Positions 1-44,913 of a stretch of 44,913 bases of DNA are shown here, one piece after another. Position 1 is the first letter of the stretch; each line of letters opens with the position of its first letter. Origin of the DNA: Klebsiella phage ST13-OXA48phi12.5. The notes under the pieces were generated by a model. That model was not told the origin of the DNA. It saw only the letters and a program-made list of their open reading frames with translations, and did no database searches. The DNA is taken from sequence record MK714353.1; one strand, 5' to 3'. A program made the position numbers and the translations under genes.

Positions 1-45
1 CTTCTAAGCCGTAGGTCACAGGTTCGAATCCTGTAGGGCGTGCCA
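1..45 (+). tRNA. 3' portion of host tRNA-Arg(UCU) gene (window starts in the anticodon loop); prophage attL side
   Basis: Anticodon loop CUUCUAA at 1-7 (anticodon UCU at 3-5). T-arm ACAGG-TTCGAAT-CCTGT, acceptor 3' strand AGGGCGT, discriminator G, CCA ending at 45. Closely resembles E. coli argU 3' half. An integrase gene lies immediately adjacent on the minus strand. Confidence 0.7.
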
Positions 46-60
46 TTAAGAAACAGGTAC

Positions 61-1224
61 TTACGCCAGTTTTAAACCTGCCTGATTTCCTCCTTGTGTC
101 GTATTTGTGTCGCTAGCGCCAAAAATGGCGTCAATTTTCCGTGCGTGTTCGGTCAGGTGGTTCGGCGCCAGGTGAGCATAACGACGTACCATCTCGATGC
201 TCTCCCATCCTCCCATTTCCTGCAAAACAGAAAGCGGGACGCCGGACTGAATTAGCCAGCTCGCCCAGGTGTGCCGGAGGTCGTGAAAACGGAAATCCTC
301 GATCCCCGCTTTTTTCAACCCGGCGCGCCAGGCGTTATTGTCATCCACCCGCATTTTTCTAACCGCGGGCGTCAGTGTTCCATCAGGGCGATGCTTTGCC
401 GTCGTGTGAACAAACACCCATCGGGAATGCTTCCCTATCTGATCCCTTAATACCCTGCATGCGGTATCATTCAGAGCTACGCCAATCGCCTTGCCCGCTT
501 TTGCGTTCTCCGGATTTACCCATGCAACCTTTCTCTGCATATCGACCTGCTGCCACTCAAGCCCGATGATGTTTGAGCGGCGCAGGCCGGTTGCCAGTGC
601 AAATATCACCACTGGCTTAATGCTCTCCGGCATGCACTCGATCAACCGCTCAGCTTCTTCTCTGGTCAGCCACCGTATCCGCTTACTGATCGGCTTGCGG
701 GTTTTGATAACAGGAGCTGTTTTTATCCAGCCCCAGTCATTCGCCGCGGCCCTGAGAAGGGAGCGAATGAAGGAAAGGTGTTGCGCCTTCGTCGCCTGCG
801 AAACCTGCCGTGGTTTGTACTCCGGAACAGGCTTACCCTTCCTCAGCGCGGCATCACGCTTACTCTCCCACACCTGCAGGTGTTTACGGTTGATCATCCC
901 GTTAACGGCTTCATGAACTTCCTCCGCCGTTATCTTCGAGACATCACGGCCGGAAAAATGCTGCAGCCAAAAAACAATTTTGGTTTTGTCATCATCCAGC
1001 GATCGCTTATGGTCCTTTTCCCGCAGCCACCGGATGCAGCACTCTTCAAAGGTTCTGACGGGCAGGTCGCCGATCTGGTCAACCCGCCACGCTTCCGCCT
1101 TCAGCTTGTCGTGGAGCTCCTGAGCCTGCTTTTTGTCCCCCGTGCCAAGAGATCGCCTAACTCTTTTTCCTGACGGCGTAAAGAAATGACAGTGCCACAC
1201 GCCGCCCCTGAGGGTGATTGACAT
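61..1224 (-). CDS. int: Phage integrase (tyrosine recombinase, lambda/P4 Int family)
   Basis: 387 aa. N-terminal arm-binding-like segment ([24 protein letters not shown]). C-terminal catalytic region with R...HDLRHT...Y (HDLRHTWAS ... RRYAHL). Sits next to a tRNA 3' end, the typical att-proximal position. Confidence 0.9.
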
Positions 1225-1436
1225 AAAACTTCTCCTTTATGTTCACCCGCGTTCGCGATGACAGGATCGCGCGGGGTTTTCAAATATGCAATACACGCCG
1301 CCTCGGTCGTTCTGTACTTGTTGCCGACCTTGCGGCCGACGAGCTCCCCAGACTCAATCAGGCGGTAGATCACCCGCGCCGACACGATGAGCAAATCGGC
1401 CGCCTGCTGTGCTGTTATCGGTCTATCAGACGCCAT
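1101..1436 (-). CDS. xis: Excisionase / AlpA-like HTH DNA-binding protein; long C-terminal tail overlaps int by 124 nt
   Basis: N-terminal ~60 aa ([27 protein letters not shown]) resembles AlpA/Xis-type helix-turn-helix. Lies immediately upstream of int in the same orientation. The ORF only stops inside int. Confidence 0.6.
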
Positions 1437-1448
1437 ATTTCCTCCCGG

Positions 1449-1691
1449 TTACGCCGCCCGCTGTGAGCGCAGTTTCTTAATGTGTTCGCTCTGCTCAAGA
1501 TCTTCCTTTATCTGCTGGGCCTCTTCGTGAGAGAGCGGTTCGAAATCATTATTAAAGCGGTCTATGCTTGCTGTGTTGATCCGTCCCTGGCGCCAGTAGC
1601 GAACCACCTTAGCGTCACTGCCGGCGACAATTACCGGCCATCCGTGGCAATCAGCAAAGACCTGGCCTCTCTGAATTAACTTGAACATCAC
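1449..1691 (-). CDS. Hypothetical early-left protein (80 aa)
   Basis: ORF in the packed leftward operon, translationally coupled to neighbours. No motif recognised. Confidence 0.4.
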   Translation of the reverse strand: MMFKLIQRGQVFADCHGWPVIVAGSDAKVVRYWRQGRINTASIDRFNNDFEPLSHEEAQQIKEDLEQSEHIKKLRSQRAA

Positions 1692-1906
1692 GGCCTCCGA
1701 TGCTTACCGCGTAATTCCTCTTCTTCTTGGCAATCAGCGCAGCGCTGGCATCCCGCCACCAGTTCCCGGAGCCGCTCTGGGATCTCTTCCCCGCAGTCGC
1801 GGCAGTGAGTAGCTGAAACTGCGTTATGGTTGATGCGCATGTTCTGGATGGTCATTTCCAGCCGGCGCTCTGCCAGCTCGTTGGCCTGATCGATGATTTC
1901 TGGCAT
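1688..1906 (-). CDS. TraR/DksA-family C4 zinc-finger protein
   Basis: 72 aa with CRDCGEEIP...CQRCADC (CxxC-x17-CxxC) spacing typical of phage TraR/DksA-like proteins. ATGA overlap with the upstream gene. Confidence 0.7.
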   Translation of the reverse strand: MPEIIDQANELAERRLEMTIQNMRINHNAVSATHCRDCGEEIPERLRELVAGCQRCADCQEEEELRGKHRRP

Positions 1907-1907
1907 G

Positions 1908-2126
1908 TCAGCGCTCCTTTATCTTTCCGTTCAAAATGCCGATTTCCACATAGAGATGGCTTGGCGTTAACCCAAGCTGCCTTATCAGCGGCATGCATCC
2001 GTTGAGGATCGGTCGTGATATCTCGTCGCAACTTAAAGCGGGAGATGACCTCCGTTTTGCCTTAACCTCATCGTTAGCCCTGCGCGCGATGCTTCTGAGC
2101 GCATTTTTCTTTTCTTCTGGCGTCAT
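1908..2126 (-). CDS. Hypothetical protein (72 aa)
   Basis: ORF coupled (ATGA) to the methyltransferase gene. No motif recognised. Confidence 0.4.
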   Translation of the reverse strand: MTPEEKKNALRSIARRANDEVKAKRRSSPALSCDEISRPILNGCMPLIRQLGLTPSHLYVEIGILNGKIKER

Positions 2127-3271
2127 GCGACCCCCATATAAGCGCGAATGAAAGCCGCAGCTGCCTGTGCGTTTATGGCGTTGCCGTAACCCTTCAGGCG
2201 GCCGACGCGGTTGCTGCTTGCCACTCTTGCCATCCCGGGCTCGACTCGTCCCAGGCGTGCGGCAGCCCCATCAACCAGCGGGAATGTGCCGGGTTCAACT
2301 GGACGCCATTTCGCATCTCGACATAAGAGCCAGTCCGCATCTCGCCAAAAACCGTTAACCTCAAGGGGCCAGTAATCCCCGCGAAGTCCTGCAGACGCTG
2401 CTGGGTCTTGCTCCCGTCCTGTCGATGCATGTTCATGGCCGCATCCACTGATGGCGATCGAGTGTTGCTCGTTGTCGGTGTTGGCCAGCCCGTCATGAAC
2501 GCCTGGCGCGGCAGCTGGTCCAGTCGTTCCTTCCCGTCCCGCTGCGCAGTCATTCCCGCCGAGTCCTTCCAGTCGCGTGATGTTGGCGTTACCCAGCCCG
2601 CCATCTTCACCAGCCCGGCAAGATTCTCCAGCCCCCGCTTTGTTTCTGGCTGATCCTTTGTATTCGCCACCGGCGTCGGCCAGCCGGACATCATCGCCGC
2701 CGTTTGAATATTCATCCCGCCCTGGCGCCCGGACGTTCCCGCGCCAGTCACTGATGACGCTGTCGGCGTTGGCCACCCAGTAGGCCCGCTCTCTGATGTG
2801 CGGAGCACCGATGCCCGCTGACGTAAACGGCACAAGCCCGAAGGCGTATCCCATTCCTTCCAGGTCAGCTTGTACAAGGTCGAACCATACGTTTGCGTTA
2901 CCTGCTGCAACCTGTTCGCCAAAGACATGCTGAGGTCTGCACTCGCTGATGAGATGGAAGAAGTGGGGCCAAAGGTGCCGCTCGTCAGCAAACCCATCTC
3001 CTTTGCCTGCCGCGCTGAAAGGCTGGCACGGGCAGGAGCCAGTCCAGACCGGGCGATCATCTGGCCATCCGGCGAGACGGAGGGAATGGGACCAGACGCC
3101 GATACCGGCGAAAAAGTGGCACTGGGTAAATCCTCTGAGGTCGTCAGGTGTGACATCTTCAATACTCCGTTCGTCAACTTCGCCCGGGGCGATATGCCCG
3201 GCGGCTATGAGGTTACGCAGCCACTGCGCCGCGAATGGGTCGATCTCGTTGTAGTACGCTGCCGCGCTCAT
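2123..3271 (-). CDS. DNA (cytosine-5)-methyltransferase
   Basis: Motif I FAGIGV (FxGxG) near the N-terminus, PCQPFS (motif IV Pro-Cys catalytic), and a downstream GEQV/ENV-like block. The central variable region is unusually Gly/Ala-rich. Confidence 0.8.
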   Translation of the reverse strand: MSAAAYYNEIDPFAAQWLRNLIAAGHIAPGEVDERSIEDVTPDDLRGFTQCHFFAGIGVWSHSLRLAGWPDDRPVWTGSCPCQPFSAAGKGDGFADERHLWPHFFHLISECRPQHVFGEQVAAGNANVWFDLVQADLEGMGYAFGLVPFTSAGIGAPHIRERAYWVANADSVISDWRGNVRAPGRDEYSNGGDDVRLADAGGEYKGSARNKAGAGESCRAGEDGGLGNANITRLEGLGGNDCAAGREGTTGPAAAPGVHDGLANTDNEQHSIAISGCGHEHASTGREQDPAASAGLRGDYWPLEVNGFWRDADWLLCRDAKWRPVEPGTFPLVDGAAARLGRVEPGMARVASSNRVGRLKGYGNAINAQAAAAFIRAYMGVA

Positions 3272-3924
3272 GCTGCCTCCGCCTTCACAACGTCGATGGC
3301 GCAGCCAGGGATCAGCTCAACGGAAGCGGTGGCGCACTGGTTGCCCCAGTGGCTCCAGCCTGGCGCTGCGCTGCGACTGAACAGCTCAATCCGCGGCACG
3401 TCGCCGTAGAGCAGTTCTAGGCGGTGGCGAACTTCCCACGGTTTCTCGCTGTGTGCGCCGAGCGGGCTGTAGACCACCTGCTTAATGCCGGCGTGCTTAC
3501 GTTCCAGCCCGGCGCCGCGGGTAGCGATCAGCACGTCTTCAGTATTGGCGCGGGTATGGTTGCCGCCGTTCATGCGCGTCTCGGCATTCAGCAGGTCGAG
3601 GAAGTCGTAAAAGTCGGCAACCTCTCCCTCTGCCAGAGCCTTGGTAATGCGCAGCTCAGCCAACTGGTTCAACTTCACCCAGGTGAAGCCCTTCATGGTG
3701 CGCACCGTAAATCCCCAGGCCTCGGCCAGCTCCATCGCCTCCTGGTTGTGGGTGCCGGTGTACCACATCGCCAACACAGCGTTATCCGCGGCGAGCTCCC
3801 ACACCGGGAGCCGCTTCATATCGAGTAAGCTCATGGTGGGGTAGTGGTCGACGGCGGCGCCGTTGCTGATCGTGTTCCCGTAAGACCAGGCCGGGTCGGC
3901 ATAGATAAGTGAATAGCGGTTCAT
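3268..3924 (-). CDS. DNA N6-adenine methyltransferase, MT-A70/phage Dam-like
   Basis: N-terminal IYADPAWSYGN = (D/N)PP(W/Y/F)-type catalytic motif, here DPAW. Size 218 aa. ATG overlaps the stop of the upstream gene. Confidence 0.6.
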   Translation of the reverse strand: MNRYSLIYADPAWSYGNTISNGAAVDHYPTMSLLDMKRLPVWELAADNAVLAMWYTGTHNQEAMELAEAWGFTVRTMKGFTWVKLNQLAELRITKALAEGEVADFYDFLDLLNAETRMNGGNHTRANTEDVLIATRGAGLERKHAGIKQVVYSPLGAHSEKPWEVRHRLELLYGDVPRIELFSRSAAPGWSHWGNQCATASVELIPGCAIDVVKAEAA

Positions 3925-4349
3925 AGGACTGACTCCATTTCATCGATATAGAGGCCAGATGCGATAAGCCGGCGGCGCCGGGCCGCTTTATCAATACATT
4001 TCTGGCGGTTACCAGAGGCGGCCTGAGCTATCGAGCGCTTAGTGAACAGGCGAGTTTTACCCTGCGGGGTAATGACCTTTGGCCTTGTGATCAGGTCAAA
4101 GGTGCGATCGCAGATGCCGTCCTCGTTAAGCCAGGTTTCCGATGCAATCAGCTGCGCAATGCGGCCTTCTCCCCTGGTTATACCGTTCGCAACGCGGTTA
4201 AATTCGACAAGCGTCACGCCGAACTTCTCCGCTATTTCGCTGCCGGTTACAGGGCGGCCGCGCGTCTGAATCATCCAGATCACGCGCTCGCGAAGGCCGG
4301 AGAATTTCCCCGCTTTTCCGGGCCTGCGGTAAAATGGAGTGCGTTTCAT
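3921..4349 (-). CDS. Hypothetical protein (142 aa), possibly DNA-binding
   Basis: Basic N-terminus and an HTH-like segment (VTGSEIAEKFGVTLVEFNRVANGI). Coupled to neighbours. Confidence 0.4.
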   Translation of the reverse strand: MKRTPFYRRPGKAGKFSGLRERVIWMIQTRGRPVTGSEIAEKFGVTLVEFNRVANGITRGEGRIAQLIASETWLNEDGICDRTFDLITRPKVITPQGKTRLFTKRSIAQAASGNRQKCIDKAARRRRLIASGLYIDEMESVL

Positions 4350-4978
4350 TCGATCTCCAGTATCATTCGCTTAGTCTCTGCCACAAGGGAGAGGAACTCA
4401 TTCCTTCTCGCGCGAAGGCGGCCTATTTCTGATTGGCACTCAGCGGCTGTCAGACGGTAAACAATGAGTTGCTTTCCGTCAGGGAAATCAGAGCAGTAGC
4501 TGATGAAGTCAACCCAATCCCGGCCAGAGCAATCAAGGTGGCCGATTAGTTGCCATCTGTATGCCGGATCGAAGGCGCCGCGGGTGAGGGTGGCGTAGTG
4601 AGTGGCGGCAATTACCGACTTAATCTCAATCACCCCATCCCGGCCTACGAGTCCGTCTGGACTATCCCCATACGTTTCGTGATCAAAGAAACCGCCGTTA
4701 TCCACGTCGACGAAGTTCATCTCTTCGTACAGCATGCGAGCGATTGGCTCCTGTTCGTGGCCGCGCTCCATATGGTCGTTTGTGAAGCCAAACTCAGACT
4801 TGCACCCTTTAATCTGCTCAAGAGCTAACTGAAGCGCATAACGCTTGGCTGGCTCACCAAACGCCTTGCCATCGTTAGCCATAATCAAGCCGAAGTTTGA
4901 AGCGGTAGCCTTCCCCAGGCGAAGAGCATCCCACTCTTCCCCGTTTTGCTCGACGTCATGCCAGATCATGCTGAGCAC
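4346..4978 (-). CDS. exo: Lambda-Exo-like 5'-3' exonuclease (YqaJ viral recombinase family)
   Basis: Alignable by eye to lambda Exo: W..LRLG..TAS, IARMLYEE (cf ARTLFEF), SPDGLVGRDGVIEIKS (cf SPDGLCSDGNGLELKCP). Confidence 0.8.
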   Translation of the reverse strand: MLSMIWHDVEQNGEEWDALRLGKATASNFGLIMANDGKAFGEPAKRYALQLALEQIKGCKSEFGFTNDHMERGHEQEPIARMLYEEMNFVDVDNGGFFDHETYGDSPDGLVGRDGVIEIKSVIAATHYATLTRGAFDPAYRWQLIGHLDCSGRDWVDFISYCSDFPDGKQLIVYRLTAAECQSEIGRLRARRNEFLSLVAETKRMILEIE

Positions 4979-5478
4979 TCCTGTTCCAGTTGGCGGCGAT
5001 GCTCTGGAGAAATGTCCATTCTCGCCAGCACTGCATCCAGGTTGCCATCGCGCTTGAAGGCGGCCTTAGCGTTATTCCATGCCTGCGTTTTTTCCGGCGA
5101 AAGCACAGGTTTTGAAACGCGCGCTGGGCTTAAGCGGAGACCTTCAACCGATTCCTTTCCGAACCTGACATTTTTATCGACGTAAACAGTGACTTTCACG
5201 CCGACCCAATCCTCAAGGAATGGCGATCCGGTAATGCTTTTCAGCATCTTGCTGTTGGTGGCATTCAGGATCATTGGCTTAAGCTTTTCGCCAGGGCGTA
5301 ACTCGCGCTCTTCAAAATAAGCGGTGTTAAAAACGTCTTTAGTTTTTTTGGTTTTGTCGCTTTCTAATGTTGCCCGGGCGATCGTCAGCACCGTAGGTTC
5401 AACGATGTCGGCACTGCTCAGATAGGGAGAGTCAAAAGCTTTTCGGTAGTGAGTTTTAGATTCAGACATTTCATGCAT
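4966..5478 (-). CDS. Hypothetical protein upstream of exo (170 aa); possible ssDNA-binding/annealing partner but no RecT/Erf/Bet motif recognised
   Basis: It occupies the bet position relative to exo but is too short, and no family is recognised. Confidence 0.35.
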   Translation of the reverse strand: MHEMSESKTHYRKAFDSPYLSSADIVEPTVLTIARATLESDKTKKTKDVFNTAYFEERELRPGEKLKPMILNATNSKMLKSITGSPFLEDWVGVKVTVYVDKNVRFGKESVEGLRLSPARVSKPVLSPEKTQAWNNAKAAFKRDGNLDAVLARMDISPEHRRQLEQECSA

Positions 5479-5480
5479 CC

Positions 5481-5969
5481 TTAAAACGGGCAGCCTGTGC
5501 GGTGATCCCAGTCGTATTCCGCCTGGGCGTAAGCTATTGCTGTGCGCAAGTCGTTGTATACCTCGCCAGCCTTATCGCTACGGAGGCCTTCATATGGAAA
5601 CGCCTTGGACGATACAGACTGGCGTAGTGCCGCGTATGGATCCTCTGGAAGGCTGTCAAAGACCTCTTTTGCCCGATCTTCAATCCACTTTTCCTTCTCT
5701 TCGGTGAGCAACTGTTCAGCCCACTTACGCTCTTCGATTACGTCATATGCGCGGTATGCGTTCATAGCTCGCTCCTGAAGTTTGGTTGTAAGAATCCCGG
5801 CACCGTAATGGCTGCCTGATAGCTCAGTTAAATTCGTGCGCTGATATGCGCGGTTAATGAGTCCCAGCTGGAACCAGGTTCGGTTCGATACTGCGTGAAG
5901 CGTATGGCCGGCGGATGTGGCGCAGATTACCCTGCGGCTCATGCCAGTAGCTGCCGTCTCGATAGTCAA
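5481..5969 (-). CDS. Hypothetical protein (162 aa; true start may be the internal Met at 5765)
   Basis: ORF in the PL operon. Its N-terminal 116 nt overlap the 64-aa ORF, so the start is uncertain. Confidence 0.35.
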   Translation of the reverse strand: MTIETAATGMSRRVICATSAGHTLHAVSNRTWFQLGLINRAYQRTNLTELSGSHYGAGILTTKLQERAMNAYRAYDVIEERKWAEQLLTEEKEKWIEDRAKEVFDSLPEDPYAALRQSVSSKAFPYEGLRSDKAGEVYNDLRTAIAYAQAEYDWDHRTGCPF

Positions 5970-6048
5970 AGCTGACCAGCCAGGCGGCGCCGGTGCGGCG
6001 ATTGCGCATCATCACGGCGCGTCCGTTGTTAGGAATTGAGTTAGCCAT
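5854..6048 (-). CDS. Hypothetical 64-aa Arg-rich protein (speculative N-like antiterminator)
   Basis: N-terminal basic patch MMRNRRTGAAW. Its ATG overlaps the stop of the upstream micro-ORF (ATGGCTAA). Position equals that of the first genes after PL. Confidence 0.3.
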   Translation of the reverse strand: MANSIPNNGRAVMMRNRRTGAAWLVSFDYRDGSYWHEPQGNLRHIRRPYASRSIEPNLVPAGTH

Positions 6049-6151
6049 TGAACACCCCCGTAACGTGCAGAATTTTGATAATCAACGCTGTCCAGATAAC
6101 GCCGCAGATCAGCAGGCAGTAAATCAGTGAACGAATGCCTTGCTTGCTCAT
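6041..6151 (-). CDS. Micro-ORF, 36-aa hydrophobic single-TM peptide
   Basis: MSKQGIRSLIYCLLICGVIWTALIIKILHVTGVFNG. ATGA overlap with the upstream micro-ORF and TAA/ATG overlap with the downstream ORF. Confidence 0.3.
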   Translation of the reverse strand: MSKQGIRSLIYCLLICGVIWTALIIKILHVTGVFNG

Positions 6152-6255
6152 TTGCCACCCCAGCACGGATAGCTAACTGCGATAACAGCAACCAAAAACG
6201 GAACGACCTTTAACCAAAAATTACGCCATGCAGGCTTGTCTTCTTCGCGGATCAT
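6148..6255 (-). CDS. Micro-ORF, 35-aa hydrophobic single-TM peptide (first ORF after PL)
   Basis: MIREEDKPAWRNFWLKVVPFLVAVIAVSYPCWGGK. AGGTGA Shine-Dalgarno 4-5 nt upstream of the ATG at 6255. Confidence 0.3.
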   Translation of the reverse strand: MIREEDKPAWRNFWLKVVPFLVAVIAVSYPCWGGK

Positions 6256-6334
6256 CTCTTCACCTTTGCCTTATCGCGGCTAACGGAGCGTTGTTACCTA
6301 TTTCCGGCGCCAACGTTGTTGTTTGGATGAGATG

Positions 6335-6400
6335 ATAATAGCCAAGGCGATTATTTAGGTCAATCGCTAAAACGATATTATCAATCGCATAAGTGATAAA
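6335..6400 (-). promoter_or_regulatory. OL/PL region: leftward promoter (-35 TTGACC 6362-6357, 16-bp spacer, -10 TATTAT 6340-6335) with three 14-bp operator-like sites
   Basis: Sites ATAGCCAAGGCGAT (6338-6351), ATCGCTAAAACGAT (6363-6376) and ATCGCATAAGTGAT (6384-6397) share the ATCGC-N4-GCGAT dyad seen at OR. Confidence 0.45.
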
Positions 6401-6481
6401 CATGTGATTATTAAAGTGATTATTTTAAGAAAAAATTTTAGAAAGGTGTTTTTGCGAGGGTGGTTGCTAAGGTGTAGCGAT

Positions 6482-6501
6482 AAAAAACCCGCCGGAGCGG
6501 G
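6482..6501 (-). terminator. Rho-independent terminator downstream of cI
   Basis: Minus-strand hairpin CCCGCTCCGGCGGG followed by TTTTTT, immediately after the cI stop codon at 6502-6504. Confidence 0.6.
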
Positions 6502-7191
6502 TTATGCGAATCGTTTGTATTCGATCGATTGTCTGAGAAGGACTCTGGCCATAACGTAAAACTGGTCTTCATCACCTGGCTCTACATACCATTTTTCATA
6601 GATGGGGTTATCCGAAATTACAGCTAGTCGGTCCCTTTGCATCTGCAAGCGCTTGACGTGAAGAGTTTTGCCAAAAACAAACACATAAACGCCATCACTG
6701 TCAAAATGGGTGACGCTGATGTCTACGAAAATTTCATCGCCGGGGGATATTGTCGTGTCCATGCTATCACCGGTAACGGTGATTACTTTTATGTGATGAG
6801 CTGGACGATTGCCAAATAGAGATCTGGCCTGCTCTGATGTGTATTCGATCGCACGAATCGTCTCGATGAAATCGTTCGTGATAAGTGCACCAGGACCTGC
6901 GCTGGCTTTTACATCGAGGACATCTACCCGATAAATGCCATTTTTCGGTGTTACTGGCGTCTGCACTTCCGTGATCTGTATGGAATCAGCAAGCATTTCA
7001 CCTGCTCCAGTGGAAAGCCATTCAGGACGCACGCCTAACACAGATGCTATTTCCACTGTTTTGCGAGAGCCGTTGGCGCCATTAAGCAGCTTGTTTACGC
7101 TTGACTGAGCCATGCCGACCTCTTTGGCAAGCCTGCCTTGCGTATACCCAGCCAATGACATTGCTCGAGCAAGACGCTCAGAGAAATCCAT
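6502..7191 (-). CDS. cI: CI-type prophage repressor (HTH_XRE N-domain + S24 LexA-like autopeptidase C-domain)
   Basis: N-terminal HTH (LAGYTQGRLAKEVGMAQSSVNKL). C-terminal GDSM Ser nucleophile and HVKRL Lys. Ala-Gly cleavage-site candidate in the linker. Strong AGGAGGTG Shine-Dalgarno. Divergent from cro. Confidence 0.88.
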   Translation of the reverse strand: MDFSERLARAMSLAGYTQGRLAKEVGMAQSSVNKLLNGANGSRKTVEIASVLGVRPEWLSTGAGEMLADSIQITEVQTPVTPKNGIYRVDVLDVKASAGPGALITNDFIETIRAIEYTSEQARSLFGNRPAHHIKVITVTGDSMDTTISPGDEIFVDISVTHFDSDGVYVFVFGKTLHVKRLQMQRDRLAVISDNPIYEKWYVEPGDEDQFYVMARVLLRQSIEYKRFA

Positions 7192-7222
7192 AACACCTCC
7201 TCAAAGTAACTCCTTTAATCCT

Positions 7223-7291
7223 ATCGCCAAGGCGATTACTTGGCAAAAAATCGCATAGGCGATTGACAATCTCTTTTGCGATAACCATAAT
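7223..7291 (+). promoter_or_regulatory. OR/PR: operators ATCGCCAAGGCGAT (7223-7236) and ATCGCATAGGCGAT (7250-7263); PR -35 TTGACA (7263-7268), 17-bp spacer, -10 CATAAT (7286-7291)
   Basis: Two perfect-dyad 14-bp sites next to a near-consensus sigma70 promoter pointing into cro. A third half-site GCGAT lies within the spacer. Confidence 0.6.
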
Positions 7292-7318
7292 CATCAAAAA
7301 CCAATAGCTGAGGTGATT

Positions 7319-7552
7319 ATGAAAAACCCCGCAGTAGAAAAAGCGATTTCCATCGCCGGCAGTCAGAAAGAATTGGCCAAGCGATGCGGCAAAGCGCAGT
7401 CGACGATCTGCGACTGGCTAAACGGGAAAAAGAGGATTTCTCCAGTGCACGTCCCCGACCTTGTCGCTGCCGTAAATGGAGAGATTAAGGCATATGAGTT
7501 TCGCCCTGATCTGCCTTCGATTTTTCCGCCACCAAACAATAGCGCCGCCTAA
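7319..7552 (+). CDS. cro: Cro-like / YdaS-family HTH regulator
   Basis: 77 aa with the HTH AGSQKELAKRCGKAQSTICDWLNG. It is the first gene rightward from PR, divergent from cI. The track start GTG at 7313 is an alternative. Confidence 0.75.
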   Translation: MKNPAVEKAISIAGSQKELAKRCGKAQSTICDWLNGKKRISPVHVPDLVAAVNGEIKAYEFRPDLPSIFPPPNNSAA

Positions 7553-7591
7553 CCGGCGGCCTTTCAATCAACACCAGAGGAAGTATCACAA

Positions 7592-7813
7592 ATGGAGAGT
7601 TCAACGACACGCAACAAAGTGGAGGCTCGCAGAATAGAAAGCTGGTTACACAGCCAGATAGCTGAACTGGGAACCACAACTATCGCCAAAGTGGCCGGAG
7701 TGAATAAGTCGACGGTGAGTCGCTGGAGGGAAAGTCTGCTGCCGAACATGTCGCTACTGCTGGCCATCCTGATTTCTAACAGGCCGGGAGAGAAAGGTGA
7801 TTTTGAAGCATGA
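7592..7813 (+). CDS. cII: CII transcriptional activator homologue
   Basis: ARRIESWLHSQIAELGTTTIAKVAGVNKSTVSRWRESLLPNMSLLLAIL aligns closely with lambda CII (ALRIESALLNKIAMLGTEKTAEAVGVDKSQISRWKRDWIPKFSMLLAVL). Confidence 0.85.
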   Translation: MESSTTRNKVEARRIESWLHSQIAELGTTTIAKVAGVNKSTVSRWRESLLPNMSLLLAILISNRPGEKGDFEA

Positions 7814-7940
7814 GTTGGAACAGAAGGGAGAAAGCCGCAGTGCTCGAACACTAACGGCTTTCAGGTGCAAAAACGAAGAGGTAATTGCGAGGTAATTATG
7901 CCTGGTAAATCTGTAAGAGTAAACAATCCGGAGGTAGCAC

Positions 7941-8675
7941 GTGAGCATGTCACTTATGGCGAAAGCAATGGGGGTCAAAGTGGGAAACTCACTGCGTAAG
8001 CTCGTTCTTATCAAGCTGGCCGACAACGCCAACGACAAGGGCGAATGCTGGCCTTCGTATCAACACATTGCCGATCAGTGCGAATGCAGCAAATCCGCTG
8101 TTCGCAACCATATTGATGCGCTTGAGGATATGGGGCTGCTCAAGCGTGAAAATCGCGTTGGGGTCAACAACGGGAAAGGTAATACATCCAACGTGTATTA
8201 TCTGAACCTTGATGCCACCCCTATGCCATCAAAAAGCACAGGGGTATGCCATGAAATAGCACCCCCTATGCCATCTGATGGCACACCCCCTATGCCACCA
8301 GATGGCACCAGAACCAGTCACTCTTTTGAACCAGTCACTGAACCAGACTCTCTCTCTGCGCGAGGGCAGTTTATCAGCGAGGCTGCAAAGCGACGGATCG
8401 GTGTTTCACCCAACGGGGAAATACCTTTCCCTCCTGCCTTCAAGCCATCGGCAGATCACATTGCGATTGCCTCGGAGAAAGGGATCAACATTGAAACCGA
8501 GTTGCTGAACTTTCGTGATTATCACCAGGCCCGCGGCACAAAGCTGATCGACTGGAACTCGGCATTCCGGGTGTGGCTCAGGAACGCGAGAGTTAATCCG
8601 CTTTCCGGGCGCCAGAGAAGCGAACCTGATTCCCCACACTGGAACAGCCCTGAAGGCTGGAAGGACTTCATATGA
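7941..8675 (+). CDS. Replication initiator (lambda O-like; N-terminal wHTH, Pro-rich linker, C-terminal DnaT/primosome-like region)
   Basis: Sits in the O position between cII and the P homologue. Iterons lie inside the coding sequence. Stop overlaps the P start (ATGA). Confidence 0.6.
   Translation: MSMSLMAKAMGVKVGNSLRKLVLIKLADNANDKGECWPSYQHIADQCECSKSAVRNHIDALEDMGLLKRENRVGVNNGKGNTSNVYYLNLDATPMPSKSTGVCHEIAPPMPSDGTPPMPPDGTRTSHSFEPVTEPDSLSARGQFISEAAKRRIGVSPNGEIPFPPAFKPSADHIAIASEKGINIETELLNFRDYHQARGTKLIDWNSAFRVWLRNARVNPLSGRQRSEPDSPHWNSPEGWKDFI
8215..8308 (+). repeat. Iteron array (putative replication origin) inside the O-like gene
   Basis: Four copies of (C)ACCCCTATGCCA(T/C)C: 8215-8230, a diverged copy at 8241-8253, and two tandem 25-bp copies CACCCCCTATGCCA(T/C)C(T/A)GATGGCAC at 8259-8308. 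They encode the repeated PPMPSDGT/PPMPPDGT linker. Confidence 0.5.
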
Positions 8676-9448
8676 CCGCTCAGCTTATGACCGCGATCAG
8701 CAATCGCGATGGTGATGCGCTGGCCAGAATGGCCGCAGGTAGCACGGAGCCGCAGAGGCTTCTCGATTTCGAAGCTGAAAGGCTGGTTGACTCCCTGTTC
8801 CGTCAGCTGAAGCAGATCTTCCCGGCGTCAACGCAGACCAATCTGCGCACCGATGCCGAAGAGAAGACAGCGAAGCGCCAGTGGATTGCAGCTTTTGCCG
8901 AAAACGGGATCCGCACCCGCGAGCAGTTATCCGCCGGTGTGCGCCATGCGAGAGCCAGTGAATCGCCGTTCTGGCCATCGCCTGGCCAGTTCATCAAGTG
9001 GTGCAAGGACAGCGGCACTGTGCTCGGCGTGACCCTTGTCGACGTGATGAACGAGTTCCACCGCTACAGCCGTGAAAAAGGGCTGCATACCGGCGGTGCT
9101 GAGCGCTTCCCATGGTCTCACCCTGTCATGTACTGGGTTGTTACCGATACCCGGCGAGCAATGTACCAGCGCCAACTCAGCGAGGCAGAAACCGAGAAAT
9201 ATGCCGCTAAAAAGCTGGAAGACTGGGCACTGAAAGTCGCCGCCGGAGAACAAATACCGTCGCCGGTACTGGCCCTTGAGAACAACCAGGAAGCTATTCC
9301 GACAAACCATGTTAGCCGTCAGCAGGGTTTTCACCCTGAAGGCAAAAGCTTCGGATGTATGCCAAGCGCGGCATCGCTCGGTGCGTTAACTCCGGCTCAG
9401 TGGCTGTGGGATGAATACCTGCGCGGGAAAGAGAGAGGGCGTATCTGA
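8672..9448 (+). CDS. P: Replication protein P homologue (DnaB helicase loader)
   Basis: FPASTQTNLRTDAEEKTAKRQWIAAFAENGIRTREQLSAGVRHARASESPFWPSPGQFIKWCK aligns with lambda P (FPASLANRDQNEVNEIRRQWVLAFRENGITTMEQVNAGMRVARRQNRPFLPSPGQFVAWCR). Confidence 0.85.
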   Translation: MTAQLMTAISNRDGDALARMAAGSTEPQRLLDFEAERLVDSLFRQLKQIFPASTQTNLRTDAEEKTAKRQWIAAFAENGIRTREQLSAGVRHARASESPFWPSPGQFIKWCKDSGTVLGVTLVDVMNEFHRYSREKGLHTGGAERFPWSHPVMYWVVTDTRRAMYQRQLSEAETEKYAAKKLEDWALKVAAGEQIPSPVLALENNQEAIPTNHVSRQQGFHPEGKSFGCMPSAASLGALTPAQWLWDEYLRGKERGRI

Positions 9449-9750
9449 TGAAAAAGAACTCTGGCAAACAAGCCGTTATTAACTTCATCGGCCAGCATCC
9501 TGGCTGCAGCTTTCAGGATATCCGCCGCGGTACCGGCCTTGACTCTTCGGTGGTCAACTCCTCCCTGTGGCAGATGAACAAAGACGGCCAGGTTAAGCGT
9601 GAGGGTGAGTGCAGGAGCTATCGCTACACCCTGATTGACACAACAGCAGTAACCGAAAGCGATCCGTCTGTTCAGTATCGCCAGCGTCCTGGCGGAGTAA
9701 ACCCAATGACTAACCTGTTTAACCAGTGCCTGGCGGGAGTAAGAAAATGA
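9448..9750 (+). CDS. Hypothetical protein (100 aa), possible winged-helix
   Basis: ATGA-coupled to P. No motif recognised. Confidence 0.4.
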   Translation: MKKNSGKQAVINFIGQHPGCSFQDIRRGTGLDSSVVNSSLWQMNKDGQVKREGECRSYRYTLIDTTAVTESDPSVQYRQRPGGVNPMTNLFNQCLAGVRK

Positions 9751-10283
9751 ACATCGAAACAGTAAACGAGCTCATTCGGTCGCTGGAGTCGGCGGGCGAG
9801 CTGTCGATAAGAGAGCAGAAGTTCCTGAAGCTGGCGAAAGCGTTTAAGCAACTGGCTGCGGAGAATGTGGCGCAGAAGTCGTTTGGCGACAAGCTGAATG
9901 ATATGCATAACGCACTGAATGGAGAAGGAACAGGCATTCAAGGGCGTGCAGAAGTAGCTTGCCAGCAGGTCGCACTGGAAGCAGCAATTGAAGAGTTCGA
10001 CGCTATTGAAACCCCCGCCACCGATCGCATCGTAGCCGGGATTAAGGCTGATGGTCGCGCAGAGGGTATCAACTTTGCAGCAAGCCGCCTTGCAGCCGCT
10101 TTCAACCACGGATTCGTTGATAAGCCAATGGCAGAAGTTTTTGACGTGGTGCGCATGATTCTGACTGCGAAAGAGGATTTGGCGAACGACCCGGTCTTAG
10201 CCGCCGATGGCCTGTCAGGAGAGTACGCAGAAAAATCCCTGGCTGAATGGGAAGCCGAACTGCGCGAGGGGGCCGACAAATGA
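9747..10283 (+). CDS. Hypothetical protein (178 aa)
   Basis: Start taken at the ATG at 9747 overlapping the upstream stop. Acidic, helical. No motif recognised. Confidence 0.4.
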   Translation: MNIETVNELIRSLESAGELSIREQKFLKLAKAFKQLAAENVAQKSFGDKLNDMHNALNGEGTGIQGRAEVACQQVALEAAIEEFDAIETPATDRIVAGIKADGRAEGINFAASRLAAAFNHGFVDKPMAEVFDVVRMILTAKEDLANDPVLAADGLSGEYAEKSLAEWEAELREGADK

Positions 10284-11188
10284 GCAAAGAGCCAATGGTT
10301 GTCAGCTTCTCAGGTGGGCAGACATCAGCGTTTATGTGCGACTTCCTCATGCAGAACTACGCAGATGCTTACGAATTCCATTTCGTGTTTGCCAATACCG
10401 GACGGGAGCACGAGGAAACTCTGATTTTCGCTGACAAGGTGGACAAGCTTTTTGGCCTTAACCTTGTCTGGCTGGAAGGGGTTACCAGTAGTGAATATGG
10501 TGTCGGAATGCGTCACCGCGTTGTCTCATTCGAAACTGCATCCAGGAACGGCGAACCATTTGAGCAGTTCATTAGCGTGGAGGGAATACCTAACGTATCG
10601 CGTCAGAAATGCAGCGACTATCTGAAGACACAAACCATCCGGTCATGGATGCGGGCTGTCGGACTTGCGCGCCGGGGTTGGTCGGCAAAAACTGCAATTG
10701 GTATGCGTGCTGATGAGCCAGAACGCGCCAGCATGGAGAAGGCATCTACCAAACGTTATAACCTGGTCTATCCGCTTTGCCATTGGGGCGGATTCGATAA
10801 GCAGGATGTGAACGACTTCTGGGATGCCATGCCGTTCAAACTCAATATCCCACCACACCACGGAAATTGCCTGACCTGTTTCAAGAAGAGTGACGCGAAA
10901 CTTTACCTGATAGCTCATGAGCACCCTGAGTGGTTCTCCTGGAATCGCGATATGGAAGAGAAATACGGGATGGTTAAAGCAGTTGCTGGACATACCTGGT
11001 GGCGTAGAAAGCGGGATACAGACCAGTTAATTAATGATGCAAACCTCGAAGACCGTCAGCGTCTGATTTACCTGACAAACACAAACCCTGATGACGGTGA
11101 CGGATGCACATCTTCATGTGAGCCGTTCCAGAGCGATGACCTGGCAGAAGATGAATTCGACGACAAGATTGAAGGGAGTGCCGCATGA
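10280..11188 (+). CDS. Phosphoadenosine-phosphosulfate (PAPS) reductase-family ATP pyrophosphatase-like protein
   Basis: N-terminal VVSFSGGQTSAF = SGGxDS PP-loop motif. C-terminal Cys cluster DGDGCTSSCEP. Start at 10280 (ATGA overlap). Confidence 0.7.
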   Translation: MSKEPMVVSFSGGQTSAFMCDFLMQNYADAYEFHFVFANTGREHEETLIFADKVDKLFGLNLVWLEGVTSSEYGVGMRHRVVSFETASRNGEPFEQFISVEGIPNVSRQKCSDYLKTQTIRSWMRAVGLARRGWSAKTAIGMRADEPERASMEKASTKRYNLVYPLCHWGGFDKQDVNDFWDAMPFKLNIPPHHGNCLTCFKKSDAKLYLIAHEHPEWFSWNRDMEEKYGMVKAVAGHTWWRRKRDTDQLINDANLEDRQRLIYLTNTNPDDGDGCTSSCEPFQSDDLAEDEFDDKIEGSAA

Positions 11189-11658
11189 CAACTGATATCA
11201 CCGAACTGGCGCAGAGCCTGAAAGCGGCAGCAGAGAAGGCCACCCCGGGGAACTGGAGAGCATTCAAATACCACGACGGGCGCTGTGGTGTTGGCGGAGG
11301 CCATCACGATGAGATCATGGTGTGTGAACACATAAGCAAAAGGCGTCCACATGACGCAGAATTCATCGCCATGGCTAACCCTGTCAACGTTCTCGCGCTG
11401 GTAGAGGCGCTGGAGAAGGCGCAGCGGTACGCCAAAGAGCGCGACGCAGAGAATCAGGATTTGATGCTTACAGTGGGTAGGCTTCGTGTTGAGCGCGAGG
11501 AGCTGGAGTCCCGCGCCGTGAAACTACCTAAGTTCAAAATGCTCGAAGACTATCTCGCAGAAGTGGCCATTGAAGAGAGGAAACAGATTTTGGTTGGCGT
11601 GAAGCTTGAGTTTCATCGCGCGCTGTCCGACGCTGGCGTCAAGGTGGAGGCTGAGTGA
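11185..11658 (+). CDS. Hypothetical protein (157 aa), possibly Ead/Ea22-like
   Basis: Coupled ORF with a coiled-coil C-terminal half. Family assignment is only a vague recollection. Confidence 0.35.
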   Translation: MTTDITELAQSLKAAAEKATPGNWRAFKYHDGRCGVGGGHHDEIMVCEHISKRRPHDAEFIAMANPVNVLALVEALEKAQRYAKERDAENQDLMLTVGRLRVEREELESRAVKLPKFKMLEDYLAEVAIEERKQILVGVKLEFHRALSDAGVKVEAE

Positions 11659-11975
11659 TGAAACCTGCAAATTTTGCCCCTGTGTACTGCGCACTTTATC
11701 CGGCACTGGCGGAGATAGCCCGCAAGCACGGTTACGCAATGGCTATTCACGGAACGATGGCGCGTGACTTTGACCTTATTTGTATCCCGTGGGTCGAGAC
11801 TCCATCAAAACCTGAAGAAGTCGTGGCAGAAATCACCGCGACATATGCGACTACCGATATCACTAACCCTGGCTACAAGCCTCACGGTCGCCTGGCCTAT
11901 TCCGTCTGCTTTGGGTTTGGTGAGTTTTTTGCTGACCTGTCGTTTATGCCTGTTATAGAAGGAGCTAACCAATGA
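11655..11975 (+). CDS. Hypothetical protein (106 aa)
   Basis: Coupled ORF. No motif recognised. Confidence 0.4.
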   Translation: MMKPANFAPVYCALYPALAEIARKHGYAMAIHGTMARDFDLICIPWVETPSKPEEVVAEITATYATTDITNPGYKPHGRLAYSVCFGFGEFFADLSFMPVIEGANQ

Positions 11976-12592
11976 CCAGCAAATTAACCAGAGAGCAGCT
12001 TCACGAACGTGCTCGTGAAAACGTCAAAGCGCTGAAAATGGCATCACGACAGACAGCATTCGAAAGCGCGCGCGAAGAAATATTGGCGGACCTGCAGCTG
12101 GCTGAACTGGCGTTGGCCGCAATGGACAGCGAGCCGGTGGCAGAAGTGGTTTCAATTTATGGCGACCCCGAAGCCTTTGGGGAGCGAGAGATTAGACCGC
12201 TTGTCGGCATTCAGCAAATGCCATACGGGACGAAGCTCTATCGCCACGCGCAGCTAGCGCCTGCCTCTCCTGTTTGCACCTGCCCCAGCGGCGATGGTTC
12301 GCTGCGCTGGCCTTGTCCGGTGCATGCTGGCAGCTCTCCGGTAATTCCGGATGGTTACGTGATGGTGCCTATGAGGTTAACCGCTGAGAACGGCGCAAAG
12401 GGGGCGCTATCAGGTGAGTTTTCAGAAACCAAGTTCGTAAACTGCCCGGAATGCTTTGGTGATGATGAATGTGAAACCTGCGACGGAAGCGGGAGAATTG
12501 AAATAACAGTGCCTGTCACCTGGACGACTATCAAAGAAATCTGGTCTAAAGGCGTGGAGCATTTCGCAACCTCCCAGCAGGAGGTGAAGTGA
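11972..12592 (+). CDS. Hypothetical protein with C-terminal zinc-ribbon/DnaJ-type CxxCxGxG motif (206 aa)
   Basis: CPECFGDDECETCDGSGRI near the C-terminus. It is the last gene of the coupled O-P operon. Confidence 0.4.
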   Translation: MTSKLTREQLHERARENVKALKMASRQTAFESAREEILADLQLAELALAAMDSEPVAEVVSIYGDPEAFGEREIRPLVGIQQMPYGTKLYRHAQLAPASPVCTCPSGDGSLRWPCPVHAGSSPVIPDGYVMVPMRLTAENGAKGALSGEFSETKFVNCPECFGDDECETCDGSGRIEITVPVTWTTIKEIWSKGVEHFATSQQEVK

Positions 12593-12734
12593 TGGGTAAG
12601 CTAACTTTCGTCGTTGAGTTTGTAAATTATAAAGAAACCGCCGCGGCTGAGAATCATTAAATCTGAAGGTGGTAACAGCGATGTTGATGGTATAGCTTAT
12701 TGTGAAAATCAACCAATGAACAGGATCTTGAGAT

Positions 12735-13601
12735 ATGGATAAAGTGGCACATGAAAATAAAAATACGGATGAACAGGTTGAAGCACAAGATCAAAGACCT
12801 GTATGCGGAATTATAATGCCTATTGCAGATACCGATGGTTATCCAAAAGGGCATTGGCAGCATGTATATGCTATTCTGTCTGAGGCTGCGAATGCAGCTG
12901 GTTTTAAGCCTAACTTAGTCAGTTTTGATTCTGATGTGGGGGTAATTCAGAAACGTATAGTACAGAATATCTACTCAAATCCTATTGTCATTTGTGATAT
13001 TAGTAGTCGTAATCCAAATGTAATGTTAGAATTAGGTATGAGACTTGCATTTGATAAGCCAGTAATTATCGTAAAAGATATAAAAACAGATATTAGTTTC
13101 GATATCTCACCTATTGAGCATCTTAGGTATCCTGATGACCTAAGATACAAAATAATAAATGAGTTCAAGTCAACTTTGAGCTATAAATTGGTAGAAACGC
13201 ATAAAAAATCTATACGCAACCCCGATTACACTACTTTTTTAAAACATTACGGGACGTTTGAAATTGTAAAGATACAGCAAAAAGAAGTTTCTGAGGCTAG
13301 GTATATCCTTTCTGAGCTTGAAGAGATAAAGAAAATAATTCGTCAAAAAGACTATAAAAGTGAACCTCATAGTCGCTTATCATCTGTGATGGATTACGGT
13401 ACTTTTATATATCCTTTGAATGATGCTAATAGACACAAAATAGAAAACCTTACATGGCTTAAAACTTTAGAAAAAGACTCTGATTTTACTATAACATCTC
13501 TAGAGATAAAGGATGATACTTTGGTTTTAGTGGTCACTTCGAACCTCGATGAGGGACCTAAAAATTATGACATCATCCTTGGGGCTTTAAATGAAAAATA
13601 A
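12735..13601 (+). CDS. AT-rich moron: protein with N-terminal nucleoside 2-deoxyribosyltransferase-like (NDT/Rcl/TIR-related Rossmann) domain plus an unknown C-terminal domain (288 aa)
   Basis: Residues ~22-125 (VCGIIMPIAD ... NPIVICDISSRNPNVMLELGMRLAFDKPVIIV) match the NDT-family signature, cf L. leichmannii NDT DVGLGMELGYALSQGKYVLLV with its catalytic Glu. The gene is clearly lower in GC than its flanks and has its own terminator. Confidence 0.5.
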   Translation: MDKVAHENKNTDEQVEAQDQRPVCGIIMPIADTDGYPKGHWQHVYAILSEAANAAGFKPNLVSFDSDVGVIQKRIVQNIYSNPIVICDISSRNPNVMLELGMRLAFDKPVIIVKDIKTDISFDISPIEHLRYPDDLRYKIINEFKSTLSYKLVETHKKSIRNPDYTTFLKHYGTFEIVKIQQKEVSEARYILSELEEIKKIIRQKDYKSEPHSRLSSVMDYGTFIYPLNDANRHKIENLTWLKTLEKDSDFTITSLEIKDDTLVLVVTSNLDEGPKNYDIILGALNEK

Positions 13602-13722
13602 TACATTTTTAAAATAAAATGACTAGCATATTTTTACTCACCTGAGCCGGTTTTTGTTCCTTCTTTGTTGAGAGCTAATCAGGCTGAGATATGCCAGACA
13701 TGAGTCGCTGCTTAAGCTATAA

Positions 13723-13749
13723 TCCCCTCAACTCCAGAGGGGATTTTTT
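13723..13749 (+). terminator. Rho-independent terminator after the AT-rich moron
   Basis: TCCCCTC-AACTCCA-GAGGGGA hairpin followed by TTTTTT. Confidence 0.6.
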
Positions 13750-13932
13750 ATGTCAAATGAAGAAATGACTCCAGCCGAAAAATACAAAGCATCAAGGAAG
13801 CGGTATAAAAAACGATGGCTTGAGTCGGATATTGCCAACGCAAGGCGCTTTGGTGAGAAAGAGGTCGCTTCTGTTGACGGCTACAGGTCGCCCTATGACA
13901 CGCGGAAAAAAAGAGGGAGAACAGCAGATTGA
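13750..13932 (+). CDS. Hypothetical small basic protein (60 aa)
   Basis: ORF immediately after the terminator, with a GAGGGG Shine-Dalgarno. Lys/Arg-rich. Confidence 0.3.
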
Positions 13933-14192
13933 CACAATCAAAATGGAACATTGCAGCCAAATCGAAAGACGAGCAGGATAAGGTTAGCGTAGACCTCGCC
14001 GCGTCCGGCGTCGCCTACAAAGAGCGCCTGAACATGCCGGTAGTCGCCGAAGTGGTTGCCAGAGAGCAGCCTGAACACCTACGCGAGTATTTCATGGAGC
14101 GCGTCCGCTACTACCGCGAGCAGAGCATCCATCTACCCCGAGCATCCGATCCGCGCTATCTGGAAATGGCCGAGCAGAACGCCAAGAAATAG
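13929..14192 (+). CDS. Hypothetical protein (87 aa)
   Basis: ATGA-coupled to the upstream ORF. Confidence 0.35.
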
Positions 14193-14392
14193 CGATTTTC
14201 TCGTATATGCTCATTTTGCTTTTATCCCCGGGAAGGGCGATAATTACCTCGTCAGCCTGAGCAACTGACACTAATGACCGGCGCCAAGTGGGGACACATG
14301 GCGCACAAAACCTTAAAGCAATACCTTTCACCGATGGCGAAAGCCACCGGCGATTTTCTGCATTCAGCGTTTGGCCTCTGCGGAGGTGAAGC

Positions 14393-14860
14393 GTGAAGCA
14401 ACAATTCTGCCTTATCAACGACAACGTTAAGCGTAACGTCGTCAACTTCATCCAGTCTTTGCCCGTCGACCACCGATCGCCGCTGATTATCGAGGCGCGC
14501 GAAGAAAGCCGCACCGACAAACAGAATCGTCTCATGTGGCCACTTTTGAAAGACCTGAGCGATCAGGTGATCTGGTACGGTGAAAAGTTGGAGCCAGCGG
14601 AGTGGAAAGACCTCATCACCGTACTGGTCAGCCAGATGCAAAACCCGGAGCGTAAGCAGAAATCCGCCCCTGGCATCAACGGCGGCATCGTCTACTTCGG
14701 CGTTCGCACCTCTCAATCCAGCAAGCGCTACATGGTCGAGGTGATCGAGGCGATCTACTGGTTCGGCACCGAGCACAATGTGAAGTTTAGCGAGAAGTCC
14801 AGCAGTCGGATTGCATGGGCCCAGGAATGGAGGGCTTCGCATGCACAGTCTGCTCGCTAA
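14393..14860 (+). CDS. ninB: NinB (Orf) recombination mediator
   Basis: [38 protein letters not shown] ... [17 protein letters not shown] aligns with lambda NinB (ERNRSLDQNRKLWACLGDVSRQVEWHGRWLDAESWKCV ... IQAFGTERGVKWSD). GTG start. Confidence 0.8.
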
Positions 14861-15008
14861 GGTCATGGATCGCGGCATCTTCCGCGTGCCGGCGCGCCGC
14901 AAGCGCAAGGTCGAAGTTAAGCCTTCCGATATCCCTACCTTTCACTATACGGCTCACCTGGCAGATGTCCGCTGGCTGCGTCGTGCTGCCAGAAGGAAAA
15001 TTGCATGA
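14841..15008 (+). CDS. ninE: NinE-like protein
   Basis: C-terminal [21 protein letters not shown] matches lambda NinE [20 protein letters not shown]. Start chosen at the ATG at 14841 with a GGAGGG Shine-Dalgarno; the track ORF begins at 14811. Confidence 0.55.
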
Positions 15009-15673
15009 GCCTCTACCGAAGCATTAATGGTGCTATCTGGCGCAACATCTGGGTTGTTGGAGATCTGCATGGGTGCCATACACTGCTGATGAACGAGCTG
15101 GAAAAGGTCCATTTTGATCCATTGTGTGACCTGCTGATTTCAGTAGGTGACCTTATCGATCGCGGGGCGGAAAACGTCGAATGCCTTGAGCTAATCACAA
15201 TGCCCTGGTTCATGGCTGTTCGCGGAAACCATGAGCAGATGATGCTCGACGGACTATCCTCGTCCGGGAACGTGAATCACTGGCTCGCTAACGGTGGCGG
15301 ATGGTTCTTTAACCTTGACTACGACAAAGAACGCATGGCTATCGCGTTGGCCCATTTGGTTGCTGGTTTGCCACTCATCATCGAGGTAATGACCGAGGGT
15401 AAGAAGGTGGTGATATGCCATGCGGACTACCCGCATAACGAATACTCATATGGCAAGCCCGTCGATGCAGAACAGGTGATCTGGAATCGTGAGAGAGTAA
15501 GCGCGGCTCAGGATGGGGTTGTGAATGAAATATCCGGTGCAGACCTGTTTATTTTTGGGCACACCCCGACACATCAGCCAAGTCAGTACGCCAATCAGAT
15601 GTATATCGACACCGGGGCTGTATTCTGCGGCCGCCTGACCTTGGTGCAGATCCAGGGTGGTGATCATGCTTAA
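15005..15673 (+). CDS. Ser/Thr protein phosphatase (lambda PPase/NinI-like)
   Basis: Metallophosphatase motifs GDLHG, GDLIDRG and GNHE in canonical order and spacing. Confidence 0.85.
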
Positions 15674-16247
15674 ACGTGCTCAGCGCCGGTGCAAAATCTG
15701 CCGGACAAAATTCACCCCAGCATTCGAAAACCATCGTTGGTGCTGTCCTGAGCATGGCGCTGAATTTGCCATGCAGGAACTGGAGAAGAAGCGCGAAAAA
15801 CAGGCCCAGGCGAAAGCGAAGAAAGAGCGCGCAGCCTGGCGCAAGCGCAAAGCAGCGGTGAAACCTCTCCGACACTGGGAAGATATGACCCAGCGTGTCG
15901 TTAACGACTATATCCGCGAGCGTGACCACGATCTGCCGTGCATCAGCTGCGGCACGTTCGAAACGGTTCAGTGGGAGGCCGGGCATTTCAGATCCAGAGG
16001 GGCTGCATCACACCTCAGGTACAACGAGGACAATATACATAAACAATGTCATCGCTGTAATGACGAGCTTTCAAGTAACGCAATTCCTTACAGGGCAGCG
16101 CTTATAGAGAAAATCGGCGTTGATCGCGTCGAGGCCCTCGAAAACAACAACACCCCTTACCGATACACCATCGAAGAACTGGAAGGCATCAGGCGCCATT
16201 ACAGCGCGCTACGCCGTGCGCTCATAAAACAACGGGAGGCAGCATGA
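15657..16247 (+). CDS. ninG: NinG (Rap) recombination protein
   Basis: Alignable with lambda NinG along most of its length ([20 protein letters not shown]; [15 protein letters not shown]; [10 protein letters not shown]). The true start may be the Met at 15666. Confidence 0.85.
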
Positions 16248-16384
16248 GCCAGCTTACCATAGAGCGCATCCGTGACCGCTGGCAAAAGCTCCGACTTTGC
16301 CGGCACCGCGGCACCGTACTAGTTGACTACCGCATACTGAGAAACTTTGTCCGTATCTATCAGAGCCTGGGAGAGACAGCATGA
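16244..16384 (+). CDS. ninH: NinH-like small HTH protein (46 aa; below the ORF-track cutoff)
   Basis: ATGA-coupled to ninG and to the next gene. QKLRLCRHRGTVLVDY resembles lambda NinH RRLKCSRGTVRKYV. Confidence 0.4.
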   Translation: MSQLTIERIRDRWQKLRLCRHRGTVLVDYRILRNFVRIYQSLGETA

Positions 16385-17190
16385 ACCTCGAATCTATCGC
16401 CAAATACTTCGCACCTAAATCACCAATGCTGAGCGACTCGCCACGGGCTACTGCATCAGATGGTCTAACTGGCACTGATATCATGGCCGCTCTTGGGCTG
16501 GTAAATGCCAAGTGCGGATTTGGCTTTGACCTCTATCTGGCAAAGATCGGGGTAAGCACACCCGACAGAGCAATGGAGCTACTTTATGAATCAGCAGAGC
16601 GATTATCAAACCGCTTTAACATCGTTTCAGAACTCAGCCAGGACGTTCGCAAAAGAGTTCTCGAAGTTCTGTGTGCTTTTGCATACCAGGATTACACGCG
16701 AAGTGCTGCCAGCGTTAGAAAATGCACTTGCTGCGATGGGACTGGCTTCACAGAGGCCCAAGTGTTCACCAATAAATGCTCATATCCATGGGGCAAGCCA
16801 CCTTATTGGGCAAAGATGTCCCGAGCGGTTCGCCCAAGCCACTGGGAATGCTGGAGCGAAGTGCGCGAAGTGGTCAAAGTTAAATGCTCAGCCTGTAACG
16901 GAAAGGGTGCTATCAGCAATTCGTGTCGCTGCAATGGGAAAGGAAAGGTACTGGATAAAGAGACCAGCGAGCGCCTTGGGCTGCCGGTAATGAAGGTGTG
17001 CGATCGCTGCAGCGGAAGAGGCTATGCGCGCATGAAGTTTTCGACGGTGATGGAAGGGGTAAGGGCTGTGGCTGACATTAAGAAAACGGCAGCTTATGAG
17101 CAACTGAAACCTTTCTTCGAGGAGCTGGTATCCGAATGTCACAAACAGGAATCCTACGCTGATGTCATTCTCTCCCGGGTGACAAAATAA
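16381..17190 (+). CDS. Putative late-gene antiterminator Q (Q82-like?) with four DnaJ-type CxxCxGxG zinc-finger repeats
   Basis: Sits in the Q position: last nin-region gene, immediately upstream of a PR'/tR'-like element and the lysis cassette. Repeats CTCCDGTG, CSACNGKG, CRCNGKG and CDRCSGRG. Confidence 0.5.
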   Translation: MNLESIAKYFAPKSPMLSDSPRATASDGLTGTDIMAALGLVNAKCGFGFDLYLAKIGVSTPDRAMELLYESAERLSNRFNIVSELSQDVRKRVLEVLCAFAYQDYTRSAASVRKCTCCDGTGFTEAQVFTNKCSYPWGKPPYWAKMSRAVRPSHWECWSEVREVVKVKCSACNGKGAISNSCRCNGKGKVLDKETSERLGLPVMKVCDRCSGRGYARMKFSTVMEGVRAVADIKKTAAYEQLKPFFEELVSECHKQESYADVILSRVTK

Positions 17191-17232
17191 TGAGTATTTT
17201 CTATAAAAATAAAATTTTGTGGAAAATAGCTA

Positions 17233-17261
17233 TTGCAATCTCCGGAAAAACTGGTTAGATT
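17233..17261 (+). promoter_or_regulatory. Candidate late promoter PR' (-35 TTGCAA 17233-17238, 17-bp spacer, -10 TAGATT 17256-17261)
   Basis: Sigma70-like hexamers located between the Q-like gene and a strong terminator, as for lambda PR'-6S-tR'. Confidence 0.4.
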
Positions 17262-17310
17262 CATCTCTAACGCTGGGAATCCGTTCAGTCATTCCGAAGC
17301 AAAAAAATTC

Positions 17311-17340
17311 AAGCCCGAGGTTAACGCCTTGGGCTTTTTC
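17311..17340 (+). terminator. tR'-like intrinsic terminator
   Basis: AAGCCCGAGG-TTAACG-CCTTGGGCTT hairpin (10-bp stem with one G.U) followed by TTTTC. Confidence 0.6.
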
Positions 17341-17346
17341 ATTTCA

Positions 17347-17421
17347 GGGTCAGAAGCACAGCGGTTGTGCGTTCGGCTGTTAACCGAATGGTCGAAGGTT
17401 CGAATCCTTCCTTTCCCGCCA
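17347..17421 (+). tRNA. Phage tRNA-Asn(GUU)-like, possibly a pseudo-tRNA (two acceptor-stem mismatches)
   Basis: Anticodon arm TTCGG-CTGTTAA-CCGAA (GTT at 17379-17381). D-arm GCAC-AGCGGTT-GTGC. T-arm GAAGG-TTCGAAT-CCTTC. 3' CTTTCCC-G-CCA. The 5' acceptor GGGTCAG pairs only 5/7. Confidence 0.45.
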
Positions 17422-17507
17422 GATAATGGCCTGACCTGATGACGAGCTCATAATCCAATCCATCAGGGGCGCTGCTGCAACAGCGTCACAGGCCACCACA
17501 ACACGCT

Positions 17508-17595
17508 GGATAGTTGGCTGAGAGGCCGAAAGCAGTCGGTTGCTAACCGATAAACCGGAAACGGTTCGCAGGTTCGAATCCTGCACTATCCGCCA
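17508..17595 (+). tRNA. Phage tRNA-Ser(GCU), type II with long variable arm
   Basis: Acceptor GGATAGT/ACTATCC. Anticodon arm GTCGG-TTGCTAA-CCGAT (GCT at 17542-17544). Long variable arm. T-arm GCAGG-TTCGAAT-CCTGC. G discriminator plus CCA at 17593-17595. Confidence 0.65.
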
Positions 17596-17786
17596 TATCC
17601 CTCTACCTTGGGACTATTACGGCTACCGCGCCGTCGCTTTTACCCTTGGTATTTCTTCCCGCCTTGAGCGGGTTTTTTATTTTCAGGGTCGCGGGTATCA
17701 CCCTCTACGCTTTGTTGGAAAATCAGCCCGACGGCCCTGAACCTTTCAAACACGCACAGCACCCGCTAACAACGCGAGGTGAGAGT

Positions 17787-18011
17787 ATGTATCGCATGGA
17801 AAAGATAACCACTGGTGCTGCCTATGGCGCTTCAGCCGGGAGCATCCTTAACGGCATGCTAAATGCCTACAGCCCCGAGCAGTGGAATGCCATCGGCGTA
17901 CTGGTGGGCATTGTCATCGCCGTACTTACGTATCTGACGAATTTGTATTTCAAGATTCGCGAAGACAACCGACGTAGCAGGAGCCGAGATGAACCCGACG
18001 CTGAGGAATAA
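17787..18011 (+). CDS. S: Pinholin (phage 21 S21-like class II holin, dual-start MYRM)
   Basis: 74 aa. [10 protein letters not shown] ... [28 protein letters not shown] closely matches S21 (...[29 protein letters not shown]). Two Met starts separated by a basic residue. The track ORF begins further upstream at 17646. Confidence 0.8.
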
Positions 18012-18483
18012 GCTGATTGGTGCGATCGCCGGCGGTTCGGGCGCAATCGCCATTGCTTCTGTCATGCTTGGTAATGCCGACGGCCTGGAAGGAAGGCGTT
18101 ATTACGCCTATCAGGATGTTGTCGGCGTCTGGACTGTTTGTGATGGTCACACTGGCACCGATATTCGCCGCGGCCATCGTTATACCGACAGGGAATGCGA
18201 CAACCTGCTGAAGGCAGATCTGCGGAAGGTGGCAAGCGCCATTGACCCGCTAATCAAAGTCCGCATTCCTGATCCTACCCGCGCCGCGCTTTACTCATTC
18301 ACTTATAACGTTGGCTCTGGCGCTTTCGCCAGCTCTACGTTGTTGAAGAAATTGAATGCTGGAGACGTCCCTGGCGCGTGCAAGGAGTTGCAGCGCTGGA
18401 CGTATGCCGGTGGCAAGCAGTGGAAGGGGCTGATCACCAGGCGCGAGATTGAGCGTGAAGTCTGCGAGTGGGGCCAGAAATGA
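17989..18483 (+). CDS. R: SAR endolysin (R21-like lysozyme with N-terminal signal-anchor-release domain)
   Basis: N-terminal Gly/Ala-rich weakly hydrophobic SAR segment [19 protein letters not shown]. Lysozyme E...D...T catalytic region ([25 protein letters not shown]). Overlaps the holin end. Confidence 0.85.
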
Positions 18484-18830
18484 GCCGATTAACCGCAATC
18501 ATCAGCGCTGTAGTCATCCTTCTGCTTTCCTGCTTTTTCTCGTGGCGTTCTGGCTGGAATTCTCACGCTGACCATATCAACGCCCTCGCGGCGAAGAGGA
18601 AAGAGAAAGCCGAAAAGACTATTCAGCCAGTTGAGCAAAAGGCCGCTGCCGCTACAGAAGAGGGCAAGGTCATCTACCGAACCTTAACCCGCGACGTGGT
18701 GAAATATGTTCAGTCTCCGAATCGTACTGTGTGCCGGTTTGACGATGATGCTGTGCAGCTGCGCCAGCGAGCTATCGACGCTGCCAACGCCATCCCCGGA
18801 TTTGATGAGCCCTCCGTGCAAAGCAAGTGA
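18480..18830 (+). CDS. Rz: i-spanin Rz
   Basis: N-terminal TM ([17 protein letters not shown]). Coiled-coil periplasmic domain. ATGA overlap with the endolysin stop. Confidence 0.7.
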
Positions 18831-18948
18831 CGCAGGGAAGGATACCGACGAAGATCTCCAGTCGGACGTCGAAACCGCTCAATGTCTGCGACAACTGCGG
18901 TTGGATAAGTACCGCTGGCAGGCCTACTACCGGGCAATCAGCCAGTAG
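18706..18948 (+). CDS. Rz1: o-spanin Rz1 (lipoprotein, overlapped type)
   Basis: +1 frame ORF starting inside Rz and extending beyond it. Signal peptide with lipobox-like LCSC. Mature part Pro-rich ([14 protein letters not shown]). Confidence 0.55.
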   Translation: MFSLRIVLCAGLTMMLCSCASELSTLPTPSPDLMSPPCKASDAGKDTDEDLQSDVETAQCLRQLRLDKYRWQAYYRAISQ

Positions 18949-18983
18949 CAGGAATACATCACCACGCAGTGCCTGAGGTAACG

Positions 18984-19091
18984 ATGCTGATACTCTTCAT
19001 TCTCCTGTCGATCTGGCTCTGTCGACTGTCGGAGAAGCCTAGCTGGTTTAAGGTCAGCCATATTATCTCAATGCTGGCGCTCGAGGATTAG
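18984..19091 (+). CDS. Candidate micro-ORF, 35-aa hydrophobic peptide
   Basis: MLILFILLSIWLCRLSEKPSWFKVSHIISMLALED with a GAGGT Shine-Dalgarno 5 nt upstream. Follows Rz1 by 35 nt. Confidence 0.2.
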   Translation: MLILFILLSIWLCRLSEKPSWFKVSHIISMLALED

Positions 19092-19352
19092 CATCCGGCA
19101 CGCAGTAAGGGGCTGCGCTGAGATAAGAGCCATGCATTCCAAAGCTCATCCACGGGTGGGCTTGAAAATGACCAGGAATTGAGTAAAGTAATCTAGTCGA
19201 AACGCTTAGCGTCTCTCAGCGGTTGCCTCCTGAGACTGATGATGACAGGCATGTTAGGAATGCAATACGGCTTAACCTCGTTTTTGTTCTCTTTCATGAT
19301 CGCGGAATCAATTAGTTTGTTCGCAGAAATCATCTGCAAGGAGGGTACATTT

Positions 19353-19454
19353 ATGGGAAATAAATCTCGTGAGAAATTGACTCAAATGTATAGTGTTAAA
19401 GGTACTGTTTCATCAGGACTGGAGGCATGCCGCATTTACAGGATAACCTGCTGA
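19353..19454 (+). CDS. Candidate micro-ORF, 33 aa
   Basis: Strong AAGGAGGG Shine-Dalgarno 7 nt upstream of the ATG. Followed 38 nt later by an intrinsic terminator. Confidence 0.25.
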   Translation: MGNKSREKLTQMYSVKGTVSSGLEACRIYRITC

Positions 19455-19492
19455 TGATCTCGTGAAACTCGAGTGAAAAATGGATGAGAACT

Positions 19493-19516
19493 AAGCCACC
19501 TAAGGGTGGCTTTTTT
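19493..19516 (+). terminator. Rho-independent terminator
   Basis: AAGCCACC-TAAG-GGTGGCTT hairpin followed by TTTTTT. Confidence 0.55.
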
Positions 19517-19644
19517 AATGGCTTGGTATACTGCGGACACACCGATCCCTGGAATGGAGGTTCCGTTCACGTGGAAGGCTAGTCTGGAGTTAAACGCGAA
19601 GCTTTACTCTGCGCTGGGACAGTGCAATCTGGATAAGGCGGGGA

Positions 19645-19761
19645 TTAGAAGCGTCGAGAAAGGTCGGCAATCAATTTACGGTAAGCGGTGATGAGACAAA
19701 TGATGTGGGTCGCCAGTAAAACATATGAATCGATCAGTTGAATAATTTCGATGTGAGACAT
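19645..19761 (-). CDS. Candidate micro-ORF, 38-aa single-TM peptide
   Basis: MSHIEIIQLIDSYVLLATHIICLITAYRKLIADLSRRF on the minus strand. Perfect AGGAGG Shine-Dalgarno 4 nt before the ATG. Confidence 0.25.
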   Translation of the reverse strand: MSHIEIIQLIDSYVLLATHIICLITAYRKLIADLSRRF

Positions 19762-20140
19762 TAAACCTCCTTGGTGAGTTGATGGTTTCGTGCGTTCTAT
19801 TGTGTAACTTATCCCTCCGCGTGGCTCTTCCTACTCCTGTAACATTAAATTCTTACGCGGTGGTGTATCTATACTCGCCACTATTAAACCCGCCGCGCGT
19901 TGGACAAGTTCTTCCTATAGTGAGTCTTAATAGCTTCTGAGCAGTCTTTGTCTCTTATAAGAGACAAGCACATCCATGCCGGCAGACAAAGGTAGGTACC
20001 GAAAGAGGCGTTCAATAATTTTATAAAGTTCTGCAAATGATGCCTTTTGGTATCATTGACAGAGTTTTATGTGAGTTTACGGGTGCTGCGATGTCGAAAT
20101 TACCGAGAGTGCATCAAAGCAACCCAGAGGATTATTCTGT

Positions 20141-20776
20141 ATGGCTGGAAATGACAATCGCAGACCATACCCTCCCGTCAACTTCACTGGCGAAAACTGG
20201 CTGCCGTATACCAGGCTGATCCCTGCTATCGAAATTGGCGAATGGGTAAATCAGAACATCCTCTCCGAAGAGGGCCGAATCCATAACCCTGACCATGCGC
20301 ACTTGCTCGATGCTGATGTCGCGTTCATGTGGGCCTCTGGCTCATTCGCCAAAAGCGGCCGCATTGTGCTTGGTCAGTGTGAGCAGGTAATGATGCGCGC
20401 CGGTGGCTGGCAGAAATCCCGCATGGAGCAGCAGATGCATGAATGGTTCGGTCGTATACCGAAGTTCATCATCACTCTGGCTGCTGACTACTGCGAGCAA
20501 TGTAACGATCTGGAGTTCTGCGCACTGGTAGAGCATGAGCTTTACCACATTGCCCAGGCTACCGATGACTATGGCGCGCCGAAGTTCAACAAAGAGACCG
20601 GTATGCCGGTGCTCAAACTTCGCGGCCATGACGTCGAGGAATTCGTCGGAGTGGTCCGGCGTTACGGCGCCAGCAAAGACGTGCAGGAAATGGTGGATGC
20701 GGCGAACAGGCCGGCGGAGGTTGCTCATATCGATGTTGCCAGGGCGTGCGGGACGTGCATGCTGAAACTGGCTTAA
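20141..20776 (+). CDS. Putative phage zinc metallopeptidase (HExxH)
   Basis: HELYH motif (VEHELYHIAQ) in a 211-aa protein. Sits directly upstream of the terminase genes, as commonly seen in enterobacterial prophages. Confidence 0.55.
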   Translation: MAGNDNRRPYPPVNFTGENWLPYTRLIPAIEIGEWVNQNILSEEGRIHNPDHAHLLDADVAFMWASGSFAKSGRIVLGQCEQVMMRAGGWQKSRMEQQMHEWFGRIPKFIITLAADYCEQCNDLEFCALVEHELYHIAQATDDYGAPKFNKETGMPVLKLRGHDVEEFVGVVRRYGASKDVQEMVDAANRPAEVAHIDVARACGTCMLKLA

Positions 20777-20806
20777 TTCTGGAATGCTTTGGAAGGATGG
20801 TGATTC

Positions 20807-21274
20807 ATGGCTGCACTAAAACCGGAAGTTAAAGCCACCATCGTTCAAATGCTTGCGTGCTATGACACGCTGTCGATTGTGGTCGACGCCATCCAAAAAG
20901 ATTACGGGATAAAAGTCACCCCTCAGCAAGTTGAATCGCACGATCCGACGAAGGTCAGCGGCAAGGGTCTGGCTAAAAAGTGGGTAGACCTCTTCAACCA
21001 TACCCGCGACCGTTTTCTCAACGAAATTTCCGATATCCCGATCGCCAACAAGGCCTACCGTCTGCGCGTACTGCAGCGAATGTCGACGACTGCTGAGAAT
21101 ATGAAGAACATCGGTATGACGGCCCAACTACTGGAGCAGGCAGCAAAAGAGGTGGGTGAGGCTTACAGCAATAAGCAAAAAGTCGAACACACCAGTCCTG
21201 ACGGTAGCATGTCGCCGCGACCAACGACGATCAGACTGGTAGGAGTAGAGCCAACTAATGGAAAGTCAGGTTGA
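20807..21274 (+). CDS. Terminase small subunit (DUF2280-like HTH)
   Basis: Immediately precedes and overlaps the large terminase. The N-terminus KPEVKATIVQMLACYDTLSIVVDAIQKDYGIKVTPQQV resembles DUF2280-type TerS proteins. Confidence 0.55.
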   Translation: MAALKPEVKATIVQMLACYDTLSIVVDAIQKDYGIKVTPQQVESHDPTKVSGKGLAKKWVDLFNHTRDRFLNEISDIPIANKAYRLRVLQRMSTTAENMKNIGMTAQLLEQAAKEVGEAYSNKQKVEHTSPDGSMSPRPTTIRLVGVEPTNGKSG

Positions 21275-22577
21275 CCTACAAATCCCGGCGAAGCTTGTTC
21301 CCGTATTCGCGACAGAGGGCATTCGCTATCGTGGCGCGCATGGTGGTCGCGGTTCCGCAAAGACGCGCACATTCGCGCTGATGAGTGCGGTTAAAGCGTA
21401 TCAGGCAGCCGAAAGCGGATTAAGCGGCGTCATACTCTGCGCTCGCGAGTTTATGAACTCCCTCGAAGAGTCATCAATGGAGGAAGTAAAACAGGCGATC
21501 CGGTCCGTTCCCTGGCTGGATGATTACTTCGATATTGGCGAAAAATACATCCGCACCAAAAACCGCAACGTCAGCTACGTCTTCTGCGGCTTGCGCCACA
21601 ACCTAGACAGTATTAAGTCAAAGGCGCGCATTCTGGTTGCTTGGGTGGATGAGGCTGAGTCGGTATCGGCGACGGCCTGGAAGAAGTTGCGACCGACTGT
21701 ACGAGAAAATGGCTCTGAAATCTGGGTGACATGGAACCCGGAAAAAGACGGCAGCGCCACTGATAAGCTCTTCAGAAAGAACCCGCCGAAAAGCTCGATG
21801 ATTGTCGAAATGAACTACAGCGACAATCCATGGTTCCCGGATGTACTCGAAGAAGAGCGGCTCGAAGATCTGGAAAACCTCGACTACGCCGATTATGCGT
21901 GGATTTGGGAAGGCGCTTATCTGGAGAACTCTGATAAACAGGTGCTGGCGAATAAATACGTGGTGCAGAGCTTTGAAGATGACCTCTGGAAGAAATCAGA
22001 ACGCCTGCTATTTGGTGCTGACTTCGGCTTCGCAAAAGACCCGAGCACGCTTATTCGCATGTTCATTCTGGATAACAACCTCTACATCGAATACGAGGCC
22101 TACGGCAACGGGGTAGAGCTTGACGATATGTGGAAGTTCTATGCTGGCAAAACCGATGCCACACCGAAACAACTTGAAGACTGGAAGGTTACTGACGAGG
22201 CGAAATTCCCCGGCATACCCGAGGCTCGCAAATGGCCTATCAAAGCTGATAATTCCAGACCTGAAACTATCAGCCATATCAAGGGACAGGGATTCAATAT
22301 CTCAGCAGCTCAGAAATGGCAGGGCAGCGTTGAGGATGGCATTACCTGTCTACGTGGCTTTAAGAAAATCATCATTCATCCACGCTGCAAAGAGACAGCG
22401 AAAGAGGCTCGGCTTTACTCGTACAAAACGGACCGGATCACTGGCGAAGTCTTGCCAGTTATTGAGGACAAAAACAACCACTGTTGGGATGGTGTCCGGT
22501 ACGGTCTGGACGGGTATATCAAACGTAAACCTCAGTCGATGGGAATGATGATTCCAAAACGCCTTCAGGGCAGATAA
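21258..22577 (+). CDS. terL: Terminase large subunit
   Basis: N-terminal ATPase with Walker A GAHGGRGSAKT and Walker B-like VDEAE. 439 aa. C-terminal nuclease-fold acidic residues. Sits in the canonical position before the portal. Confidence 0.85.
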   Translation: MESQVDLQIPAKLVPVFATEGIRYRGAHGGRGSAKTRTFALMSAVKAYQAAESGLSGVILCAREFMNSLEESSMEEVKQAIRSVPWLDDYFDIGEKYIRTKNRNVSYVFCGLRHNLDSIKSKARILVAWVDEAESVSATAWKKLRPTVRENGSEIWVTWNPEKDGSATDKLFRKNPPKSSMIVEMNYSDNPWFPDVLEEERLEDLENLDYADYAWIWEGAYLENSDKQVLANKYVVQSFEDDLWKKSERLLFGADFGFAKDPSTLIRMFILDNNLYIEYEAYGNGVELDDMWKFYAGKTDATPKQLEDWKVTDEAKFPGIPEARKWPIKADNSRPETISHIKGQGFNISAAQKWQGSVEDGITCLRGFKKIIIHPRCKETAKEARLYSYKTDRITGEVLPVIEDKNNHCWDGVRYGLDGYIKRKPQSMGMMIPKRLQGR

Positions 22578-22595
22578 TCCAACTACGGACAAACC

Positions 22596-23945
22596 ATGAC
22601 TGACAAATTAACTCTCGCCGTCAACCATGCGTTGAACGATGCGCGGATGGCGCGCGCCCGTATGGGGCTGATGGCGCCGACGATGGGGCTGGACAATAAG
22701 CGCCATTCTGCATGGTGCGAGTATGGCTTCCCTGAACAGGTCACCTACGAAAACCTCTACGCCCTGTACCGTCGCGGTGGTATCGCTCACGGTGCCGTTG
22801 AGAAACTGGTGGGCAAGTGCTGGCAGACAAACCCGGAAATCATCGAGGGTGATGATGCGGACGAGAGCAAGGATGAAACAGACTGGGAGAAGAAGGCCAA
22901 AAAGGTTTTCACAAAGCGTCTATGGCGGGCCTTTGCTGAAGCTGACCGCCGCCGCCTGGTCGGACGATACGCCGGTATCCTGCTGCACATCAATGATTCC
23001 AGAACGTGGGATCAGCCGGTTGTCCGGGGGAAGTCACTCAAAAAGGTAACGATCGCATGGGCCGGTTCGTTAACTGTTAGTCAATGGGTTACTGACGAGA
23101 ATTCGGCAGATTACGGCCAGCCAAAGCAGTGGAAATACGTTGAGAGCCTGCCAAATGGCGGGACAAATCAGCGCTTCGTACATCCTGACCGCGTCTTCAT
23201 ACTTGGTGACTATTCTAATGATGCTATTGGCTTCCTTGAGCCTGGCTATAACGCTTGCGTTAGTCTCGAGAAGGTTGAGGGTGGTTCAGGCGAGGCATTC
23301 CTGAAAAACGCTGCTAATAAGCAGAGCATTAATTTCGATAAAGACGTTGATTTCAACAATCTTGCTTCTTTGTATGGTGTCTCTGTTGATGAACTTCAGG
23401 AGAGATATAACGATGCTGCGAGAGAGTTAAACATCGGTAATGACGTTCTTCTGATTACTCAGGGTGCTCAGGTAACGTCGATGGTGTCGGCAGTTTCAGA
23501 TCCTGACCCAACCTATAACGTCAACCTGCAAACCTTTGCCGCTTCTGTCGATGAGCCGGTGAAAATTCTGGTGGGGATGCAAACTGGCGAAAGAGCGAGC
23601 ACTGAAGATCAGAAGTATATGAATGCTCGCTGCCAGTCACGCCGCGGTGACCTGTCATTCGAAATTGAAGACTTCTGTGACAAGCTTATCGACCTGGTAA
23701 TCATTGATCCTATCAGCGAAAAGACTGTTATCTGGGATGACCTCAACGAGCAGACTGGAACTGAAAAGCTCGCCAATGCAAAAACTATGGCTGAGATTAA
23801 CCAGACGTTCCAGGGCAGCGGAGAAAATCCGGCATTCAGTCGCGAAGAAATTCGCACAGCTGCCGGTTATGAAAACACCGATGAATTCCCGTTAGGAGAA
23901 GAGGATGGCGACGAAGAAGACGAAGCCACCGATTCTACCGCGTAA
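22596..23945 (+). CDS. Portal protein
   Basis: 449-aa protein directly after terL with an acidic C-terminal tail. Resembles DUF1073-type portals from memory. Confidence 0.6.
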   Translation: MTDKLTLAVNHALNDARMARARMGLMAPTMGLDNKRHSAWCEYGFPEQVTYENLYALYRRGGIAHGAVEKLVGKCWQTNPEIIEGDDADESKDETDWEKKAKKVFTKRLWRAFAEADRRRLVGRYAGILLHINDSRTWDQPVVRGKSLKKVTIAWAGSLTVSQWVTDENSADYGQPKQWKYVESLPNGGTNQRFVHPDRVFILGDYSNDAIGFLEPGYNACVSLEKVEGGSGEAFLKNAANKQSINFDKDVDFNNLASLYGVSVDELQERYNDAARELNIGNDVLLITQGAQVTSMVSAVSDPDPTYNVNLQTFAASVDEPVKILVGMQTGERASTEDQKYMNARCQSRRGDLSFEIEDFCDKLIDLVIIDPISEKTVIWDDLNEQTGTEKLANAKTMAEINQTFQGSGENPAFSREEIRTAAGYENTDEFPLGEEDGDEEDEATDSTA

Positions 23946-24855
23946 CTATCAGGACCCGACCGGAGCTGATGCGCTGGAGCGCCGGGCGATGAAAGATTTC
24001 GCCAGGCGGATGAATAAGATTGGCAAAGCGTACAAAGCAGCACTCGACAAAATACCATCCTCTCTCGCAGTAAACGCCAGATACGAATACCAGCTAAACC
24101 CAGCGCTACTCTCCATCATCCTGAATGATGCCAGTTATCTGGTTGATCAGGTGCTTCTGGATGGTAACGAGTACAACCTGTGGTTTTATGAGTATGTCGA
24201 TTTGGCGTCAGAGAAAGGCACAGGACAGTCGTTCTACAACCTCAGCCAGCAGTCGCCGGTTTACGCCGCCGGACGTGAGTCCCTGGCATTCATCCTTGCA
24301 AGCGACCCGTACCAGCAACGAATGGCGTTGGTGCATGCCCGTGTGTTTGAGGAAATGAAGGGGCTGAGCGCGGACGTTAAACGCGACATGGCGCGAGTGC
24401 TGACTGATGGTGTGGGCCGCGGCCTTAATCCCCGCGACATTGCCCGCAACCTCACAGAACAGACGGGCATCGAGAAGCGTCGGGCTAACCGTATAGCCCG
24501 CACCGAAGTCACTACCGCGCTGCGCCGGGCTAGATGGGATGAAGCGGAGTCATCAATGGATGATCTCGGCTTAAACTTCAGGCTTCTCCACCTTTCCGCA
24601 TTAAGCCCCACAACGCGAATAAAGCACGCCCTGAGACACGCGCATACATACACAGTCCAGGAGGTCAGGGACTGGTATGCCGTTGATGCGAACTCAATAA
24701 ACTGCAAATGCAGCCAGGTGGAAGTGCTTGTTGATGCGGATGGTAAGCCGCTTTATCCGAACGTCATCGAAATGGCTAAGAAGGAATTCGACAGTCATTG
24801 GAAAAAGATGAAGGTCAATCATTCAGTTTGTCATTGCTGCAAAAAGGCAGCTTGA
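23905..24855 (+). CDS. Head morphogenesis protein (Mu F / SPP1 gp7 family)
   Basis: RRANRIARTEVTTALRRARWDE block typical of Phage_Mu_F. Follows the portal. C-terminal Cys cluster. Confidence 0.65.
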   Translation: MATKKTKPPILPRNYQDPTGADALERRAMKDFARRMNKIGKAYKAALDKIPSSLAVNARYEYQLNPALLSIILNDASYLVDQVLLDGNEYNLWFYEYVDLASEKGTGQSFYNLSQQSPVYAAGRESLAFILASDPYQQRMALVHARVFEEMKGLSADVKRDMARVLTDGVGRGLNPRDIARNLTEQTGIEKRRANRIARTEVTTALRRARWDEAESSMDDLGLNFRLLHLSALSPTTRIKHALRHAHTYTVQEVRDWYAVDANSINCKCSQVEVLVDADGKPLYPNVIEMAKKEFDSHWKKMKVNHSVCHCCKKAA

Positions 24856-24864
24856 GGTTAAACC

Positions 24865-26130
24865 ATGCCAATGCAGGTCAATATCACCACCAAGGTGAAC
24901 AGCCAGTCTATCCGGCGCGAAACATACAACGGTCGTGAGCATCTGGTGCTGCCGAGTTACACGCTGCCGGCCAATGTCGTCATGAATGGCGGCCTGTACA
25001 CGCAGCAAGAAATCGACGCCCATTATCAGGGGCTTGAAGGCACCCTGGCGCCGCTGGGGCATCCGCAGGTTAACGGCCAGTTTGTATCTGCCTTCTCACC
25101 GGAGGGTATCAATGCCGGCCATATCGGCGCTTGGAACCGCAATGTTAAGAAGTCCGGTAACCGTATCTATCTCGAAAAGTGGGTCGATGTGGCACGCGCT
25201 GGCGAGTCTGAAGGCGGTAAAGAATTGCTTGAGCGTGTCGCAGCTATCGAGCGCGGTGAAGACGTCCCACCCATTCACACCAGTGTGGCGGCATTCCTCG
25301 ACCAACTTGAACCAAATGAGCAGCAGCGTGCAACAGGCGCTGATTGGGTGGCAAAAATCCACAGCATGGACCATGACGCGATTCTCCTGCATGAGGTCGG
25401 AGCGGCCACCCCAGAGCAAGGTGTTGGCCTGATGGTTAACGCTGACATGGCGAAGCCGTTAAAGGCCAATTCTGGCGCGCTGATAGGGGAATCTTACCGG
25501 GAGCGCGAGCAGCGCCTCGATAGAGCTGCCAAAGCTAAGTTTGCGGCCGGCCAGGACGAATACGCCTGGGTGGCTGACTTCACTGACTCGCAAGCGGTAA
25601 TCATCCGTAACGGCGGCAATGCTGAGGTGTTTGGCTACAAGTCAGAAGGCGGGATTATCACCTTCGACGATACCGGTACCGCAGTTGCACGACAGGAGTC
25701 GTGGGTGGCTGTCGTCACTAACAAACTCAAAGCTCTATTCACTCCGCAGGAACAGCCTGCACCAAACCACAAAACGGAGGGCGACATGCCTTTAACCAAA
25801 GAAGAACTGGAACAAATCGGCAGCATGATCGGCCAGGCTGTTGCGACCAATACCGAGGCGGCTATTAAGCCTCTTGCAGAAAAGGTTGATGCGCTGCAGG
25901 TCAATCAGCTGCAAATTGCAGAAACCCTGACAGCCAACTCCCGCGCTGAAGAAAAAAACAAGCGTGAAGCAGTTGCGAAAGTCCACGGCGATATCGTCGC
26001 CAATGCGCTGTCTGGAGAAGCGCTGGATGCGATGTTTAAAACCATCGGTGAAGCCGCTCCGTTGGGAACCAACAATGCTCAGCAGCCGAAAGAAACTGGC
26101 GCGCCTGCCGCATCTGAATACTTCAAATAA
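24865..26130 (+). CDS. Putative scaffolding / prohead core protein
   Basis: 421 aa between the head-morphogenesis and capsid genes, with a long helical Ala/Glu/Lys-rich C-terminal half. Family not firmly recognised. Confidence 0.35.
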   Translation: MPMQVNITTKVNSQSIRRETYNGREHLVLPSYTLPANVVMNGGLYTQQEIDAHYQGLEGTLAPLGHPQVNGQFVSAFSPEGINAGHIGAWNRNVKKSGNRIYLEKWVDVARAGESEGGKELLERVAAIERGEDVPPIHTSVAAFLDQLEPNEQQRATGADWVAKIHSMDHDAILLHEVGAATPEQGVGLMVNADMAKPLKANSGALIGESYREREQRLDRAAKAKFAAGQDEYAWVADFTDSQAVIIRNGGNAEVFGYKSEGGIITFDDTGTAVARQESWVAVVTNKLKALFTPQEQPAPNHKTEGDMPLTKEELEQIGSMIGQAVATNTEAAIKPLAEKVDALQVNQLQIAETLTANSRAEEKNKREAVAKVHGDIVANALSGEALDAMFKTIGEAAPLGTNNAQQPKETGAPAASEYFK

Positions 26131-26142
26131 GGAGCCGGAATA

Positions 26143-26592
26143 ATGGCACGTTATCGTCGCGTTAATATCGACGGTCTGTCTCTTTACAAGACCGAAACCC
26201 GCACCACGGCCGCCGATCTTCTTCCAGGCACCGCGGCTACCATCAACTCCTCTGATGAATTTGCTCAGGCAGCCGCTCTAACTGGCCGCCTGTACATTAT
26301 CGATGTCGGCTACCACCAGGGACTGACTATCACCGAAGCAATTCCTGCCGGTGATTCTGCGGTCGGGAACTATGTCGAAGAGGGACGTGAGCTGGCGTTA
26401 CGCTGCCTGCCTGGTGCGTATAAGAAAGACAGCCCTATCAAACTTGGTACGGCTGGTCAGTTTACCCTGGCAACCGATGACACTGATTCAGTGATCGGCT
26501 ACAGCCAGGATGAATACACCATCGCGGCCAGCACCACTGACTTCATTCGCGTGCGCATGCGCGTTGGCACTGTCGCCGCAGCTGGCGCGTAA
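26143..26592 (+). CDS. Hypothetical head protein (149 aa; decoration or cement candidate)
   Basis: Small beta-rich ORF immediately upstream of the major capsid gene. Confidence 0.3.
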   Translation: MARYRRVNIDGLSLYKTETRTTAADLLPGTAATINSSDEFAQAAALTGRLYIIDVGYHQGLTITEAIPAGDSAVGNYVEEGRELALRCLPGAYKKDSPIKLGTAGQFTLATDDTDSVIGYSQDEYTIAASTTDFIRVRMRVGTVAAAGA

Positions 26593-26609
26593 CAAAAGGA
26601 TAAACACAT

Positions 26610-27686
26610 ATGTACTTCTCTAAAGAGACGCTGGCGACCAACTCCCGCCTTGGCGGCCACTGGAACGAGCTGTGGGCAAACCGCAATATGTGGAACCTGC
26701 AGAACGATTCCATCATTGCGGCAAACCGCGCAATCATGACTCCTGACATGCTGGCTTGTAACGCAGTTGGTGGTTTTTCCCGTGACTTCTGGGCTGAGAT
26801 TGATAACCAGGTACTGCAACTGCGCGATCAGGAAGTTGGCATGGAAATCGTGAACGACCTGATCAGCGTTCAGACAGTGCTGCCGGTAGGTAAAACCGCC
26901 AAGCTGTATAACGTAGTTGGTGACATCGCTGACGACGTGTCAGTCAGCATTGATGGTCAGGCGCCATTTTCATTCGACCATACTGAATACGCCAGTGATG
27001 GCGATCCGATCCCGGTATTTACTGCCGGTTACGGTGTTAACTGGCGCCATGCTGCCGGCTTAAACTCTGTGGGCATTGACCTTGTGCTGGACTCGCAGAT
27101 GTCAAAGATGCGCAAGTTCAACAAGAAGCGCGTTAACTACTACCTGAACGGCGATTCAAAAATTCAGGTTCAGTCCTACCCAGCGCAGGGAATCAAGAAC
27201 CACCGTAACACCAAGAAGATTAACCTCGGTTCTGGTGCAGGTGGTGCGAATATCGACCTTACTACTGCAGACATGACCGCGATCTTTGCATTCTTCGGTA
27301 AAGGCGCATTTGGTACCACCGCACGCACGAACAAGGTATCCGCATACGATGTGATGTGGGTTTCTCCGGAAATCTGGGCGAACCTGGCTCAGCCGTATGT
27401 GGTCAATGGCGTTGTAAGCGGAAATGTACTGCAGGCGGTGCTGCCGTTCGCACCGGTCAAAGAGATTCGCATGAGCTACGCGCTGAGCGGTAACGAGTTT
27501 ATCGCGTACGTTCGTCGTCGTGACGTAATCTCTCCACTGGTTGGTATGGCTGTCGGTGTTGTCCCGCTGCCGCGTCCACTGCCTAACGTTAACTACAACT
27601 TCCAGATCATGTCTGCTGAAGGTCTGCAAATCACTGCAGACGATCAGGGCCTGTCTGGCGTTGTCTTCGGCGCGAACCTGGCGTAA
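26610..27686 (+). CDS. Major capsid protein
   Basis: 358 aa in the capsid position with a strong upstream Shine-Dalgarno. A terminator/attenuator follows shortly downstream. Confidence 0.6.
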   Translation: MYFSKETLATNSRLGGHWNELWANRNMWNLQNDSIIAANRAIMTPDMLACNAVGGFSRDFWAEIDNQVLQLRDQEVGMEIVNDLISVQTVLPVGKTAKLYNVVGDIADDVSVSIDGQAPFSFDHTEYASDGDPIPVFTAGYGVNWRHAAGLNSVGIDLVLDSQMSKMRKFNKKRVNYYLNGDSKIQVQSYPAQGIKNHRNTKKINLGSGAGGANIDLTTADMTAIFAFFGKGAFGTTARTNKVSAYDVMWVSPEIWANLAQPYVVNGVVSGNVLQAVLPFAPVKEIRMSYALSGNEFIAYVRRRDVISPLVGMAVGVVPLPRPLPNVNYNFQIMSAEGLQITADDQGLSGVVFGANLA

Positions 27687-27695
27687 GGAAACAGC

Positions 27696-27989
27696 ATGGC
27701 TAAATATGAAGTGGTGCGCCCGTGGAATGGCGTAGCGCTGGGGCAGGTTGTTGAACTTGAAAATCTTCATCCGGCCCTGAAGTCAAACGTTCGTCTCATG
27801 CGCGGCGAAGCAGGTGGGGAACTCTCTCCGGCAACACCAGAAGCAGGCACTGATACAAAATCTCGAAAAGAGATTATTCAGGCCCGCCTGACGGAATTAG
27901 GCATCGAGTTTAAAGGAAACCTAGGGGCTGAAAAGCTTGGTGAGATGTTGCCGGATGGCGAACTTGAAAAGCTTTTCCCTGCTGAATAA
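27696..27989 (+). CDS. Hypothetical protein (97 aa) after the capsid gene
   Basis: ORF with an AGGAAAC Shine-Dalgarno. Followed by an intrinsic terminator. Confidence 0.35.
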   Translation: MAKYEVVRPWNGVALGQVVELENLHPALKSNVRLMRGEAGGELSPATPEAGTDTKSRKEIIQARLTELGIEFKGNLGAEKLGEMLPDGELEKLFPAE

Positions 27990-27991
27990 CA

Positions 27992-28014
27992 GCCGCCGCT
28001 AAGGCGGTTTTTTT
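27992..28014 (+). terminator. Rho-independent terminator/attenuator after the capsid module
   Basis: GCCGCC-GCTAA-GGCGG hairpin followed by TTTTTTT. Confidence 0.55.
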
Positions 28015-28055
28015 ATGCCCTGTGAAAACAGGGCTTCATTCTCACGGAGCCGATA

Positions 28056-28457
28056 ATGGTAACTCTCGACCAAGCGAAGGAGTATCTGGAAGGTCAGGGG
28101 ATTACCATCCCTGACTTTGTACTCCAGGCGTTCGTTGATGAGGCGAACAGCATTCAGGACTGCCTTGATGCACATTACCCTGCATCGACGGCCTTGCTGA
28201 TTCAGCTCTACCTCTTGGCGTTGATGGGGCTCGGGAGTGGAGATAAATACATTTCCAGCCAGACGGCGCCAAGCGGTGCATCCCGCTCTTTCCGTTACCA
28301 GTCATTCTCTGACCGATGGAAGGCATCCGTAAACCTGCTGCGCAGTCTGGATAAATACGGGTGCGCCAGCGCGCTGATTCCTGCAGACCCTACCGCCTCG
28401 CCGGCATTCGCTGGTATCTGGATAGGTAAAGGCGGATGCATGTGCGGGGATAAGTAA
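28056..28457 (+). CDS. Head-tail connector / head completion protein (gp6-like)
   Basis: 133 aa, first gene of the connector cluster. TAATG coupling to the next ORF. Confidence 0.4.
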   Translation: MVTLDQAKEYLEGQGITIPDFVLQAFVDEANSIQDCLDAHYPASTALLIQLYLLALMGLGSGDKYISSQTAPSGASRSFRYQSFSDRWKASVNLLRSLDKYGCASALIPADPTASPAFAGIWIGKGGCMCGDK

Positions 28458-28630
28458 TGGCGTGGGTTTCTGTTCAGCAGCAGCTGCCGCGGACGTTTAC
28501 CCGGGTGTGGGTGATCACCGATACCGGCCAGCAAACGACGGCGTACGTGAAAAGCGACGGCGAGTGGTTCATAAACTGCGACCGCATACGCGCCACAGGC
28601 GCTGTTGTGCTGCGATGGAGGGATGGCTGA
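28457..28630 (+). CDS. Hypothetical small protein (57 aa)
   Basis: MAWVSVQQQLPRTFTRVWVITDTGQQTTAYVKSDGEWFINCDRIRATGAVVLRWRDG. TAATG and TGATG overlaps on both sides. Below the track cutoff. Confidence 0.3.
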   Translation: MAWVSVQQQLPRTFTRVWVITDTGQQTTAYVKSDGEWFINCDRIRATGAVVLRWRDG

Positions 28631-28992
28631 TGTCTTCGGTAGCAAACTGGAGCTATACCGCTACGGCGACTATCTGGCGGCGCATACGCGATGCTGACGG
28701 TAGCGATACCGACGGCGGAGGTCAGCCGTATGGATGGGGGCCGCCGATCGCTATCCTCTGCGACTACCAGGGCGGTCTCTCTGCGAAAATCGGCGACATT
28801 GGCCGGGAAATTGTGGTTAAAAACACGATATGGACCGAGTACGCAACGGCGCGGGAGGGAGATTACATCCTGATTGGCGCGTCGACCGATGCGGCTCCGC
28901 CGGATGAGGCCGACGAGATACGGCAAATCGTCCAGTTCGCCGATACGTTCGAGCGACTGGCGGACGATTTCGCACTGATTACGGGAGTCTGA
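28630..28992 (+). CDS. Head-tail adaptor / head closure protein (120 aa)
   Basis: Start taken at the ATG at 28630 (MSSVANW), which is translationally coupled. The track ORF extends upstream in the same frame, but that extension overlaps the preceding gene. Confidence 0.4.
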   Translation: MSSVANWSYTATATIWRRIRDADGSDTDGGGQPYGWGPPIAILCDYQGGLSAKIGDIGREIVVKNTIWTEYATAREGDYILIGASTDAAPPDEADEIRQIVQFADTFERLADDFALITGV

Positions 28993-28994
28993 TT

Positions 28995-29363
28995 ATGGGC
29001 GCTAAAGTTCGCGGCATCCGCCAGGCCAAGGCCAACCTCGATCGCATCATCAAAGACGTCCAGGGACGCAAAGTCGTGCGAGCAATCCAGTCGGCGATGC
29101 TTATCGGTAGCGCGCAGGCAGCACTTTACACCCCGATCGATACGTCGACGCTCATCAACAGCCAGTTCCGCGAAATCACGGCTAACGGCACCAGGGTAAC
29201 CGGGCGCGTTGGTTACTCCGCCAACTATGCGGTGTATGTTCACGACCCGGCAGTGAAACAGAACTTCACGCGAGCAACGGCCCGCAAGGAGTTCTTAACG
29301 AAGGGCTTCGAGGATACCCGCAGCCAGATTGACGCGGTGGTGAAGAAGGAGCTTTCGCTATGA
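28995..29363 (+). CDS. Tail component, HK97 gp10-like
   Basis: 122 aa in the position between adaptor and tail terminator. The HK97 gp10 family assignment is from memory. Confidence 0.45.
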   Translation: MGAKVRGIRQAKANLDRIIKDVQGRKVVRAIQSAMLIGSAQAALYTPIDTSTLINSQFREITANGTRVTGRVGYSANYAVYVHDPAVKQNFTRATARKEFLTKGFEDTRSQIDAVVKKELSL

Positions 29364-29743
29364 CCCCTCCGATGTATATGCGCCTCAAAGACCTGTTTGT
29401 GGCTGAGGGGCTTGCCGCGGGGTTTAAGGTCCAGTGGCGGCAATGGCGCGACACCGGGAAAGATACCGATCAGTTCATCGTGTTCCGGTCTTCAGGCGGT
29501 ACCGATATCACCTTTGACCTTGGCGGAGACTGGTATGTGATGGTTGATGTGATCTCCTCGAAGGCCAATCCCGATGCTGCTGACGCCGCGGTAAACGCCA
29601 TTGTCGAGTATATCAGCGCGCAATCCGGCGCCGATGATTGCGTTGGCGCGCTGCGGCTTGTCGGTAATGTCCCGGCGCCGATCCCCACCGAAGAGGGCCG
29701 ATTAGTAACCCGGCTGCTCGTCTCATGCACATACGGCGAATAA
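29360..29743 (+). CDS. Tail completion / tail terminator-like protein
   Basis: 127 aa, ATGA-coupled, immediately upstream of the major tail gene. Confidence 0.4.
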   Translation: MTPPMYMRLKDLFVAEGLAAGFKVQWRQWRDTGKDTDQFIVFRSSGGTDITFDLGGDWYVMVDVISSKANPDAADAAVNAIVEYISAQSGADDCVGALRLVGNVPAPIPTEEGRLVTRLLVSCTYGE

Positions 29744-29761
29744 TCGCCAGAATCACCCATC

Positions 29762-29790
29762 AGGCTGCCATATGGCGGCCTTTTTATTTT
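29762..29790 (+). terminator. Hairpin plus T-run (attenuator) before the major tail gene
   Basis: AGGCTGCC-ATAT-GGCGGCCT followed by TTTTTATTTT. Confidence 0.5.
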
Positions 29791-29801
29791 GAGAGGTACA
29801 C

Positions 29802-30566
29802 ATGCAAGGCTGTGCTAATGATACCGGCAAGCTGATTGGTAAGGTGGCCGTGCTACGCATGGCTATGGGCTGTGCTGATACCGTTCCGGCCCTTTCCGAA
29901 TGGAAACGCCTGGGCGCGCTAACCACCAAGGGCTTTGACTACTCCATGAATACCGTCACCTCTGAGGCTGACGATACGAAAGGTCTGGTTGAGAACCTGG
30001 TCAACAACATGGATTTCACCATTTCCGGTGAAGGGGAATTCCGTAAGCAGGATAAAACGACTGAAATCGGCGCCATTGCTATCTCGAAATATATTTTCGA
30101 TGAAGTTCAGGCCGGTCGCCAGCCGACGCTGTGGGTCCGCTTTGACTTTACTGGTGAAGACGCCGGCACCTACATCATGGGGTACTTCAACACCACCTCC
30201 TGGTCTGGTGATTTCGGCACCACGGATATTTCGACCTTCTCCGGGGAGTGGAAAGTCTACGACGCTGACACCGTGGTATTTGAAGTCGCTCCGCCGGCGC
30301 TGGCGTTCACCACTAACCTACCGACCACCAAGAGCGTGGTGGCCGGATCGGCTCTGAATATGTCGGTAGTAGTTGAGGGTGGAACTTCTCCTTACACCTA
30401 CGTCTGGAAGAAAGACGGAACGGTTGTCAGCGGGCAAACAACGGCGACCTTCAACAAGGCCAGCGCTGTTTCTGGTGATGCCGGGGTTTATACCTGTGAA
30501 GTCACCGATTCTTCCGCGACGCCGGTCAAGATCACCTCTGCGTCCTGCACGGTCACTATCAGTTAA
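29802..30566 (+). CDS. Major tail (tube) protein with C-terminal Ig-like (Big_2-type) domain
   Basis: Sits in the position before the chaperone and tape measure. The C-terminal ~90 aa (PTTKSVVAGSALNMSVVVEGGTSPYTYVWKKDGTVVSG ... YTCEVTD) looks like a bacterial Ig-like domain, as in lambda gpV. Confidence 0.65.
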   Translation: MQGCANDTGKLIGKVAVLRMAMGCADTVPALSEWKRLGALTTKGFDYSMNTVTSEADDTKGLVENLVNNMDFTISGEGEFRKQDKTTEIGAIAISKYIFDEVQAGRQPTLWVRFDFTGEDAGTYIMGYFNTTSWSGDFGTTDISTFSGEWKVYDADTVVFEVAPPALAFTTNLPTTKSVVAGSALNMSVVVEGGTSPYTYVWKKDGTVVSGQTTATFNKASAVSGDAGVYTCEVTDSSATPVKITSASCTVTIS

Positions 30567-30633
30567 CCACCAGGCTATTTCGTGAATAGTACAAAGGGCG
30601 TTCTGCGCCCTTGATACTGTTTATGGAGCGACT

Positions 30634-31323
30634 ATGACCCCGATTAAAGAATTAGGCGAATGCGTTATCGGTAGCGGTGACCGGGAATTCTTTTTCCGGC
30701 CGTCGTTTCGCAACATGGCGCGAATCGGTGAGCCCGAGGAGATTGTTCAGGCGTTCTATGACCTGTGCAATGACGAGGCGACGCCATTCGCGCAGCGCGT
30801 AGCTGAGGCCTATATCCGCGATGAGTACAGCCGAATTCCTTATTGCGTCCTGCGGTTTATGCAAAGCGGGCTTCTGTCACGCAAAGCAATCATGGCCGCG
30901 CATACGGTACTGACAGCATGTTGTGACGATGATATCGGCGATCTGGTTGGATGGATGAAGCCGGGGAAATCACGCAAGCGTGGCTTCGTCTGGCGCCCGG
31001 GCAGCATGCCGCCGGAAAGCATGGTCATCGTCGCGCAAAACCTGATGATGCACGGCATCATCGGCAAGGCCAAGGTGCGCAAGCTGCAGCGTTACGAAAC
31101 GAACGAGACCACCGCAGAATTCCGCGCCGCCGACTACATCATGGCGGCCAGAAACCATTTCTGCATAAGCCGGGAAGAGGCTGAGAACCTCACGATGACA
31201 GAGTTCGCCATGATGATTAACGCCAAATACCCCAATCAGAACGGCTTCACGCGCGAAGAGTACGACACGGTCATGGACGAAGACGATCGCCGCTGGCAGG
31301 CGATGATGGAGCAGGAGAGATAG
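30634..31323 (+). CDS. Putative tail assembly chaperone
   Basis: 229-aa acidic protein between the major tail and (after a cargo island) the tape measure. No G/GT frameshift was identified. Confidence 0.35.
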   Translation: MTPIKELGECVIGSGDREFFFRPSFRNMARIGEPEEIVQAFYDLCNDEATPFAQRVAEAYIRDEYSRIPYCVLRFMQSGLLSRKAIMAAHTVLTACCDDDIGDLVGWMKPGKSRKRGFVWRPGSMPPESMVIVAQNLMMHGIIGKAKVRKLQRYETNETTAEFRAADYIMAARNHFCISREEAENLTMTEFAMMINAKYPNQNGFTREEYDTVMDEDDRRWQAMMEQER

Positions 31324-31625
31324 AGTACTTAAGGGTATTTTTATTGTCCGAATGATACTGTGAGTGATCGATGGCACACACCGCACAAATTGTGAGATCG
31401 ATTTAACCCCCTCTAAAACGAAGCCAGAAGCGCTACAAGAGGCGATAATTTGAGGCGTGCCCTGGTACACAGCATTTTTTCGCTGTTCTTGGCAATTTTT
31501 AGGGCCATTCTGGGTGAGATAGATTCAACCAAAGGTTGAAGGATTAACTTTAAGGTAATAAACTCGATGTCAAGTGATAGTTGTAGATGGTATGGGGTTG
31601 TGCTTGAGTAAGTTTTGGAGGAGTT

Positions 31626-32189
31626 ATGTTTAGCGAAGAAAAAGTAGCTCAAATGGCTGCTTACCTACTGTCGAAGGACGGTGGGCGCATGGCATACCTA
31701 AAGCTTATCAAACTGCTTTATCTTTCTGATCGTCAGTCTATGGGCGTTTATGGAGAATCTATAAGCGGAGATAGATTTGTCGCTATGAAGCACGGTCCTG
31801 TTCTCTCACAAACCTATGACCTTGTCAAAAATGGCGGGGAGGTAGAAAGCGGCTGGAATCACTGGATACGAGGCGCGGAGAATTATGAAGTTGCGCTTAA
31901 ACCAATGGCCGTTTCTGTTGAAGATTTAGATGAACTTAGCGAAGCTGATATCGAAATTCTCGATAGCATAATGGCTGAGTTTGGTCATATGTCAAAATAC
32001 CAGATTCGTGATTTTACTCATGACCATTGTGCGGAGTGGCAAGACCCCGGTTGCACTTCTGTGGCTATACCTCATTCAGCCACTTTTGCAGCGTTAGGCA
32101 AGCCCCCAGAAACGGCGTCAGCGCTTCAGGATCGCCTTTTCGAACGTGAGCAACTAGATCGGACATTGTCTGTATACAAATTTAGGTAG
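31626..32189 (+). CDS. Panacea-domain (DUF4065, GepA/SocA-like) antitoxin-type protein
   Basis: N-terminal AAYLLSKDGGRMAYLKLIKLLYLSDRQSMGVYGESISGDRFVAMKHGPVLSQTY matches the DUF4065 hallmark (...HLKLQKLLYYAQGWHLALYGEPLFDEEIEAWKYGPV...). AT-rich context. GGAGG Shine-Dalgarno. Confidence 0.7.
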   Translation: MFSEEKVAQMAAYLLSKDGGRMAYLKLIKLLYLSDRQSMGVYGESISGDRFVAMKHGPVLSQTYDLVKNGGEVESGWNHWIRGAENYEVALKPMAVSVEDLDELSEADIEILDSIMAEFGHMSKYQIRDFTHDHCAEWQDPGCTSVAIPHSATFAALGKPPETASALQDRLFEREQLDRTLSVYKFR

Positions 32190-32192
32190 CAG

Positions 32193-32600
32193 ATGAATAC
32201 ATTCATCCCTTTGGCAAAAGGTTCTATTTTAGTTCCATCTGGAAGGGATAAGCATTTGCATATCATTTGCAATGATCCAGTGCCTTACCCCAAGTATGCT
32301 AATGCAGAATCAGTTCTTTTGGTTAATATAACAACGCTCTATCCAGACCTACCATATGATGCGTCTTGTATTTTAGACGTTGGTGATCATCCATTCATAA
32401 AACACCAAAGCTTTGTTTATTATGGAAAGGCTGATATTTTTGCTGCTACCAGCTTAATGGCAGGAGTCCAGTCAGGAGAGCTCAAGATACGTCAAGCCTG
32501 CCCTGACCCTACGTTTACTCGAATTCTGTCTGGTTTTGAGGTTTCCAAAAGAGTTCCTGGTAAAGTAAAAAATTACTATCAAAAGTATATAGTTAAATAA
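32193..32600 (+). CDS. Unknown 135-aa protein tightly coupled (3-nt gap) to the Panacea-domain gene; candidate toxin partner
   Basis: Immediately downstream in the same operon, with no recognisable family, no TM segment, and a bidirectional terminator directly after it. Confidence 0.4.
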   Translation: MNTFIPLAKGSILVPSGRDKHLHIICNDPVPYPKYANAESVLLVNITTLYPDLPYDASCILDVGDHPFIKHQSFVYYGKADIFAATSLMAGVQSGELKIRQACPDPTFTRILSGFEVSKRVPGKVKNYYQKYIVK

Positions 32601-32625
32601 CCCGCCAACTGGCGGGTTATTCTTT
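32597..32625. terminator. Bidirectional intrinsic terminator between convergent genes
   Basis: AACCCGCC-AACT-GGCGGGTT hairpin flanked by T-runs on both strands. Confidence 0.5.
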
Positions 32626-32636
32626 CTGGTCCCTGC

Positions 32637-33110
32637 TCACTTCCCAAGTAGCGCTGAAAATCCTGCAGTCGTCACGGCTTGTACCACGGTTTTAATGGCT
32701 TCCGTCGACATTTCGCTGAGAGTCGACTTGGCTTTTTCCTTCTGTTCGTCGTTCATGTTTGAAATGGCGATCAGGTCTTCGAGGACAATCACCGCATCCC
32801 GATGAAACTTAATGGTTTGTACGTTCAGAATTGCGCCCAAACCGCCGTCATCGCGAATGAAATCTATGCCTTTGCTGGTGATTTTCGTGAAAGAGTCCAT
32901 TACAGATGGCAGTCGTCGACCTATTTCATTGCTAAGTCTTATCTCAATGAGTCCGTGACCAGCAAGATAAAGTAAGTTGGCAGTAAAGATATTAATGCCT
33001 CCAAATTTTTCTGAAAACTCCTTTGAGAAGCTACTGTCGGCAGATTCTGGGTAAATGTCGCAGAGGCGTTGGAGTAGCTCTCGCTGGATGGTGCGGTCAA
33101 ACTTTTCCAT
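32637..33110 (-). CDS. Hypothetical cytoplasmic protein (157 aa) in cargo island
   Basis: Convergent with the PanA-like operon and divergent from the next gene. AT-rich. No motif recognised. Confidence 0.4.
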   Translation of the reverse strand: MEKFDRTIQRELLQRLCDIYPESADSSFSKEFSEKFGGINIFTANLLYLAGHGLIEIRLSNEIGRRLPSVMDSFTKITSKGIDFIRDDGGLGAILNVQTIKFHRDAVIVLEDLIAISNMNDEQKEKAKSTLSEMSTEAIKTVVQAVTTAGFSALLGK

Positions 33111-33250
33111 GATGATTCCTTGGTTGATGCCTGCTTCAAGATTACCTTGCTATCGTACCGCTGAACATCCTGATAAGCGAACAGGTTGCTTTGTCGTATC
33201 GCTTCCCCTCTGCTACGATTGCCGCATCATTTACTGATGGGGATAGGGAT

Positions 33251-33589
33251 ATGAGGAAGTTTCTGTTAGTGGCTTCGCTTTCGTTGGCATTCAGCACAGC
33301 GGCGTCAACAAGCTATACAAAAGAACAGCTTAATTCAATGGCCGCATCAGGACAGTATCCTGAGCAAGAGTCTCCCGTAACTAAAAGTGTGCAGGTGGTT
33401 GATTTTGATCACTGCAAACAAGATGCGTATAACATTTTTAGCCAGATTAGTGATAGTTATCCGGCCAATGTAATAGTAGATACGAATGTTCTTTACATAG
33501 TTAAATTCTGGACCAACGATGGAACAGTTATGATCTCCTGTTCTGAACCGGATGGAAAGAAGGTTGTAACGTCGTCTGCTTACAAATAA
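33251..33589 (+). CDS. Hypothetical secreted protein (112 aa, signal peptide MRKFLLVASLSLAFSTAAS)
   Basis: Start chosen at the Met at 33251, which gives a canonical Sec signal peptide. Two Cys in the mature part. Confidence 0.4.
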   Translation: MRKFLLVASLSLAFSTAASTSYTKEQLNSMAASGQYPEQESPVTKSVQVVDFDHCKQDAYNIFSQISDSYPANVIVDTNVLYIVKFWTNDGTVMISCSEPDGKKVVTSSAYK

Positions 33590-33629
33590 AGGCCATTAAA
33601 ATGATGAATGAGAAGTCTATTCATAAAGA

Positions 33630-34115
33630 GTGCGGGGTAGCGATGTGAGGCGGTTAATCATTATCGGGCTACTTTTCTTGTCACACTTTTGTTATGCAAA
33701 ATCTGATACTCAGCTCATTAATGATGCAAAAGAGGCAGTAAGAAAAGAGTTATCTCAGAAGTATAAGCCGGGAGACTGCGAAAGATGGCGATTACTTGAA
33801 GCTAGCGGTAAAGCCAGAAGTGGCTCTGCTGTCATTATTTGTGACAGTAATTTCAACCCATTGTTAGGACTGGATTTCTCAGAGATAAAGGTTTTCAGGA
33901 ATGAAAACTCAAACGCTGTCTGTGGTATTGTCTCTGGACATACCGATATAAGTAAAATTGGAGGTCGGTTCGTTTATACAGATGGTGATGCAGGGCATGT
34001 TTTCATTAAGAAATCAAAAGAGCCTGCTTTCTTATCTGATAAGAGCGAAATCGGTCGCAATGCACTGAAGATACTGGATCAGCAATTAAAAATTGAGTCC
34101 AGAAGCTGCGGCTAA
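33630..34115 (+). CDS. Hypothetical secreted protein (about 156-161 aa, signal peptide RRLIIIGLLFLSHFCYA)
   Basis: GTG start at 33630 or 33645. The N-terminal hydrophobic h-region is followed by AKS. Four Cys. Confidence 0.4.
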   Translation: MRGSDVRRLIIIGLLFLSHFCYAKSDTQLINDAKEAVRKELSQKYKPGDCERWRLLEASGKARSGSAVIICDSNFNPLLGLDFSEIKVFRNENSNAVCGIVSGHTDISKIGGRFVYTDGDAGHVFIKKSKEPAFLSDKSEIGRNALKILDQQLKIESRSCG

Positions 34116-34167
34116 TGCAGAGTACGTAATTGGTAACTAATTACGAAACTTTCGTAGACAACACAAA

Positions 34168-34189
34168 CCTCGCTCCGGCGGGGTTTTTT
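34168..34189 (+). terminator. Rho-independent terminator at the end of the cargo island
   Basis: CCTCGC-TCCG-GCGGGG hairpin followed by TTTTTT, immediately upstream of the tape-measure start. Confidence 0.55.
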
Positions 34190-34205
34190 ATTGCCTGGAG
34201 GATAC

Positions 34206-36875
34206 ATGGCGGAAGGTGAAAATCTTGGCGGAGTCTACATTGAGATTGAGGCCGATGTTGCAAAATTGCTTACTGGTCAGCAGCAGGCGAATAAAGCCCT
34301 AGATAACATTGGCGATAATGCACAAAAAACATCAGGGCAATTCAAAAAGCTTGATACGCAACTTAACGCTACCTCGAAAGTGATGTCTTCAGGGTTAAGA
34401 GGGAGCGTTCAGCAGGCAGGTTATCAGATCCAGGACTTCATCGTTCAGGTCCAAGGTGGTCAATCTGCATTGGTAGCATTTAGTCAGCAAGGGTCGCAGC
34501 TGGCTGGAGCATTCGGGCCGGGTGGTGCTATCGTCGGGGCGCTAATCGCGCTTGGAACTGTTGTTGCAGGGACTTTAATTTCTTCTCTCAATGGTGGCAA
34601 AAGTGCAATGGATGCGCTTAAAGATGCCGCCGAGAGGATGAACGACGTTATCTCAGTTTCCTCTCAGGGGATCGCTGCACTTTCTGACAAATACGCAAAC
34701 CTTGCCAGGGTTAATGTCACGGCAGCAACACTGCTGAGAAATCAGGCTCTGATTGAATATAACCAAGCCATCTCGAAAATACCTAAAGCGATAGGAGAGG
34801 CGGCTGACTCTGTTCTTTCGTTTGGAGATAAGGCCATATCAGCGTTAGCTGGCGGTTATGCTTCCGTTGAAGGGTTTAATGATCGCCTAAATTCGCTAAA
34901 TATAACGACTAGCGATTACTCTTCTGCAATGAAACAGGCATATGGCGCAGGAATGAATTTCCGAGCAACGGCTGACTCTATCGGTAATACAGTAGGTGCC
35001 GTAGCCTCTAAGTTGGGTATTTCTGAAGAGGCGGCGTTTGGGCTTACTAAGCAGCTCGCAGATCTTAGTGACAACCCGTCTCCGCAGGCACTGCAAACAC
35101 TAGTTTTGAGAATTAATGAAATCATCAACTCCTCAAAAAATGCAAAGCCAGAGTTGATTGAGCTATACAATAAACTCACAGATTTGTCTACCAGCGCATC
35201 AAATGCCGCCGTTAATTTTGAGATACTGAAAAAATCAACAGATAACCTGACATCTGGGCAAAAAAGTTTAATTCAACAGTCCGAAAGGAATCTGGCGTTA
35301 TCTAAATTGCAAGGTGCAGCAAGGGCAAAATTAGCGGCTCAATATGCAGCTGAGGACGCGGGATTCTCGAAAGACGATCCGCACACCAAGCGAATGATGG
35401 ATGATGCTGCCGCGACTTACACCAATCTCGATTCGCATAAGAAGCTGACAGCGGAGCAGAAGAAAGGTGAGAGTCAGGCAGAGAGAAATGCAAAAGTTGT
35501 CGAAGAGTACAGCCAGAAAGCAAAATTGGCTGCCGATTCTACAAGCGAACTCTCGCGCGAACAGGCGATACTGGCAGCAAAACAGAAGTTAACGAATGCT
35601 ACACCGCAGCAGGTTGCTCAAGTTGAACGTGATGCAGCGGCGGCATGGGATACGGCCAATGCTCTCAAAGCCCAAGCCGCCGCTCAAAAGCTCCTCCCTG
35701 AAACAAGAGAGAACGCCTCTTATCAGCAGGATATGAAGGATCTGAAAACTGCTCTTGATGGGAAGAGGATTACCCAGCAACAGTACGATCAAACCAGTGA
35801 GCAACTGGAGGCCCAGCATCAGGCCAACCTTGCCAAAATACGCTCGCAGCAGGTGGTTAACCCCACCCAGCAGGCACTTGCAGAAGTTGACCCGGTGCAG
35901 CAATTGGCCAACCAGCACGCGCAGGAGCTGGCGCTGATTCAGCAGTTCGAGCAGCAAGGGGTTCTCGCCCATGAGAATGCATTAGCGCTGAAAAATGCCG
36001 CTGACCGGCAATATGAGCAGCAGCGGATCGCAGCTCAATGGGAAATCCTCAGCCAGCAGAGCCTAGGTTATAACATGCTGACGAGTGCGTTGGACGCCTT
36101 CAGCGGGAATGCCTCTAACGCAATTACTGGACTGCTTACTGGCACAATGTCAGCACAGGAGGCGATGCAGTCACTCGGCAATACCATCCTGAACAGCGTG
36201 ATCAACAGCATTGTCCAGGTGGGTGTGGAGATGCTGAAGAACTTCATCTTATCTCAGACGCTGGGGGCTGCTGCTCAGGCTGCAAATGCTGCGTCTGCTA
36301 CTGCAGGGGGGGCTGCGGCCCTCGCAGCTTGGACGCCGGCAGCAATTGCCGCCTCAATTGCTACTGGGGGAACAGCTTCAGCAACAGGCTTAACCGCGTA
36401 TCAGGGGGCGCAAGCCGCCGGATTGGCAACAAGTGTGCTCGGTGGCCGCAAAAATGGGGGCCCTGTAACAGCCGGCGGAGTGTACCCTGTAGGCGAAGGG
36501 AACCTCCCGGAGTTCATGCAGACCAGCAAAGGTCTATTCATGATCCCTGGTGATGATGGTCGAGTTTTCAGTAACAAGGATGTGACAAGCGGGTCACCGC
36601 GTATCAAGAAAGCCTCGACGGGTAGTGAATACCAAAGCCAGAGCAGCCGCGACAGTGGTTCAACAGGATCGCAGTCGTCGAAATCTATATCGGTAAACGT
36701 TCAGTTCTATGATCAGACTTCCGGCGGACAGCATTCATTCCAGGCGCAGGCCAGCCAGGAAGGTAGCGTCGTGACAGTAGAGGGTTTTCTTACCGATGTT
36801 GATCGCAATGGACCAATGTCCTCTGCAATTCAAAGCGCTTTTGGTCTCGGAAGAAAAGCGCAAGGTGCTTACTGA
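34206..36875 (+). CDS. Tail tape measure protein
   Basis: About 890 aa, Ala/Gln/Leu-rich helical protein with a Gly-rich C-terminal region. Position and size are canonical. ATG at 34206 with a GGAGG Shine-Dalgarno; the track TTG start at 34191 is upstream. Confidence 0.85.
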   Translation: MAEGENLGGVYIEIEADVAKLLTGQQQANKALDNIGDNAQKTSGQFKKLDTQLNATSKVMSSGLRGSVQQAGYQIQDFIVQVQGGQSALVAFSQQGSQLAGAFGPGGAIVGALIALGTVVAGTLISSLNGGKSAMDALKDAAERMNDVISVSSQGIAALSDKYANLARVNVTAATLLRNQALIEYNQAISKIPKAIGEAADSVLSFGDKAISALAGGYASVEGFNDRLNSLNITTSDYSSAMKQAYGAGMNFRATADSIGNTVGAVASKLGISEEAAFGLTKQLADLSDNPSPQALQTLVLRINEIINSSKNAKPELIELYNKLTDLSTSASNAAVNFEILKKSTDNLTSGQKSLIQQSERNLALSKLQGAARAKLAAQYAAEDAGFSKDDPHTKRMMDDAAATYTNLDSHKKLTAEQKKGESQAERNAKVVEEYSQKAKLAADSTSELSREQAILAAKQKLTNATPQQVAQVERDAAAAWDTANALKAQAAAQKLLPETRENASYQQDMKDLKTALDGKRITQQQYDQTSEQLEAQHQANLAKIRSQQVVNPTQQALAEVDPVQQLANQHAQELALIQQFEQQGVLAHENALALKNAADRQYEQQRIAAQWEILSQQSLGYNMLTSALDAFSGNASNAITGLLTGTMSAQEAMQSLGNTILNSVINSIVQVGVEMLKNFILSQTLGAAAQAANAASATAGGAAALAAWTPAAIAASIATGGTASATGLTAYQGAQAAGLATSVLGGRKNGGPVTAGGVYPVGEGNLPEFMQTSKGLFMIPGDDGRVFSNKDVTSGSPRIKKASTGSEYQSQSSRDSGSTGSQSSKSISVNVQFYDQTSGGQHSFQAQASQEGSVVTVEGFLTDVDRNGPMSSAIQSAFGLGRKAQGAY

Positions 36876-36881
36876 ACCAAA

Positions 36882-36901
36882 CCCGCTCCGGCGGGTTTTT
36901 T
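36882..36901 (+). terminator. Rho-independent terminator after the tape measure gene
   Basis: CCCGC-TCCG-GCGGG hairpin followed by TTTTTT. Confidence 0.55.
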
Positions 36902-37071
36902 AATGGGTGAACATAATGAAAGTAGCAATCGAAGTTAATGGCGAGGTTCTCTGGTACCGCGACAGCGATAAACAGGAGGGGATGGCGTCGTTGGGCTACT
37001 TGAAGGACGGCACACAGTAGAAAATTATTACCGCCCTTGAGGATGCCTTAAATCAGGCAAAGGGTGAGCAT

Positions 37072-37341
37072 CTATGCTGGAATGACGGTAATTGAATGGC
37101 GTACGGACGCCGATCCACCTCCTATATCAAGGGTGACATTCCAGTACCCCGAGTGTGGTACATGCAAGTGTGCAGGCAGTTTCTCAAAGAAACCTCCGCC
37201 ACCGTGATGCTGGAACCCCCTCCGGCTGCGGTAGTTGTTAAAATTTGAATCAGTCATCAGTAAAACGTTGCACTGATGAGAGCAGTCAACAACAACCGTA
37301 TCACCGGCGTTGAGATGCATTCGTGTATGCAAGAAATTCAT
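37072..37341 (-). CDS. Hypothetical 89-aa protein encoded antisense to the tail operon (moron candidate)
   Basis: Minus-strand ORF in a 590-bp gap between the tape-measure and minor-tail genes. No competing plus-strand ORF. The GDTVVVDCSHQCNVLLMTDSNF block feels like a conserved DUF, but I cannot name it. Confidence 0.35.
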   Translation of the reverse strand: MNFLHTRMHLNAGDTVVVDCSHQCNVLLMTDSNFNNYRSRRGFQHHGGGGFFEKLPAHLHVPHSGYWNVTLDIGGGSASVRHSITVIPA

Positions 37342-37467
37342 TCTGATTCCTTATTTGTGTAGCCAGCTAGCACCTGGCAATAACACGATAATGGTAAAAA
37401 ACATTTCGTTACATCCTGATAAAAGATCAGTGCCGCAGCCGCGGCTTTTTTAATCCCCGGAGGAAAC

Positions 37468-37944
37468 GTGGCAACTGTTCAATACCCTCCGTTCCTGCCG
37501 CTTCCCCAGCGCGCCGATCAGAACATGACGCAGGATACAGCCTGGCAGACGACGCAGACGGCAGTCGGTCCATTGATAATCACGCCGATTACTACTGACT
37601 TGAAAGCAACCTGGACGCTGCAGTGGATATTCACGCTTGCCCAGGCCGAGCGGTTTAAGTCATGGCTGCGCTCGCCGACATACTGCGACCGCGGGCGTAA
37701 CTGGTTCCAGATGCCGATCGACCTGGGTGATACGCAGGGCGTGCAGCAGCAGACGCTGCATTTCGTCGATATGCCGGTGCAGACCAGCAAAAACGGCAGC
37801 GTCGTCACCTGGACCGCAACGGTCATCAGCAACGGTATCGAGGACATTACCGAGGACTATGACAACTGGATCGTTGAGGCCCAGCCTGGCTATGGATACT
37901 GGCTGGATTACCTGATTACCGAAGTTATGCCGAGGGCCGACTGA
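37468..37944 (+). CDS. Minor tail protein (distal tail/gpM-position)
   Basis: First of four coupled genes after the tape measure. GTG start with a GGAGG Shine-Dalgarno. Confidence 0.45.
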   Translation: MATVQYPPFLPLPQRADQNMTQDTAWQTTQTAVGPLIITPITTDLKATWTLQWIFTLAQAERFKSWLRSPTYCDRGRNWFQMPIDLGDTQGVQQQTLHFVDMPVQTSKNGSVVTWTATVISNGIEDITEDYDNWIVEAQPGYGYWLDYLITEVMPRAD

Positions 37945-38414
37945 TGCCGACATTGAGAGAGTGGAAGGAGCGCCGGCCGGCGAGCGATATCAAACAGACG
38001 GTGGAATTTTATCATCCTGCGTTTGGTTATTACCGGGTGGTAAATAACCTGTTTCGTCCGTCGACGTTTGGCGGGAACTCATTCGAGCCTGCGCGGTTCA
38101 GTGTGACCGAGCCAGCGCAGGACGGAACGGCGGTCATATCAATGACGATCACTTTTGTCGCCGCGACGGAGCATGTCCGGCAGACACTGAAAAGCTGGCG
38201 CGGGGCGGCGCGCATGACGCCGATAAAGTGCCTGTATCAGCAGTGGAATGCGATCGGTGACACGGCGTCATTGAAAGACTGGACGCTTTACGTGAACGAT
38301 ATTTCCGCCGATGCCAGCAACGTCACCGTGACCGCTGGCAAGACTAACCCGCTGACGCTGGCCAACTCCATCATTTACACCACGAAAGACTATCCCGGGC
38401 TAATCACCGTATGA
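37944..38414 (+). CDS. Minor tail protein (gpL-position)
   Basis: TGATG-coupled, 156 aa. Confidence 0.45.
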   Translation: MPTLREWKERRPASDIKQTVEFYHPAFGYYRVVNNLFRPSTFGGNSFEPARFSVTEPAQDGTAVISMTITFVAATEHVRQTLKSWRGAARMTPIKCLYQQWNAIGDTASLKDWTLYVNDISADASNVTVTAGKTNPLTLANSIIYTTKDYPGLITV

Positions 38415-38806
38415 CACAGAGCGACTTTATCGGGCTCGTTAACGGCAAGCCCTGGGCTAACCGCGCCTGCAGTTTTGAGCAGATGGACTGTTGGGGACTC
38501 GTCGTTTTGTATTACCGGCATGTTCTCGGCCTGGAGCTGCATCACATCACCGGGTACGAGTCCGGCGCAGAGTTCGTCACCTGCTACGAACAGGAGCGCG
38601 CCCACTGGCGGCGTGTGCCGGTGGCGGCCACTGGCGGCATCGCCGTTTTTTACCGCGGCGAAGTGCCGGCGCATATCGGTGTGATGACCAGCCCGGTTAA
38701 GTGCCTGCATGCCCGCGGGGAATTTGGTTTCGTGCGCTGCGACAGCCCGCTGGCATTACTGAAGGTTTACAGCAAAGTGGAGTACATGGTGCATGGTTCG
38801 ATATGA
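38411..38806 (+). CDS. Tail-associated NlpC/P60-family peptidase (gpK-like)
   Basis: Cys-His pair in the NlpC/P60 arrangement (MDCWGLVVLYY ... AHIGVM). ATGA-coupled. Confidence 0.6.
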   Translation: MTQSDFIGLVNGKPWANRACSFEQMDCWGLVVLYYRHVLGLELHHITGYESGAEFVTCYEQERAHWRRVPVAATGGIAVFYRGEVPAHIGVMTSPVKCLHARGEFGFVRCDSPLALLKVYSKVEYMVHGSI

Positions 38807-41270
38807 GTTACAGAGGCTGCCAGGCGCGCCGCTGCAGCGGGGGACGGTAGATGGCGGCACCACACTGGTGAGCCTGCTGGATTCTCTGCAGCTGCACCGC
38901 GATGTTATCGTGAAACTGAATGGCCGAGCTCTGTCTGACGATTACGACATTAGCCGGCCACTGCGATCTGGCGACGTCGTGGCTGTTTTCGACCAGCCAG
39001 AGGGCGGGGTGGGAAAGCTCATCACCACGATATTGCGTCCGGTCACGAAAATCCTCTCCGGCGCGCTGAAGGTGTTCGGCCTGTCAAATAAGCCCAGTGC
39101 GTCGGTATCGGTTGCGACAGGCGAATCCCCTAACAACGACTTAACTGGCCAGACGAACCGCGCGCGGCTCTACAAGGGGCGCCCTAACATTTACGGCCAG
39201 TGCCGCGTCTTTCCTGACCTGATTCAGGAAGCACTGTTCGAGTTCGTCGACAATAACAAACAATTGACGGAATGGTTCGAGGTCGGTTACGGCCGGTACA
39301 CGATATCGTCGATCCGATACTCGGAATCGAACCTCGGCAGCCTGGCGGGCGCGAGTTCTGCGATTTATAACCCTGGTGACGTGATCGGCACGATTGAAGT
39401 CGGGTATCAGTTCGACGACGTCGATAACGAAACTGTCCCCGGCCTGAACGAAAGTCAGGACTTCCCGGCTCAGACCGCTACCACGACGGCGCCGACATCG
39501 GTGGCGATCGAGAGTAATCAGCTCAAAGCCATTGTGCTGTCGAACGATGACAACTTTGCATACTTCGCCGCACTGGCGGTGCCACACCCCGTGTCATTCG
39601 TCATTAATGCTACCTGGAACGACGGCGGCACAAGCGTCACACGCAACGTCACCGGCGCCGGGAACATCATCTCCTCTGAGAGCTTTATCGGAGACGACAC
39701 GCTGTCGTACACGACGTTCTATATCGGCGAGCTTTCGGGAGAAATTACGTCTCTGCCGGGCAATGCGGTTATCAACGCGACGCTGTTCACGCTGAATGAC
39801 CAGACCCCTCTGGTTATCGGACCGTCAGTGTCGCCGATCGTCTCCACTCAGGTCTGGGTGCATGTGCTGGTTCAGCTCGGCGCGACGGCCGGCACAACGC
39901 AATACCGGATCAAGTTCTGGCAGGTCGATGACGACAACAATCAGGTGCCGGGGACATCCGAGCAGCACGATTATTTCTTCGATAACGACTTCCAGGTGAC
40001 GACCCGGTATTTCCGCACAACGCATAAGTTCGTTCCGGCAGCCGGGGCAGGGCGCTATGCGGTGACCATCGAGCGCCTCGACAACAGCAATGACGCCAAC
40101 GTCGTGACGCTGATGGCGATCCACGCAGTGAACGTGCGCGAAAACGTCGTGTATCCGGAAGACACGATTGCTCGCATCACGATCAAAGGCTCGAACGACA
40201 GCAACAGCAACCGTGAGCAGAAGTACAACATGCTGGCGCAGCGGCATACCATCAGCTACGACCGGACTACTGGCACGGTCGATTACACGCTGCGGCCGAG
40301 TCGCTCGTTTGCAGACGCCATCCTTCACGAATGGGTGGTTGTCGGTAAGCAGGACGTAGCCAGTATTGACGTCGCCGCTCTGTATGCCATTGCCGATTCG
40401 CTGCCTGATGAGGCGCTTGGGTATTTCGATTACACCTTCTCGGATGAGAAACAGCCGTTGGGTGAGCGCATAGCGACGATCGCCAATGTGGCCCGCGTTG
40501 ACGGCAACAATATCGGCGATGTGCTGACGTTCTGGCGTGATGAGAAAGTGACAAATCCAGATGCGGTTTTTGCGCGCTCAAACATGTTCTGGGACGAGTA
40601 CAAGGTCGCCTGGCAAATGTCTCTCCCCGGTGGTTACGACGGCGTGGCGCTGGATTACGTCGACCCGCTGACGAACAAGAAGGCGTACATCTACCTGCAG
40701 ATCGACAGCAGCGGCATCACTGAGGTTGAGGATGCTACTGTTAACGCGATGCAGATCAGCCTGGACGGCTGCCGCAACGCCACTCAGGCAACCGATCGGG
40801 CCTGGCTTGAGGCGAGGAAAATCCTTTACTCACGCCTGACAATGACGGTGAAAGTGCTGGAAGAAACGCAGGTCGTGCGCGGTACGGTGGTTCAGTGTCC
40901 GGACATGTACGACAACGCGCAGCAAACCGGATATATCACCGGGCGATCCGGAGACGTGTTTGCGACCTCAGAGCGTATCGACTTTTCTCTCGGCGATATG
41001 TGGGTGGTGATGACCGACAGCCTCGGTAATTACCGCGGGCGCTGGCGAGCCTATCCGGTAAGCGGCAAAGCCCAGGCATTTCAGGCTGCAGCCGATACCT
41101 TCGATTTGAACATTTATGACCGCAGCACGGTGCAAAACCCCAGCCGATATTTCATCGCTACCGACTCGGAACTGAACTCCACAATCTGGCGCGTCGATAG
41201 CGCCAAACCTAACGGTGACGATACTCAAACGCTATCCCTGGCTGAGTATTCAGACTCGATTTATCCGTAA
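38793..41270 (+). CDS. Tail tip / host-specificity protein (J-like central fibre; ubiquitin-like beta-grasp N-terminus)
   Basis: 825 aa following the K-like gene. The N-terminal VIVKLNGRALSDDYDISRPLRSGDVVAVF is ThiS/MoaD-like, as in gpI-type tail assembly domains. Confidence 0.55.
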   Translation: MVRYELQRLPGAPLQRGTVDGGTTLVSLLDSLQLHRDVIVKLNGRALSDDYDISRPLRSGDVVAVFDQPEGGVGKLITTILRPVTKILSGALKVFGLSNKPSASVSVATGESPNNDLTGQTNRARLYKGRPNIYGQCRVFPDLIQEALFEFVDNNKQLTEWFEVGYGRYTISSIRYSESNLGSLAGASSAIYNPGDVIGTIEVGYQFDDVDNETVPGLNESQDFPAQTATTTAPTSVAIESNQLKAIVLSNDDNFAYFAALAVPHPVSFVINATWNDGGTSVTRNVTGAGNIISSESFIGDDTLSYTTFYIGELSGEITSLPGNAVINATLFTLNDQTPLVIGPSVSPIVSTQVWVHVLVQLGATAGTTQYRIKFWQVDDDNNQVPGTSEQHDYFFDNDFQVTTRYFRTTHKFVPAAGAGRYAVTIERLDNSNDANVVTLMAIHAVNVRENVVYPEDTIARITIKGSNDSNSNREQKYNMLAQRHTISYDRTTGTVDYTLRPSRSFADAILHEWVVVGKQDVASIDVAALYAIADSLPDEALGYFDYTFSDEKQPLGERIATIANVARVDGNNIGDVLTFWRDEKVTNPDAVFARSNMFWDEYKVAWQMSLPGGYDGVALDYVDPLTNKKAYIYLQIDSSGITEVEDATVNAMQISLDGCRNATQATDRAWLEARKILYSRLTMTVKVLEETQVVRGTVVQCPDMYDNAQQTGYITGRSGDVFATSERIDFSLGDMWVVMTDSLGNYRGRWRAYPVSGKAQAFQAAADTFDLNIYDRSTVQNPSRYFIATDSELNSTIWRVDSAKPNGDDTQTLSLAEYSDSIYP

Positions 41271-41355
41271 CACACAGCAGTAATTACCAACTTCGCGCAC
41301 ACCATCAGATTCACTTCTGAGGGCTTCGTGCGCCTTTTATAGGGCGACATGCACA

Positions 41356-43320
41356 ATGGCAGAAGTACCGTTACCAACTCCCACCGACAACCAGGTACCA
41401 AGTACTGATATTCGGGACGCAGTTTATGCTGGCGCCATGCTGGATAAGGTTGTCACCAGTACAGAGCTGAAATACACCGATCGCCTGGGCGGTGAGCACT
41501 ACACCGTAGATGGTATCAAAGCGGAAGGGGATAAAGTCGTTGAAGAAACGCGGCAGAACCTGATCCCTCTCAGCCGGCAGTATATGACACTCGCGGCAGC
41601 GCAGGCAGACATTGCTAATATACCAGTCAATTCAGCTATATATGTTCGTAATGCTGATGGCACATCTTTGGCGGATGAATACATTAACAACTCCGGTATA
41701 TTGACTGCGACTGGTCGAAAAATGCCATCACAGCAAATGTTGGATGCCGTATCGGAAACTGCAAATGATTCGAGTGATTTTCTGGCCACCGCTCAGACCG
41801 GGTTATATTTTGGTAATAATGAAACAATACCTTTCGTTATAGACAGTAGTAATAAACTAATACTCGGCTATGACTCTCATAAAGACGAGGTTATTGGGGC
41901 TGGTATGATCACCAGCGAAAAGGCAAAATCAATCAGCGATAGTGCAATTGATGAGCGAGAGGCAAATGGAAACACTGGTTTGTATGTTGGTTCAGGCACT
42001 ATCATTCCTTTAATGATTGATGGCAACAATAGACTAATACTCGGCTATGATGCAGAAAAAGACTCTGTTGTTGGCGCGGGATTGAACCAGTCCACAATTA
42101 CCCCAGAGAGGAAACCGCTTCCATTAGAATTAAGACCAATAGCAAAGGCTGTTAACCATACATTAGGGTATGGTCAATCACTTTCTATTGGAGCCACTGC
42201 AACAACAATTATTTCTAGTTCGCAGCCGTATTCAAATATTACTTTTTCAACCGGTCCTCGGGCAGCAAATAACGATGTTTCATCGCAAAAACCTCTTGTG
42301 GAAGATAATACCAGCCCTGCACCTGATGGCGGCACTAATCGCGGAGAAACATTCTGCTCGGGAATGGCTAACTACGCCCTAACGCTAGCAGCCATTGATA
42401 ATGGAATCATTCCATCTACACACGTTATTTTTGCCAGCACCGCAGGTAAGGGGGGGACTAAACTTGCAAACCTGATTAAAGGTACAGCCTGGTATAATGA
42501 TCACTTCCTGCTGCATGTGACTGGTCAGTATGCCTTGAACCATGACTCTGCGGTGCATATCATTCCGATTGCTCAGGGGGAGACCGATCTTGACCAGTCA
42601 CCCCCTACGACTGCTGCCGTATGGCGGGCCATGGCTGAGCAATTCCAGGTAGACGCCGAGTCAGATATTAAGGCTGTGAATGGGCAGACAAGTCCTGTTT
42701 TTGTTCAGTTTAGCCAGTGCTCTTACAAGGCTGCGCTCAGCCCAAATATCTGCCTGTCTCAGCTCGATTTGGTTCAAAAAAATAAAAAATTCAGGCTTGC
42801 AACTCCGCAGTACCATCTTCCGCGAGCATCAGATGGTACACACCTTACTAACGTTGGTTATAAATGGGATGGGGCTTACAGAGGGCGAGATTATAAAGAG
42901 TTGATGTTTGACGGAATCGAGTCGCAATATATCAATCCTGTTTCAGCCACACTTCGCGGAAAAACATTGACCTTAAAGTTTGATCGCATAAGGGTTCTTC
43001 CATTGAGGCTAGATAAAGAAAATCTGGCAGCAACAACAGATTATGGATTTCGTGTTAACGACTCAAATGGAAAGGTTAATATAACATCATCACGAAGTGT
43101 AGATGATACTGTTGTTATGGAGTTGGTAACAATACCAGTTGGGAATACCGTTGTCAGGTATGCCCTTGACTATCTTGGTGAAGGGTTGAACATCATTAAT
43201 GGTGCATCAGGTAACCTTCGGGACAGTGATACTTCTTTTATTACTATCAATAATGTTAATTACCCTATGTTTCAGATAGCTCCTCACTTCGAACTACCAG
43301 TTATTAAGGTTGGTGAATAA
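41356..43320 (+). CDS. Tail fibre / receptor-binding protein with internal tandem repeats and a C-terminal SGNH/SASA-like carbohydrate esterase domain
   Basis: Two ~59-aa repeats (TGLYFGNNETIPFVIDSSNKLILGYDSHKDEVIGAGM and TGLYVGSGTIIPLMIDGNNRLILGYDAEKDSVVGAGL). GYGQSLSIG is a GQSN-type nucleophile block, and DGTHL is a DxxH block. The 3' half is AT-rich. Confidence 0.6.
   Translation: MAEVPLPTPTDNQVPSTDIRDAVYAGAMLDKVVTSTELKYTDRLGGEHYTVDGIKAEGDKVVEETRQNLIPLSRQYMTLAAAQADIANIPVNSAIYVRNADGTSLADEYINNSGILTATGRKMPSQQMLDAVSETANDSSDFLATAQTGLYFGNNETIPFVIDSSNKLILGYDSHKDEVIGAGMITSEKAKSISDSAIDEREANGNTGLYVGSGTIIPLMIDGNNRLILGYDAEKDSVVGAGLNQSTITPERKPLPLELRPIAKAVNHTLGYGQSLSIGATATTIISSSQPYSNITFSTGPRAANNDVSSQKPLVEDNTSPAPDGGTNRGETFCSGMANYALTLAAIDNGIIPSTHVIFASTAGKGGTKLANLIKGTAWYNDHFLLHVTGQYALNHDSAVHIIPIAQGETDLDQSPPTTAAVWRAMAEQFQVDAESDIKAVNGQTSPVFVQFSQCSYKAALSPNICLSQLDLVQKNKKFRLATPQYHLPRASDGTHLTNVGYKWDGAYRGRDYKELMFDGIESQYINPVSATLRGKTLTLKFDRIRVLPLRLDKENLAATTDYGFRVNDSNGKVNITSSRSVDDTVVMELVTIPVGNTVVRYALDYLGEGLNIINGASGNLRDSDTSFITINNVNYPMFQIAPHFELPVIKVGE
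41797..42085 (+). repeat. Two tandem ~176-nt repeat units inside the tail fibre gene
   Basis: ACTAATACTCGGCTATGA occurs at 41857-41874 and again at 42033-42050. Both copies encode ...N(K/R)LILGYD... Confidence 0.6.
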
Positions 43321-44096
43321 TGTCTAGTTTTGTATTGCGGATAAATGCATTTAGTAGTGATACATCTATGCCAATTATTAATGAATCTGACTTATCATTT
43401 AATCAATTGCCACCTGTTGAAAGTGATGCGTGGGAGTTTTTTGCTCTGGATGGCACTGACTCATCATTGATAGGAACTTTAAATAATCGCGCCTTAACCA
43501 AGCAAAACACAGTTACATCAGGTGATAATTTCTTTACTCTTGCTATTGGGAGCAATGTTAAAAATGCTCTTGTTAGCACATTTGCGGATAGCCGCATACA
43601 AACCCAGGCATTAGTCATCCGTTTTCCTTCGCTGCCGACCAACTCCTTACAAATTCCATTCATTGCTGGCGCCATGAATAACAGCGCGGGTTCAGGACTG
43701 TATCTTGATCCAGGCTCTTCATTATCATTGCGGCGGCAGTTCAGGCCATCAATAACTGCATCAGAGCAACCGTATGCATCCCTGGCTAACAAATGGATAT
43801 TTGTGGCATTGTCAGAGAATGGTGATGGCTCTCATATGGATAGCACTCTGTTCTGCTCAAACGGAACAACTTCGCCATACTCGGTAGAGCGTACAGATGC
43901 TATTGCGAAAGTTCTGGCATCAACTGGTATCGGTGTTGGCCATGTAAACTATGTCACGCCAGCAGAACGGCCAACAATTAACATGGATGTGGCAGAGTAT
44001 GCCATTTTTGATACGGCGAAATCTCCCTCTGATCTCATTCAGATGTATAACCGCGCAAAGAGACGGATGGCAGACAGGGGGATAACATTGTCATAA
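43320..44096 (+). CDS. Hypothetical tail-fibre-associated protein (258 aa; second receptor-binding protein or chaperone candidate)
   Basis: TAATG-coupled to the fibre gene. AT-rich. No motif recognised. Confidence 0.35.
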   Translation: MSSFVLRINAFSSDTSMPIINESDLSFNQLPPVESDAWEFFALDGTDSSLIGTLNNRALTKQNTVTSGDNFFTLAIGSNVKNALVSTFADSRIQTQALVIRFPSLPTNSLQIPFIAGAMNNSAGSGLYLDPGSSLSLRRQFRPSITASEQPYASLANKWIFVALSENGDGSHMDSTLFCSNGTTSPYSVERTDAIAKVLASTGIGVGHVNYVTPAERPTINMDVAEYAIFDTAKSPSDLIQMYNRAKRRMADRGITLS

Positions 44097-44162
44097 TGCC
44101 ATGTAATTTATGTAATTTTTAAAATACCGACCAAAAGAATTGATCTGTTTTCACATAAAAAC

Positions 44163-44182
44163 TACTGTATATAAAAACAGTA
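44163..44182 (+). promoter_or_regulatory. LexA (SOS) box overlapping the promoter of the downstream two-gene operon
   Basis: TACTGTATATAAAAACAGTA has the CTGT-N8-ACAG core and matches the TACTGTATATATATACAGTA consensus at 18/20 positions. Lies 19 nt upstream of the ATG at 44201. A TTGATC -35-like hexamer sits at 44140-44145. Confidence 0.7.
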
Positions 44183-44200
44183 TTTATTGGAGGGCAGATC

Positions 44201-44440
44201 ATGCTTCGAGAGTCAGACATTGCCGCGGCTTTCCGCGAGTCCATTTTGCGCAGTTCCAAGGGGTTCCAGTACCTTCACACCCGCGACTTCGTTACCGCGC
44301 TGCGCCGGCGCGGCATCCACTTTTCCGAGGTGGAGGCTAACGCCTGGATCGCACGCGAGCAGTCTTATTTCGTCGACAAAACGGCAGAGCACAGCGAAAA
44401 CCGCCTGTGGATGATGGCCAACATGGGGAGGGTTCTGTAA
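44201..44440 (+). CDS. Hypothetical 79-aa protein, first gene of the LexA-box operon
   Basis: GGAGGG Shine-Dalgarno. Stop overlaps the start of the next gene (TAATG). No motif recognised. Confidence 0.45.
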   Translation: MLRESDIAAAFRESILRSSKGFQYLHTRDFVTALRRRGIHFSEVEANAWIAREQSYFVDKTAEHSENRLWMMANMGRVL

Positions 44441-44757
44441 TGGGCTTTCCATCACCCGCGACGGACTACACGGAACAGCGATTAACGGTTAACTCGATCT
44501 GCAATGTCGGTCCAAATACGCTCGTCTTCGAGCAATCTGGCGGTTACGTTGTGCTGGATATCTCCCTGAAACCAAAGCAGGGTAGTCAGGTTCTGATCCA
44601 GCACGGCGGCGGGACGGAGCTTGCCACGCTGAGAGGAAAGTCACTGATTACCGAAGATGGTGAAGCGATCGAGGGCGAAGCCCTGGACGATGTTACTGTC
44701 ATCGGCGTCGTGACGTTTACTATCTGTGATGTGCGCCAGGACAATGCGGTTGTTTAG
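44440..44757 (+). CDS. UmuD'-like S24-fold protein: begins at the processed-form N-terminus and lacks the catalytic Ser
   Basis: MGFPSPATDYTEQRLTVN aligns with UmuD residues 25 onward (GFPSPAADYVEQRIDLN). The C-terminus DVTVIGVVTFTI matches DVFGVVIHVV. The position of UmuD's GDSM reads GGYV. No umuC gene follows in the remaining 150 nt. Confidence 0.55.
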   Translation: MGFPSPATDYTEQRLTVNSICNVGPNTLVFEQSGGYVVLDISLKPKQGSQVLIQHGGGTELATLRGKSLITEDGEAIEGEALDDVTVIGVVTFTICDVRQDNAVV

Positions 44758-44913
44758 TTGCTGTCAGCTCGAGGCTGCTGTGTCGTAGATGTGGCGTGAC
44801 AGGAATGCACGATAATGACAGGGATGTATTCAAACGACACGAAACGACACAAAACCGGATGCGAACGCGGAAAAAATGTGTGATTACAGTGTGTTATTTA
44901 ACGCTCTACTTTC

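Follow-up and report, generated by a model that had tools for sequence, protein, structure and literature searches.

The window analysed here, 44,913 nucleotides of Klebsiella phage ST13-OXA48phi12.5 (MK714353.1), is a lambdoid Klebsiella-type siphovirus prophage encoding a PF00589 integrase, an S24/HTH (CI-like) repressor, a PF03589 Q antiterminator, terminase, and tail genes. Five open reading frames occupy a block at positions 31324-34190, as originally predicted, and the low G+C content ascribed to this block is confirmed, with a value of 0.430 compared to 0.518 for the whole window and 0.552 in the 5 kb upstream. No other 2.87-kb stretch is lower in G+C (0.1% of 2867-bp windows are equally low; the minimum lies at 31301). 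On its left, the block is flanked by the gene for a DUF6246 protein (30634-31323, plus strand; 229 aa; PF19759, E = 1.4e-81; phrog_791), which follows the major tail protein gene and for which we infer, from position only, a function as tail-assembly chaperone. The right flank is formed by the tape-measure gene (34206-36875, plus strand; 889 aa from the ATG at 34206; phrog_1538, E = 1.2e-174), consistent with how the gene is called in the identical contig L030. The likelier start codons are ATG 34206 for the tape-measure gene, ATG 33251 for the fourth gene of the block, and GTG 33645 for the fifth.

The first gene of the block, panA (31626-32189, plus strand), encodes a standalone Panacea antitoxin of 187 aa lacking an N-terminal domain (phrog_1281). 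Its identity as a Panacea/PanA protein, proposed in the original prediction, is supported by the PF13274 profile (95.3 bits with a cut-off of 25.7; E = 5.8e-27), with residues 27-139 spanning the full model (1-113). The protein retains the GPV signature motif, a described feature of Panacea (PMC8832971), at G57-P58-V59 (...AMKHGPVLSQ...); its N-terminus (MFSEEKVAQ) is similar to that of the validated Pseudomonas moraviensis PanA (MIFSEQKVAQ), and the NCBI label on an identical protein reads 'Panacea domain-containing protein'. A Panacea/DUF4065 antitoxin domain is also the common feature with SocAB, the type VI toxin-antitoxin (TA) system of Caulobacter, whereas the partner encoded in the window has a predicted MazF-like fold and is not SocB. 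The SocA equivalog model NF047745 gave 27.9 bits for PanA, far below its cut-off of 190. SocA is a ClpXP adaptor rather than a direct inhibitor.

The second gene, panT (32193-32600, plus strand; 135 aa), begins 3 nt past the panA stop codon, and its proposed role as a conserved partner of panA is well supported: in 23 of 23 loci, ranging from Gammaproteobacteria to Planctomycetota and Dehalococcoidia, the gene is directly preceded by a Panacea gene in the same orientation. The genes that surround the pair vary with its context. The expectation that panT might encode a new PanT-type toxin was not borne out, as its homologues fall into a published cluster. PanT clusters, including T6, were defined by Kurata et al. 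(2022, PNAS, Dataset S1; PMC8832971), and three T6 rows of Dataset S1 are found among the homologous loci, namely Salinivibrio socompensis S35 (L007), strain 2016-Iso4 (L012), and Pantoea septica LMG 5345 (L014). Their toxins are 52%, 49%, and 44% identical to PanT of the window, respectively, and their panA-panT distances (1, -1, and -4 nt) exactly match the values in the dataset. By homology to these three listed genomes, we assign panT to cluster T6; given that this class has a validated member, panT does not constitute a new toxin family.

The T6 representative is the P. moraviensis pair of PanA (WP_083354365.1) and PanT (WP_083201923.1), in which PanT is toxic, is bound and neutralised by its own PanA, and specifically blocks protein synthesis, while HHpred places the toxin with EndoA/PemK/MazF (PMC8832971). 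The pair in the window shares with it the order of genes, that is, a standalone Panacea gene and, a few nucleotides further on, a gene for a toxin of ~130 aa, as well as a toxin that lacks a CDD or Pfam domain but displays a MazF/PemK-like fold. The two differ in their setting, with the window's copy residing in the tail slot of a Klebsiella prophage on a defined mobile cassette with leader and terminator, and also in that the P. moraviensis pair has been proven by experiment. Considering identity and TA mechanism together, we regard it as quite likely that panA and panT form a type II PanAT toxin-antitoxin system of class T6.

Structure prediction gives PanT a MazF/Kid/CcdB fold (SH3-like barrel) that bears two additional C-terminal helices relative to these toxins. 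The conserved polar residues of the family are H21, D28, N45, D56, C59, and H66 (family alignment A1, with the window's PanT as reference row), and PanT of the window keeps every invariant and near-invariant residue. Because the conserved residues differ from the Arg/Thr pair of MazF, an RNase chemistry of PanT is a matter of inference, and the CcdB-type fold predicted by the model would be compatible with non-RNase targets as well. Searches of the PanT sequence recovered no Pfam family at E values up to 0.1, PemK_toxin (PF02452) included, and no match in NCBIfam or PADLOC. A PDB profile search with the family yielded no MazF, its sole match being a chance decarboxylase (E = 0.79), and when the family was compared by hhalign with a small profile of four sequences (MazF, Kid, EndoA, and ChpBK), the probability was 0.4%. 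Since hhalign gave no signal, it is the predicted fold that connects PanT to MazF. Compared to MazEF, Kid-Kis (PemIK), and CcdAB, the pair is similar in being an antitoxin-first bicistron and in that its T6 representative is reported to inhibit translation. It differs in that the antitoxin is a Panacea protein and not MazE, Kis, or CcdA, that PemK_toxin matches and profile-profile signals are absent, and that the polar residues of PanT are unlike the catalytic Arg/Thr.

At 50% identity, the T6 PanT family resolves into 3,671 representative clusters (2,318 at E values up to 1e-10), and a protein identical to the window's PanT occurs in 57 contigs. Lacking a model in Pfam, NCBIfam, and PADLOC, T6 PanTs are labelled "hypothetical protein" everywhere. 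These numbers, together with the strict synteny of the pair, also bear on whether panAT could be inert or repurposed, with a PanT harmless to Klebsiella and a Panacea protein employed in some other function of the phage, as an older 'GepA/phage-associated protein' label might imply. Kurata et al. found 8 of 25 tested PanTs to be non-toxic in E. coli, including the pair of phage vB_SemP_Emek, and rescue failed for some PanAs (PMC8832971). Against an inert pair stand the retention of all invariant and near-invariant residues, the wide and syntenic distribution, and the fact that the sole T6 member tested is a genuine TA system (PMC8832971), and we judge inertness or repurposing to be quite improbable.

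Upstream of panA lies a non-coding leader (31324-31625, plus strand) with a conserved core at ~31405-31625, which harbours a hairpin (TCAACCaaaGGTTGA; 31525-31539) and a GGAGG sequence 5 nt ahead of the panA ATG. The leader had been described as promoter-like; a sigma-70 scan produced no hit at its threshold, and by eye we find a weak candidate promoter with a -35 element (TTGAAG at 31536), a 17-nt spacer, and a -10 element (TAAACT) ending at 31564. The leader core is preserved in a Raoultella locus (L004; ~85%) and in primase-bearing elements (near 100%), discussed below. Conservation upstream of panA was also sought in 22 distant T6 loci and in two phages, where none was detected, and we reject a family-wide cis element in the leader on the grounds that conservation does not extend beyond the close cassettes. 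Likewise, the repeated TGTGAG(T)GATCGAT motif noted earlier cannot be maintained as an operator: its first two copies fall in a stretch of the leader for which other cassette copies show no conservation, and a loosened pattern finds two copies only, with 5 of 100 shuffles performing equally well. Rfam searches of 31200-34300 gave only sub-threshold matches, all on terminator hairpins, leading us to reject a structured-RNA leader.

Two intrinsic terminators are present on the plus strand. The first (32596-32631; hairpin 32596-32621) follows panT with an 11-bp stem containing 6 GC pairs and a T-rich tail; it separates panT from the 157-aa gene that converges on it, and a matching hairpin is kept in the Raoultella locus. 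This terminator, initially proposed to be bidirectional, passes the scan on the plus strand only; bidirectional action is plausible. The second terminator (34165-34192), foreseen at the end of the block, is indeed found directly upstream of the tape-measure gene and consists of a G+C-rich hairpin (34165-34186) followed by a T-run. It is 97-100% identical to annotated 'terminator' features in phages ES18, mEp390, and HK225, and its hairpin recurs after panT in the Raoultella locus.

A mobile cassette of 1.78 kb (31350-33125) is made up of the leader, the panA-panT pair with its terminator, and the convergent 157-aa gene. This exact span recurs at 94-95% nucleotide identity, between unrelated flanks, in eight loci (L027, L028, and L031-L036), which share an unrelated backbone and in which primase genes of the DUF927 or P4-alpha type precede the cassette. 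As evidence for P4-like or PICI satellites, the content of these primase-bearing elements is mixed, comprising primase, Ash, AntA, and AlpA as well as baseplate-hub-like, terS-like, and tape-measure-like open reading frames. In the Raoultella locus, positions 31338-32628 are matched at 88% identity within a myophage baseplate module, and the cassette there comes without the 157-aa gene. Judged by these nucleotide matches, the panAT cassette moves among mobile elements of Klebsiella and Raoultella that represent at least three kinds of backbone. T6 pairs also lie next to an integrase in E. coli phage Lys8385Vzw and Yersinia phages YeP1-3.

The 157-aa gene (32637-33110, minus strand) encodes a protein, distantly YjcQ/DUF2513-like and possibly a regulator, with a predicted winged helix in residues 1-90 and a helical C-terminal half. 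In view of this winged helix and of the lack of a DNA-binding domain in PanA, one could imagine a three-component system in which this protein regulates or senses panAT, for example via the hairpin at 31525-31539. The gene indeed travels with panAT in the eight primase-element loci, and likewise at a further locus (L056) a 157-aa homologue of 59% identity comes after a panAT allele that has diverged (45% and 39% identity). Homologues of the 157-aa gene, or of the fourth and fifth genes of the block, were detected near T6 pairs in none of 23 diverse genome loci, and the Raoultella cassette retains the leader hairpin despite lacking the 157-aa gene. In addition, nine of the twelve relatives with this gene in the equivalent tail slot carry it without panAT, it also occurs in unrelated phages, and five of the copies from primase elements carry a frameshift in the C-terminal part. 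We consider a three-component system unlikely; the 157-aa gene is probably an independent moron.

The remaining two genes of the block had been noted as encoding Sec-secreted proteins, and by inspection both have signal-peptide-like N-terminal sequences. Gene 4 (33251-33589, plus strand; 112 aa; phrog_21923) carries a predicted Sec-type signal peptide (MRKFLLVASLSLAFSTAAS), and in Salmonella phage SPN3UB and Erwinia phage Midgardsormr38 its homologues immediately precede the tape-measure gene. Gene 5 (33645-34115, plus strand; ~156 aa; phrog_14435) has a signal-peptide-like N-terminus and is 98.8% identical in Klebsiella phage ST101-KPC2phi6.1, where the entire stretch 33599-36271 is 96% identical. 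Among 71 relatives, gene 5 is present in 21, and only together with tape-measure alleles of 856-894 aa; judging from these comparisons, it is physically linked to the tape-measure allele of the window. Genes 4 and 5 are separate morons; the part in lysogenic conversion suggested for their products is hypothetical.

These 71 relatives come from a census of the slot defined by the DUF6246 gene as left edge and the tape-measure gene as right edge. Whereas chaperone and tape-measure genes were expected to be normally contiguous, the tail-tube, DUF6246, and tape-measure genes are contiguous in none of the 71 relatives, and the gap is always occupied (1150-4594 bp; 73 protein families), mostly by KilA-N, antirepressor, and Arc genes, and also by genes for small secreted proteins. 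The slot is thus never empty; it represents an immI-like accessory region and not an interrupted junction. The block is accessory cargo, as proposed, in that close relatives hold other genes in the same slot and panAT is found in only 3 of 71; two relatives (L068 and L070) have the window's architecture but carry KilA-N and a 58-aa open reading frame at the position of panAT. The idea of a single five-gene island does not stand: the block is a mosaic combining at least three modules that assort independently of one another, in which the panAT cassette is separate from the two secreted-protein genes and fills the first position of this hypervariable slot in ST13-OXA48phi12.5.

The census also speaks to the alternative that the five genes are conserved components of the tail module, such as assembly factors. 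The genes do lie inside the tail operon, and genes 4 and 5, or analogous small open reading frames, are often found directly upstream of the tape-measure gene. Such a role is difficult to reconcile with the patchy occurrence of panAT, the 157-aa gene (12/71), gene 4 (14/71), and gene 5 (21/71) amid the alternative families of the slot, and the predicted signal peptides make genes 4 and 5 a poor fit to cytoplasmic tail assembly. For panAT and the 157-aa gene, the census leads us to reject conserved tail components, and for the block as a whole we regard this explanation as highly improbable.

As an accessory region inside a late or tail operon, the slot resembles P22 immI and other late-operon morons: in the relatives it carries Arc, antirepressor (Bro-N/P22_AR_C), Rha, and KilA-N genes, and its genes are bracketed by their own terminators, some in reverse orientation. 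In the window, by contrast, the antirepressor/KilA-N position is held by a TA cassette, and no Arc or Ant is left. There is also a likeness to P2/P4 hotspots and PICI-encoded immunity, namely variable cargo at a fixed site between conserved genes and a panAT cassette common to phage and primase-bearing elements; the cargo of window-type slots differs in being mostly regulatory (antirepressor-type), along with small secreted proteins. PADLOC, run on 72 slot-family representatives, matched only HTH-type (RmrA, capH), homing-endonuclease, and candidate systems, and we therefore refrain from describing it as a defence hotspot.

With regard to mechanism, the leader would drive transcription of panAT in the lysogen and the 3-nt gap would couple translation of the two genes, with the hairpin terminators insulating the cassette and Q-modified late transcription presumably reading through them. 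By analogy with the validated T6 member, PanT would inhibit translation, most likely as an endoribonuclease, and PanA would bind and neutralise it directly, as has been reported for standalone Panacea (PMC10440598). More speculatively, PanA might be lost or sequestered upon superinfection or loss of the element, and the freed PanT could then cause abortive infection, mediate inter-element competition, or promote prophage retention.

A role of panAT in phage defence or inter-element competition is a serious possibility, if somewhat short of probable. Our literature search found neither a phage-defence phenotype for PanAT T6 nor a report from Klebsiella, and PADLOC-DB 2.0 gave no match for the first four proteins of the block and a chance-level PDC-M24B candidate (E = 0.033) for gene 5. 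Instead of excluding phages, panAT might mainly act as an addiction or stabilisation module that arrests or kills cells losing the element. This would be the classic behaviour of type II TA systems on mobile elements, as discussed in PMC8832971, and would fit both the presence of the cassette on at least three element backbones and the missing PADLOC match. A single-copy integrated prophage, however, gains little from post-segregational killing, the cassette occupies accessory slots in which prophages typically keep lysogen-expressed genes acting on other phages, and defence is being demonstrated for more and more TA systems (PMC10440598). None of these points is decisive, and addiction as the main function is conceivable, albeit doubtful. 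We are similarly tentative about the most far-reaching version of the defence role, in which the T6 PanAT cassette would be a dedicated anti-phage or inter-element weapon: Panacea would sense a component of the invader and free a MazF-fold toxin with a His/Asp/Cys active site, and the cassette would shuttle as a unit between siphophage tail slot, myophage baseplate module, and primase elements, sometimes with the winged-helix gene. If true, the cassette would offer a tractable natural system for the 'Panacea as sensor' model.

The panAT pair of the window is a real but largely ordinary find of a described and tested class. Its wider relevance lies in the annotation gap it exposes, as T6 PanTs form a large family without a model, and in the cassette itself, which with exact borders and its native leader and terminator provides a clean construct for phage-defence tests. 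The slot between the DUF6246 and tape-measure genes is, in turn, a convenient site to mine lysogen-expressed genes in a common Klebsiella prophage lineage.

A single lambdoid siphovirus prophage makes up essentially the whole window. On the minus strand it encodes a tyrosine integrase (61-1224) and an S24/HTH CI-like repressor (6502-7191); further genes specify a Q-type antiterminator (16381-17190), the large terminase (21258-22577) and an Ig-domain major tail protein (29802-30566). The product of 30634-31323 (229 aa), originally labelled a tail chaperone, belongs to the DUF6246 family and has no annotated function (phrog_791, unknown); the chaperone label is supported by position only, and no lambda G/GT-type frameshift extension of the gene was seen in the ORF map. 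As described in the original prediction, five ORFs (genes 1-5) lie between this gene and the tape-measure gene, in a block (31324-34190) that constitutes the window's 2.87-kb stretch of lowest GC (0.430 versus 0.518 in the window overall and 0.552 in the 5 kb upstream). Terminators, each a hairpin with a T-run, are located 3' of gene 2 (32596-32621) and 5' of the tape-measure gene (34165-34186). More likely start codons are ATG 33251 in gene 4, GTG 33645 in gene 5 and, for the tape-measure protein (889-894 aa), ATG 34206.

Sequence comparison assigns genes 1 and 2 to a published and validated class of PanAT pairs. Gene 1 (panA, 31626-32189) matches PF13274 (SocA_Panacea) with 95.3 bits and covers the model end to end, which confirms its assignment as a Panacea/DUF4065 protein. 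The GPV signature occupies residues 57-59, and the N-terminus MFSEEKVAQ resembles MIFSEQKVAQ (corrected) of Pseudomonas moraviensis PanA. A reading of gene 1 as SocA equivalog was rejected (27.9 bits versus a cut-off of 190). Gene 2 (panT, 32193-32600) has no match in Pfam, NCBIfam or PADLOC, and all 33 clusters recovered by homologue search are annotated "hypothetical protein". Their alignment revealed conservation of H21, D28, P29, N45, D56, C59, and G64, as well as H66, P67, F68, S73, Y77, G114, and S118. All 23 genome loci encoding a gene 2 homologue have a co-oriented Panacea gene directly before it, and they represent Gammaproteobacteria, a Sutterella, Planctomycetota, and a Dehalococcoidia MAG.

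While gene 2 had been put forward as a candidate new PanT, it is a PanT but not a new one: it belongs to T6, one of the 88 PanT clusters defined by Kurata et al., 2022 (PMC8832971). The 57 T6 rows in Dataset S1 of that study include Salinivibrio socompensis S35, "Yersiniaceae bacterium 2016Iso4" and Pantoea septica LMG 5345, all in A|T order and with intergenic distances of 1, -1, and -4 nt, respectively. The same three genomes encode gene 2 homologues in our comparison set (52%, 49%, and 44% identity; loci L007, L012, and L014), and their panA-panT junctions (TAAcATG, TAATG, and ATGA) exactly match the published distances. T6 also includes the P. moraviensis pair (toxin WP_083201923.1, antitoxin WP_083354365.1), which has been validated as a toxin-antitoxin system whose components form a complex (PMC8832971). 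These listed genomes, together with the validated pair, place gene 2 within the known class.

HHpred has linked the P. moraviensis toxin to the EndoA/PemK/MazF RNases, and the protein specifically inhibits protein synthesis (PMC8832971). Given that no sequence-profile similarity between the gene 2 family and MazF was detectable, the MazF assignment applies at the level of the fold. An exhaustive profile search for the T6 PanT family recovered 3,671 representative clusters at 50% identity, 2,318 of them at E up to 1e-10; the family is therefore large and merely without a curated model. The lack of a Pfam, NCBIfam or PADLOC model for T6 PanT thus represents a sizeable annotation gap.

The pair travels within a defined mobile cassette. 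Exact-protein look-up identified an identical PanT in two backbones: this prophage lineage (loci L029 and L030) and a group of primase-bearing elements (L027, L028, and L031-L036), in which a DUF927 or P4-alpha-type primase gene precedes the pair and AntA, Ash, and AlpA genes lie close by. BLASTN of the window against these elements showed that exactly 31350-33125 is common (94-95% identity), comprising the leader, panA, panT, the terminator, and the convergent 157-aa gene (gene 3; 32637-33110, minus strand), with unrelated flanks. Genes for baseplate-hub-like, terS-like, and tape-measure/transglycosylase-like proteins follow the cassette in these elements, which may be either satellites or small prophages. 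In a Raoultella contig (L004), the match to the window (88%) is limited to 31338-32628, from leader to terminator and without the 157-aa gene; here, the cassette sits in a myophage baseplate module, between genes for a gp41-like hub and Baseplate_J. More distant T6 pairs adjoin the integrase in E. coli phage Lys8385Vzw and Yersinia phages YeP1-3.

The terminator hairpin 5' of the tape-measure gene (34165-34192) is 97-100% identical to annotated terminators of phages ES18, mEp390, and HK225, and the same hairpin comes 3' of panT in the Raoultella myophage (L004, about 6450-6480). A short terminator module thus seems to travel among unrelated phages.

The 5' region travels with the cassette and has a conserved core at 31405-31625. 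This leader had been described as promoter-like, which a simple sigma-70 scan did not bear out; a hairpin (31525-31539) overlaps a weak -35/-10 candidate (31536-31564). The repeated TGTGAG(T)GATCGAT motif reported for the leader is weakly supported, and copies 1 and 2 are not kept in other copies of the cassette. The gap between panA and panT measures 3 nt, and AGGT is located 6 nt 5' of the panT ATG; this arrangement suggests that the two genes are translationally coupled. Hairpin terminators are predicted to insulate the cassette.

The block as a whole is a mosaic rather than the single five-gene island initially envisaged. Compared to L029, a relative with 99.95% identity, divergence of the window begins at 33255. 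The 33599-36271 segment, comprising gene 5 and two-thirds of the tape-measure gene (its 5' part), constitutes a single recombination block with 96% identity to Klebsiella phage ST101-KPC2phi6.1. Only tape-measure alleles of 856-894 aa accompany gene 5, never those of 1092-1146 aa.

We also surveyed the DUF6246-to-tape-measure interval (the slot) in 80 IMG/VR loci with 91-98% identical DUF6246, the window, and four other relatives. Among the 71 genomes in which the interval could be measured, it was always occupied (1,150-4,594 bp, median 2,557 bp), and none carried the uninterrupted chaperone-tape-measure junction considered in the original prediction. The slot accommodates 73 protein families, some of them assigned by Pfam, including KilA-N (28/71 loci), gene 5 (21/71), a BamE-like lipoprotein (15/71), XhlA-like proteins and gene 4 (14/71 each), the 157-aa gene (12/71), a Bro-N/P22_AR_C antirepressor (11/71), reverse-oriented Arc (10/71), Rha (9/71), and an HNH endonuclease (8/71). 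The panAT genes are present in three of the 71 loci: the window, L029, and, as a divergent allele, L056. Two loci (L068 and L070) share the architecture of the window, but KilA-N and a 58-aa ORF replace panAT; at the same position, Salmonella phage SPN3UB and Erwinia phage Midgardsormr38 carry Arc and antirepressor genes ahead of a gene 4 homologue. Because it is always occupied and holds KilA-N/Arc/antirepressor-type cargo, the slot is an immI-like accessory region. It is not classed as a defence hotspot, since a PADLOC census of 72 slot representatives returned only HTH-type, homing-endonuclease or candidate matches.

The divergent PanAT allele (about 45% and 39-40% identity) occupies the slot in IMG/VR relatives L056 (3873-4903) and L059, and in L056 it is again trailed by a homologue of the 157-aa gene (59% identical). 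This allele could have been acquired independently or could reflect an old split within the same arrangement. The products of genes 4 and 5 are small, have N-termini resembling signal peptides and lack informative homologues; a part in superinfection exclusion or envelope modification is no more than a reasonable guess.

A second, strongly AT-rich patch in the early region (12500-14000, GC 0.31-0.42) contains a 288-aa ORF (12735-13601, plus strand) without Pfam match, probably another accessory gene. A reverse-oriented DUF1883 gene (89 aa; 37072-37341, minus strand) between the tape-measure and minor-tail genes, also present in L029 and L030, is a further moron-like insertion within the tail operon. 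The low-GC distal tail region (41356-44096; 0.37-0.48) carries 654-aa and 258-aa ORFs without Pfam match, presumably receptor-binding or depolymerase genes.

Q-mediated antitermination across intrinsic terminators is established lambda biology, and because this prophage encodes a Q antiterminator, late tail transcription would be able to cross the two terminators. By analogy with the validated T6 pair and published work on Panacea, PanT would arrest translation, probably as an RNase, and PanA would bind and neutralise it. Standalone Panacea antitoxins are reported to neutralise directly, and Panacea has been proposed to act as a sensor (Ernits et al., 2023; PMC10440598). What triggers panAT is a matter of speculation, as is its benefit, which might lie in abortive infection, inter-element competition or element retention. 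The finding is real and the central guess of the original prediction pointed in the right direction, but the class of the pair was already published and validated, the island is a mosaic and the slot normally carries cargo. The value of the finding rests mainly on how well the mobile cassette is delimited and on the missing annotation of a very large toxin family.
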